A stretch of 64,000 nucleotides of DNA from Octopus bimaculoides. Lineage: Eukaryota. Below, in pieces: positions 1-64,000 of this stretch. The stretch is taken from contig NC_069003.1 in assembly GCF_001194135.2 (NCBI RefSeq), positions 25,565,456 to 25,629,455 on the forward strand, in the 5' to 3' direction. The position numbers and the translations under genes were made by a program. Within the stretch, counting starts at the first letter, position 1. Each line of letters starts with the position of its first letter. The notes beneath the pieces are model-generated. The model did not search any database. It was not told the DNA's origin and saw only the letters and a list, made by a program, of their open reading frames with translations.

Positions 1-203
1 CTTCCTGTTTCTGTTGTACCTGTATTTCAAAGGGCCAGCCTTGTCACACTGTGTCACGCTGAATATCCCCGAGAACTACGTTAAGGGTACACGTGTCTGT
101 GGAGTGCTCAGCCACTTGCACGTTAATTTCACGAGCAGGCTGCTCCGTTGATCGGATCAACTGGAACCCTCGACGTCGTAAGCGATGGAGTGCCAACAAA
201 CAA
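1..203 (+). mobile_element. 3' part of SINE family D (truncated by window edge)
   Basis: Reverse complement of 23030-23225. Confidence 0.8.
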
Positions 204-290
204 TACAAATATGAGAAAAAAAAGAAAAAAAGTCATAGATATAACTTTTACTTTGGTCGGGTACAAAGCAGCAGAAATATGTCAGCTTAC

Positions 291-409
291 CTCTGTGAAA
301 TAAAACCTGTCAACAGCACCCATGAAGTAGGTATCTTTATCAACTTTCAAATTTTCACTGTACACAACTGTACACTTGCCTGAAACGGTCTTGAAATCTA
401 CAGTGACCT
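291..409 (-). CDS. DNMT1: DNMT1 exon 27 ([21 protein letters not shown]...DRFYFTE), 119 nt
   Basis: CAG/GTAAGC borders; GKCxV and RFYFxE motifs at the end of BAH2. Confidence 0.94.
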
Positions 410-3400
410 CTGTGAGAAAAGAAAGGGAAAATTTTGAAGATTAGTGTCAAATTATTCTATTGAATGTAATACTTATCTATTCACACTGTTTTGAATTTAT
501 CCTGCGTTATCTCGTAGCCTTGCAATTTTGATTATGTCTCTTTTACTCTTTTACTTGTTTCAGTCATTTGACTGTGGCCATGCTGGAGCACCGCCTTTAG
601 TCGAGCAAATCGACCCCAGGACATATTCTTTGTAAGCCTTGTACTTATTCTATCGGTCTCTTTTGCTGAACCGCTAAGTTACGGGCATGTAAACACACCG
701 GCATCGGTTGTCAAGTGATGTTGGGGGGGGGGGGACAAACACAGACACACACATATATATATATATACATATACATAGGATGGGCTTCTTTCAGTTTCCA
801 TCTACCAAATCCATTCACAAGGCTTTGGTCGGCCCGAGGCTATAGTAGAAGACACTTGCCCAAGGTGCCACACAGTGGGACTGAACTCCGAACCATGTGG
901 TTCGTAAGCATGCTACTTACCACACAGCCACTCCTGCGCCTGTATATTTTTTAGGCTAACAATGTAGAGTAGGTGTGAGAGGCAGGATCTGGCCAGTTTA
1001 AACGCTAAAGGGTTAATGAAGTACAGTATGTTGCTGTTCAGGTCTAGGTCAGTCATAACTGAACAAACCTATTATCAATGTCATTTCAGCCATGTCCTTG
1101 CCTTTTCTGCAGACTAGTCCTTGTCATTGTCTCGTGGAAGTGATGACAAGTGACTGAGGCCTCTGGTGATTTGCTAGGCTTGAGAAGGCAAGTCAAGCTA
1201 CATGAAATCATGGTTGTGATCACTGCCAATGATACATGAAAGGTACCTGTGCCAGTGACATGTAAAAGACACCCAGTACAGTCTGTGGGGTGGTTGACAT
1301 TAGAAAGGGCATCCGGCCATAGAAACCAGGCCAAAACAGACTGGACCCAGGTGCAGCTATCTGGCTGAAAAGCTCTGGTCAAACTGTCAAACCCATGCCA
1401 GTAATAGAAAAAAGATGCTAAATGATGATGATGATGATGATGATGAATCCTTCCTTTTTTTTAAAGCCAGTGAAGTGCGATGAGGGAAATCTGACTGCTA
1501 TGTCTTGCAATCACTTAACTCTCCCTTGTGGGTTTGTGATTATAATAAAGTGTGGTGTCAGTGTAATTATATAATATCATCAATTTAAATCCACTTTCCA
1601 TGCTGTGATTGGTTGAAGGGGTTGATATGATCCAAACTAGTCATTCAAAGTTACTACACTCCCCACCAAACAGGTTGAAGAACCCATTTCTCTATTGTAG
1701 AGTTCATTTTTGGTTTGACTTCTATGGCTAAATGCTTTTCTTAACATCAGCCACTCAACAAAATTACAGAGAAATGACCAGGACACATTCGTCTTGGCAT
1801 CAGCACGAGAAGTTGCCGTGTTTGCAGCAAGACAAAAAAGAGTCCTCACCACCTCACTACACTACATTGTCTGTGTATATATCCCAAGCTCCACTAGATA
1901 TGTGATGCCAGTGTGCATGTGCGACAGAGCACTGGTGTATTGAGAGAACTGTTGGGCATAAGAGGAATTATATGCAATGTGCAAGAGACTGGGCTGGTTT
2001 GGTCATGTGATGCAAATGGATGAGGGCAGTTACATAAGGAAGTATCAATCATATAAATAGAGGGACGTTGTAGAAGAGGGAGACCCAGGAAGACATGGGA
2101 CAAAGTATTGGGGGCTGATTCAAAACACTGAGCCTTACAAAGGAGATAACAGAGGATTAAGATATGAGGTGCATTACTATACTCAAGAAGAGCCACCCAC
2201 CACAACAGAATCAAGATCCTAAAGCCAAGGTGCCATGTAAAAAGCATTGGTGTGTGTGCAGTGCCACATAAAAAGCACCCAGTACACTCTGTAAAGTTGT
2301 TGGCGTTAGGAACAACATCCAGTTGTAGAAACAAAACCAAAACAGACTATGGAACCTGGTGTGGCCCATGACCTTGCCATTTCATGTCAAACCATCAAAC
2401 CTATGCCAGCTTGTTAAATGTTGATGATGTCTCACAAGGAGTTGTGTCTACATGGTATGATGGTCTCAACTGACATGAACATGCATAAAAGGAAGCCACT
2501 ATGTATGATCTTTAATTAACCATGGAGAATAAGATTCAAAGTGCTTTAATCATCTAAATGAACCTACCTTCGTTGCTCCAATAAAGGACGTTTAGATCTG
2601 CCTGGTAGGAAGCTGCTGGACCTTTGTGAGTGTTTTCTGGTCTGAAAAAGAGAAATGATAGGTTAAAGCTTATAATAAAAATCAACAATGGGTTAAAGGT
2701 TATTGTGTAGGCCAATGATGGTTGTTGGACTCATGATTGTAAGATTGTAGTCTCGATTCCTGGACTGAGCAATGCATTGTGTTCTTAACCCTTTAGTGTT
2801 CAGATTGCTCTGTTAAATGTAATACTTTTTCACTCAAATTGTTTTGAATTAATCATGCATTATCTTATAGCTTTGAGGTTTCAATGATGTGATTGTTTAT
2901 TTTTAGAATGACAATGTAGGTTAGGTGTGAGAGGCTAGATATCGCCAGTTTGAATATAAAACATGTAGAATATATTGGTCTGGATATGGCCGGTTTAAAC
3001 ACTAAAGGGTTAAATAAGACACTTCATTTCATGTTGCTCCGGTCTACTCAACTGGCAAGCATGAATAATCATGTGATGGGCCAGCATCCTGTCCAGTGGA
3101 GAATATATGCACCACAGAAACTGGGAAACTGGCCCCATGAGTCTATGACCTGGAAAGGATCTTTATCTTTTCTATCTATAGGTCAAGGATGGGTCAAAGG
3201 TTACTGTGTAGATCAAAGGTCAATAACAGGCCAAACGTGATCGTATAGGCCAACAAGTGCCATTCCAAACTATACAGCCATGTTCTTAACTCAATTGTAC
3301 TTGGCATTACATCACATATTCAACCACCACCACCACCACTACTTTTAATGTCAAGTTGTGTGTGTATGCATATGTGAATAATGATGTCTCATACCGTGTC

Positions 3401-6400
3401 TGATTAAATAATAAGATGGTTATGGTTGACACATCTTTGATCATAGACCCAACATTCCAATCAGGGCTGATGTGCAGACTAAACAACAACAAATAAAAAA
3501 AAAAGTTCTTTCTTACCTATAAAATTTATTGATTTTAATTTTGATGTCAGTGAGATCCATAAGACGACTGTTGTTAACCTTCCGGCAGAAGATTTCTGTG
3601 ATCCGACCAATATGGAAAGGTTGGGGGACGTACTCATTTGAGCCTTTGATGTAATCGGAAGATTTCCGGTATGCTTCTGTGTAAGCGTCATCATCAAACT
3701 GTCAAAAGAAAAATACAATTTTTTTTTTACATTTTTTGTTTTCATCATCAGCATTTAACATCTGTTTTCCATGCTGGTATGGGTTGAACGGTTTGACAGG
3801 AGCTGGGAAGTTGGAGGGCTACACCAGACTCCAGTCATCTGTTTTGACATGGTTTTTATGGCTGGATGCCCTTCTCAACGCCAGCCACTTCACAGAAAGG
3901 TGCCAGCATGAGTGCCTTCTATGTGGTGCCAGCATTGGTGCCTTTTATGTGGCACCTGCACGGGCCTTTTGATGTGATGCCGGCATGGGTGCTTTATACA
4001 TGACTGACACAGATGCTTTGTATGTGGCACCAGTACCCAGGGGGGTCACCATACAGCTTGGAACTAAGAGGAGTTGCTGTGAGTCAGGCAAAATTGTTGA
4101 TTAAGTGGTTGGCATCTCTCATTTCCAATATTGTCATGACATTACAGAGACTAAAAATGATTTTACTCTGTGATATATGAGTAGAGTTCAAGAAAGATAT
4201 AGAAATAAACACAGATGTTAGTCAAAGAATACAGCACAATTCAAAGACTCAACCATCAACAAAAATCAGTAAAATCATTAGCTTATCAGACAAAATACCT
4301 TGCAGTATTTAGTTATGTCTCTTTATATTCTGAGTTCGAATCCCACTAAGGTTACCTTAACCATGTCATTCTGGAATTCATAACATAAATACCAGACAAA
4401 TTCTATCATCAACTTTCATATAATTTTTTTTTCCAGTCCTCTCTAATACAACTTTTGTCATTTGCTGTGTTCCTTTGTCATCTCTTTTATAGGGTTCAAC
4501 TTTGTGAGATCAGCCTTCATCACTTTTGCCCACTTCTTGGCACTTATAGTATTTATCAACCCTTCAGAGGTGAATGGGAAACAAAACTCCTGCAGGATTT
4601 GAACTTGAAATAAAAAATGGATGTAATTAAAAACTTACCTCGCGTTTTTCTGTCTTGGGTTTCTTTTGTGGGACATGTTTAACATTAAAAGAGAAAGCAC
4701 TAGGTTCCACATAACAACAGTCCCCTAATTTATACTCAATACTGTCCCTTTTCACTGACTTATAGTACAGCCGGCTACTCTCTTTGCTGCCATTCTCCAG
4801 TTGTTCTCCAAGACATGGGGTCTCTTTCTGTAAAACAATAACAGATATTAGAGTTGTGTTAATGGTGGTGATGTACAAATTTAATTTCTGGCCATAATGG
4901 AGCACCCAGTGGGTACAACGTTCATCAGTGAACTACAATGCTGCTGTTACTTTCCTTTAGTTAAAAAAAAAAAAACGTACCTTCCGTAAAGTCTCTAGTC
5001 GGGAGCAGCTGGAACAAAACTTGTAGGAGTTTATTTCTGAAGGGTTTGGATCTTTGGGAATATCTTCAAACCTGGCTAATTCTGGGTCATACCTGGCAAT
5101 AAGATGAAACGAAGGAGGAAAGAAGTAGTGATGAGGTTTTCAGCAGAAATGGATGTCAATGATTTCAAGAGTGCAACAATCGTTTATGTCCCTAACTGAG
5201 TAAGGAGTCAAGCCATAACTACCTTGTATTGTTTTCCATAAATACTGTCTCTTGGTTACTATCCAATGTTAGTTACTGGTACACGAAATAGTATTATTTA
5301 GACAATGGAAACCTTTCCTTCCTTGGGCCCCCAATTCCTGACGGAGTTGTAAGGGCACTGTCTTTACATATGCCATATTGAGAATATTTTAAACCTAGCA
5401 GTGTCTGTTTCTCTCCAAGTGAGAATATAACAGATTTTTCTTCCAGAGAGAAAGAGTCAAGAAGAATCAACTCCCTGTACCGGATTAGTACTTTATTTAT
5501 TGACCTGGAAAGGACCTTAGATTTGAACTTGTTTGTCAAGAGTAAATATCACAAGGCATTCAAGCCAACACACTAACAACCCTGCCAATTTTGCTACCTA
5601 ATGGTGGAAGTATGCAGCTACATCATCATCATTTCAACAAATTCATAAAGTCTTTCCTCAAGTTTATCAATGCATCAAAAATATGATAGATCTATCTATC
5701 TATCTATCTATTTCCTCATCATTATCATTTAATGCTCATGTTCCATGCTGGCAGGGGTTGGACAATCAGACAGGATCTGAAAAGATGGAAGACTGCATCG
5801 GGGTCCAGTGTCTGCTTTGTCATGGTTCCTACAGCTGGCGCCATGTTAAAAGAGCTGGTGCTACATAAAAAGCACCCAGTACATTCTGTGGAGTGGTTGG
5901 CATTAGGAAGGGCACTCAGCCATAGAAACCATTCCTGAATAGACAACGGAGACTGGTGCAGCCCCTGCCCTTACCAGCTCCAGTCAAATCGTCCAACCCA
6001 TGCCAGCATGGAAAACGGAGGATAAATGATGCCTTTTCTAATATCAACCACTTTACTAGGTGATTTTTTTTTTTTGTGCCTCCAGCACCTCATGAAGTCG
6101 CCATGCAGCTTGCAAGACTATGAAACTTGAAGGGAGGCTGATTTTAGGCAAGTACATAAAGGATTAACCCTTTAGCATTTACTCTGGCTATATCTGGCCT
6201 AAATATTTTACCGATTTTATCTTCAAACAGGCCAAATCTAACCTCATACACCTATCTTATCAGGTCATTCAAAAAAAAAAAACATTACATTGTCAAAATC
6301 TTGAAGCTACATGATAATGCATGATTAATTCAAAACAATGAATAAATAAGCATTACATTTGTCAGGGTAATCTGAATGCTAAGGGGTTAAAGCATGAAGG

Positions 6401-8192
6401 AAGGAGACAGAAGAGGTTTCTTGTTGCAGAGGAGCTAAATGGCCACTCATGTTTAGAAGAGAGGATTTATTCAGGAATATATGCTTGTGTAATGAGTGAA
6501 GCATCCAGATGACACTGTAAAGTGACTGGCATTTGGAAGGGTATACAGCTACAAAAACCATGCCAAAATAGGACTCACTGGTGCTGGTGCCATGTAAAAA
6601 GCACTCAGTCCACTCTGTAAGGTGGTTGACATTAGGAAGGGCATCCAACTGTAAAAATCTTGCCAAAACAGACAGTGAAGCCTGGTGCAGTCTTTTGGTT
6701 TGCCAGCTCCTGTTAAACTGTCCAACCCATCCCAGCATGGAAAACTGATGTTGAATGACACTGATGCTGATGATGTGCATAGACATACACACACACTTGT
6801 ATGGAAAGAACAGATAATAATTAAATTACATCTATATCAATAATCTCTCCACAAAATCATCACCACTACCATCTGCATTTTGGGTCAGATCAATATTATT
6901 TTGAGTGGATATTCTTTGAGAAAGCTAAACCCACCACTGGACACTATTTTCAATCGTAAAAAATCATTTTATACTGGTGAATGAAGTTGCTGAGCTTAAC
7001 CACATAGAAGAGACATATGGTGAATGTAGAATGGTCAGTGCTGAGTGGACAAAATGTCATATGCTGTGAAATACTCCCCACACCTGTATGGAAATAGATG
7101 AGATGATAAAGCACATTCCTAGCTTTCTACAATCAAGCTACAACTAGAAATATTGAAAAGAAAATTCTCTAAAGTATACCAAAAACTCACCATTTTTGGT
7201 AATAAAATGTCTTGGAATCATTGTTATTGAAGTTAGTGTCCTCATCAGTTCCACCTAGCATGGCCCAGTTAGAGGGGATGGATTTGTACACCACCTGAAA
7301 CAACAGAACCATTTATGTTTACATGGAATTCCTTCAAGACAGTAACACTTTGACAACTGTATCTCTCTCTCTTTACACACACATATATATATAGCAAATT
7401 GAAAATAAAAACACAAACAACAAAAGTCAAAATGCTGTACACAGTGAATGTATTAGTTTGATGTTTGACACTCAGTTTAAGATGGGAAAAAAGAGGGGGG
7501 GGGGTGACGTTTTGAGCATGGTTCTTCATTAGAAAGAAGGAGGAAAGGTCCGGAGAAAAGAAGATGAATAGTCCAAGAAAAACGCAATACATACAGCAGT
7601 ACTAATAACTGCAGGCATGGATATGTGGTTAAGAATTTCACTTCACAGCTACATGGCTTCAGGTTCAATTCCACTACGTAGTACCTTAGATAAGTGTCTT
7701 CTATCAAAGCTTCACATTGAGAAAAGACTTCTGAGTGAAATCTGGGAAACAGAAACTCTAAGAAAGTCCACTGGAGGGACCATTCTCGTTTTTGTGTCAT
7801 AGACATAATTTGTTGCCCTGCTTAATGCCATCACCTGGTCATTGGGTGTCTTTAGTAGAGGAGGGTCTGTTGCCAACATTCAATCCAGGGTCCAGTCTGA
7901 GGCAAATTCTACAACTACACAACTATTCATGTACAGACAACATCATCATCATCGTTTAACGTCCGCTTTCCATGCTAGCATGGGTTGGACGATTTGACTG
8001 AGGACTGGTGAAACCAGGTGGTTACACCAGGCTCCAATCTGATTTGGCAGAGTTTCTACAGCTGGATGCCCTTCCTAACGCCAACCACTCCGAGAGTGTA
8101 GTGGGTACTTTTACGTGCCACCAGCACGAAGGCCAGTCAGGCGGTACTGGCAACGGCCATGCTCAAAATGGTGTATTTTATGTGCCAGATGA

Positions 8193-8236
<44 letters not shown>

Positions 8237-11200
8237 TACAGCTACATATATGTATGCATGGATATATTTGTAGTTGTACATATTCTGCTAATATATAAAT
8301 AGTAAAATAAATTAAAGAGACATATAAAAAGTACAATTTATTTTTTAATTAAAAACTAAATTAAAAGCAAATTTCCAAACTCACATTAACTTTACTGATT
8401 GTATATTCAAGGCAAGAGTCTTCACAGTCGTCAACCAAAAATAGTTCAAAAGGATCTGCCGTTTCTCCCAAGATTGTGTCGGATCCTCGACTAAATACAT
8501 TTCAAATAAAAAAAGGAAAGAAACAATTAATTACTTTGTTAATTAGCGATATTTTATAGAGAGAGCAGAAGAGAAATCTCTAAATTTAGTTACAAACAGG
8601 TATTTTATTTTAATGCAGTAGTAGTGGTGGTGGTGTCTGGATTTAAATTCTATGTTTTCATTTTTTTTAGTGAATGGAATCTCACATGAAGTTTCTATCT
8701 TCACCAGTATCCAGTAGATCATCCAACCAGGCTTTAATTCTCTAAGAAACAACCCGAGAGAGAGAGGGAAAGAGAGACAGACAGACAGAAACATACCTTG
8801 ACTGCCACACTTTACAACATACATTTAACCACTTTCATGCATTGCACAGTTTTCAACTAGACAAAGATATAGTGTTAACAGAACTATATGCAAAAATTGC
8901 ATCAAGACAGAGGCATGGTGTTAACAGAGTTATGAAAGTAGAGATTGCAGCAAGACAGATGTATGACATTAATAGAGCTATGACTAAAGATTGCACTGTT
9001 CAACCAAGGACTATTTGATCGAGAGTCACCCAGAACTGCCCTGCAGCAACTTTGGATTTGGTTCCTTAGAGAAGCACAAATCTGGTTTCTAAGGTTGTTA
9101 TAAAAAGCATAAATGCTCCCCACTTAACATCCACTAATATGTACACACACATACATACAAACACACAAATACATCACCACCACCACCACCACCACACTTT
9201 TAGTTATCTGAGCAAGGCTAAAAGCTAGTGGCATGGTAGAAACGAGTAAGCCATAGACTAAATACCAATCTAATAAATATTAGACTAAATAAATATTTAG
9301 TTTAGTTTTATCCAAATACTGTATTTTTGGTCATACAAGTCGAATTTTTCACACCAAAATTTACTGCCAAAAATGTAGGTCAACTTAAACACCAAAACGA
9401 CTTTGGAGTACCAAAAATTCCAAGAGAAATGCAGCAGAATTGGAAAGATAGTGATGATGTTTGAATATTAACACTATATACAATGTTGACTTGCATGCTG
9501 GATGTTGTGATTTTAAGTAATTATGTAGATTATAGAAAGGCTTTCTGATGTATTTTATAGTTCTCAGATACACCTGTGTGATTACCTAAAATAGCCTTAG
9601 AATTTTAACCCATTTCATCTGACTTAGTGCATTTAAATCATAATAAAGAGTTATTAGAATATTAAATGGAAAGTAAAAATGAGTGAATTCAATATTATCC
9701 AGGCAAATATATTGATTCATTTGTTTAAATATGTAGACTCTTTTTTTGTTTGAGTATGTGGACTTGTGCTGGATATTAATAGTGTATATTCGTATCTTAC
9801 TGAATAAGTATAAATTAAGGTGTGTATATTGTTTTCAAGTACTGGTCAAATTGTAAGCAAGCAAAAGCCTAAGTTCACTGCTTTCTTTTTCGAACTGTCG
9901 GTATACTTTACTGGAATAAATGGTATGTCCAGAGTTCAAATTTGGTCAAAGTTTATATTGCCTTGTTTTTCTAGGACTCATGCAATAAGTATCCCTAATT
10001 TGCTATTCACCCCTTTGTCATCGTGTCTCTATAAATAATTTTTAAAAGATGTTATTATTACCAGAACCATAATGCATGGAACTTCTTCTCTTTGAACTTG
10101 TCTTCCCACATGTAGGCCACCTTCGCTATATACATCGGCACAGTTGGGTTGGCAGGTTTCACAGCCACACAGTCTCCGACACACACCTGTTAGTAACAAA
10201 CAACATGATGGAGAGGAAATATTCGTTTTAAAAGGAATCTTTGAACTCTAACAAGGAAAGAAAATTAAAACAGAGAGAAAAAAAAACATGAAGAAATTCA
10301 TTTATTGTTGGTTCCATTAATTTTTAGGAAGAATTGTGGGAAATAGAGAAAAATATACAAAATAATGGAGTTTAGGTGTAGGTAAGAGATAGGCATAGAA
10401 GTGTGTGTGGTGATGTGTATGTATGGGTTAAGAGAGTGTGTGTGTGTGTGCATGGTGTGGAGTGTGTGTATGTATGGTGAAGAGTGTGTGTGTGTGTGTG
10501 TGTATGTTGAGGAGTGTGTGTGTGTATGGTGAAGAGTGTGTGTGTGTGTGTGTATGGTGAGGAGTGTGTGTGTGTGTATGGTGAGGATGTGTGTGTGTGT
10601 ATGGTGAGGATGTGTGTGTGTGTGTGTNNNNNNNNNNNNNNNNNNNNNNNNNNNNNNNNNNNNNNNNNNNNNNNNNNNNNNNNNNNNNNNNNNNNNNNNN
10701 NNNNNNNNNNNNNNNNNNNNNNNNNNNNNNNNNNNNNNNNNNNNNNNNNNNNNNNNNNNNNNNNNNNNNNNNNNNNNNNNNNNNNNNNNNNNNNNNNNNN
10801 NNNNNNNNNNNNNNNNNNNNNNNNNNNNNNNNNNNNNNNNNNNNNNNNNNNNNNNNNNNNNNNNNNNNNNNNNNNNNNNNNNNNNNNNNNNNTGAAGAGT
10901 GTGTGTGTGTGTGTATGGTGAGGATGTGTGTGTATATGTGTTTGGCATGGAGTGTGTGTATGTATGGTGAAGAGTGTGTGTGTATGGTGAGAAGTGTGTG
11001 TGTTTGGCATGGAGTGTGTGTGTGTGTGTGTGTGTGTATGGTGAGGATGTGTGTGTATATGTGTGTTTGGCATGGAGTGTGTGTGTATGGCAAGGAGTGT
11101 GTGTCTGCATGGCGCAGAGCATGTGCATGCACGGTGCGGAGTGCGCGCATGCATGCACATATGGTGTGGAGCATATAAGTGCATGGTGCAGAGCATGTGC

Positions 11201-13783
11201 ATGTATGCTGTGGAGTGTGTGCATGTATGGCGTGTTGTGTGTGTATGCATGATATGGAGTGTGTATGGTGTGGAGAGTGTGTGTGTATGGTGTGGAGTGT
11301 GTGTACATGTGCATATGCATGGTGTGTGTTTGTGTGTTGTGAGTGCTGAGAGATGAACTGTCGTAAACTAAGTCTTCTGAGTGCAAAAAAACAAAAAGAG
11401 AAACCTCTTGCCAACCACTCACCTCTTTACCATTTATGTTCACAGCATTGTAATAAATATTTGTGGGTGTCGTTTTGACAGGTTCTCCAACCCATTCCAG
11501 TTTGGTCTATAAAATAAACACACAAAAAAAAAAAAATAAAACATATATATTCTTTTACATGCCTCAGCCCTCAGGCTGTGGCCATGCCAGGGCACACACA
11601 CACAGAACATATATATNNNNNNNNNNNNNNNNNNNNNNNNNNNNNNNNNNNNNNNNNNNNNNNNNNNNNNNNNNNNNNNNNNNNNNNNNNNNNNNNNNNN
11701 NNNNNNNNNNNNNNNNNNNNNNNNNNNNNNNNNNNNNNNNNNNNNNNNNNNNNNNNNNNNNNNNNNNNNNNNNNNNNNNNNNNNNNNNNNNNNNNNNNNN
11801 NNNNNNNNNNNNNNNNNNNNNNNNNNNNNNNNNNNNNNNNNNNNNNNNNNNNNNNNNNNNNNNNNNNNNNNNNNNNNNNNNNNNNNNNNNNNNNNNNNNN
11901 NNNNNNNNNNNNNNNNNNNNNNNNNNNNNNNNNNNNNNNNNNNNNNNNNNNNNNNNNNNNNNNNNNNNNNNNNNNNNNNNNNNNNNNNNNNNNNNNNNNN
12001 NNNNNNNNNNNNNNNNNNNNNNNNNNNNNNNNNNNNNNNNNNNNNNNNNNNNGAGAGAAAGCAAGATGTGAGACGAGAGAGAGTGAAATACTGAGATGTA
12101 AGAGAGAGAGTGTGAGTGAGTAAAGTAAGAAAGCAATGAAGATGATATAGAAACTTACCTTGGTGTTTCTACTTGCCACATGACGGATTGGTTTTTCTGA
12201 GTCATCTCCTTTCTGGAAGGGAAGAAAAGAGAATATCTCGGTACTTGCTCCACATGCTTGAATGAATATATATATATATATATATATATATAACTATATG
12301 AGACTAGTTATATATCTATTAGAATGTCAATTAAAGCACATTCCCCATTTGAGCTACCTGATGTCATCCACAGTTACAATATAATTTTCACTGGATCTAC
12401 ATCAGCAAATCCGCAGTGTTTGTCGACAGAACTACATAAAAAAATGTTTATTCCCCAGAGAAACAAAGGTCCACCCATCAACATACAACAACCACTGATG
12501 TGCTGCATCCTCTTGTCACCTCAACTGTCCCCCACATTGGATTCTGCTCTCAGAGCTGCAATGTTTTTTTGGGTTTTTTTCTCCAACCACTGAAGATAAA
12601 TATGAACTCAAGAGACAGAGAGAAAAGAAAAACTATTAAAAGGTTTTAAAAGGTTCCCCACTTTCCCAGCCAAAACACATTAGCAAGGGCTGACATAACA
12701 GTCACATCAACTTCTTCAACACTGAAGTCAAAGGATGAACGGCAGGGGGGATCCTGTGGATATTCATTGGACTCCTTTTAGTGTGATCCCTTGGAAGAAA
12801 TCTGAATTTCATCCAAAAAATTGTACTTTTATTGATCAAAACACAAGTCATTAAAAATATTAGATTGTGTCAGTGTTAGGGTTATAAAGGATCCCAGCCT
12901 GCCACACATTCTAATTCCATTCCCTTACTGTCCTAGTTGAACAACTCTAGTGTTGGGGCCACAATAACAACATCAGGATAAGGTTAACTTTGGAGCAGGA
13001 GGTGGGGAGGAAAAGAAGGCATCTAAGACACTATCCAGTTTAACACTACTGTAAACTGGGTACTTCTTGGGTACCCTTAATGGAATTTACTGTATTGCAT
13101 AATTTCAGACAGGACCTATGAATCTTTCAGACCATGGTTTCTGCAGGCATTTGCTAAATAGACATTTGGGGCTGGGTCTCAGTCACACTGATTTCATAAA
13201 TATGACCCTTCTTCTCTGATTAATTTACAAATACAAAACATAACAAATACCTTTACAATATTTTCATCATCATCACTTTGGATTTCATCTTCATCAGCTT
13301 CAGCAACAGCAATGTTAGGACATCTTGTTAAAGATAAAGATTAAATAAATAAAATTTCTGTATCAGAAACTGAAAGCTTTGAGAAGGGAAATAGAAGTAA
13401 TAATCTTTTCTACTGGAATCACAAGGCCTCAAATTTGGGAGAAGAGATTAAGTCAATTACATCAACCCCGGTGTGTAAGTGGTACTTATTAACTGATCCT
13501 GAAAGGATGAAAGGCAAAGTCAACTTCACTAGAATTTGAACAGAGAACATAGCAGCAGATGAAATACCGCTAAGCATTTTGCCTGGTGTGTTAACGGTTC
13601 TGACAGCTTGCTGCCTTAATAATAATGATAACAATAATCTTTTCTACTGTAGGCACAAGGCCTGAAATGTTGGGGGGGGGGGNNNNNNNNNNCAGATTTT
13701 GAATTCAGAACATAAAGACAGATGAAATGCCACTAAGCATTTTGCCCAGCATACTAATGATTCTGCCAGTTTGCAAACAACAA

Positions 13784-13818
<35 letters not shown>

Positions 13819-16800
13819 ACAACAACAACAACAGCAGCAGCAACAACAACAACAACAACGATGGTTTCAAATTTTGGCACAAGGCCAGCAATTTTGGATG
13901 GGGTAAGTCAATTCCATCAATGCCAGTGTTCAACTGGTACTTATTTTATCAACTCTGAAAAGATAGAAGACACAGTCGACCTCAGCAGAATTTGAACTCA
14001 GAACATAAAGATGGATGAAATAAAACAAAGCATTTTGCCCTGAATGCAAATGATTCTGCCAGTGCACCACTTTAATAACGATAACATAAAATGACAATTA
14101 TTCCTGTGGTAATTGATGCCCTTGGCACAACAACCAGGCTGAAAGGTATTGAAATTGTGACTTGCATTGTTGATTTATAGAACAGTACCATCCTGTGTTC
14201 TAAAAATGATCTGTGAGATTTGAGGAAACTTGCGTGTTTCATAAGAAATAGGGTTAACAAAAAGGTCAAAATCATTTTCCTTGCATAAAACATCGAGTAA
14301 CTATACTGATAAGTAATGTTTATCACAATTACTCTTGTTTTTAACCCCAAGAGGAACCTCCTCCAGCTGATTATTGATGCAATCTGCACCTGATATATAT
14401 TGCAAGCAGGGGAGTGAACCCCTACCATTTTCTAGCAGATGACGGGGATCACCAAACCATATGGTTTCAGGCTATGTGCCCATCATCAATGGTTAACACC
14501 TGTCTGCTAGAGATAGCAGTAAATCATTATTGTGAGCTGGAATGAATTACTGCTATCTCTAGTGGATGGGTGCTCACCTCTGACAATGGGCATAAATAGC
14601 CCCAAAGCATACAGTCTGATGATGACCATCGTCTGCTAGAAGATGGTAGGGGTTCGCTCCCATGCTTGCAATATATATTGAGTGCAGACTGGATTGATAA
14701 CCAGCTGGAGGAGGCTCCTCCTGGAGTTAAAAACGGTAGTAACATCGAGTCTTATGGAATAGCCATATTGATATGGTGATAAACGTTACTTCTCAACATG
14801 GAGTTTGTTGTCCCAATAATAGGAACCATGAGTAAGACATTTTGTTTCAATACAGTATTGTATAGCCAAATGCTTTTTCCTGTTGCCAATATTCTTTTAG
14901 GTTGCCTCCAACATGCAGGAAATAGGGTGTATTTATTCTGAAATTAGGATACTAAGACTAAATTATAAAATAAAACTGTGACATACCTTCTTTGAACACA
15001 GCACTGTTTGCTCCTGCCTGATCCTCCAAATTTAACCATGTCTCTACAAGCCTTGCATTTACCACAATCTGGTTGTTGACAAACCTGAAATATTGAGGGA
15101 CCATGGTGAACAACTAACATCTAATGCTACCTTACCAGGAACATTTACACTCCTTTTAACCTCTTGACTTATATAGGAAAAGAAAGCTTTATATTACTCA
15201 GTACATATGAAACAAAGGTGAACTAAAAGTTTGAAAAGAAGTAGGGACATTTAGGACAAAATTATGAAACTGCTTTGGACAAGTAGAAGGTTACTGTTAA
15301 AAAACATTGGCTTCCATCCAATCACAGGGATCAAGGCTAGCAGATTGAAACCAGTAAAAGACCAACTACAGAACTCCGTTCTAAACTGCTTAATAATAAG
15401 TTAGCTTCGCACTACAACAATCTTAAGTATGCAACTTAGCAACACTGGTAGCAAATCAGTTGCACGAATGTATGCATGCAGCCAATCACAGCAAGGTTTT
15501 AGATTATATCAGTCATCTTTCCTGTCAATAAACAATAAACTTCACAAGATATCACATACCTCGAGCCCTTTATTACCTATTTAGATGTTCATCAATGTTG
15601 CTGTAGAATAAATTGTTGATGAATTTGAACCTGGGATTCTTGAAGATTTTGTATGTACTTAACTGGGAGGTTACTGTAATGAGGTTCTGGGTTCAAACCC
15701 ACTGTTGGTTCCTAGGTGTTTTGAGTTCTACTACAGCCTTGTGAGTGAAACTAAAGGGATAAACTCTGGGCAAAATGAGATTGAATGCATAATTTGAACA
15801 AAGGACCAGCTTTATGACACTGTGTCAGGCTGATTCTTTCTGAATATTACATTAATGTACAAGAGTCTATGGAATATTCAGCCACTCACACTACACTGTG
15901 AGATGTATTCAACCCAATTTAGTTTGCCATAAATAATTACTTCATGATGAAATGACCCATTTCAGCAAGTAATAATAATAGTAGGAGAAGTAGTAACAGC
16001 AGCAGCCGTGTAATTTTTTTCAGCTCATGGTATAGAGTTTAAGTCCTCTTTAGGCTATGATAAAACTGATAACATGGTCACGCATTCAATTCTATCACAA
16101 GTGAACCAGAGGAGACACTAAAATAATTATGGTCCAACTGTGTCTTTGAAGAAGACATTCTTTGGTAATCAACCTCTGATCATTCATAATTTCATTTAGC
16201 ATCTGTTTTCCATGCTAGCATGAGTAAGATGGTTTGACTGGAGCTGATAAGCCAGAGAGCTATACCAGGTTCTAGTCTGTTTTGGTTTGGTTGCTACAGT
16301 TGGATCCTCTTCCTAACACTTTATTGAGTGTACTGGGTATCTTTCAAGAGTCACTGGCACAGGTGCCTTTCATTGTGTCACTGGCATGAGTGCCTCTTGT
16401 GTGTCACACTGATACTGGCCACAACTACAATTTCACTTAGCCTGATGCGTCTTCTCAAGCACAACAAATCGCCAAAAGTCTTGGTCTCTTGTCATCGCCT
16501 CCATGAGACTCAACATCTAAAGGTCATATTTCACCACCTTGTCCCACATCTTACTAGGTGTACTTCTTCCACAGGTTCCCTCCAGTTCTTAGAGAGTCCA
16601 GTTGATAAAAAATATTTCATGTGACCAAAACTCAACACAACTTACCTCACAAATACCGCATCTTTTCCTGCGAGTGGCAGAAAACCCATTGTCATCTATC
16701 TGTCCCTGGAACATGCTGTCGAAAATGTTACGCACAAGAGACGTTGTGGCAGCCATTGTTTGTGTATCCTTTGACTTCACTTTTGGTTCACGGAGCTGCT

Positions 16801-19800
16801 TACGTAGAGCCCTCCTGTAAAAGAAATAATGAAAACACATCTCAGCACCATGCTCTGTGCAAACTTGATTGTGAGAATCTCTCCAGCACACATGCACTCT
16901 CTAAAGCTAAGCTGAACAAGTTGATAGATTACAGAACTAAACAAGAGTTTAACAGTTAAAATACCACCATCTCTTTTTGGTTGTATCAGTAAAGAAACAT
17001 TTAGATCTCAAAAGATCAACCCAACTTAAATAGATATCAGAAAGGGGTAATAAGTTCACTGTAGCACTTTATCAGGATCTTTTCTGTTTGCCTGACACTT
17101 TTCAATTCCTTTAATTTTGTTCCATTTGATTTCAAATTTGGTGTATTGATGTAGTTTTGTATGCTAATTATGGAAATGAAATTCACTTTTGCAATTAATT
17201 AATAAATAAAAAGTTAATAGCTTTTAAAATTTGCAAATTTTGGGTAATTTTAGCCAATTGAAAGCCACACACATACTGGTGCCTGTTTCCATAGTAACAA
17301 GACAAGGTATAGATTAACTGTCTTTCAACCTTCTAGATGAAAAAAAAAATCTGATTTAGACACAAGGACAGCAATTTTGAAGGGGGAGGTTTAGTTGATA
17401 CCATCAACTTTAATACATGACTAGAACCTTATGTTATTGACTCTGAAGAAATGAAAGGTAAAGTTGGCCTCAGTGGGAAATGAATCCAGAACATAAAGAG
17501 CCAGAATAAATACCATAAAGCATTTTTTTTTCCAAATGAGCTAATAATTTTGCCAGCTCCATCATTTTCCAGAGAATAGTAATAATTTTGGCACAAGGCC
17601 TGCAATTTCATGGGAGGTGGTAAGCCAATTACATCGACCCCAGCGTTTAACTGATACTTATTTTATCAACCCCAAAAAGACAAGTCAACTTTGGTGGAAT
17701 TTAAACTCAGAACGTAAAAACGAATGTAATATTGCTAAGCATTTTCTCCAGCGTGCAAACGGTTCTGCCAGCTCACTGCCTGAATAATAACTAATAATAT
17801 AAAGCAAAAATTATTCCCATGGTAACTGGTGCCTTTAACACCACAACACCCAAATTGCCATCTAAGAAACTGAAAGGTATTGGAATTGAGACTTGCATAG
17901 TTGATTTACAGAATAATACCATCTTGTATTCTAAGAAAGATTCTTGAGATTTGAGGAAACTTGGCACCAAACTTCAAAAGAACATCCTTACTAATACAGC
18001 ATGTAGTAGCTTAATAATAAAGAATTATCATAATGGTTGCAGCATGGAAGGTGTTTATAAGCCATTTAAAATAACACAAAAACCGTCAGATTCACTTCAA
18101 CATTTAAATTTAATTTGTCAAAATATTGTCGTTGCTTTGAGACCGCGACCTGTTCACTGACAAAATTCCATGTATACATGCATGTGTGTTATATGCAGCT
18201 TTGTCAGTGAACAGGTCACGGTCCCAAAGCGACGAAAATATTTTGGAAAATTAAATTTAAATGTTGAAGTGAATCTAACGGTTTTTGTGTGTTATTTTAA
18301 ATGGCTTATAAACACCTTCCACGCTGCAATTGTTTTTGTTCCAGCACACGATCTCAGATCAGGTCACTTGCTATGCAAGTACATCTCCGCAATTATCATA
18401 ATGGTTTTATACTAAAACATATACCAAACTAGTTTTAAGAAAAAAACTTTCACAATAGTTATAAACATTGACCCCTCAAAGAATATCGTGAACCTTTCTT
18501 GTAAAGAAACTAAAAACTAAAAATGAAGAACAAAGTACCGTTTGCCAAGAGTGACTCCTGAAAGTTTGATCAACGCCCTCATACAAGGTGTTGTGATGAG
18601 GAGAGCTTCGTCATCATCAGCAGCTTCATCATAACTTTGAACCTAAACATAGAAAGATAGGAATGTATAACAAGAGGTGGTGGTGGTGGTGGTATGATAT
18701 TAATGATGGTGATGGTAGTAGTAGTGGTGATGATGACGATGATAGTGATAGTGATATTGGGGATTGCAATATTGCACCTTTGACATTTTTGCATCAATCT
18801 CACCCCACCAAAAAAATGTTAATAATTGTTAATGTAATAACAATGATGGCTGTAATGATGATATGGCTTAGATTAGTTATTTTTTGTAGATAAAATAAAG
18901 ATAAGGATGAAGGATAAAGTCATATAGACTCCTAGGGCCAGCTTACGGTTTCTGGCACCCATGCCAACGTCGTCTCCTTCATTGGACATGAAACTCGGCT
19001 TGCGAAGACCTGTTGGGGCAAGCGAAAGCGAAATCATCATGGCACCTGTGCCCAGCGTCGCCTTCCTGGCACTTGTGCTGGATGGCATGTGTAAAGACAT
19101 TTGAGCGAGATCGTTGCCAGTGCCGCCGAACTGGCTCCTGTGCAGGTGGCACATAAAAGCACCCACTACACTCTCGGAGTGGTTGGCATTAGGAAGGGCA
19201 TCCAGCTGTAGAAACTCTGCCAAATCAGATTGGAGCCTGGTGTAACCATCTGGCTTCCCCAGTCCTCAGTCAAATCATCCAACCCATGCTCGCATAGAAA
19301 GTGGACGTTAAACGACGATGATGATGTGGCGCATATATTCTCCCCACTGGATAGGATGCTGGTCCATCAAGAGCAAAACACATCGCCTGGTCCAGGAATG
19401 GAAACCACAATCTTACAATCATGTGTCCAATACCTTAACCACTAAGCCACGTACCTCCACTTTTTTGGTAATATTGAGAATAAAAGGTGGTGTTCTTTTA
19501 AGCGGTTTTACCTGGATGAAGGTGAGGAAGATGACTTACCTGATCAACGACAAACTGGGCATGGCGCAACAAAGCATCTTCAGTAGGGATATTGGTGATG
19601 CCATTTGGTGGAACTGTTATCTGAGCAAATGATAAAACAGATTTTCATGAGATATTTTTACATGTGATAAAATATATTTCTATGCAATAAACTATATTTT
19701 CTGAACAAAAGAAAAAAAGATTCATTTTTGGCAATTATAATTGCTTAAGACTGAAATATAAGCATTTTTGTATATGAACTCTCCCCGCCTCCGCTGCCAC

Positions 19801-21924
19801 CCAAAATATTGGTGTTAATGGAGACTGTTGATTCTAATAATAATAATAAGAGCCCTCAGAGAGTGCAAACCTCTGCCAAAGCAACACCAACGTCCTCTCA
19901 ACAATTAGTCAGAGTTGATTTTTAAAATGAGAATATCTGAAATAAAACTTGACTGCTCTCACAAACAAGAATACTAAAAATGAACCTGACTGTTCACAAA
20001 AATTTTTTAATCTGGAAAAATAATCCAGAATCCTTGTCCGGTACCTGATTGATCCCAATGGTAGCCATGGAATGTGAAGTGGCTGTAGAAAATTTAGTAA
20101 CATTAATAAATAGTTGATCCTTATCTAATACAAGCCAAAGTTAAATTCACTCTTCAAAATAGTTAAGCCTAAAGGGAGATAATTGAGAGAGAGACTTGAA
20201 AGTTAACATAAGATCGTAATCATGTGAAGTAAATATAACAAACTATCCAGAATTCTTGTCAGGTACCGGATCAATCCCAAAATCTAATCAGTTCGTGCCA
20301 GTCATGAGGTCAACATTCCTGAAAGTTTCATCCAAATCCATCCAGCGGTCCTTGAGATATCTTGTCCACAAACAAACAAACACAACTGAAAACATTTTTA
20401 CCTCTGCCTTCCCTAAGGCAGAGGTAATAGTAATCCTTTCTACTATAGGCACAAGACCTGAAATTCTGGTGGGGAAGGGGCTAGAAGATTACATCGATCT
20501 CAATATTCAACTGGTACTTATTTTATTGACTCTGAAAAGATGAAACGCAAAATTGACTTTGATGGAATTTGAATGCTGAACATAAAGACAAATTGCCATT
20601 AAGCATTTTGCCTGAGTGCTAACAATTCTGCCAGTTTGCCGCCTTAACAATAATAATAATAAAATGACAAAAGAAACCAATTCTGCCAAGCAAAGGAACT
20701 GACCTGAATTTTATTGAGCAAATCTTCATAAGTGGCATCAAGGTTACTCTGTAAGAATTCAATGGCAATTTTGGAAAGATAGATCTTCTCCCTCATGATG
20801 TCCATAAATGGGGAATAAATTTTACTGGGAGACATTAAAATATAATCAGCATAAGCTAGAAGGTAGAAAGGAAAAAGAGAACAGTTAGGAGTCACCATGA
20901 AATGAATGAGATTTCATGACAAAAAGAGGACGTTGTTACAAAACTATATTAGTGCTGTCTTCGAATATTCTCATAGCATAGCAGCAGCAAATTGAAAATC
21001 AGAAACAATCCACAGATCCAACATTCCAAACACATTGCAGTTCTTTTCAAGGATCTCTTTGCATATTTCTTATGTTGTCTTTTCCTATTACATTAAAACA
21101 AGGTCTTAAATAGCATCAATCATTATGATTTTAAACCTGTTTCTTCCATCATACTTTAACTTCTACTCTTTCAGTCATTGGAGCTCTCTTTTGCCTTGCA
21201 ATCTACAAGGCAACCCCATTAGTGCTAGAAAAGGCAACACCCAGTCCACACTAAATCAGTGCTTCTCAACCAGGGTTCCACGAGAAAGAGTGAGATAAGC
21301 TAATGCTAATTTCATGATCGTAATAATACTATATATGCACAACATATTATTGGTTATTGTAATATAGACATCATCCTATCTAACCTATTATGTTATCAAA
21401 AAATATAACAACTATATATATCATCATCATCATCGTAGAAGGTTTAGAGATGATGTACAAGTATGATATATTAGAGAAAATAATAAGGTACTCAAAGATC
21501 TGGATGGTTGTACATTTACAGATTTTTATTAATATGTCACATGTTTTTATAAATCATATATTAGCGCTTTTATCTACTCTAATAGATTCTTCAAAATCTA
21601 AAGAATTTCTTAGAGTACATGCAAGCGATAATATATGATTTATAAAAACATGTGACATATTAATAAAAATCTGTAAATGTACAACCATCCAGATCTCTGA
21701 GTACCTTATTTTTTCTAATATATATGGATATATAAAAATTTAGTGAATGGAGTAAAACGCATAGGTTAACTGAATACTTTTATTTCCAACATATGTTTCG
21801 AAGATTACAAATTATACCTTCCATAGGAATAGGTGATGTTGATAAGAATGTAATCTTCTCTTCAGGGAAATGCATGGGAACCAGCTTAACCGTAAGACAT
21901 TTTAACCGAATATCAGAACTGTAG

Positions 21925-21978
<54 letters not shown>

Positions 21979-24877
21979 ATATATATATTTACATGAACTA
22001 TAATGAATATGAGAACTGTAGTTATATATATATATATATTTATTTACATGAACTATGATGAAAAAATATGAAAAAGATATGGTATACAATATTTTTTGTG
22101 CAGAGGTTCCTTGAGACATGCAATTTATTTTAAGGGTTACACAAGGGTAAACAAGTTGAGAAACACAGCTCTAAATGATTGGTAAACTGAGAAAATCTGA
22201 TGCTTTACCAATTAAGTCAGCTTAACAACAACAGCCATAACAGCATCATTAGCAACAACAGCAACACACACAGAATGAAAAGTAAAAGTTCCACCTGAGA
22301 AACTGCAAATATTACCTGTTGTGAAACCAATTAAAGAATTTTCTCCACCATCAAACCCTGCAGTCCACCATTCATTGATCGGTCCCATTGTTTTACAAGG
22401 GACACCACCTGAAATCAACAAAGACAAAACAACATTGCTTTAACAATGACATCATAGTTTGAGCTAAATAGTTTCTAGTGCTGGCTTCTGGTTACTACAG
22501 CAATGCATTGACATTAATGTGGGGGAAGGGAAGAGGAAGAAACCTTGACTCCAAGATTCCTACAGCAGTAGGAGGTATCAAAATATTAAGTTAGATATAG
22601 ACATGGCTACTGGGCTAAGAAGTTAATCGAGGTGAACATTTACTTTATAGAAAAATAAAACAAGGTTCTTTTTTTATAGTACATTAGCGAATTAATATAT
22701 GGTTTTACAGGTGTAAACCACCTTAACTTCTCTCTGCTGACCAGTGAAGTGTAAATCATCATCATCTTCATCTTACAAGCACAGGCATGGTGGCTACGTG
22801 GTAAGAAGGTTGCTTCCCAACCACATGGTTCCCGGTTCAGTCCCACTGCATGGCACCTTGAGCAAGTGTCTTCTACTTTAGCCTCAGGCATTGTACACAC
22901 ACACGTGTGTATGTGTCCTTGTGTCTGTGTTTGTCCCCCTCCATGGCTTGAACTCTAGTGTTGAGTTGTTTATATCACAGTAACTTAGTGGTTTGACAAA
23001 AAGGACTAATAGACTAAGTAGTGTTGTTGTTGGCACTCCGTCGCTTACGACATCGAGGGTTCCAGTTGATCCGATCAACAAAACAGCCTGCTCATGAAAT
23101 TAACATGCAAGTGGCTGAGCACTCCACAGACACGTGTACCCATAACGTAGTTCTCGGGGATATTCAGCGCGACAGTGTGACAAGGCTGACCCTTTGAATT
23201 ACAGGCACAACAGAAACAGGAAGAAAGAGTGAGAGAAAGTTGAGGTGGAAGAGTACAGCAGGGTTCACCACCATCCCCTGCCAGAGCCTCGTGGAGCTTT
23301 AGGTGTTTTCGCTCAATAAACACTCACAATGCCCGGTCTGGGAATCGAAACCGCGATCCTATGACCGCGAGTCCACTGCGCCATTGCACCTCCACAGACT
23401 AAGTAGTAAACTTTAAAGAAAATAAGTACAAGAGTCCCTTAGTTCAACTAAAATTCCCCAAGGTAATGCCCCAGCATGGCTGCAATCTAATGACTGGAAC
23501 AAGTAAAAGGTCAAAAGTTTCATCAACAGAAGATGAAATTTCTTTGTCAGTCAAACAGAAACAAGTTAGTAAGTGAACAACTGCAAAATCTACCTGGACA
23601 TTGTCATTTTAACCCTTGGTCAATGTTGATTGAGAATATCTATGACCATCTTGTCTGTTTAAGATTACACAGAAACAGGGTTCTTCCTTCATTCTCTTTT
23701 TTTTTTTTAAGATGGTAGGGAGAACTGGCAGCTATATCTAGTAGATCAAGCAAACACATAGAGAGTCTCCCATTAGCTCTTTGCAAGCAGCTGCCAGACT
23801 GGAAGTCATATGACCAGTAGAAACAGACCGTATCCTGACTAACATATTTCTAAATAAAATTCTGTTTCCATGGAAACAAAAATAGGAGAGAAATAAATTA
23901 AAAAAAAAACAGAAAAGGAACCAGAAAATACAACCATACCATCAGCACTTGGGTTTTCATCATAAATTGGCTTGACAACTCCACTGAAGTAGAGCTCAAC
24001 ATTCTTTTCTATCAAACCAGTGTCAAATGCACACAAATGGGTGGCTTTATCATAAATACTGAAAACAAAACAAATCATTGAGGCTTAAAGTTTAAATGTC
24101 AGACAAAAATTGTAAATGAGATTATAGAGTTTCAATCTATCAACCACTTCTTTAATACAGGATGGGCCAAAAGTCACACACAAAATACATTTAATATGCT
24201 CCAGAATTGACAAAGACATGCTTCAATTTTTTCTAAAATTAAATAAATAAAATGTATACACACACACACATACACAAAGCGAAATTGGGATGGCACCTGT
24301 GCCCAGCGTCGCCTTTCTGGCACTTGTGCCCGTGGCATGTGTAAGGACTTTCAAGCAAGATCGGTGCCAGTGCCCCTGGACTGGCTCTTATGCAGGTGGC
24401 ACATAACATACACCTTTTTGAGCATGGTCGTTGCCAGTACTGTGTGACTGGCCCTTGTGCCGGTGGCACGTAAAAGCACCCACTACACTCTCGGAGTGGT
24501 TGGCGTTAGGAAGGGCATCCAGCTGTAGAAACTCTGCCAAATCAGATTGCAGCTTGGTGTAGCCATCTGGTTCACCAGTCCCCAGTCAAATCGTCCAACC
24601 CATGCTAGCATGGAAAGCGGACGTTAAACAATGATGATGATGATATACAATATTTACAATAGAAACTTTTTATTACTATAATAATACATATACAAACACA
24701 CACACATAGGTGAGTATATCCACAAGGGAAGCAACAGAAAAAAAACCCTAATTGGCCTTGGAATAAGAGGGCTGATCTGTAGGCACTTGCCACTGGAATG
24801 TGTGTTTGATGGGATCCCTGATGTGTGTGTGTGTGTGTGTGTGTGTGTGTTCTCATATGTATTTACCTGTAGGTAAC

Positions 24878-24910
<33 letters not shown>

Positions 24911-27900
24911 GGCTTATGTACATGTGTCAGTTTCTACCTGTATTTGTCTCTTTCATGTGTNNNNNNNNNNNNNNNNNNNNNNNNNNNNNNNNNNNNNNNN
25001 NNNNNNNNNNNNNNNNNNNNNNNNNNNNNNNNNNNNNNNNNNNNNNNNNNNNNNNNNNNNNNNNNNNNNNNNNNNNNNNNNNNNNNNNNNNNNNNNNNNN
25101 NNNNNNNNNNNNNNNNNNNNNNNNNNNACATACAACGGGCTTCTTTCAGTTTCCGTCTACCAAATACACTCACAAGGCTTTGGTCAGCCTGAGGCTATAG
25201 TAGAAGACACCTACCCAAGGTGCCACGCAGTGGGACTGAATCCGGAACCATGTGGTTGGTAGGCAGGCTACTTACCACACAGCCACTCCTGCGCCTTGTT
25301 CGCTATTAGCTGTGAATGTGCATATGTGCTTGTGCTTGATACTATGTATATATCTTAATGTGTCTATGTGTTGTGTTTGTAAGTTTCCTCGTGTATTCTT
25401 CTGTTTGTGTACATACACATCTGTTCTACTGTCTCTCCTTCATGGATGAAAGGGAATTGTATATCAAGACTATTTTATCTAATGTGTCCATCCTCTCATT
25501 TACATAGGTAGTAATTTGAGGGAATTTGGCTGCTATTTCTAACTGGTCGAGTGACCATGTAGTAGCTCCTTCATAAACAAATCATCATCATCATCATCGT
25601 TTAACGTCCGCTTTCCATGCTAGCATGGGTTGGACGATTTGACTGGGGACTGGTGAACCAGATGGCTACACCAGGCTCCAATCTGATTTGGCAGAGTTTC
25701 TACAGCTGGATGCCCTTCCTAACACCAACCACTCTGAGAGTGTAGTGGGTGCTTTTACATACCACCGACACGAGGGCTAGTAAGGCGATACTGGCAATGG
25801 CCACGCTCAAAATGGTGTATTTTATGTGCCACCCGCACAAGAGCCAGTCCAGGGGCACTGGCAACGATCTCGCTCGAAAGTCCTTACACATGCTGCGGGC
25901 ACAAGTGCCAGAAAGGCTACGCTGGGCACAGGTGCCAAAAAATATAAATAAATGAATAAAGAAGCAAAAAGAAAAAAAGCGAAATACAAACCTAAAATTG
26001 GAGAGTTTGTGTTGGGGTCGTTCATCGAAACTAGACACTTCATCATCATTGCCAGAAAAGACAGACAATTTGGGGTCAGTGAGAGCTATGAATTCCTCAA
26101 CCTTAAATATAAGAGGACAAACTGAAATATAGGGGATCAAGATATGGCAGCAAAATTAGACAAAGGATATGGTTCAAGGGTCCACAATCAAATACAGGGT
26201 GTCCCAGAATTAACTATTTCAATGAAATTGGGTAAATTTTAAAAAAAACTAACAGAATTTTATGTTCATTACTTGATTATGATACTAAAATAAATAGCTT
26301 TATAAATCTTACATCAAGACTTTATTGAAAATTTTCAATATGTGCTCCATCTGTACCCTTGCAAATTTCAAATCTGTCCTTAGCCATTGTGCAACACATT
26401 TTAAAGCATTTCAGGAGTTAAGGACTGCACTGCTAACAAAGCATTGGGTTCAGCTAAAGTCAGCTAAACTATTGCTCCACCCTGGAGATGGAGGCAGAGA
26501 AAATGATTGCAGCCAAATAGCAAAAAGCTACTGTGGACAAATAAGTGGAATCCAACAGAAATGATAATAAAATTATAAAAATTATAAAACATACACTTTT
26601 AACACATATTAAACATGATAAACATAAATAAAAGTTGGTTTAAAAAAAAAATTAGTCCAATTTCACTGAAATGGCTAGTTAATTCTGAGACGCCCTATAC
26701 TACGACAAGTGTTTACAGAACACGCACNNNNNNNNNNGGGTATCGCAACATAATAGCACGACTGAGATATGAGGATTATTATTGCTTAATGGTTGTAGGG
26801 GGGCCAACCAATTTTGGGATGAAAGAAATAAAAAAGATAGAAAAGACAAGAGATAAAAACAAAAGAACAGGGAAAACAGAAAGAAAATATAAAAAAAAGA
26901 CAAAGAAAGAAGAAAGAAGAAAAGAGAGAATGAGTCAGAAGGAAATTCAAGAGGAAAGGGAGCATTATAAAATGCTTACTTACGGCATCAGGAGGGTCAC
27001 CATGAAATAACACCAATTCAGGGTCATCTAACAACTGTTTACAGTCCCTGCATTTAATAGGGGTCACCTGTTCTTTGGCTAGTTTGGTATCTGTGTTTCT
27101 TTGAAAGATGGAAAAGATGGAGAAAAAAGATAAGCCTTGTAAACAACAGGCTATCAATTATAATTAACAGTGCTCCCACCAGCTTCCCCAGTTTTGGAAT
27201 GGGTTTTTAGGGGTTATGTAGCTTTCATAGTAAATTTTCATTGATATCTTCCTGGTTATCAGAAATCAGTGACCTTCCAAGGTGCATTTCAACTTTTGGG
27301 AACTAAAAATTCTGCAGTTATCAACAGTAGGGGAATTATTTTGAAGGATACAAATCTAATTAAATTTTATGTAAAGCAATAAATTTGTGTTTTAAAAAGT
27401 TCCGCTCATTTTTGGTCAGACCTAGTATGTTATCTACACTATCATATTCCTACTATTGTGTCTACACTGAAGGTAAGGTTTCCTTCTCAAGCCATACCAA
27501 CTCATAAGGGCCAGTTTCCCGGTTTCCATGGTGTACATATTTCCCACATGGACAGGACACCAGTCCATTGCAGGATAACTCATTTTTGCCAGCTGAGTGG
27601 ACTGGAGCAATGTGGAATGAAATGTTTTGCTGAAGAACACAATGTGTTGCTCGATCCAGAATCGAAACCACAATCTTAAAATCATGAGTCCAACACCCTA
27701 ACTACTAAGCCATGTGCCTCTACCTATCTACACTAACAATAACTGCATATCTGAGCCCTCATTCTCGAGACATCTAAACTCTATTATATCAGCATACAAT
27801 TTCTCTAACAACCAAACACAACCAGAGATAGGATTAACAACAAAAAAACCTCCTTACTGCACTGATGAAGCTTCCTTATTTTCATCATCTTTGTCATTAA

Positions 27901-30900
27901 TCTCAGAGGTCTTTATTTTCTTCTCCTCTTGTTTCACTCCGCTGCTTTCTTCGTCTTCATCAGCTGCTTTACGCTTCTCAGGTCTGATGGAAAGAGAGAT
28001 GGATGGTATACAAAGGGTTGATAAATACATTCAGACACAAAAATATATGAAGGGAAGTACACAGAAATATGAATACACCTTCCCTATCACCATGTCAGCT
28101 ATAAATTATGAAAAGGTTATGCTTGAGCCCAGCACTGCAGGAGTGGCTGTGTGGTAAGTAGCTTGCTTACCAACCACATGGTTCTGGGTTCAGTCCCACT
28201 GCGTGGCACCTTGGGCAAGTGTCTTCTACTATAGCCCCGGGCCGACCAAAGCCTTGTGAGTGGATTTGGTAGAGGGAAATTGAAAGAAGTCCGTCGTATA
28301 TATATATATATATGTATGTATGTGTGTGTGTTTGTGTGTCTGTGTTTGTCCCCCTAGCATTGCTTGACAACCGATGCTGGTGTGTTTATGTCCTCGTCAC
28401 TTAGCGGTTCGGCAAAAGAGACCGATAGAATAAGTACTAGGCTTACAAAGAATAAGTCCCGGGGTCAATTTGCTTGACTAAAGGCGGTGCTCCAGCATGG
28501 CCGCAGTCAAATGACTGAAACAAATAAAAGAATTGCTAATTATAGTGTTCCCACAACTGCCGCCATAGTCCTTATAGCTTTAGAATAAAAAACTAAAAAT
28601 GACTATCGTTTAATATGGCTGTTGACAGATTAACTCCTTAGCATTCAAACCAGCCATGTCCAGCCCAAAATGTCTTTCAAAACATAGGCAATCAACATCA
28701 TTGAAATCTCAAAGCTACAAAGATAATACATCATTAATTCAAATCAATACAAATAAATATATATTGCATTTAACATATTAAATATGTATTACATTTTGAA
28801 TATTAAAGAGTTTAATTTGCTTTTAAGAGAACAAGACAAATCCACTTACATTCTCTCAAACATTGATGTAATGGCTGGTTGAATTCCTGAAGATCTGGTT
28901 CGCTTTGATTTACTTTTCCTACTTTCAGGGGTGGAAGCTGGAAGTAAGAACAATCTTTTTTAGTTTTAATTTACACATCACTTGTTGCTAGAACTGAAGA
29001 ATCTGGTCTTTTATTTCTTTAATCAGAAGAATGCAGCAGCCCATTGTTTTTATATAACCCTTTAGTATTTAAACTGGCCATATCTGGCTCAAATATTCTA
29101 CCTGTTTTATGTTCAAACTGGCCATATTAAGCCTCTTGCACCTATCCTGCAATGTCATTCTAAAAATAAACAAGCGTATCCTCGAAATCTCAACGCTATG
29201 AGATAATGCAGGATTAATTTTATAAAAATGTGAATATTATATTTGATAAAGTAATCTGAAGGGTTAAGGGAATCTTAGATTGATAGAGAATGATCCTTTC
29301 GTCTATAGGTACAAGGCCAGAAATTTGGTGTAGGGAGATAAATCAATTACATTGACCCTAGTACTCAACTGGTACTTATTTTATCAATTCCAAAAGGATG
29401 AAAGGCAAAGTCAACCTCAGCAGAATTTGAACTATAGATAGAGAATAATGACTGGTTAGAGAAATAATATTAATTATTGTAATTGTTAATCCCTGTAAGC
29501 ATGTATAAAATATAATCATAATGCATATTTATATGTGTGTATATAATATATACATCATCGTCATTATTTAACATCCATTTTCCATATTGGCATGAGTTAG
29601 ATAGTCTGACAGGAGCTTGGCAAAGCTGGGAGCCACACCAAGCTCCATTGTCAGCTTTGGCATGGTTTCTGCAGCTAGATGCCCTTCCTAACACACTCCT
29701 AACATAATCAGAAGGCAGCAGCCCATGGTTTTTATTTAAGTGAATCTTAGAATGTAGATAGAAAATAATCCTTTCTACTATAGACACAAGGCTTGAAATT
29801 TGGGGGAGGGCATAGTCAATTACATCGATCCCAGTACTCCATGGGTACTTACTTTAATTTTATTGACCCCAAAAGGATGAAAGGCAGAATTTGAACACAA
29901 AACATAAGGATGGACAAAATCCTGCTAAGCATTTTGCCAGCTTGCTGCCTTGTAGGTAGAAAATAACGACTGTGGTTAGTGAAATTAATATTGATTATTG
30001 AGCCTTGTATGTATATATGAAGTATGTTCATAATGCATGTTTACATGTGTGTATGTAACATATACTTCATTATCATCATCATTTAATATTTGTTTTCCAT
30101 GCTGACATAGGTTGGACGGTTTGACAAGAGCTGGCAAGTTTGGGAGCCATATCAGGCTCCATTGTCTGTTTTGGCATGGTTCCTACAGCTGGATGCCTTT
30201 CCTAACACCAACATACAAGTATATACAATGTATAGGGGTGTGTATTATGTATACATGTGTGTATAATGTATTCATGTAATAGAAGTATTTCATGAATGCA
30301 TGTAAAATGAATGTTTACTTCATGAATATATGTGCATAACATACCTGTGAGGAATGTCTACACTATGCAAGAAATAGAAGCAAAACAACCCTCAAATCAA
30401 GTCTTAATATCTCAAAAAGGACAGAGACATTGCATGCTGTAGTTCTACATAAACTATGTCTGAATAAAAGACAGAGTGGTCATGACTGGAACACCTTTGA
30501 TTACAGTTCAGTTTTGTTATTAGAGTTAACTTGAATTAAACTACAACAAACCACTGAAGAAGTTCCTATATGGTTACTTGACCTGCTAGAAATAACAGCC
30601 ATCTTCCTCAAATCACATTATTTTAAAGAATATGCTGAATGAAGTAGTCATAGCTACTGTCTAGAAGGGAAAAAAAACAGGATGGTCACATATGGAATAT
30701 TAGATCTACTCATATCTTTGATCAATACCTCTGATTGTAGCTCTCATCAATACCTTTGAGATCATAGCTCTCGTCAATATGATCATATGCTTCTCTAAGG
30801 TGGTCAACTGGCAGACAAAATGCTTAAAGGCATTTTGTCCAACATTACGTTTCTGAGTTCAAATGCTCCTGTGATCAACTTTGCCTTTCATCCTTTCATG

Positions 30901-33900
30901 GTCAATAAAATAAGTACCAGCTGAACACTGGGGTCGACATAATCAACTCATCTCCTCTCCCTCAAACTTGCTGGCATTGTGCCAATATTTGAAACCAACA
31001 TGATCATATGTTTCTACTCAATAATCTTTGGTCACTGATTTACTCAATCAAGCCTGACCTGGGAATTGAACTACAGCAATAAGCAAAAAGGTGACCAAGT
31101 GAAAACCTGACATTAATGTAGTTGAATTCTCTCCTGAATTAAAACAAGAAATATTTTGCTGCAAGTCACATAATTAAATATATAAAGAACCAATAGATCA
31201 ACTTACGAGGATTTTTATCATTTCCTGTTGGTTCAGACGATGGAACTGCTTCTGGAAATTTTACACCATCTTCTGTGGAATGACCATTCTGAAAGACAAA
31301 ACCAAAAGTTGTATTGCTTATGACTATATCTACATATCTTCTGCATTTGTTTACATAATCAGTCTGTTTTGGCTTGGTTTCTATGGCTGGATACCCTTCC
31401 TAACACCAACCCCTCCAGTGTACTGGGTGTCTTTTACATGTCACTGACATGGGTGCCTTTTACGTGCCACTCACATGGGTTCCTTGTACACGTCACCAGC
31501 CCGGTTTCCCTGTATGCGTCACTGGTATGGGTGCCCTGTACACGTCACTGGCATGGGTGCACTGTACGTGTCACTGGAACAGATGCCTTGTACACATCAC
31601 TAGCAGAGGTGCCTTGTATGCATCACCAGCACTGACCACAACCACGACTTCACTTAGCTTCTAGCGTCTTATCAAGCACAACAAATCCCCAGAAGTCTCA
31701 ACCACTTGTCATTTTCATTACCAAATCCATTCACAAGGCTTTAGTCAGTGCAGGGCTTTAGTAGAAGACACTTGCCCAAGGAACCATGCAGGAGGACTGA
31801 ACCTGAAACGATGTGGTCGAGAAGTTTATTTCTCAACTACACAACCAGACCTGCACTTATATGTATAAAAAACATTCACACAGAAGTACAACACACACAA
31901 TTACTTACTGTAAAATTCAAACCATTTTCTACACCATTCTCATTTCTTCCATTTGAGCTCTGACCATTTCGTCTGGTTGTAGGTGGAGAAGATTGGACGT
32001 TGTTAGTAATAGCATCAGTGGCTACAGAGGTAGATTCTTTCTTCTCACAGTTATGTTCCTTCTCATCCATTTTACCCATCTTGGACGGTGACAGTCCAGG
32101 CTCCACTTCTTCATCATTTTCAGCGCTATCATTAATGCCATTTTTATTTTCTACTGAACGTTTGGACGCTGGCGTTGTGTCATCTTTGGTAACTACCTCA
32201 GGCTTAACAAGAACTGGCTTCAGCGATGGTACCTTGGGTAGCGTGTTAGACACCAGGGGTTGTAGAATGTCTTCCATCTTTTTGCAGAAACCTTTCTGGA
32301 GAGAGAGAGAGAAAATATAAGAAGAGGGGAAAGAGAACTGAGAAAAAAAAATTGGAAATTTGACCAAACAGAATATNNNNNNNNNNAGAGAAAATATAAG
32401 AAGAGGGGAAAGAGAACTGAGAAAAAAAAATTGGAAATTTGACCAAACAGAATATTGAACAGTTTCACACAAATCATCTCTGCTTGATTTTACTGTGGTA
32501 GCCAGTGGCTCATCTATTGTCACACTAGTATGTTTTATAATCAGCCTCTCCTCCCAGTTATGAGCAGACCCAATTAACCTACCTACATGCTACCCTAACA
32601 CAATTACTGCAAGAATTCCAATGAACTTTTCCTCTTCATATATCTAACCCCCCCCCCAAAAAAAAAGAGAGGGAAATCAACAGGCGGGTTAGTAAGATGA
32701 CCCAAACTTAAAAAAGAGAATTTTTTTTTAAATGTTTATATTTTTATATATATTTTCACATTCATTATAACATCCATTAATTACCCATTCAATAGATCAC
32801 TCGTAAAAGGTTGAAGACCACATATATGTTTTTGTCTGTCCTTGTTTGTCCCCTCTATGTATCCTGTTATTAGGAATAAAAAGAAAATCTTCATATATCT
32901 ACCCCCTACCACCATCACACACTCTCATCAGCATCTGCTCTCCATGCTGGCATGGGTTGGATAGTTTAGATGACTGCACCAGGCTTCAGTGTGTTTTGGC
33001 ATGGCTTTTACAGCTGTATGCCCTTCTTAACACCAAGCTCCCTACAGACTGGACTATAACACTCACTGATCATAAAACTATTGATCATAAATCATAAACC
33101 ACTGATCAATATCACTGAAAGAATTTATTGTTTTATTTTTTTAGGTTTTTTTTACACCACTGCCATTCCATTGATGTGTGAAACACAATGGGGCTACCAT
33201 GTTGCATCTGTCACCATACTGAGGCCCTGAACAACATACATAATTCAGCCTGCTCCAGTTTACTTGACTGAGTAAAATAAAAGCACAAAACAGACATCAC
33301 TCAATCTTACATGCTTGAGAGACTTTAGAAGAAGCAACCATCCGGAAAAATTAGTCCAACAATAACTGCAGCTGACCCATCCATGCATGAAAAAATTGCT
33401 GTAAAACAGGTTTTAAAAAAAAAAAAAGAATAAAGAAACCCCAGAAACATATCTACATATACTGGAACTTAAATTTTATAAGTATTTTAGTAATTGAGAG
33501 ATCTCTGCTCCTGGATAGGATGCTAGTCTATCAAACACTTTGCTTATGGGAGAAAGGAATAAACACAGCACTGCAGCCTAAACCCTTGTTCCTGCAAATA
33601 CTATTTACATTGGTTGATGACCTGTATTCAACTATACTACTGAATCACAAATAGGTAGACTTGGTCAAATAATAATAAGCATTTTTTCTTTATTCACCAC
33701 TGAGGGTTTATATAAAAGATTGGAGACAGCACAGGACAAAACAACACAAAAAGAACGGGATTTAACTGTATAAAATGATAATAACAATAATAAATAAATC
33801 CCCAAAAGAGCTTTTTGCTCAATGACTTGCACAAATGATTTGTTAATAGTATTCAAATGTATGTGCTACACAATAGCTCACTCTCTACATCAAATCGATG

Positions 33901-34272
33901 TTGCATGAACAGGTGCACAAAGAACCACATGTCAGGTGTTGAAGTAATCACAGAGCAACACAAGATGAAATGTTTTGCTCAAGAACACAATGTGCCACCC
34001 AGTCTAGGAACTGAAACCATGATCTCACAACTCTGAGTGCAACACCCTAACCACTAGGCCATATGACCTATATAATAATAATAATAATAGTAATGATTTC
34101 TTTTATTGGCCACAAGGGCTTATGACATGAAGGACAATATCAAAGGAGGAGTTATGGCACATAAAAACAAAACCAAAATAAAAAACTAAAAACAGGTAGG
34201 GGTTTACATCGATCGAAGGGAGTCACTACCACATTAAAAGATATAACAAAGGATATATAATAGAAATAAATA

Positions 34273-34305
<33 letters not shown>

Positions 34306-34914
34306 CCTTTCTGCTATGGGCACAAGGCCTGAAATTTGGGAGGAGCAGGATAGTTGATTACATCAACTCTAGTACTTGACTGGTACTTAATTTATCAACC
34401 CCGAAAGGACAAAAGGCAAAGTCATCCCCAGCAGAATTTGAACTAAGAATGTAAAGACAAACTGCTGCTAAGCATTTTGCCCAGTGTGCTAATGGTTATT
34501 ATTATTATTATTCGAACTGGCCCTTGTGCCGGTGGTATGTAAATAGCACCTACTACACTCTCGGAGTGGTTGGCATTAGGAAGGGTATCCAGCTGTAGAA
34601 ACTCTGCCAGATCAGATTGGAGTCTGGTGTAGCCATCCGCTTCGCCAGTCTCCAGTCAAATCGTCCAGCCCATGCTAGCATGGAAAGCGGACGTTAAATG
34701 ATGATGATTATTATTATTATTATCATTATTGATCAAATTCCACCCAGGTCAACTTTGCCTTTCATCCTTTCAAGGTCGATAAAAAAAAGTACCAGTGACT
34801 CATCGGGAACGATGTGATCAACTTACTCGCTCTCCACAAATTTCAGGCCTTGTGCCTATAGTAGAAAGGATTATTATTATCATGATATTAATAAAGTTGG
34901 TATTAGTAGTGGTA

Positions 34915-34958
<44 letters not shown>

Positions 34959-37900
34959 CACCATCATCAGTGACATTATCTCTGCTCTAAAATACAAATG
35001 GGATTGTCAAAGCTGGGATACCTTTCATTATAGGTCTGTTGGATCACAGCTGACCTGGGGTCAAACACCATCACCAATAACAACATCAAGCTTCTATGCA
35101 GTTGCTTGGTCAGCTAGTAAAGGCGCACAGCTCAGTGGTTAGAATATTCAGCTTACAATTTTTAAGGCTGTGAGTTCGAAAACCAGAGGCATGTTGTGTC
35201 CTTGAGCAAGGTACTTTATTTCACATTGCTCCAGTCCACTCAGCTGGCGAAAATGAGTAGTACCTGTAATTCAAAGGGGCCAGCCTTGTCAAATTCTACA
35301 TCATGCTGAGTATCCCTGAAAACAGCTGGACACCTTCTTTGTCGTAACCGACAGAATGTCAGTTTTAATGTAGTTGCTTGGTTAGCTAGAAATACAAGTC
35401 AAATCTTCCACAAATAACACTCTACCCTCTATACCCTTTATACAGTTAAATCCCGTTCTTTTTGTGTTGTTTTGTCCTGTGCTGTCTCCAATCTTTTATA
35501 TAAACCCACAGTTCTAAATACATTGACTGGAAAAAAATAATAATGGATTGTTATAGTATCGGGGATGATATGGGGCTGAACAACAGCAGTAACAACAACA
35601 CCCATGTGATCTGCTAGAAATGGCAGCCAAACCTTCATCAAATGATAAAATATATTCTCAAATAAAGAAAAGACTCATTGGATAATGTTAGTCCTAGACA
35701 CACCACTAAACTGACAGAATGGGCATGGCTGGAACGCCTATGGTTAATCAGGACTTATCTGAAACTAAACAACATCAATCAAGATTGACCTGGGACTAAA
35801 ACCCAACATCATTCAATCAATCAATCGATCAATACTTACAATGGTCAATAATTCTTCTCCCAATTCCGTCTCCAAGGTTTGGATCTGGTCCTTCGCTGCT
35901 CCAGTGAGAACATGGCTGAACTTCTCACAGAGTTGGTTCCAGTAATCCTGAAAATGGAACAGACACAAGAAACACATTGAACTCGGAACATTAAAGACGG
36001 ATGAAATGCTGCTTAGCATATGGATAAGGTGGTTGTGTCTTGGATGCTGATCATACTGGAGCACCACCTTGAAAGGTTTTAGTTGACTAGATGGACCTTC
36101 AGGGCTTTTATACTCACTTTATTTATCAAATGGCTAAGTTTACCTGATCAGTTACATCATTTTAGTGAGTTACTTCATCTTTAAGCGATGTAAAAAACTG
36201 TTAAATATGGAAGTAGTGCATAGCTTGTTAGTAATAACAGGAATGAAGGATGTTACTCCCAGACTATAACAGCACTAGGGATTTTACTAAAGCCCACCAA
36301 GAGCCAGATGGTGGTATTAAACTGGGTGAAATCTACCACCCAACAACAAGAATAGTTACCCTGATGGGCTTTCCAAATAATTTTTGTCAATAAAATTTCA
36401 CAGGTGAGAGTCAGTGTAGTAATAGTATGCCCATCGTTGCTTAACTCCAGGATAGCCTTGATCCAACAGACCAAAGATCAAAAGCATACCAACTATGATC
36501 ATGATCATCATCATTTACTGTTTGTTTTTCCATGCTGGCATGGGTAAGACAGTTTGACTGGAACTGATAAGCCAGAGAGCTGCACCAGGCCCCAGTCTGC
36601 TTTGGCTTGGTTGCTACAGCTCAATGCCCTTCCTAATGTTAGCCATTCCACAGAATGTACTGGGTGTCTTTTAAGTGTCCCAGCACAGGTGCCTGGACTA
36701 AAAAGGACCCCCATTGCTCATGAATGACCGTGGAATTGCATCTAGAAAGTTCCCCTCCGAGGCACAAGTCCGGGCAAGGTTGTATCATCTGATTTATGTT
36801 TATGGAAGGACAGCAGTTGCCCATGCATACTGCACCACCAATGTTATCCAAGGAAAAAGGCAAAGATCGGTAATGCTCAACACCAGTGATGTCACAACTT
36901 ATTTCTACAGCTGAGTGAACGGGAGCAATGTGAAAAAAAGTGTCTTGCTCAAGAACACAACAAACAGCCCAGTCCAGGAATCAAACTCACTACCCCATGT
37001 GAGCCCAACACTCTAACCACTGAGCATGCCTGGACTACATTAACTAATATGCCCATATGTTTTGCCAGCAGGAACCAAATGACCATGAAGGGGTTTGGTC
37101 CCTAATAAATGTGTTTAAAACCCTATAAATAATGTGAAGAGAAGGTCGCATGGGTTGACATGCTTTGTAACCATGAATTATGCTTCACCCTAGGCCAACA
37201 CTTTGGTTCTACAGACCTGTAGATCAGATGATGCAACTTTACAAAATTTGAACATAACATGTTACAATGGTGGGGTAGAATGCAGCATATTTTTTTTTAT
37301 TGTTTAATCAGGAGAGAAGGGCTTTGTGAGAAAGAGACCAGAAATCTGTCCTAAATGCTTGCAACAAAATGAATTCAGCTAAAGGTGTCAAGGGCTGGGT
37401 GGAAGGGTATCAAGGATGGGTGATGGATAGACTTAATCCATCATTAAGTTGGGCAATGGATTAAGACAAGGAAGCCAGGATTGGATTTCCAGGAGACAGA
37501 CCCAATAAAATACAAGGTATACAGTCCAACAACGACCAGTGTCGCCGGTTAGCACTTTATCAACTCCCAAAGGATGAAAGGTAAAGTTGACCTTTGGTCG
37601 GATCTTAACTCTAAAAGGATTTGGAATAAATACCACAAGGCCATTTTGTCCCATACTTAATGACTCTGCTAAAGTTACTGTCAAGTGATTTAGAGTTGGG
37701 GGTAAAGCAACAAAAACAATAAAAAAGACTAAATGCAAACACAAAAAAGAAATATACAGTAATCCCTCATCATATTGTGGTTCACCTATCACAGTTTATT
37801 ATTTAAGCTTATGTCAAATTCCTCTGTGGTGTTGCTTTGCATTTATAATAAAATAAGTATATACAAATTATAAAAATAATATAAAATAACATACAGTACA

Positions 37901-40849
37901 GTACTGTTTCTACTTTGCGGATTTTCACCTATCGCAGGGCTTTTTGGAATGTAACACCCACGATAGTCAAGGGATTACTGTATATCAAATAAACATAAAA
38001 ATGGTCTCACCACTTCTGTGATGTCTCCAGTCTGGAATTTGTTCTGAAGATCTTTTACACTAGAGAAGAACAAGAAACGAAAGTTGGTTAGTTCACATAA
38101 TTCTGTAAGAAGCACAGGACCAGTTTCCCAGGTATATATATATTCCTCCCTAGACAAGATGCTGGTCCATTGCAGGATTACTCATTTTTACCAGCTGAGT
38201 GGACTGGAGGAGTATGGAATGAAGTGTTTTGCTCAAGAATACAACACCTCACCAGGCCCAGGAATTAGAACGACAACCTTACAATCAGGATTCCAACACC
38301 CTAACCACTAAACCATGTGCCTCCACATGCATCGGAATGTTCTGTGTAAACCAGAGCAAAGTACAAGCTGGCCCTACTGCCTGGTGAGATTCAAGAAATG
38401 ATAGAACGAACTGACATAAATGTGTTTTATGTGTGGGAGAAAAAGAGAGGTTATGATAAAAGGTGAGACTCCTCAGTTAATACATTCATCACCAAGAAAG
38501 AAGAATTGGTTATGTCCCAAGGGTATTTCTAAATTATTGAAATCAATTTTTAAATTAGTCAAAGAAAATGAGAATAAGTAAAGTGAAATACTGTTAAAGT
38601 AATTTTCATCATCATCATTGTATTAATGTATATTCCTTCAAGCTTGCATAGATCAGATGGAATTCAACTAGGCAAATTTTCCGGAAGCTGGGTGCTCTTG
38701 CTATCACCCACCCTCACCTGTTTCCAAGCAAGGTAATACACTATTTTGAGTGTGGCCGTTGCCAGTACCGCCTGACTGGCCGTCGTGCTGGTCGCACGTA
38801 AAAGCACCCACTACACTCTCAGAGTGGTTGGCGTTAGGAAGGGCATCCAGCTGTAGAAACTCTGCCAAATCAGATTGGAGCCTGGTGTAGCCATCTGGTT
38901 CACCAGTCCTCAGTCAAATCGTCCAACCCATGCTAGCATGGAAAGCGGACGTTAAATGACAATGATGAATGAACATGATTTCAAGAAAAATTGGGAACAA
39001 ATGACACTGCATGTATAATGGTGACACTTGTTTACAACTATCATGTGATGTCAAAACAAGGCAACACACACGTGTATGTATATATATATATATACATCTT
39101 AGGTCGAATCAAAAGTTGTTTTCAGATTTTCACTGACAATTTTTGGTACCTTGTATCTTATATTAATTTGATACAACTTGAGGTCTAATCATTGCTGAAT
39201 TGTTTATTATTTTACAGCTATGATAATGAGTGATGAAAAAAATTTCCAATTAGAGCCTCTTTACGCTACCTGTGGAAAAAAGGACAGTGCCAGAGCAGCA
39301 GCAAAAGAAATTAATAATGTGGAAGGCTCAAGAACTGTTAATGAATGTGTAGAATAAAACCAGCATTGGTTAATTGAAGACACATACAGTATAACCATGC
39401 CCCAGCATACATTGCTAATGCGACCAGGTGCAAACTTGAGAAAGCGGGAGTGCTGCCTTACCCTGGATACAGTCCAGACCTTGCACTATCAGATTACCTT
39501 TTCCGAGCCAACAATGTGGATGAGGTTGAAAATAGGTGTAGGGAATTTTTTGCCTCTAAACCAGCCAAGTGGTATAAGTGTGGAATTGAGCTTTTTGGTA
39601 CAATAGTAACAGACAACAGAATTTGATGGGATATATGTTGCTGAATAAAGAATAAATACTTTTCATATGTAATTTGTCTCGACTATTAATTAAAGTTTTA
39701 AATATTAAAAAAAAACTTTTGACTCAACCCAGTATATATTTATTTATTTATTTATTTATTACTGAAGACTTAACCTGTCTGGTACAGTTGTACACAGTAC
39801 CCAAAGTCTGCTATAAAGTGGTTGGTGATGGGAAGGTTATCCAGCTGTAGAATCCCAATAAGAAATGCTTTGAATATTGTGATGACCTGTCCAACCCATA
39901 GCAGCATGGAAAGTGGATATAAAAATGATGATGATGATATATGGAAGGTTATTGATGTGTCTGAAGGATAAGTTAGAGAATGGAAATGTCAAGTAACTCA
40001 AGAAAAAGGAATAAGTGATGAAGTTTGATTTCAGAATGATGGATCTCACAATGAGCATCTTGAACAACAGTAACAAGTGAGGAGACATTCAAATATTGGT
40101 TTCAAATTTTGGCACAAGGCCAGCAGTTTCAGTGGAGAGGATAAGATGACTAGATCGACCCTCAGTGCTCAACTGGTACTTATTTTATCAACCCCAAATG
40201 GATGAAAGCCAAAGTCGACCTCAGTGGAATTCGTGCTCAGAACACGAAGACAGACGAAATACCGCTAAGCATTTTGCCCGGTATGCTAACGATTCTACCA
40301 GAAAGGGATCAACTAGAATATTCAACGTCGTAACCAACGGAGTGCTAGTTATTATCAATAGAGAACTGGATGTATATACTCAGGGCTAAGACGCCAGGTA
40401 ATGATGAAACTGATAGCAATACCATGTAGATATGAACACTGTAATGTGTATAAAATCGAATCAATCGTATATTTGAATAAAGACTATATTAACGATATAT
40501 ATACGGAGCGGGCGTAGTAAGAAGTTCTGGGTTCAGTCCCAACGTGTGGCACCTTCAGCAAATGTCTTCTACTATAGCTTCAGGCAGACCGGAACCTTTT
40601 GAATGGACTTGGTAGATGGAAACTGAAAGCTCATTGTATAATGTGTAACTTCGTGCTCCACCATCGCTTTACAACCGGTGTTAGTGTGTTTATGTCCCCG
40701 AAACTTAGTGGTTCGGTATAACGGACCGATATAATAAGTACCAGGCTTTAAAGAAATAGTCGATTCGTTCGATTAAATCCTTGAATGGCGATGACGCTGA
40801 ATGGCCAAAGTCTAATGATTGAAAGTAAAAGATAAAAGCTATATATGTA

Positions 40850-40913
<64 letters not shown>

Positions 40914-42783
40914 GTACACATACAGGGTGCGATGGGTAGATTGTCGCCATTTTATATTTTTAATTGCGCGCATGCGCATTGTTTTTGATTTCGTCGACTA
41001 CACAGTATGGTAGGGTCAGTTGGGCACCGTCTGTGAGAAAAACAGCACCATGACGCAATTCACTCTGCCGGAAATTTGATAACGACATGCTGTACTGCTT
41101 AGCATTCGCGCCGGAAGTTCCAATACGAACATTCCAGAGTGTTTGGGTGTCAATCTGAGTGAAGAGGGTGACTGCTGGAAGACCCTATGTCTGGCAACAG
41201 GACTCTGCACCATGCCACACAAGTAGAAGGACCCAGTCATGGCTGTCAGACAATTATTGCGACCACATCACCCCTAACATCTGGCCACCTAACTCCCCAG
41301 ACTGCAACCCCCTTGATTATTATGTGTGGGGCACAGTTGAGCAAAAGATCAACAAAACTCCTTGTAACACCAAAGATGAACTGAAGGTAAGGATTATGGC
41401 AGCATTCACCAATTTAAACAAGGAGACCGTCCAGAATAGTTGCAGGAGATTCCGAAGTCAATGATGATTTTATTGAATAAATTTACTCCTTAGTATTTCA
41501 CGATATTTTTATGTAACTTTAGTAAATATATCTGTTAAAATGAGTTGTCAGTGTCATTTTCATTTTTGCGTAATTTAGACGACAGTTTATTCACCGCATC
41601 TTGTATATATATATATATATATATTTATATATTAGATATATATAGATCATTTCCATTATTTGAGTTACCATTTCAGATAATCTCCATAAGATAAAACCCC
41701 ATTTATAAAGATGTGGTGTTATGCAGAGCGAGAAAGACTAACAAGTGTTATGTGTTCTATACAGTCGTTAATTAGTTACTTCAGTCCATATAATGTTACA
41801 ACTTTCGTACCATTTCCGCTTTTCTGAAAAAAGAGCCTCTACGTGGTCGGTCAAACTGGTAGAAATAGCAACTCGATCCCTCTTAAATCACACTCAACTG
41901 CCTTAAAAGACAAATATATATTATAATAGGGACCCAGACAAACCTGAAAAGAAAAAAAAATACTAGAAATGTTTTTAATCGTAGGTCAGTTTAAGCAGGG
42001 CTGCGTCGCAGTTAAACAAATTAAACAGAAAGCTGGATCATTTAAAGCTAGATTCGGTTTCGGTTCTCATTTTAAATAGTTTAATTTATTTATATTATTA
42101 ATGCCATTGAGAAAGGAATTGCACCATGGATTCCCACTTTTTTCTTCTATTTCCTTGAAATCTCAAGTTTAGTGATTATAAATACTGTTGTTTGTTTACT
42201 TTTTCCCGCGTTATTGTTACAAATTTTGGTAGTGTGCATATATAGATACGCAAACGTGTGTGTTTGATACTATTGACTCCGAGTACAGTCATTTCCATGC
42301 AACACATAAATATTCTTTGTAAATTGAGCTTAAAAGTTTTGGCGATCTTTCGCTAATCATCATTCGGTAATTATAAGAGAGTTGACCAAGACTAGAATTC
42401 CGTGAATTAAGTTTTAACATGTGTGTACAGATATACATACATATACATGCATATACGTATATTTATAAAATATACACACGATATAAAAACAAAGTCAACA
42501 GATATATGTGACTGTTTGTATCAAAGAATATATATGTATAAAATCGGTGTATGTGTTATGTATAAAATTATATCCATGTGCATTTCAGTCTTTCTGTGAG
42601 GTCTTAAACGCTAGAATTCGGGTTTTTGTTCGGCAATTTTGAATGAAGATCGCACCAACTTTTAATATTCAATACATATGATTTTTATTAAATAAATCAA
42701 AATCGGACTTACATTTTATTGGATTCCCTAAGTTTTGGCGAAGATATTGTAGTCTTTGAGATTGATGAAGTCCTAGAAGGCAT
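291..42783 (-). CDS. DNMT1: DNA (cytosine-5)-methyltransferase 1, N-terminal ~1058 aa in 27 coding exons; gene continues past the left edge (catalytic domain outside window)
   Basis: Manually spliced exons, all GT..AG with continuous phase (3174 nt). Recognisable DNMT1 motifs: [11 protein letters not shown] box; RFTS ([46 protein letters not shown]); CXXC ([34 protein letters not shown]); BAH1/BAH2 ([20 protein letters not shown]). Confidence 0.97.
440..1018. mobile_element. TTAA piggyBac-like MITE remnant split by a SINE insertion (545-941)
   Basis: MITE internal sequence at 440-540 resumes at 942-1018 and ends AAACGCTAAAGGG-TTAA. Confidence 0.6.
545..941 (-). mobile_element. tRNA-derived SINE family B, near full length
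   Basis: Minus-strand head AGGCGCAGGAGTGGCTGTGTGGTAAG..GGTTC..GTCCC (A/B box-like), internal (TA/CA)n, tail ending TGACTGAAACAAGTAAAAGAGTA; multiple copies in window. Confidence 0.8.
1930..2430 (+). mobile_element. RTE-clade LINE 3' fragment (ORF C-terminus plus 3' UTR)
   Basis: Remnant peptide [12 protein letters not shown]...[16 protein letters not shown] followed by the common 3' tail and (GAT)n. Confidence 0.8.
2568..2641 (-). CDS. DNMT1: DNMT1 exon 26 ([25 protein letters not shown]), 74 nt
   Basis: CAG/GTAGGT borders; RPENTHK..ADxNxLYWS motif. Confidence 0.96.
2785..3013. mobile_element. TTAA-flanked piggyBac-like MITE (~225 bp), copy 1
   Basis: TTAA-CCCTTTAGTGTT ... AACACTAAAGGG-TTAA. 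Confidence 0.8.
3517..3698 (-). CDS. DNMT1: DNMT1 exon 25 ([21 protein letters not shown]...INKFY), 182 nt
   Basis: CAG/GTAAGA borders; [12 protein letters not shown] motif. Confidence 0.96.
4639..4827 (-). CDS. DNMT1: DNMT1 exon 24 ([11 protein letters not shown]...KTEKRE), BAH2 start, 189 nt
   Basis: CAG/GTAAGT borders; matches ORF 4627-4905. Confidence 0.93.
4981..5092 (-). CDS. DNMT1: DNMT1 exon 23 ([11 protein letters not shown]...[13 protein letters not shown]), 112 nt
   Basis: CAG/GTACGT borders; WYD..ARFE and FCxSC motifs. Confidence 0.94.
6164..6390. mobile_element. TTAA piggyBac-like MITE, copy 2 (opposite orientation)
   Basis: TTAA-CCCTTTAGCATT ... AATGCTAAGGGG-TTAA; internal sequence is the reverse complement of copy 1. 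Confidence 0.8.
7191..7294 (-). CDS. DNMT1: DNMT1 exon 22 ([15 protein letters not shown]...KTFYYQK), 104 nt
   Basis: CAG/GTGAGT borders; NWAMxGG motif. Confidence 0.94.
8385..8490 (-). CDS. DNMT1: DNMT1 exon 21 ([25 protein letters not shown]...SKVN), 106 nt
   Basis: TAG/GTGAGT borders; DTxLGxxxDPxELFLVDxCED motif. Confidence 0.95.
10062..10186 (-). CDS. DNMT1: DNMT1 exon 20 ([11 protein letters not shown]...KFHALWF), BAH1, 125 nt
   Basis: CAG/GTAATA borders; VGDCV and FHAxWF motifs. Confidence 0.95.
10390..11340. repeat. Compound (GT)n-based minisatellite filling DNMT1 intron 19, with gap 10628-10892
   Basis: Recurrent GTGTGTATGGTGAGGAT/GAAGAGT units grading into GCAT-rich variants; source of the His/Thr and Val/Cys pseudo-ORFs. 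Confidence 0.9.
11423..11506 (-). CDS. DNMT1: DNMT1 exon 19 ([12 protein letters not shown]...NINGKE), BAH1 start, 84 nt
   Basis: TAG/GTGAGT borders; WVGE motif. Confidence 0.92.
12159..12212 (-). CDS. DNMT1: DNMT1 exon 18 ([18 protein letters not shown]), 54 nt
   Basis: CAG/GTAAGT borders, phase 0->0, linker of the expected length; sequence poorly conserved. Confidence 0.75.
13251..13323 (-). CDS. DNMT1: DNMT1 exon 17 ([24 protein letters not shown]), acidic autoinhibitory linker, 73 nt
   Basis: AAG/GTATTT borders; CPNxAxxEADxDE motif. Confidence 0.93.
13395..14070 (-). mobile_element. Cluster of three tRNA-derived SINE family C copies separated by (AAC/AGC)n
   Basis: Recurrent unit ..GGCACAAGGCC..AACTGGTACTTATTTTAT..GGATGAAAGGCAAAGTC..GAATTTGAACTCAGAAC..TTCTGCCAG. 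Further copies near 17340-17790, 20430-20650, 29300-29440, 29768-29950, 30790-31000, 34305-34500, 34735-34870, 40090-40300, 61620-61960. Confidence 0.7.
14329..14742. repeat. Long imperfect foldback, ~200 bp arms, 12-nt loop (14529-14540), DNMT1 intron 16
   Basis: Right arm reverse-complemented aligns colinearly with the left arm (about 80 percent by eye); mismatches are mostly transitions. Confidence 0.9.
14987..15084 (-). CDS. DNMT1: DNMT1 exon 16, CXXC zinc finger ([32 protein letters not shown]), 98 nt
   Basis: CAG/GTATGT borders; canonical CXXC with KFGG motif. Confidence 0.96.
16160..16590 (-). mobile_element. RTE-clade LINE 3' fragment, 56 bp from the DNMT1 exon 15 donor
   Basis: Minus peptide [45 protein letters not shown] continuous with the 3' tail. 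Confidence 0.75.
16646..16814 (-). CDS. DNMT1: DNMT1 exon 15 (RRALRKQ...RRKRCGICE), 169 nt
   Basis: CAG/GTAAGT borders; start of CXXC. Confidence 0.95.
18037..18329. repeat. Long foldback, ~127 bp arms, 37-nt spacer, DNMT1 intron 14
   Basis: 18037-18163 vs reverse complement of 18201-18329, over 90 percent identical by eye. Confidence 0.92.
18539..18642 (-). CDS. DNMT1: DNMT1 exon 14 ([34 protein letters not shown]), 104 nt
   Basis: TAG/GTACTT borders; PCMRxLIKLxGVTLG motif. Confidence 0.95.
19540..19620 (-). CDS. DNMT1: DNMT1 exon 13 ([27 protein letters not shown]), 81 nt
   Basis: CAG/GTAAGT borders; [12 protein letters not shown] motif; not in the ORF track. Confidence 0.95.
19845..20430. 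mobile_element. Helentron-like non-autonomous element (HINE/DINE-1-like architecture)
   Basis: 5' subterminal ACCTCTGCC (19869-19877) recurs in a perfect 13-bp 3' stem-loop TTACCTCTGCCTT-CCCT-AAGGCAGAGGTAA (20398-20427); sits in an (AAT)n context. Confidence 0.6.
20704..20855 (-). CDS. DNMT1: DNMT1 exon 12 ([11 protein letters not shown]...[10 protein letters not shown]), 152 nt
   Basis: TAG/GTCAGT borders; RFTS conserved. Confidence 0.95.
21466..21723. repeat. Long foldback palindrome; core arms 21482-21563 and 21629-21710 (82 bp, 1 mismatch)
   Basis: Arms compared base by base; imperfect pairing continues inward to a ~10 nt loop and outward to 21466/21723. Confidence 0.93.
21764..21891 (-). 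ncRNA. Type I hammerhead ribozyme motif (minimal stem III), DNMT1 intron 11, sense to DNMT1
   Basis: Minus strand reads AUUUCC-CUGAAGA-GAAGAUUACA-(39 nt)-UGUAAUCUUC-GAAAC-AUAU-GUU^GGAAAU. Full catalytic core, 10-bp perfect stem II closed by G-C, 6-bp stem I extended by AUGC/GUAU and GGUUAAGCUG/CAGUUAACC. Confidence 0.82.
22316..22408 (-). CDS. DNMT1: DNMT1 exon 11 ([31 protein letters not shown]), 93 nt
   Basis: CAG/GTAATA borders; GPINEWW..GFDGGE motif. Confidence 0.95.
22783..23505 (+). mobile_element. Diverged SINE family B copy hosting a nested SINE
   Basis: B head at 22783; body interrupted at 23022 and resumed at 23396. Confidence 0.65.
23023..23395 (-). mobile_element. tRNA-derived SINE family D, nested, with 12-bp TSD
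   Basis: TSD AGACTAAGTAGT at 23011-23022 and 23396-23407; minus-strand head TGGCGCAGTGG...GGTTTCGATTCC; (CAA)n-like tail; 3' part also present at 1-203. Confidence 0.8.
23940..24058 (-). CDS. DNMT1: DNMT1 exon 10 ([39 protein letters not shown]), 119 nt
   Basis: CAG/GTATGG borders; strongly conserved RFTS sequence. Confidence 0.95.
24278..24642 (+). mobile_element. Young RTE 3' UTR copy ending in (GAT)n
   Basis: ..AAAAGCACCCACTACACTCTCGGAGTGGTTGGCGTTAGGAAGGGCATCCAGCTGTAGAAAC..GGAAAGCGGACGTTAAAC. Near-identical copies at ~7940-8190(-), 18990-19322(+), 25581-25937(-), 34515-34710(+), 38745-38970(+), 55790-55955(-), 57150-57300(-); older copies throughout. Confidence 0.8.
25581..25937 (-). mobile_element. 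Young RTE 3' UTR copy, inverted relative to 24278-24642 in the same intron
   Basis: Reverse complement aligns to 24290-24640 over ~350 bp. Confidence 0.8.
25992..26101 (-). CDS. DNMT1: DNMT1 exon 9 ([15 protein letters not shown]...RPQHKLSNF), 110 nt
   Basis: AAG/GTTTGT borders; RFTS PQHK motif. Confidence 0.92.
26193..26699. mobile_element. Non-autonomous Tc1/mariner-like element
   Basis: TA-flanked TIRs CAGGGTGTCCCAGAATTAACTA..TTTCAATGAAATTGG / CCAATTTCACTGAAATGGCTAGTTAATTCTGAGACGCCCTA. Confidence 0.75.
26984..27098 (-). CDS. DNMT1: DNMT1 exon 8 ([24 protein letters not shown]), RFTS start, 115 nt
   Basis: AAG/GTAAGT borders, phase 2->0; RFTS CxxC motif. Confidence 0.92.
27858..27983 (-). 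CDS. DNMT1: DNMT1 exon 7 ([12 protein letters not shown]...EASSV), 126 nt
   Basis: CAG/GTAAGG borders, phase 2->2; basic/acidic NLS-like region. Confidence 0.85.
28137..28533 (+). mobile_element. tRNA-derived SINE family B
   Basis: Same head/body/tail as 545-941 in forward orientation. Confidence 0.8.
28850..28937 (-). CDS. DNMT1: DNMT1 exon 6 with PCNA-interacting PIP box ([13 protein letters not shown]), 88 nt
   Basis: CAG/GTAAGT borders, phase 1->2; QxxIxxxF matches the DNMT1 QTTITSHF PIP box. Confidence 0.9.
29054..29267. mobile_element. TTAA piggyBac-like MITE, copy 3
   Basis: ATAA-CCCTTTAG ... AAGGG-TTAA; same internal sequence. Confidence 0.7.
31207..31288 (-). CDS. DNMT1: DNMT1 exon 5 (NGHSTEDG...NDKNP), 82 nt
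   Basis: TTTCAG acceptor, GTAAGT donor, phase 0->1 bridges exons 4 and 6. Confidence 0.8.
31439..31632. repeat. 26-bp tandem minisatellite (7 units plus a partial) inside an RTE 3' UTR copy
   Basis: Consensus about CGTCACTGGCATGGGTGCCTTGTACA; units are contiguous, with no spacers. Confidence 0.85.
31909..32295 (-). CDS. DNMT1: DNMT1 exon 4 ([15 protein letters not shown]...NGLNFT), 387 nt
   Basis: CAG acceptor after a pyrimidine tract, GTAAGT donor; open frame matches ORF 31876-32523. Confidence 0.85.
35840..35947 (-). CDS. DNMT1: DNMT1 exon 3 ([10 protein letters not shown]...GEELLTI), 108 nt, DMAP1-binding region
   Basis: CAG acceptor, GTAAGT donor, phase 0->0. Confidence 0.87.
37755..37982. 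mobile_element. pogo/Tigger-like MITE
   Basis: TA-CAGTAATCCCT ... AGGGATTACTG-TA (perfect 11-bp TIR, TA TSD). Confidence 0.8.
38011..38059 (-). CDS. DNMT1: DNMT1 exon 2 ([16 protein letters not shown]), 49 nt
   Basis: TAG acceptor, GTGAGA donor, phase 2->0; DMAP1-binding region similarity. Confidence 0.8.
39099..39734 (+). mobile_element. Deleted mariner-type element remnant
   Basis: TIR-like TTAGGTCGAATCAAAAGTT / AACTTTTGACTCAACCCAG-TA. Remnant peptides [21 protein letters not shown] (N-terminal HTH) and [18 protein letters not shown] (YSPDL motif). Confidence 0.8.
40921..41605 (+). mobile_element. Internally deleted Tc1/mariner element, DD37D (maT)-type transposase C-terminal remnant
   Basis: TA-flanked imperfect TIRs CAGGGTGCGATGGGTAGATTGTCG / CGACAGTTTATTCACCGCATCTTG. 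ORF 41159-41464 has WQQDSAPCH...[13 protein letters not shown] with 37 residues between the 2nd and 3rd Asp. Confidence 0.88.
42713..42783 (-). CDS. DNMT1: DNMT1 exon 1 ([23 protein letters not shown]), 71 nt
   Basis: ATG at 42783, GTAAGT donor, phase 2 matches exon 2; MPSRT resembles the vertebrate MPART start. Confidence 0.8.
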
Positions 42784-43070
42784 TCTGGTGTTTTGTTTTA
42801 GATCGTGAAAGGTGGTGGTGGTTTTAAAAACAGCTTAGTGCCCCCCACAAAAGAAAGCGGACTGTGAAAGAGGGAGATGTCGGAGGCAACGATTAGTGGT
42901 CGGCGAGGGAGAAAAGAAAAAAAGTTTCCAGAAACACACCACAAAGAATAAAAAGACGCGCACACATACGATATATATATATACACAATCAAATAATAAC
43001 AAAAACAAAAACGAGAAGTTTACTTAAACTTCTGAAATTAATCAGAAGAAAATAAATAACATTGTCCTCA

Positions 43071-43883
43071 NNNNNNNNNNNNNNNNNNNNNNNNNNNNNN
43101 NNNNNNNNNNNNNNNNNNNNNNNNNNNNNNNNNNNNNNNNNNNNNNNNNNNNNNNNNNNNNNNNNNNNNNNNNNNNNNNNNNNNNNNNNNNNNNNNNNNN
43201 NNNNNNNNNNNNNNNNNNNNNNNNNNNNNNNNNNNNNNNNNNNNNNNNNNNNNNNNNNNNNNNNNNNNNNNNNNNNNNNNNNNNNNNNNNNNNNNNNNNN
43301 NNNNNNNNNNNNNNNNNNNNNNNNNNNNNNNNNNNNNNNNNNNNNNNNNNNNNNNNNNNNNNNNNNNNNNNNNNNNNNNNNNNNNNNNNNNNNNNNNNNN
43401 NNNNNNNNNNNNNNNNNNNNNNNNNNNNNNNNNNNNNNNNNNNNNNNNNNNNNNNNNNNNNNNNNNNNNNNNNNNNNNNNNNNNNNNNNNNNNNNNNNNN
43501 NNNNNNNNNNNNNNNNNNNNNNNNNNNNNNNNNNNNNNNNNNNNNNNNNNNNNNNNNNNNNNNNNNNNNNNNNNNNNNNNNNNNNNNNNNNNNNNNNNNN
43601 NNNNNNNNNNNNNNNNNNNNNNNNNNNNNNNNNNNNNNNNNNNNNNNNNNNNNNNNNNNNNNNNNNNNNNNNNNNNNNNNNNNNNNNNNNNNNNNNNNNN
43701 NNNNNNNNNNNNNNNNNNNNNNNNNNNNNNNNNNNNNNNNNNNNNNNNNNNNNNNNNNNNNNNNNNNNNNNNNNNNNNNNNNNNNNNNNNNNNNNNNNNN
43801 NNNNNNNNNNNNNNNNNNNNNNNNNNNNNNNNNNNNNNNNNNNNNNNNNNNNNNNNNNNNNNNNNNNNNNNNNNNNNNNNNNN
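43071..43883. other. Assembly gap upstream of DNMT1 exon 1. Other large gaps: 10628-10892, 11617-12052, 24961-25127, 50852-51075, 55956-56390
   Basis: Runs of N, mostly flanked by microsatellites. Confidence 1.
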
Positions 43884-43920
43884 AAATATATATATATATA
43901 TATATAGATATATATATATA

Positions 43921-44089
43921 TATTAAAATTGAGGAAGACCGGTTTATGGGATTAACTTAGGTTTCCCGCCCACAAAGGGTTTAGCTATGACGTATCGTCA
44001 GATCCCAAAAACCTGTTGGTCCATAACCTCTTAAAAATGGACGGGAAACCTAAGGTAATCCCATAAACCGGCCTTCCCCAATTTTAATA
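43921..44089. mobile_element. Short MITE-like hairpin with 48-bp terminal inverted repeats in TA context, ~1.1 kb upstream of the DNMT1 ATG
   Basis: 43921-43968 vs 44042-44089 inverted, 3 mismatches; flanked by TA dinucleotides. Confidence 0.8.
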
Positions 44090-45359
44090 TATAGGGGAAA
44101 CCGGGGCAAGATGGTCCACTGGGGTAAAACGGACCAGCTCCATTTTAGACATCTAAATGGGACTTAACAGTCGTGAACGTTTCCTAATTCAAACTTACTT
44201 CCCTTCGATATCACGTCCCCAAGAGTTTCATTTTGAAGATTCAATAAACAGTTACCAGGGTAGCAAAATTAAGACCCGTTGAGACCCTAAGCACTTAAAA
44301 GATTTTGGTGCCCCCATGAAAGATTATGTAATTCAAAATATAAACAATAACAAACCATAAAATAAATTTTTACTTTTCAAAACAAAACGGTAAGATGGAA
44401 AATAATGTTTATTTTTGTATACTTCCACTTTATTTATATTTGAAAAGTTACCTCCTACTTTTTTGAAATGCTAAGTCTTTGATCAGATCCTCAAAATTAA
44501 TTTTAGGTAACACATTTGCATCTATACTTAGTAGAGATAACGGCATCCCAAATATTATTTTAGCAAGTTTAAAATGATTTCTTTCGTGCCGTAAACCATT
44601 TACCATTTCTGTGGTGCCCCCTCCTTCCCTTGATGCCCTAAGTACATATTTCTTTTGCTTAATGGTTAATCCAACGCTGATTGTGATGTTGGAAATCTTT
44701 CCATATCATCAGCAGGTATCTCAGGGTCACAAGCATTTTGCTCCTTAACCTGTATGCTTCACCTGAGTGAGGCAGCAAGGACTGAGCTAGTTTTCACCTA
44801 CTGAAGGATTCCACTTTTGGTGTCTTTTCAACCATATCCAACTGGAGATGGTTTCAACTGCTGTGCCTATTTCCTTGGTAGCTTTCTTTAGTTTGCCTGG
44901 GTTCTAGACCTATCTTCTGCAGGAAATTTCTACATTGTCAAATAAATCCTCAGCCAATTGTTCTAACTTCTTTGGCCTTTTTTAAGCATTCATTGATCAA
45001 AGCTGATTAGAAAGAAAAATTCGTTTTAGCTTGACCTTATTTAGCTACATAGAATATAAATACGAAAAGCTAAATCGTTTTCTCCCTCTTTGGATCAACC
45101 TGCCTCATGGTCAAAGAGGAACTCTTTCAGTATGCTGATAAACATAGAATAGATTTATTATCCTTTCCATCTACCTACATTCCTCTTACTCCATCTTTTT
45201 CTAGTAGTCACTGAGATGAAACTAACTTCTAACTATTATGCAAAATGAACTGGAGATCTACAAATAACTTGTATACAGAAGCAACTATAAAAAGTTATTT
45301 TCTATTTTATAACAACTTACATAATAATCATCTTAAATGGCCATCTTTATAATCAATGA

Positions 45360-46125
45360 ATAATGTCATTCTTTAATCATATCACTGACTCCTTTACCTG
45401 CACTTCTAGCAACATCATCTCCTGCTCTTTTTGCCCTTCTCTGTACATTGGTCAAACAGGACGCTGCTTGGCTGACCAGTTTGCAGAGCACCTCAGAGAC
45501 ATTAGGCTCAGCAATGAGACCTCAATCTTGCACCATGTCCGCTTTACCAGTCATTTGTTACAACTGTCTGTGTTTGGATTGTCTTTGCATAGGGGCTATC
45601 CGGACTCCTGCCTTCATCATGAAGAGGAATTAACCTTCTCTCTTTGCTCCTTTGCACCATATGGGCTCAACTCCCTTCCCCTCTTCATCTCTTTATTCCT
45701 ACCCACCTCTCCTCTCTTGCTCTGACACTTACTTCCTCTCTTTACCCCTACCCACCTTCTCTCTTCGTTGATACCCCTTCCATCCACCCCAACCCACCCT
45801 CACATCCCTACACACACTAACCACTTCCCAGCACCCACACCACACACACCATCATCTGCACACCCACACATTACAAATGCATACACTTACACATACACAC
45901 ATCCACATGTCAAAGTCACTAGCCCCTATCCACACACACACACTCACCTACATACACGCATGTGCACCGGTGTTCGGATCATCAGTGCTTTATTATCTCC
46001 CCTTCTTCTTAGCCCTCCTGTCAAACTACCTTTTCCCAACTAGTCACTATGATTGATCACTAAATCGGCAAGGTTTTTAAAAATCTCTCTCTGTTTATTT
46101 CCTCATGTTACTTTCTGTTGGAGTG
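45360..46125 (+). mobile_element. Penelope-like element remnant with degenerate GIY-YIG endonuclease
   Basis: ORF 45363-45725 FTCTSSNIISCSFCPSLYIGQTGRCLADQFAEHLRDI matches the PLE GIY-YIG consensus; first motif partly deleted and conserved Arg replaced by Gln. Confidence 0.78.
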
Positions 46126-46439
46126 ATGTCAAGCAGTTAAAATAATCAAGTTTTGATTTTTGAAAGTCTTTGGCCAAGTAGTTAGAGCTAATACAATTCT
46201 TGGAGTAGATAGTGTTGTGTTCTTGAGAAAATATTTCATTTTACATGGCTCTGTTCTAATCAGCTGTAAATAAGTGCTAGCAAAATGCTGGTGCAGCTCT
46301 CTCTCTCTCTCCATTTGTCACAACTTGGAAGTTCTACTGGCTGAGAGAGTGTCATGATTGTGAGCCCAGCACTCTAACCACTGAGCCATGTGCCTTCACT
46401 AAATTAAAATATATATAGTTACTCTTTCTTTATGATATT

Positions 46440-46870
46440 GGGAATAGTTCACTTTGATCACCTTGTCAGTCTGGACAGGCATGTCATACTTGTATCAATT
46501 AGTTTCCTCATTCAATTGTGGGTCTTTCACTTAATAGATGTGGCTGCCAACTCAGTCATATCTGTAGACTGTCTTTGTAAAATTACATAGTCTCAAGTTG
46601 ATATTACTTAACGACAACAGTATGGACCTTGAACCTTTCTTAGGCTTCTGATTTTGGTGGAAGTTGGGAGTTACCCCCAGACCAGAGACATATTCCAAAT
46701 ATTTGCCACAATTGGTATTAATTAACTTCTTATGTTGAGACCCCTTATGTGGTTAAACATTGATCTTATACAATTAAAACCAAACCTTCTGTTACTAATT
46801 TTACACCAGAGATTTTCAGCCATTGTTGGTTTCCATGCTGACTTATTTTCTGTCAAGTTTTGCAGGGTTT
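46440..46870 (-). mobile_element. R4/Dong-like (restriction-like endonuclease) non-LTR retrotransposon remnant
   Basis: Minus peptides WLKISGVKLVTEGLVLIV*DQCLTT and DMPVQTDKVIK resemble R4/Dong C-terminal motifs. Similar terminal fragments (IPVVIDALG-like) near 14090-14220 and 17812-17950 on plus. Confidence 0.55.
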
Positions 46871-47459
46871 TCTGTATTTTCTGAGTTACATTTTCATTTT
46901 ATTCGTTTTAAGCTGTTCTGTTGTTTTAATCCGATCAAAACCGTTTCTCATGTCTTTTCCTTTTTGTAGTCATACACATTAGCATGTGGTTTGAAGACAG
47001 ATACTGGTACATCTCTGACTAAGGAAACTCTTACAAAATTCTACAACTTATAGACATATATAATACTTTTTCATTCAACATAGGCTCGTTCTCATGGGGT
47101 CAGATACTGCTATCTATGATATAGCTGATAATCTGTTGTATTACCAATTGTGGCCGACAGTCTGCAAAGATGAACCATCATCGCTGTAAAAGATACAAAT
47201 CACTCATTGGTTTGTTAAAGGTAAAGGGAGATAAATCGGTTGTCGTAAACAGCAGTGGGCTGGATATCACCTTGTAACAGGTTTCAGAACTTCTGTCCTG
47301 AGAGTCTGGTGGGGCCTTAAACCATAAAGTAGCTTGTATGTAGGCTTTGCTGTTAGAAAAGACATTGTAAAAATATTTTCAGAAGAAAATCAAAACGGAT
47401 GAATGAGATTAATTGGTCGACCCATTCTTTTTGTTGCAATATTCTTCATATTTCTACAG

Positions 47460-47941
47460 CAGTGGTTCTTAATCTTTTTCAACACCCTTTTAAAGTAGTT
47501 GTTATGCTTAGCATCCACCTAAGTGAGAAGTGAGGTATCATAACTAAACCAACTTAACATGGATGATTATTTATAAATCTTACTCTAAAAATGGATTGTA
47601 TAAGCTTTTAACAGAGAAAAGATTAAAAAATTAATAAAGACAAAAATTTACTTTATACATTGCAAGTTAACGACTTCTCTGTGCCTGATGAGATCTAGCA
47701 AAATTTTCTATATGAAGTTGAGCAACTGCATAGATTCTACAGAGTTGATCAACCTGCTAGAAATAGCAGTACATTACTTACCTTTCATTTTACCTTAATA
47801 ACAATTACTAGTTTTATCATGTATAATTACTACTACAGGTAAAATTTAGTTATGTTACCTCACCAACTCCTAAAGCCTAATGCCTCCCTCAATATGCCCA
47901 ACACCCCTTAGGGGTGGTAGAGGCCATGTTGAGAACCTCTG
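47460..47941. mobile_element. hAT (Charlie-type) MITE
   Basis: Ends CAGTGGTTCTTAA ... TTGAGAACCTCTG; 8-bp TSD TTCTACAG / CTCTACAG. Confidence 0.72.
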
Positions 47942-50156
47942 CTCTACAGTATTAAGGATCTGTTATTAGTGTGTGATGTATATTTCAGGTAATGGTACAA
48001 CTGACTGTGGTGTTAAACTACTTAAAGTCTGCCTGTCTTTAGTTCAACCTATCTACTATCTACTTTTATAGCATGTTGATGCAGGTAGTTTATCCAGTCC
48101 CCCTCCATCTTTTAATTCATGCAATTGAAGAAACTGCATTATTTATGGGGTGACCCAATATATATATTTATTTGTGTCTGTGTTTCTGCCCCCACCTTTG
48201 CTTGACAACCGATGTTGGTGTGTTTACATTCCCATAACTTAACAGTTTGGCAAAAGAGGCCAATAGAATAAGTACTAGACTTACAAAGAACAAGTTCTGG
48301 GGTTGATTTGTTTGACTAAAGGCAGTGTTCCAGCATGGCCACAGTCAAATGACTGAAACAAGTAAAAGAATATAACGTTGTTGATCTTTCTACCCTGACA
48401 ATGGAGGCTGGTTTTACCATAATGTTTATATGCATCCTCTAATGGGTGCATATCTTTGACGTTTTGCACACTCCATCTACCAATTATGAACATTACAACT
48501 ATTACATAATTCTGAGCCCACCAGAAACAGCTTTTGGATTTGAAATACCATGCCTTCTCCCCTTAGTTTTTCTGTATTTTTTGTACTCCATGTAAGTTTA
48601 TTTTTTTTTGTAACTATACAAATATCTATATGCTTATACACGAGTGTTCATCTTTTGAATATTTTCAGTTTTTTTTCTGTCTCTGTATATCCCTATATAT
48701 TTACATGTGTTTATGTATGCAAGTATATTTTGTATATCAAACACAAATGTGTTTATCTGTATAACTATATCTCTCTATATGCATATATATATATATATAC
48801 AGAGAGATAGACAGAGTATGAAAGAAACATTAAAATGCTTGATGTCATGATGTCAAATAATCAGTGTTGAATCAGTGACACCAAAATGGCTGCTGCCAAA
48901 ACATCTCAAAGCCAGCTGACTTGAGGTTTAACAGCAAACACAAATCTCCCAAAATACAAGAGTAATCCTTTCTCATTCACTGGTCTGTCATTGTTATCGT
49001 GATATAAAGCAGATGCAAGAATCAATGAAAATGAAAAGAAAAACTTCAGAGAATGAACAAAAGATTTTTACAGTAAAATATATAGTCCTTTTAATTTTTT
49101 TTTTTTGAAGAACCAGTGCAGTATGACCATTCTGGGGCAACACTTTCTAAGGGTTTAGTGACGCCAGAACTTTGCTTTGATATCTTGTTCTTTCAACCTA
49201 GTAAGGAAGGAAGAAAATACTTGACCCAAACAGGATGGGAAGTCAGATGGTAAAGGGATGTAATCGAATATCACAAAGTATTTTGTCTGATGCTCTATCG
49301 ATTTTACAATACACATATATACATATAATTGTATGCATCATATATATATGTATGTATGTATGTATGTATTTATGTATGTATGAATATATATTTATATATA
49401 TATATATATATAATATAATATTATATATGTGTGTGTGTGTGTAGTGTGCATATGAAAGGGCAGTGAAGAGAAGATTGACAAAAGTAAGGTGAAGGGCTAC
49501 AGGAAATTCTTAAACAAATGCTGATGTTTCTATGAAGCAAGCTAAGCAAATATTGCTTACAAATATTATTGGTGTCTACTGTTAATGAGCATAGCCCCAA
49601 GGTAGTAAATGAAGTAAGAAATTTCTGATAGAAGAAGTGAGGTATGTTCCCTGAACTAACACATGGCAGTGCTAGAAATAATGTGATGGATAGAAGAGCA
49701 TAGCCATTGTAGTCTATAGAATGTTGCATTTGCCAGCACAGCAAAGTAAAAACAGCCCTACATAACCAGGTGAGGTGCCTATACTGGGTCAGATGGTAGC
49801 AACATGAGTATTAAGAGAGTTAAAAAGAACTTATATATCAATATACATCGTCAACAGATACTGATGAAGAGAGATTACTTTATAAATAGAGAAAAGAGAT
49901 GGTGTTATTGCAAATTATAGTTTTTGTTTGGTCAATCACTTTGTTATAGAAACATGCTTTTATAGACGTAAATTGTGGCTGCCAAATACTAAAATGGTCA
50001 CTGCACATAGTGATAATTAAAGTACTTCCTTCAGTTATTGTTAAGAAAGGTTTATCTTCTTTATCACCTGAGTTGGAATTGATTAAAAAAAAGAGAAGAG
50101 TGAGAGAGAGAGAGAGAAGACAGAAAGAAAAGAAAAAAAAAAGCACAAAGCAAATA

Positions 50157-50553
50157 TCAAAGATCAAAACTCATGTCGATATCTTCATCTAAATAAATGA
50201 CAGCATCGGGTCGTCTGTCATTTTTCTTTGAAGACATTGACAATTGATCTTGCGTTGTGGAATCCTTGTCTGTTTTCTCCTCAGAACAATCAGTCATGGT
50301 TTGTTGTTCACTTTGATATTCTTTGTGACGTTTCAGGAGGTCAGACATGTCCATATTAACTGGGTCGTTTGAAAGTTCAGAGCTGTTACTTTGTGAATAA
50401 CTGTCTTTAGAATTACTGCTGGTGTCGTCACTGACAACAGCAGCCAGTCGGTCTTCCTTCTGCTCACCACTAACAGTTTCCATAGTAACATTCTCGGTGG
50501 AACCCATATCAGCTTCCATTCTCTTCTTCAGTTTGTTCTTGAAGCGTTTTGCC
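50157..50553 (-). CDS. PHAX: PHAX exon 5 (RAKRFKNKLKKRMEAD...DIDMSFDL*), 397 nt
   Basis: CAG acceptor, phase 2, in frame with ORF 50157-50519. Confidence 0.88.
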
Positions 50554-53500
50554 CTGTAAATTCAGAAAATTTATTCATTAAATGTAAACTGTTATATTTT
50601 GTAAGTTTCTTCTCTGACAATGTTTTGGTAATAATGCTCTAACCTTCACAACACACCGATCCACAGAACAAGCTAACAAGAGTATATATGGGGTTGTTTG
50701 ATCTGTTAAATATAATAGAGAGACAGAGATAGTTGTCTTATGATAGAGGAGATACTTGGCTACCTTAGGACAGAGAAGGAGAGGAAGGTGGAAGAGAGAG
50801 TTAGAGAGAAAGATAAAGAGACAGTCTGATTGAGAGAGGAGAAAGAAATAGNNNNNNNNNNNNNNNNNNNNNNNNNNNNNNNNNNNNNNNNNNNNNNNNN
50901 NNNNNNNNNNNNNNNNNNNNNNNNNNNNNNNNNNNNNNNNNNNNNNNNNNNNNNNNNNNNNNNNNNNNNNNNNNNNNNNNNNNNNNNNNNNNNNNNNNNN
51001 NNNNNNNNNNNNNNNNNNNNNNNNNNNNNNNNNNNNNNNNNNNNNNNNNNNNNNNNNNNNNNNNNNNNNNNNNNNGGGGGGGGGGGTGTTAGGAAGATGG
51101 GTGATTTGGTAGGACAGATAATGTGTGCATGTATGTGTATGAGAGCCATGGTTGTATTGGACCACCAGGGAGCAGTTGAACCTGTCAAAGGATTTCTCCA
51201 ATGTCAACAAGAGCCAAGCACAGTGGTTCATTTTTGGCAAAATGCTTCTCCTGCAGCTGCCTCATCAGAAAGATACCACCAATAGTGCTTCACCCAAGCA
51301 CAAAACCAAACTGCATCTCGTCTCGTCTAACTTCGTAGTAGAATACAGCCTGAAAATACCGTGATATTAAGTTATCATCATCATCACTCTCTTAGCACAT
51401 AGATCCTCAAGTCTTCTCACAACAACCTGCAAATAGCCTTCTCCAGACATCCCCATTGCTTGATTTCCACCTGGCTCCAATGAGATGCAGTTTGGTTTTG
51501 TGTTAAAACTAATCAGTTGTTTAGATCCAGGTGAGCTGTGAATGAGTAAAATTATGATGAAAGACAATCCAGCCATTGAAGACATCTTATACACATTCAT
51601 TACACACAAATATGAGTATGTGTGTGGTTTGCCTACATGATGTGGTTTGGGGTTCAGTTCCACTGCATGGTACCTTCAACAAGTCTTTTCTTCTATAGAC
51701 TTAGGTCAACTGAATCTTGTGAGTGGATTTGGTAGTGAAAAGCTGAAAGAAGACCACCTCTGTGAGTGTGTGTGTGCTTGCATGTGCCTGTGTCTTTGTT
51801 TACATCTATGAATGCTTATGCAAAAGTCCAGAAGGTGGTGTTGTTAGTTTCTCCCATCATCATGCAATCATCCGATTACTTCAAACCTTTGAAACTGTGA
51901 GGAGTAAGTGACCCCTTGTTTGAAAAACAGATGTAGTTTAATATTAGAAAGGGCATCCATGCCTCAATAACATATTCATTCAATCCATGAGGCATTGGGA
52001 AATGGGACATAAAATCAACAAAAAAAAAAACATATTTACCTTAGAATCTTCTTTGTTTTGGCTTTTTCCTTCTTTTCATCATTAAATATGTCTTTCATAT
52101 TCTGCTTTGTTACTTCAGAATCTGTTTTCAGAAGTTGGAAGAATACACCACCAGGAGTCCGTCGGCGTCCTCCATCCTGCATCAAGAAAAGACACCACAT
52201 TGATAAGTTCTGAAAACTTATTACACACTCAACCCTTTCGCATTGAAACTGGCCATATCCAACCAAAATATTCTACCTGTTTCATGTTCAAAGTGGCCAG
52301 ATCTAGTCTTTCACATCCGTTCAACAATGTCATAAAAAATAAAAAAATGATCACAGCATCAAAATCACCAAGCTATGTGCTAATGCATCAGTAATTCAAA
52401 ACAATGTGAATGAATAAACATTACAATTGATAAAGGAATTCGAATGCTAAAGGGTTAAAAGACCATTTAAAAAAATTTGTTTTGAAATCTTAATGCTGAT
52501 GTCACTGGGATATATCTTTTGAAACAGTACACCTGCCATGGAAACACATTGAGGTGTGAGATAGCTGAAAGGTTATCTATCCTTCGACTTTACTGATATA
52601 TGGCAATATCAGTGAATCTCCCTCAAATCACACCCCATTTTCAAAAGATTAGGAACATACTGGATTATGTAGTCCTCATTATCATGGGTTGGATGGTTTG
52701 ACTTTTGTGTCTGTTTTGGCATGGTTTTTACAGCTGGATGCTCTTCCTAACACCAACCACCCAGTCCTAGTTATCTTGGAGGAGAATAGGGTAGTCATGG
52801 CAGGAACACCTTTGAACCATTTAACATTTACACTATATTGCAAAGTGAAAAAAATTCAGCAAATGGTTGTTGCAGGAAGTGAATGAGAAACAAATAAAAA
52901 AGCCATTGTAAAATCTGTTCAGTATTTCTTTTGTGCAACAAAAATATCAACCATTTTTTAGAAATTGTATTGTGATGTGTGGCAAAAAACACCACCTCAT
53001 GCAGTGGCTGCACTGAGGTAAAGCCTCCAAAACAACCTTCCACAAACCAAAGCTGCATTAAAAGTTTACGGTCACTATAAAATCATCCACCAGAATTTCT
53101 CAAACATAGGTAAAACCACCACAGTACAGAATTAGTTTGCAAGAGCCTTGTGCTGGAGCCACATAAAAGCACCCATGCTGGCTCCACATGAAAAGTACCC
53201 AGCACATTCTGTAAAGTGGTTGGCATTAGGAAGGGCATCCGACATAGAAACCAAGCCAAATCAGAATGGAACTTGATGCAGCTTTCCTGCCTGCCAGCTC
53301 TGGTCAAACTGTCTAACCCATGCCAGCATGGAAAACAGGCATTAAATGATGATGATGAAGATGCAACATTTATATCTAGCATTGGTTATGACAATATCTG
53401 TCCATGTATTGCAAATGATTCTGCAAAAATTAAAGGAACTGCATTAAAAAAGTTGTCACCTGAAAGACAAGTTTTTCTTCATCAAGACTACAACTTTTAA

Positions 53501-55733
53501 ATCATGGTTGTACACTGAACTCACCCTATTCTATCCTTAATAAAACCCAACACATATCAAGGAAACATTCTTCAACTATAACCTCTTAATGGATGAACAG
53601 CACAACAAAGCTAAAAGCCTCAAAATCACTACAAATATTAAGGTTCCTAATCTGTTATTTCAGTTATTTTTGATAGCAGAAATGTAGGATGAAAGGTCAT
53701 ACAGAAGTAACCATTTCATCTTCCTTTCAGATATAATATATCTATGACTACATTGTATAGTGTCCATCCTTTCTAAAGGCAGTACAGTGTGATTTGATTG
53801 CTATTTTTAGCATTTTGGGTGACAATAAAAAACAGGCATGGGTAACCCGTATAAAAAAGTGGGTCCATCATCAAACATGACACACTACTCTTTTACTTGT
53901 TTCAGTCATTTGATTGTGGCCATGCTGGAGCACCGCCTTTAGTTGAGCATATCGACCCCAGGTCTTATTCTTTGTAAGCCTAGTACTTATTCAATTGATG
54001 TCTTTTGCTGAACCGCTAAGTTACGGGGGACATAAACATACCAGTATCGGTTGTCAAGCGATGTTGGGGAGATAAACACAGACACAAACATATACACACA
54101 CATACATATATATATATATACATACGACGGGCTTCTTTCAGTTTCCGTCTACCAAATCCACTCACAAGACTTTGGTCGGCCCGAGGCTATAATAGAAGAC
54201 ACTTGCCCAAGGTGCCACACAGTGGGACTGAACCCGGAACCATGCGGTTCGTAAGCAAGCTACTTACCACACAGCCACTCAAAAAAATTTCAAGATAATT
54301 TATAATTGACATGTCATTCAGAAAGACCTGTGTGCTACAATTCTCCCATGACCCATCTTGAGGCTTCCATGTTGGCTTTTAGTGTTCTCCCATGGCTGAC
54401 CTGATAAAAAACTTGCAAGAATGAGCTTCATCTTTAAGGTCAAGAAATATTTCAGCACAGATCAGGTACTCGCTATCAACAATGAGTGACTTCACATTAA
54501 ATTGCAAGTTTTCGTGTACCAAGAGATCTCCACCCTAAACACAAAACCTCCCCACCAGCTTTAAAGAAAGCAAGAGTGGCTGTCTGGTAAGTAGCTTGCT
54601 TACCACCCACACGGTTCCAGGTTCAGTCTCACTGCGTGGCATCTTGGGCAAGTGTCTTCTGCTATAGCCTCGGGCCGACCAAAGCCTTGTGAGTGGATTT
54701 GGTAGATGGAAACTGAAAGAAGTCCGTCGTATATATATATATGTGTGTGTGTGTTTGTGTTTGTCCCCCCGAGCATTGCTTGACAACCGATGCTGGTGTG
54801 TTTATGTCCCCGTCACTTAGTGGTTCGGCAAAAGAGACCGATAGAATAAGTACTAGGCTTACAAAGAATAAGTCCCGGGTTCGATTTGTTCGACTAAAGG
54901 CGGTGCTCCAGCATGGCTGCAGTCAAATGACTGAAACAAGTAAAATAAAATAGTAAATAGTAAACGTCACATGCTACTTTTGTCAAATAGCACCCATCAT
55001 TACACAATCAGTGAACAGCGCATCAGAGAGGGTAACATACGAGATAATAACGAACAGGGGAATAGGCAGAGATGAATGTGGGACATAACAAAAGCATAGA
55101 GCAAAGCATGGACATCACAACTTCCTAAGGCCATGTAAAAACCGGTTATTATTTGTTACTCACATTGGTCATCATTCCACCATGTTCTTCAACATCTCTG
55201 GTAAGACGGGCCACGTCTAGAGCTTTCTTCTTGCCCAAAACTTGGACAACTTTCTCTGTATAAAAAAAAAAAAATTAAAATAAAAAAAGATCAAATTGAG
55301 AAATATTCAGATATTTCCAACATTGAAAATGTATCTTGAAAACCTCAAGTGGTTAAGGGGATTTAGTTCCTAATTCTGCTTTATGATACTGAACAGATAA
55401 TTCTCTTCCTTTGAAACATTGCTTGTCTAGTAACATTCTCTAATCTTGTCCCCGACAACTAAGTGAACAGTGGTAATATAGAATAATGCCGTGTTTCTGA
55501 GGTACCATCCCTCTTTTTTTTTTTAACTTTGTTTAGTCATTAGACTGTGGCTATGCTGGGGCACTGCTTTGAAGACATTTTTAGCTGAATGAATTGACCT
55601 CTACTTATTTATTTTGTTAAGCCTGGTGCTTATTCTATTGGTCTCTTTTTGCCAAAATGCTAAGTTATGGGGATATAAACAAACCAACACCAGTTGTCAA
55701 GTGGTGGTGGGGGACAAAGACATACACACACAC

Positions 55734-55791
<58 letters not shown>

Positions 55792-56390
55792 CATCATCGT
55801 TTAACGTCCGCTTTCCATGCTAGCATGGGTTGGACGATTTGACTGAGGACTAGTGAAACCGGATGGCAACACCAGGCTCCAATCTAATTTGGCAGAGTTT
55901 CTACAGCTGGATGCCCTTCCTAACGCCAACCACTCAGAGAGTGTAGTGGGTGCTTNNNNNNNNNNNNNNNNNNNNNNNNNNNNNNNNNNNNNNNNNNNNN
56001 NNNNNNNNNNNNNNNNNNNNNNNNNNNNNNNNNNNNNNNNNNNNNNNNNNNNNNNNNNNNNNNNNNNNNNNNNNNNNNNNNNNNNNNNNNNNNNNNNNNN
56101 NNNNNNNNNNNNNNNNNNNNNNNNNNNNNNNNNNNNNNNNNNNNNNNNNNNNNNNNNNNNNNNNNNNNNNNNNNNNNNNNNNNNNNNNNNNNNNNNNNNN
56201 NNNNNNNNNNNNNNNNNNNNNNNNNNNNNNNNNNNNNNNNNNNNNNNNNNNNNNNNNNNNNNNNNNNNNNNNNNNNNNNNNNNNNNNNNNNNNNNNNNNN
56301 NNNNNNNNNNNNNNNNNNNNNNNNNNNNNNNNNNNNNNNNNNNNNNNNNNNNNNNNNNNNNNNNNNNNNNNNNNNNNNNNNNNNNNNNNN

Positions 56391-56443
<53 letters not shown>

Positions 56444-59400
56444 GACATTCACATACATACATATATACATCTTCAAGTATGTAGTTTTGTCCTACCTATG
56501 TTCTGAGTTCAAATCCTCTCAGAATTGATATCAAACATGTAATTAGTTGATTTAATTAACATGACCCCCACCAGCACAGCCACTACTATCACTACCACCA
56601 CCACCTCTTCACTAGAAATTTATGTAACATTATGCTGATTATTAGATATAATATTTCAATCCATGATAGAATACAAAGCCACAAATTTTTAAATACCAAA
56701 TACACCATCAAGGTATGACTGTGTATGTGGATAAGATGTTCATTTTGTAACCATGTTGTTCTGGGTTTGATTCTACTGCATGGCACTCTGGTGAAGGGCT
56801 TTCTATCAGAGCCTAACCAGAGGTTAACCACTACGAGTTGGAACTGGTAAGTAAAAACTAGATAAGACATGAGCGTTTATAGGTGAATGTTGTGTCCTCG
56901 CATTCATAAAAGTGCACATTTTTTATTTGCAGTTGCATATCAATGGGGGAAAACCCAAAATATGATGCCTCTGAAATAAGTTTCCTATGATATTTGTTCT
57001 GTGCTGAGTAACAGACACTCCTTTGCCATTCTCATTGTCAGACAAGCATGTACCAGTCATTTGGTCCACTGAAAACTTGTCATCAATGACATTATTGTTT
57101 ACCAACAGTGAAATAATCAAATAAATATAAAATGCAATCATCATCAACATCATCATCATCATCATCATCATTTAACGTCCGCTTTCCATGCTAGCATGGG
57201 TTGGACGATTTGACTGAGGACTGGTGAACCAGGTGGCTACACCAGGCTCCAGTCTGATTTGGCATGGCTTTTACAGCTGGATGCCCTTCCTAACGCCAAC
57301 ATAAAATATAATAAATGATATCTATGTGAAGTCTAACTGATACAGCCTTTAACACTTTAGCATTCAGATTATGTGATGCTTATTTATTCACGTTATTTTC
57401 AATTACTTATGCATTATATGATCGGTGAGAGAGAGAGAAAGTTTCATAAATACAGAATATATTTTTAACAAGTTGAAAGAACGAAAGGAAAAATATATTC
57501 TGTATTTATGAAACTTTCTCTCTCTCTCTTGCTCTCTATGTGATGTCCTTTCGTTCTTTCAACTTGTTAAAAATATATTCTGTATTTATGAAACTTTCTC
57601 TCNNNNNNNNNNNNCTCTCTCTCTCTCTCTCTCTCGGTCACCGACCATCGCTTTCTTTCTTTCTTTCTTTGTCTAAAGGTCAGTGGTGCTTTCCATCCCT
57701 CTCTCAGAACAGCTTGAGTCAGTGGTGATGCCAAGCAGGCAAGCAATTTCACGGAAAAGGCTGAAGGCCGATTAGATGCAAATAAAACCCATGTGCTTGG
57801 CATTTCCTCACATCAAATCGAAAGATAGCCATTCACGTTATTTTCAATTACTCATGCATTATCTTTTTGTGCTGAGATTTTGATGATGTGCTTGTATATT
57901 TTTAGTAGGGTAGGTGTGAGAAGCTGAATATGGCCAGTTAGTACATAAAACAAATATATTTGGGCCGGACATGGCTGATTTAAATGCTAAAGGGTTAATA
58001 AATAGATATCTTACCTATGAGGTACACTTTTGATTCTTCAAGAAAATTAGCAATGGCTTCTGTAATTTTTTCATCATCATCATCATCAGCTGTGACATCA
58101 AAAGCCTTCCTGCATGACTTCTTGTCATTTGGTTTCGGACCGAGACGCTTTTTGGCACTGCGCCTTCTTTTCTCAGCTTTTCTATACACTCCATTGAAGT
58201 TCTCTTCAAGTTTTTCTAAATCAGGGACACTATCAAACAGGTCATCATTTTTCTTGCTGGTCGTCACAGAATCAATGTCTGGTTTCACTGGCCAAGGCCG
58301 GGTGTCTTTCAGAGCCTTTTTGTAGCTGTAAGATTCTACCTGCCGATCACTGTAACTGTCGCCTTTGTGCTCCATGTCAAATCCGTGGAAACCTTGAGAC
58401 AACATCTGTGATTGTAATACAGAACCCCAAATATTCTTATTTTTCTTTGGTTTGCTACTAGTGTTAGAATCTGTGACATCCTGGCCAAAGGAAAACTGCG
58501 TATTGTGTACTTGGAAAGTGTAGTTCTTGTTAATAGAATTGCTGAAACTATACTCCATAGAACTCTGCTGGTCTTTTGAAGCAATACCATACCGTTTCTT
58601 TTTCCAGGTAAACTTTTCATCATCGCTGTCATCTGAACTTGATGCAATCTTTGCATCTGATTTGCAGCGATAGGACGTGGGGTTCACTGGCTTTCTGTAA
58701 TTCTGAGAAATGGTTGATGATGTCTGTAACAGAAAACGAGCAAATCATTCTTAATAAATAACATTGTGCAACAAGATTTTTGTCCTTGGGTAGCAACTGT
58801 TATTTCCTATTTGCTTTTACTCCTAGTAAGTATGAAAAATGGCTAATATTTCTTTCAAATGGGAAATATAAAAGAAAAAAAAAAACGTTTTCAAAATAGT
58901 CAATATTTTTGTAGTTCAAAAACTGTGATTTATGACATAAAATGTCCTCTAGAATTAGCCAGGGATAATAACAACAAGCTTTAACTACTAAATATTGTTA
59001 AACACACCTCTGCAAATACAATGTACATAAGCAATTCACTTTAAATACAACGAACAACTGTCAGTGAGACTGTTTTTAGCAGATCCACAAATAGGGTTCA
59101 TGGCAGGCAATGGGTTAAACAAGGAACGAAACACTGGATAATTGAGTCTTACCTAACCTTAAAAAGGTGGGATGGTTATAGTTGGAATGCCTTTGATTAT
59201 AGGTTTGGCTGATCAAACTTGACCAAGGGTTAAACAACAACCTCTCCTTAAGACTGTACAAAAGTTCTTTCATTGATGGCAAGGTCAAAATTGGATCATC
59301 AGTTAGTGTGGTCAAATGGTAAGATTAATCCATTGTCCAGTTTAACACCACAGTAGAGTCCACTACAAGAATTCAGGCTAGGTGTCTGGTCTGTGGTAAG

Positions 59401-60157
59401 TTGCACTACTCCCTGAATCAATTGTGGGGTTTTTTTTTCCTCTCTGAAATACCTCTTCTCCCATCAGTGTCAGACACAAATCTAATGGATGCTGCCTTTC
59501 GTCCACTTTCATAAATTACAACAAAAATGTTTTGTAAATTGGCTTACATAAGATGGTCGAGACTTCTAAACACCATACTCCTTTTACTACTCTCTTTCTG
59601 ACAATATTTTTTCATACAAGTCAGACACAAGACACACGCACAAAAAAGTAACCCGGACAGTTCACAAAGTACAGTATACACCCAGTTTGTCAGTCTACCC
59701 TATACAATTATCAATAGCAGGCTGGAATATGTATTATACTTCTAACCTACGTACAGGCACGTTCGAATAATAATAGATCTGTGGATCACACTTAGGCATG
59801 TATGGCATGGGTCCGCTTTATCAGCTGATTTGGTAGGGGTTGGATACACAAGAGAACAGAATAACTTACACTACAGTTTGAAAATCACAAAAAGGAAAAT
59901 TAATCTGCAGGGTTTATCTATCTATCTGTGTGTGTATTACTTGGTATTGTTGATCAACTTGTTGAAACCAATAAAAAAATTACTGATGGTGGGACTCAAA
60001 TTTCGTGGAACAAAAGTTTTGGTTTTATTGGGTCTTCCAAGTTTCGACTATAACGGTTTATTCAAGTAGACGGATTGAATAAGCCGTTAAAGGGGAAACT
60101 CGTAGTCCTGGCCGAATCAACGTGTGTGTGTGTGTATATACATACATACGCAGCCAC

Positions 60158-60201
<44 letters not shown>

Positions 60202-61190
60202 TCTGCAAATGTATATTTGAAAATTTATACCTTCGATAGATAGAACCAAGTTTGACAGGAAAGTGAGACGTTCATGCTTTTTCTAAATAAATAAAAGATT
60301 ATACAAACGCAAACACACATGCAAGGTATAACAGTACTGTAACTGTAAGGAATGTAAAAATGATGATACACAAGAACAAAAATACATTTAACAGGAATAA
60401 AACATTTATTACTCAGATGCAATTAAGCCTGTAAGTTTTGATCAAAGATTAACAATCTGCAAAAAGTTTTAGAAATTATTTTTTTTAATAATAATCATTT
60501 TGTTTAAATCAGAAATTGGTAAGTAAGACTGGGGAGTTTACAATTGTTTTTATTTTTTAAACGTATCTACCTAACGAATATTGAAACTACTTTTATTTTC
60601 GCTATATATGTATTTGCGTCTGCAGTGGTGTGTGAACATAAATTGTGTAAGTGTTCGTACATTTTCAACCTTAATTAACTGAAACATCATTTAAAAATTT
60701 TCTGGAAACGAAACAGTTTAATATTAATTATTCATCGAAGACTGATGAAAATGGAAATGATATTTAAAAAAGAAATAATGAAGTTCGAGGTTGTTTGTTA
60801 ACAATATATATCGATATAGTTGTAAAATGAAAAGAATTATTGTTTTATATGAATTTTACAGGCATTAATGAATAATAGGAAGACTATAAATAGGATAATT
60901 TCTCATTTAAAATAATTTTATAGTTTCATAAACATAGTTTTGGTAGGGATTAATTTCCCCAGTTAAACTACCATTAAGTCTTAACATAATCACGCACCAC
61001 TTCAATGGGAGGAACTGTTCACGTTAAAAAAACATAGAAAATGTGCAATAATAACGACAACCATAATAATTTGTAAAGACACGGATATAAGAAGACTGTT
61101 ATAAACCCTGATTACCTGGATATTTGACGAGGCTTCATTATCAGAATCAGAATCTAACAATTCACCGTCTTCCAGTTCCAATGCCGCCAT
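50157..61190 (-). CDS. PHAX: Phosphorylated adaptor for RNA export (PHAX/RNUXA), complete, 5 coding exons, 469 aa
   Basis: Exons 61116-61190, 58015-58723, 55164-55255, 52040-52176, 50157-50553 with GT-AG and continuous phase (1410 nt incl. stop). Motifs: LEDGELxDSDSD, SDDSDD..WKKKR, NIWGSVLQ, and RRRTPGGVFFQLLK of the PHAX RNA-binding domain. Confidence 0.95.
52040..52176 (-). CDS. PHAX: PHAX exon 4 (DGGRRRTPGGVFFQLLK...), 137 nt
   Basis: CAG/GTAAAT borders; RRTPGGVF signature. Confidence 0.95.
52229..52458. mobile_element. TTAA piggyBac-like MITE, copy 4 (PHAX intron 3)
   Basis: TCAA-CCCTTTCGCATT ... AATGCTAAAGGG-TTAA. Confidence 0.75.
53886..54280 (-). mobile_element. tRNA-derived SINE family B
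   Basis: Near-identical to 545-941. Confidence 0.8.
54574..54945 (+). mobile_element. tRNA-derived SINE family B (inverted partner of 53886-54280)
   Basis: Near-identical to 28137-28533. Confidence 0.8.
55164..55255 (-). CDS. PHAX: PHAX exon 3 (EKVVQVLGKKKALDVARLTRDVEEHGGMMTN), 92 nt
   Basis: CAG/GTGAGT borders; RNA-binding domain helix; not in the ORF track. Confidence 0.93.
57349..57998. mobile_element. TTAA piggyBac-like MITE, copy 5, interrupted by a ~410 bp insertion with a 32-bp flanking duplication
   Basis: TTAACACTTTAGCATT ... AATGCTAAAGGGTTAA; 57386-57417 repeated at 57831-57862 (1 mismatch). Confidence 0.7.
57427..57602. repeat. Complex inverted duplication (A-B-A'-x-B'-A')
   Basis: 57427-57466 and 57489-57528 form a perfect 40-bp inverted repeat; 57547-57602 is the reverse complement of 57433-57488. 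Confidence 0.85.
58015..58723 (-). CDS. PHAX: PHAX exon 2, 709 nt
   Basis: CAG acceptor in frame with ORF 57995-58687; GTAAGA donor, phase 1. Confidence 0.92.
61116..61190 (-). CDS. PHAX: PHAX exon 1 (MAALELEDGELLDSDSDNEASSNIQ)
   Basis: ATG at 61190, CAG|GTAATC donor; PHAX-like N-terminus. Confidence 0.92.
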
Positions 61191-62333
61191 AACAGATTCA
61201 GTTTCGCGGCAGAAACAACTTCCGCTGCCGAAACCACGATTTGAAACCGTTTCGTCTGAATCACCTCACCAATTGATTCTCTTCTTAGTTTATGTCATAC
61301 GCATTTTTGTTAACTTAGCCTCTATGCTAAACCACATTCCTAACGAATTAAGCCTACGAATCCCATTAAAACGTTCGCAAGAAGCCACAAACCACGGGGA
61401 AAAGACCTTTGAATGAAATCACCCCAAGGGCTTGACTGATTCTTTTATTTTATCAACAGAAAGTTGAATGAACAACGTTGACTTCGGTGGGATTTGAATT
61501 CAAAGCCTAAAGTGCTGTTATTAAATCCCACGAGGCATTTTCTTCGACTACCTAATGATTCGGTTAATCCACCGACTTAGATTTAAACATTAATCTATAA
61601 CGGAGGTAGGTAGAAGACCACACAATTCTGGAGGAAGAGGGTATTGCTAATTAAATTGTTACTTGTACTTATCTTATGGACCCCGGAAGTATGCAAGGGA
61701 GAAAATCGACAGGAATTGAACAGGGGAATATGATGGGCCGTAGTTAAATCCTTCAGGTTCCGACGATCGAATAATTCTCTGCCAAACCATTGCCCTCCTC
61801 GGTCCTTCTTAATTGTTGATTCTGATTTAGTGGAGTAGGGTTAGTCGATTACATCGGTCCCAATACTTGACTGGTACTTTATTTTATGGAACCTGGAGGG
61901 ATGAAAGGCAAAGTTGATCTCGGAAGAAATACTGTAAAGCATTTCTTCCCAACCTATCGCCTTCATCAGTGCTAAAAATAAGAATTTCTTACATTGGTAC
62001 CAGGTCACACATTAGCATATCTGTGAGTATCCTTGGCTCATAGAATAACTAAATGATGCTTATTTTATTGACTTTTAGGTATGATGCTGGAAATAAGGGA
62101 AGTCTAATTAAACTGTAGAGCGATTGAACGAAAATACTACATATTTCAGCTTTTGCCCATTTTCTGCGAATATTTGTTTTAAACCCTAGATTAGAGCTAA
62201 TTATTTCTAACAGAATTTTGCAACAGGTCGATCAGCCTGATTGACTTACGAAAGTGAATAGAGAGTTACTCAAATGACACTATGTTTGGGAGGTAGAATA
62301 ATAGCTTAGGGGAACCAAAGGAACATACCTGAA

Positions 62334-62379
<46 letters not shown>

Positions 62380-62574
62380 TATATAAAATCTTTAGCCCAA
62401 ACCAGTTTTAGCTTATCCCCTTTTTCAAGGTGCCATGCAGTAGGACATCCGGGCACCATGTACTTGGGAAGCAAGCTTCTTATCACGCAACCATGACTGC
62501 ATCGTTTTACATATCTTATTTACAATCCATCCCCAATATTTGAGGACCTAACAGAAGACTCACTGAAGTGCCAT

Positions 62575-63020
62575 GTGATTGAAGAAATTAAGAAAAATCC
62601 TGACACAGAAGACATCCAAATTACCATTAAACAGATAAATTTGAGGAACCCCCATCTCTGGAACTGATAGTATACCAGCTGAGTTTATTAAACAGCGTGT
62701 ATGTAAGAGATTGACAATAGGACTACATTCGATGTCAATATGTGGAATGGTTCATTAGTTCCACTGGATTGGAAGGATACTAGTCTAATGTACAAGGGAA
62801 AAAGTGCCTAATTATACTGGGGTAACTTTCATAGTATTTTCTTATTACTGTGGATAGGATGTACATCAGACTTTTATTGAAACCACAGCAGACACACACA
62901 TGCTCCATAGTTGTCCCAAAGACTTAATATGGATTTAGATTGAGAAGCAGTAATTCAAATATGATCTTTAGTGCCAGTCTGTTGCAAGAGAAGTGTATAG
63001 ACCAGAGACTTCCTCTTTTA
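62575..63020 (+). mobile_element. Decayed RTE-clade reverse transcriptase fragment
   Basis: Remnant peptides SGTDSIPAEFIK, MWNGSLVPLDWKDTS, YGFRLRSSNSNMIFSASLLQEKC match RTE RT pre-domain motifs; stops and frameshifts present. Confidence 0.7.
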
Positions 63021-64000
63021 CCAATTTTTCTTTTATTTAATGAAAGAGCAGTGGTGATTTAAAACCCAACTGCTAGATAACCAGTCTGACACCATAAACA
63101 AACCACCACAGTTCCATGTGATCAGTCTGTCAACTGACCACTCAATGTGAGTTTGTGACGGGGTATGGTTCGCTTAAATGTTCTTGTTACCAATAGGAAC
63201 CGCTTTTGCCACTCGATAAACTGCAGAGTGTTGAAGGCAGCCGAGCGATGTGCCTCCAATCTTGCCATGGTCATTTCTTAAAAGCACCCAGTATACTCTG
63301 TAAAGTGGTTGTTTTCATGATGTATGGAATGTGAAAAAGTTTCAGTTTTTATGAGTGAACCTTTAATAATTATCAAAAACTAATTTTATTCATATAACGA
63401 GTATGATTGTTTTCCAAACACTTTTTGGGCTTAACAGGTATACCATGACAATTTTCAGTCTACCCAGATTCCTATACTAAATGAAATATACTATATATCT
63501 GTAGAATCACTTCTCTCTAACACCAGATATATTCTTTATATTTATTGTATGGGTAAGATTAATTTCTCAATGAACCATTATTTGACCAAACTACCTAAAC
63601 ACACTCCTTGAATGAGACAGAAACCATGCACGATGATAAAATGGAGCCCAGGCAGTTCTCCAGTGGACCAGCTCCTATCAAACCGTCCAACCCATGCCAG
63701 CGTGGAGAATGGATGTTAAATGATGATGAACTCCAGGTTCTTGGACAGACCCTCTCTAAACATTCACCCAATGTCTTGTAACTTCTATGGATGCAGTGCA
63801 GTTTCTCTCTCTCTTCCAGTTAGCAATTATTAATGTTGTTCCTTGTAAATAGCCAACATCAAATATCTTTATGTCCAGCAATAAATATTCGTGAGTTGCT
63901 TCCGTCATTATTCAAGCAGTCAACAAATATCTTCATTCATTGCTACTTGAACAACCAATTTACCTTATGATAAAAGCTCTTCGACATGGTCGATAGAAAT

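What the first reader, a model, noticed from the sequence alone, without database searches (positions are those of the whole stretch)
21764..21891. Intact hammerhead ribozyme motif on the sense strand of a DNMT1 intron
Seen: the minus strand (the DNMT1 pre-mRNA) contains every element of a type I hammerhead. These are CUGAAGA (21865-21859), a perfect 10-bp stem II GAAGAUUACA/UGUAAUCUUC closed by the canonical G-C, GAAA, a 2-bp stem III around a palindromic AUAU loop, a GUU cleavage triplet (cut between 21788 and 21787) and stem I AUUUCC/GGAAAU. Stem I extends further through AUGC/GUAU (past an AAAA bulge) and GGUUAAGCUG/CAGUUAACC. Established: minimal type I hammerheads with a short palindromic stem III occur in Penelope-like retroelements and metazoan satellite/retrozyme repeats and often need dimerisation to cleave; intronic self-cleaving ribozymes are known in vertebrate genes (CPEB3, RECK). 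Inference: this motif could cleave the DNMT1 pre-mRNA co-transcriptionally and affect splicing or output, or be a retroelement relic.
Basis: partly seen in the sequence, partly recalled or inferred. Interest (0 to 1): 0.88.

Follow-up and report, generated by a model that had tools for sequence, protein, structure and literature searches.

The report
Solitary hammerhead ribozyme motif in DNMT1 intron
A complete, well-folded copy of the small self-cutting "hammerhead" RNA sits in the sense strand of an intron of the DNA-methyltransferase gene DNMT1; it is real rather than chance, but it looks like a single stray copy left by a mobile element, as is common in invertebrate genomes, not a proven regulator of the gene.

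Summary
These are CUGAAGA, a perfect 10-bp helix II closed by G10.1-C11.1, GAAA, a 2-bp helix III with an AUAU loop, U17, and a 6-bp helix I.

Rfam Hammerhead_1 aligns end to end at 26.9 bits (E 4e-5 in a 106-nt scan). That is below the 34-bit gathering score because helix II carries 55 nt where the model expects 10. No comparable motif appeared in 400 simulated windows, so chance is excluded.

The gene is DNMT1 on the minus strand (Pfam RFD, CXXC, 2x BAH). The motif lies 425-552 nt into a 1,460-nt GT..AG intron.

There is only one copy in 64 kb, with no tandem partner and no adjacent RT/endonuclease ORF. The same intron in two distant invertebrate DNMT1 loci is 211 and 628 nt long and has no hammerhead.

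The best reading is a young, solitary copy of a type I hammerhead borne by a retroelement (Penelope-like or retrozyme lineage). I expect it to cleave weakly at best as a monomer. A regulatory role is unsupported but not excluded, because no Octopus genome could be reached to test copy number or conservation. This is a new member of a known kind.

The parts
21764..21891 (-). Whole self-paired hammerhead domain (128 nt), including the distal 'closing' part of helix I
   Evidence: Sequence. The MFE fold reproduces the three-way junction. It is the only strong hit of a single-sequence CM in the window, at 161 bits.
21782..21871 (-). Type I hammerhead proper (90 nt), as aligned to Rfam RF00163 Hammerhead_1
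   Evidence: 26.9 bits, E 4e-5, model positions 1-45/45, with a 55-nt insert in helix II.
21866..21871 (-). Helix I, 5' strand AUUUCC
   Evidence: Pairing probability about 0.8.
21859..21865 (-). Catalytic core box C3-A9, CUGAAGA
21849..21858 (-). Helix II, 5' arm GAAGAUUACA (G10.1 at 21858)
   Evidence: Pairing probability 0.95-1.0.
21810..21848 (-). Unusually large loop 2 (39 nt) with its own small hairpin
   Evidence: This is the cause of the Rfam insertion penalty.
21800..21809 (-). Helix II, 3' arm UGUAAUCUUC (C11.1 at 21800)
21796..21799 (-). Core G12 A13 A14 A15.1 (GAAA). C11.1pG12 is the only CpG in the domain.
21789..21796 (-). Helix III with its loop. ACAUAUGU is an 8-nt palindrome: a 2-bp stem plus an AUAU loop, or an 8-bp intermolecular helix in a double hammerhead.
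   Evidence: Monomer pairing probability about 0.3. The dimer is favoured in cofold.
21788..21788 (-). U17. The predicted cleavage is 3' of this base, between 21788 and 21787.
   Evidence: Aligned to C17 of the Rfam consensus.
21782..21787 (-). Helix I, 3' strand GGAAAU
20856..22315 (-). Host intron of DNMT1 (1,460 nt, GT..AG, phase 1) within the RFD-coding region
   Evidence: Splice sites read from the sequence. The flanking exons match DNMT1-RFD. The same intron position occurs in L001 and L008.
22316..22408 (-). Upstream DNMT1 exon (..[30 protein letters not shown])
20704..20855 (-). Downstream DNMT1 exon ([14 protein letters not shown]...DLLNKIQ)

Best explanation
This is a solitary, structurally intact copy of a metazoan type I hammerhead ribozyme. 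It belongs to the kind carried by Penelope-like elements and their non-autonomous derivatives (non-LTR retrozymes). It landed in sense orientation in a DNMT1 intron.

In its parent element such a motif works in multimeric or tandem transcripts. Two copies swap helix I strands and join their palindromic helix III (here ACAUAUGU) into one long helix. G12 and G8 then catalyse attack of the 2'-OH of residue 17 on the adjacent phosphate. The products carry a 2',3'-cyclic phosphate and a 5'-OH.

In the DNMT1 pre-mRNA there is only one copy, so only the monomer fold is available. Helices I and II should form. Helix III is marginal, residue 17 is U, and the canonical loop1-loop2 contact is probably lost because helix II is 10 bp with a 39-nt loop. 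I therefore expect slow or no cleavage in vivo and little or no effect on DNMT1 output.

Shown: the motif, its statistical significance, its predicted fold, the gene and intron context, and its absence from two distant orthologous introns. Inferred: retroelement origin, youth of the copy, and weak activity.
For: Motif integrity:
- All core and helix requirements are met.
- RF00163 gives a full-length alignment at 26.9 bits, E 4e-5. It also matches the conserved distal A-U/U-A positions of helix I.
- Descriptor simulations gave 0/400 windows at this quality.

Fold:
- Helix I has probability about 0.8, helix II about 1.0 and helix III about 0.3, even with +-300 nt of context.
- The hammerhead fold is only 1.3 kcal/mol above the MFE.

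Dimer:
- Cofold gives -45.4 kcal/mol against 2 x -16.8 for monomers, with the double-hammerhead topology.

Architecture matches known invertebrate retroelement hammerheads:
- 6-bp helix I and 1-2-bp helix III with a 2-4-nt palindromic loop (PMC4209133).
- Longer helix II (7-8 bp) in Penelope-like-element motifs.
- The mussel retrozyme hammerhead reads ...CUGAUGAGUCUUUUGUAGACGAAACGCGCGUC, with the same GAAAC-NNNN-GUH design.

Such motifs are abundant:
- Giant squid has 235 Hammerhead_1 hits.
- In Xenopus about 43% of retrozyme copies overlap introns, and monomers are spread evenly.

Context:
- The orthologous intron is 211 nt in L001 and 628 nt in L008, with no hammerhead. The octopus intron was therefore enlarged by insertions.
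- The motif lies between a (TA)n tract and TA-rich sequence. (TA)n is a reported target of Penelope-like elements.
- U17pG1.1 is a TpG in a locus with CpG o/e 0.35. This is compatible with decay of the canonical C17pG.
Against: - No second copy, tandem repeat, pseudo-LTR or adjacent RT/GIY-YIG ORF exists in the 64-kb window. Retroelement membership therefore rests on resemblance alone.
- The source genome could not be searched for copies.
- All 18 helix pairs and 13 core positions are intact, and the essential C11.1pG12 CpG survives in a CpG-depleted locus. That fits recent insertion, but it would also fit purifying selection.
- The Rfam score is below the gathering threshold.
- Mussel hammerheads with the same 2-bp helix III do cleave co-transcriptionally in vitro at about 0.1 per min. 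The 'weak activity' inference could therefore be too pessimistic.
Confidence: 0.7

Rival explanations
1. This is an exapted intronic ribozyme. The hammerhead is retained by selection in DNMT1 and cleaves the nascent pre-mRNA, modulating splicing or transcript yield. It would be analogous to the conserved RECK/C10orf118 hammerheads or the CPEB3 HDV-like ribozyme.
For: - It lies on the sense strand within an intron.
- There are no disruptive changes in 49 constrained positions, and the essential CpG is retained despite CpG o/e of 0.35.
- The hammerhead fold dominates locally.
- Precedents for retroelement-derived intronic hammerheads exist (PMC6155905, PMC3088659).
Against: - There is no hammerhead in the orthologous intron of two distant invertebrates.
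- Helix III is weak and needs a partner copy that is absent.
- Residue 17 is U, and the 10-bp helix II with a 39-nt loop is atypical.
- When the whole 5' part of the intron is included, the probability of helix I falls to 0.05.
- Sense orientation is a 50% prior.
- Intronic retrozyme monomers are commonplace.
Confidence: 0.07
2. This is a chance look-alike. An AT-rich intron happens to contain the short core boxes with complementary flanks.
For: - The Rfam score is below gathering (26.9 against 34), and no hit appears in the standard whole-window scan.
- The overall folding z-score is only -1.33.
- The helix I extension is not significant.
- A second descriptor hit at 6767(+) shows that loose descriptors do fire by chance.
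Against: - 0/400 simulated windows reached helix I >=6 and helix II >=6.
- My extrapolation to I >=6, II >=10 with G-C closure is about 1e-6 per window, or about 0.03 per 2.7-Gb genome.
- The CM E-value is 4e-5 over all 4,227 families. The CM scores only 2 of the 10 helix II pairs.
- The 6767 hit gets no hammerhead match under identical conditions.
- Real hammerheads occur in hundreds of copies in cephalopod genomes.
Confidence: 0.02
3. This is part of a still-active small non-autonomous element: a retrozyme-like unit of about 190 nt, bounded by TA repeats at about 21735-21925. It would be transcribed and processed on its own, and DNMT1 would be an incidental host.
For: - The domain is highly self-paired, like retrozyme RNAs of 170-400 nt.
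- The hammerhead is intact.
- TA-rich boundaries lie on both sides.
- The palindromic helix III has been kept.
Against: - There is no tandem repeat and no second unit.
- No internal promoter or tRNA-like head was found.
- The boundaries are only guessed.
- A single unit cannot yield a unit-length RNA, which needs two cleavages.
Confidence: 0.15

Closest known systems
Canonical metazoan type I hammerheads of non-LTR retrozymes / satellite repeats (Rfam RF00163; mussel, coral, newt, Schistosoma)
   Same: - Type I topology.
- CUGANGA / GAAAY / RUH boxes.
- 6-bp helix I followed by an internal loop and a closing stem.
- 2-bp helix III capped by a palindromic tetraloop that can form a double hammerhead.
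- Conserved A-U/U-A pairs at the distal end of helix I.
   Different: - Single copy rather than 170-400-bp tandem repeats.
- Helix II of 10 bp with a 39-nt loop instead of about 4 bp with a small loop, so the canonical loop1-loop2 contact is unlikely.
- U17 instead of C17.
- An AU-only palindrome (duplex -7.0 against -13.3 kcal/mol for the mussel-type GCGC version).
- Below the Rfam gathering score.
Minimal hammerheads in the pseudo-LTRs of Penelope-like elements (Cervera & de la Pena 2014)
   Same: - Long helix II (7-8 bp there).
- Very short or palindromic helix III, implying dimeric action.
- Most genomic copies occur as single dispersed motifs from truncated elements.
- Elements tend to insert in microsatellites such as (TA)n.
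   Different: - No RT/GIY-YIG ORF or pseudo-LTR adjoins it. An exon lies 425 nt upstream.
[quoted passage not shown]
- Helix I is full length (6 bp) rather than 4-5 bp.
Conserved intronic hammerheads of amniotes (RECK HH9, C10orf118/CTCL HH10) and the CPEB3 HDV-like ribozyme
   Same: It is a self-cleaving-ribozyme motif on the sense strand of an intron of a protein-coding gene, and it is thought to derive from retroelement hammerheads.
   Different: - Those are defined by deep conservation in orthologous introns and by shown in vitro activity.
- Here conservation is absent in the two distant orthologues available and untested in close relatives.
- Activity is untested.

Membership tests
Hammerhead ribozyme, type I (Rfam RF00163) | Invariant core: C3 U4 G5 A6 N7 G8 A9 ... 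G12 A13 A14 ... U16.1 H17 | tested here: met
   CUGAAGA 21865-21859; GAA 21799-21797; U16.1 21789; U17 21788.
Hammerhead ribozyme, type I (Rfam RF00163) | Three helices around the core with helix I open and helices II and III capped; G10.1-C11.1 and A15.1-U16.1 closing pairs | tested here: met
   Helix I 6 bp, helix II 10 bp (G-C closed), helix III 2 bp plus a 4-nt loop.
Hammerhead ribozyme, type I (Rfam RF00163) | Covariance-model score at or above the curated gathering threshold (34 bits) | tested here: not met
   26.9 bits, E 4e-5, full-length alignment. The shortfall is due to a 55-nt insert where the model has 10. No hit in the whole-window scan.
Hammerhead ribozyme, type I (Rfam RF00163) | Loop 1 - loop 2 tertiary contact that gives fast cleavage at physiological Mg2+ | tested here: inconclusive
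   The helix I internal loop lies 6 bp from the core, as is canonical. Loop 2 lies 10 bp from the core rather than 4, so the contact geometry is probably lost. No 3D test was possible.
Hammerhead ribozyme, type I (Rfam RF00163) | Site-specific self-cleavage giving 2',3'-cyclic phosphate and 5'-OH ends | not testable with these tools
   This needs an in vitro transcription assay and end mapping.
Penelope-like element pseudo-LTR hammerhead | Location in a direct repeat flanking an RT + GIY-YIG ORF (or a demonstrably truncated copy of such an element) | tested here: not met
   No RT/EN coding sequence is adjacent, and a DNMT1 exon lies 425 nt upstream. No repeat of the flanks occurs in the window. 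Truncated-copy status cannot be tested without the genome.
Penelope-like element pseudo-LTR hammerhead | Many dispersed related copies in the same genome | not testable with these tools
   No Octopus genome is reachable. There is no second copy in 64 kb.
Non-LTR retrozyme | Tandem repeats of about 170-400 bp, each with one type I hammerhead | tested here: not met
   Single copy with no tandem unit. Monomer relics do exist in other species.
Non-LTR retrozyme | Type I hammerhead with a 1-2-bp helix III capped by a palindromic loop | tested here: met
   The ACAUAUGU palindrome, compared with the mussel construct.
Domesticated intronic hammerheads (HH9/HH10 type) | Sense strand of an intron of a conserved protein-coding gene | tested here: met
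   DNMT1 on the minus strand (Pfam RFD 2.5e-42, CXXC, BAH x2). Intron 22315-20856.
Domesticated intronic hammerheads (HH9/HH10 type) | Conservation of the motif in the orthologous intron across species | tested here: not met
   The orthologous intron in L001 (211 nt) and L008 (628 nt) has no hammerhead core. These are distant taxa, and close relatives were not testable.

The most novel reading that the evidence does not exclude
A retroelement-derived hammerhead has been retained in octopod DNMT1 and self-cleaves the nascent transcript. The output of the maintenance DNA methyltransferase, itself a silencer of retroelements, would then be tuned by a ribozyme that came from one. This would be the first conserved intronic hammerhead with a plausible regulatory logic outside amniotes.
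Probability: 0.04. Interest if true: 0.75.

Novelty: new member of a known kind. Interest (0 to 1): 0.3.

Why it matters
Type I hammerheads are known in thousands of copies in invertebrate genomes and in a few conserved vertebrate introns. One more copy is not surprising in itself.

This copy has three points of interest:
- It is fully intact.
- It lies on the transcribed strand of a key epigenetic gene.
- It has an unusual 10-bp helix II with a large loop, which standard Rfam scans miss.

It is a cheap test case for whether solitary intronic hammerheads cleave host pre-mRNAs in vivo. It also shows that gathering-threshold scans under-count hammerheads that carry inserts. If it proved conserved among octopods, it would extend ribozyme domestication beyond amniotes.

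Tried and rejected
1. Rfam at gathering threshold on the whole window, and an E-value scan of 901 nt, gave no hammerhead. Only the 106-nt scan with laxer filters showed it.
2. I looked for orthologous Octopus loci. The first protein search found nothing. The second found DNMT1 relatives at no more than 65-70% full-length identity, or 85-86% for single exons, and none was from a cephalopod congener. Exact-ORF look-ups of two window ORFs next to the intron are not on record.
3. Two metagenome pattern scans for family members gave 0 hits.
4. I looked for in-window copies with blastn, nhmmer and a single-sequence CM with filters off. None was found. The weak CM hits at 57420-57534 and 43941-44069 score on both strands and are generic hairpins.
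5. A second descriptor hit at 6767(+) was rejected. It has a U10.1-G11.1 closure and a low-complexity context, and it gets no Rfam hammerhead match.
6. The idea of a tRNA-derived SINE head next to the motif failed, because ARAGORN found nothing.
7. The idea that the GIY-YIG-like ORF at 45.4 kb marks a Penelope-like element with a comparable hammerhead failed. Pfam gave no hit, there are no RT remnants upstream, and there is no hammerhead core nearby.
8. The helix I extension was tested as a significant feature and is not significant (p about 0.14).
9. Paper supplements were searched for cephalopod hammerhead sequences. None is held.
Full report
**Observation**

- Helix I is AUUUCC (21871-21866) paired with GGAAAU (21787-21782).
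- The core box is CUGAAGA (21865-21859).
- Helix II is GAAGAUUACA (21858-21849) paired with UGUAAUCUUC (21809-21800). It has ten uninterrupted Watson-Crick pairs closed by G10.1-C11.1, around a 39-nt loop.
- GAAA is at 21799-21796.
- Helix III consists of A15.1-U16.1 and C15.2-G16.2 around an AUAU loop.
- U17 is at 21788, so the scissile bond lies between 21788 and 21787.
- ACAUAUGU (21796-21789) is an 8-nt palindrome.
- The distal pairings of helix I (AUGC/GUAU past an AAAA bulge, then CUGG/UCAG and GGUUAA/UUAACC) appear in the minimum-free-energy fold.

**Is it more than chance?**

Rfam gave nothing at gathering thresholds over the whole window, and nothing in a 901-nt E-value scan. When only 106 nt were given, so that the filters were lax, RF00163 Hammerhead_1 aligned over its whole length (model 1-45/45). 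The score was 26.9 bits and E was 4e-5 for all 4,227 families.

The shortfall against the 34-bit gathering score comes from 55 nt in helix II where the model expects 10. The model scores only two of the ten helix II pairs. The alignment also matches the conserved A-U/U-A pairs at the distal end of helix I.

I wrote a descriptor requiring CUGANGA, helix II, GAAA, helix III, UH and helix I, and ran it on 400 first-order Markov windows of the same composition:
- The relaxed form gave 0.0475 hits per window.
- With helix I >=5 and helix II >=4 it gave 0.0075 hits per window.
- With helix I >=6 and helix II >=6 it gave none.

I extrapolated with a per-pair probability of about 0.385 (my arithmetic from base composition). 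That gives roughly 1e-6 per window for the observed quality, or about 0.03 per 2.7-Gb genome.

The only other descriptor hit, at 6767(+), has a U-G pair at 10.1/11.1. It sits in CUGAUG low-complexity sequence. It gets no hammerhead match under identical Rfam conditions, which serves as a negative control.

Two weaker points remain. The overall folding z-score is unremarkable at -1.33. The energy gained by the helix I extension (-8.7 kcal/mol) is matched by 14-15% of shuffled or random genomic flanks. I therefore treat the extension as present but not significant.

**Gene context**

Minus-strand reading frames carry recognisable DNMT1 exons. A spliced concatenation scores as follows in Pfam:
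- DNMT1-RFD 2.5e-42.
- zf-CXXC 2.9e-13.
- Two downstream pieces score BAH at 8e-13 and 1e-10.

Its best database relatives are DNMT1 proteins.

The motif lies in a 1,460-nt intron (22315-20856) with GT..AG ends, a polypyrimidine tract and phase 1. The intron sits between the exon ..[23 protein letters not shown] (22408-22316) and the exon [14 protein letters not shown].. (20855-20704). The hammerhead domain occupies intron nucleotides 425-552 on the transcribed strand. 'Sense strand of a DNMT1 intron' is therefore correct. I could not verify the species.

**Surroundings**

On the transcript, the 5' side of the motif carries a (TA)n/(CA)n microsatellite with a local tandem duplication (about 22055-21908). 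Thirty nucleotides 3' of the motif lies a roughly 280-bp near-perfect inverted repeat (about 21735-21455, arms about 90% identical). This repeat is MITE-like and produces sub-threshold plant and animal miRNA-model hits.

No tRNA-like head is present. blastn, nhmmer and a single-sequence covariance model run with filters off find no second copy of the hammerhead domain or its flanks anywhere in the 64 kb. No other CUGANGA...GAAA core with a credible helix II exists in the window.

**Folding**

With up to +-300 nt of context the hammerhead secondary structure is essentially the predicted ground state:
- Helix I has probability about 0.8.
- Helix II has probability about 1.0.
- Helix III has probability about 0.3. 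Its competitor is the AAC/GUU register, which would sequester U17.
- The fold constrained to the catalytic topology is only 1.3 kcal/mol above the MFE.

If the whole 5' part of the intron is included, the probability of helix I drops to 0.05.

Two copies cofold into the classical double hammerhead. Helix I strands are swapped and helix III becomes an intermolecular palindromic helix. The energy is -45.4 kcal/mol, against 2 x -16.8 for monomers. The AU-only palindrome is weak, at -7.0 kcal/mol against -13.3 for the mussel-type ACGCGCGU. No partner copy is available in cis.

**Related sequences**

No cephalopod DNMT1 locus could be reached. The protein collection holds no relative closer than 65-70% overall, or 85-86% for single exons. 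Exact look-ups of window ORFs failed. Two metagenome pattern scans were empty.

Two distant invertebrate DNMT1 loci were recovered through exon-bearing ORFs. These are L001 (an ENA metagenome scaffold) and L008 (JGI 3300027495). Both have an intron at exactly the same position and phase. It is about 211 nt in L001 and about 628 nt in L008, it is unalignable to the window, and it has no hammerhead core.

The intron is therefore ancient, but the hammerhead is not part of its conserved content. The octopus intron has been enlarged by insertions.

**What it most likely is**

The architecture is that of invertebrate retroelement hammerheads:
- Cervera and de la Pena describe canonical metazoan type I motifs with a 6-bp helix I and a 1-2-bp helix III capped by a 2-4-nt palindromic loop. 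These act as dimers in tandem transcripts (PMC4209133).
- Variants from Penelope-like elements have a longer helix II (7-8 bp) and mostly occur as dispersed single motifs from truncated elements.
- The cloned mussel retrozyme hammerhead reads CUGAUGAGUCUUUUGUAGACGAAACGCGCGUC. This is the same GAAAC-NNNN-GUH design (PMC7229834 supplement). It cleaves co-transcriptionally at about 0.1 per min.
- Penelope-like elements favour microsatellite targets such as (TA)n (PMC8557442).
- The giant squid genome has 235 Rfam Hammerhead_1 hits (PMC6962438).
- In Xenopus about 43% of retrozyme copies overlap introns, and monomers are spread evenly along chromosomes (bioRxiv 10.64898/2026.07.22.740005).

A solitary sense-strand intronic copy is therefore an expected by-product of such families.

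The copy looks young or constrained. None of the 36 paired and 13 core positions is disrupted. The essential C11.1pG12 CpG survives in a locus with CpG o/e of 0.35. The one departure from the usual consensus is U17 instead of C17. It forms a TpG with G1.1, which is the product expected from deamination of a methylated C17pG. This is an inference, and U17 is still an allowed H17.

**Mechanism and expected consequence**

Some of this is inferred, and the rest comes from established hammerhead chemistry (PMC6155905). If the catalytic fold forms, G12 acts as general base and G8 as general acid. They promote attack of the 2'-OH of U17 on the 21788/21787 phosphate. This splits the intron into a 5' piece ending in a 2',3'-cyclic phosphate and a 3' piece starting with a 5'-OH.

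For this copy I expect slow cleavage, for four reasons:
- Helix III is marginal as a monomer.
- There is no partner for a double hammerhead.
- A 10-bp helix II puts loop 2 out of reach of the helix I internal loop, which lies 6 bp from the core. The tertiary contact needed at sub-millimolar Mg2+ is probably missing.
- U17 is, from my own knowledge of NUH-triplet kinetics, a poorer substrate than C17.

From my own knowledge of engineered intronic ribozymes (exon tethering; only fast-cleaving variants abort splicing), a slow intronic ribozyme would have little effect on mRNA yield.

**Comparison and membership**

The motif works like a type I hammerhead and meets that family's sequence and topology definition. 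It fails the Rfam gathering score, for an explained reason. It cannot be filed under any of the following:
- A Penelope-like-element pseudo-LTR motif, because no adjoining RT/EN or repeat is present.
- A retrozyme, because there is no tandem unit.
- A domesticated intronic hammerhead, because there is no conservation in the orthologues available.

The first two remain the most plausible origin.

**Verdict**

It is a new member of a known kind, with modest interest (0.3).

The most novel reading that the evidence does not exclude is a conserved, active ribozyme tuning DNMT1 in octopods. I put this at about 4%. Copy number in the genome, presence or absence in sister species, and a simple in vitro cleavage assay would decide it.

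Noticed in passing
window 21455-21735: A roughly 280-bp near-perfect inverted repeat (arms about 90% identical, MITE/foldback-like) lies 30 nt downstream of the hammerhead on the transcript. It produces sub-threshold hits to several miRNA precursor models (MIR2593 44 bits, MIR6288 35 bits).
   Followed up: partly
window 21908-22055: A (TA)n/(CA)n microsatellite is embedded in a local tandem duplication: the unit ATAGTTCATGTAAATA-(TA)n-AACTACAGTTCTSATATTC occurs twice. It lies immediately 5' of the hammerhead domain. (TA)n is a reported insertion target of Penelope-like elements.
   Followed up: partly
window 6767-6835 (+): A second hit of my relaxed hammerhead descriptor: CUGAUGA, a 6-bp helix II with a U-G closing pair, and GAAA. 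It sits in low-complexity sequence inside a repeat copy and gets no Rfam hammerhead match. I judge it a chance hit.
   Followed up: yes
window 45360-45722 (+): An ORF with a C-x2-C...YIGQTGR...F.EH motif recalls the GIY-YIG endonuclease of Penelope-like elements. Pfam gave no hit, there are no RT remnants upstream (an assembly gap lies at 43071-43883), and there is no hammerhead core nearby. The resemblance is unconfirmed.
   Followed up: partly
window 41159-41461 (+): A Tc1/mariner-type transposase fragment (Pfam DDE_3, E 5.7e-5, below the curated cut-off).
   Followed up: partly
window 1089-1460, 1897-2346, 6382-6825, 8002-8295, 18876-19265, 24391-24585, 31324-31632, 53086-53385: At least eight copies, on both strands, of one interspersed repeat family. 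It is recognisable by the pseudo-peptide ..[19 protein letters not shown].., and several copies lie in DNMT1 introns. It is probably an abundant SINE-like element.
   Followed up: no
whole window; intron 20856-22315: CpG is strongly depleted (o/e 0.35 in the window, 0.34 in the intron) with a TpG/CpA excess (1.3). This is consistent with germline methylation of this gene body.
   Followed up: partly
L001 2101-2311; L008 4728-5350; window 20856-22315: The phase-1 intron after the codon for ..GF(T/S)T in the RFD domain is at the same position in three distantly related invertebrate DNMT1 genes. Its length ranges from 211 to 628 to 1,460 nt. In L008 the next two octopus exons are fused into one.
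   Followed up: partly
window 10628-10892, 11617-12052, 24961-25127, 43071-43883, 50852-51075, 55956-56390 and four 10-12-nt runs: Assembly gaps total 2,382 N, and several lie inside DNMT1 introns. Repeat content near them, including possible further element copies, is therefore unseen.
   Followed up: no
window 57420-57534 and 43941-44069: The hammerhead-domain CM gives weak hits on both strands (13-18 bits). These are generic long hairpins or inverted repeats, not hammerheads.
   Followed up: partly
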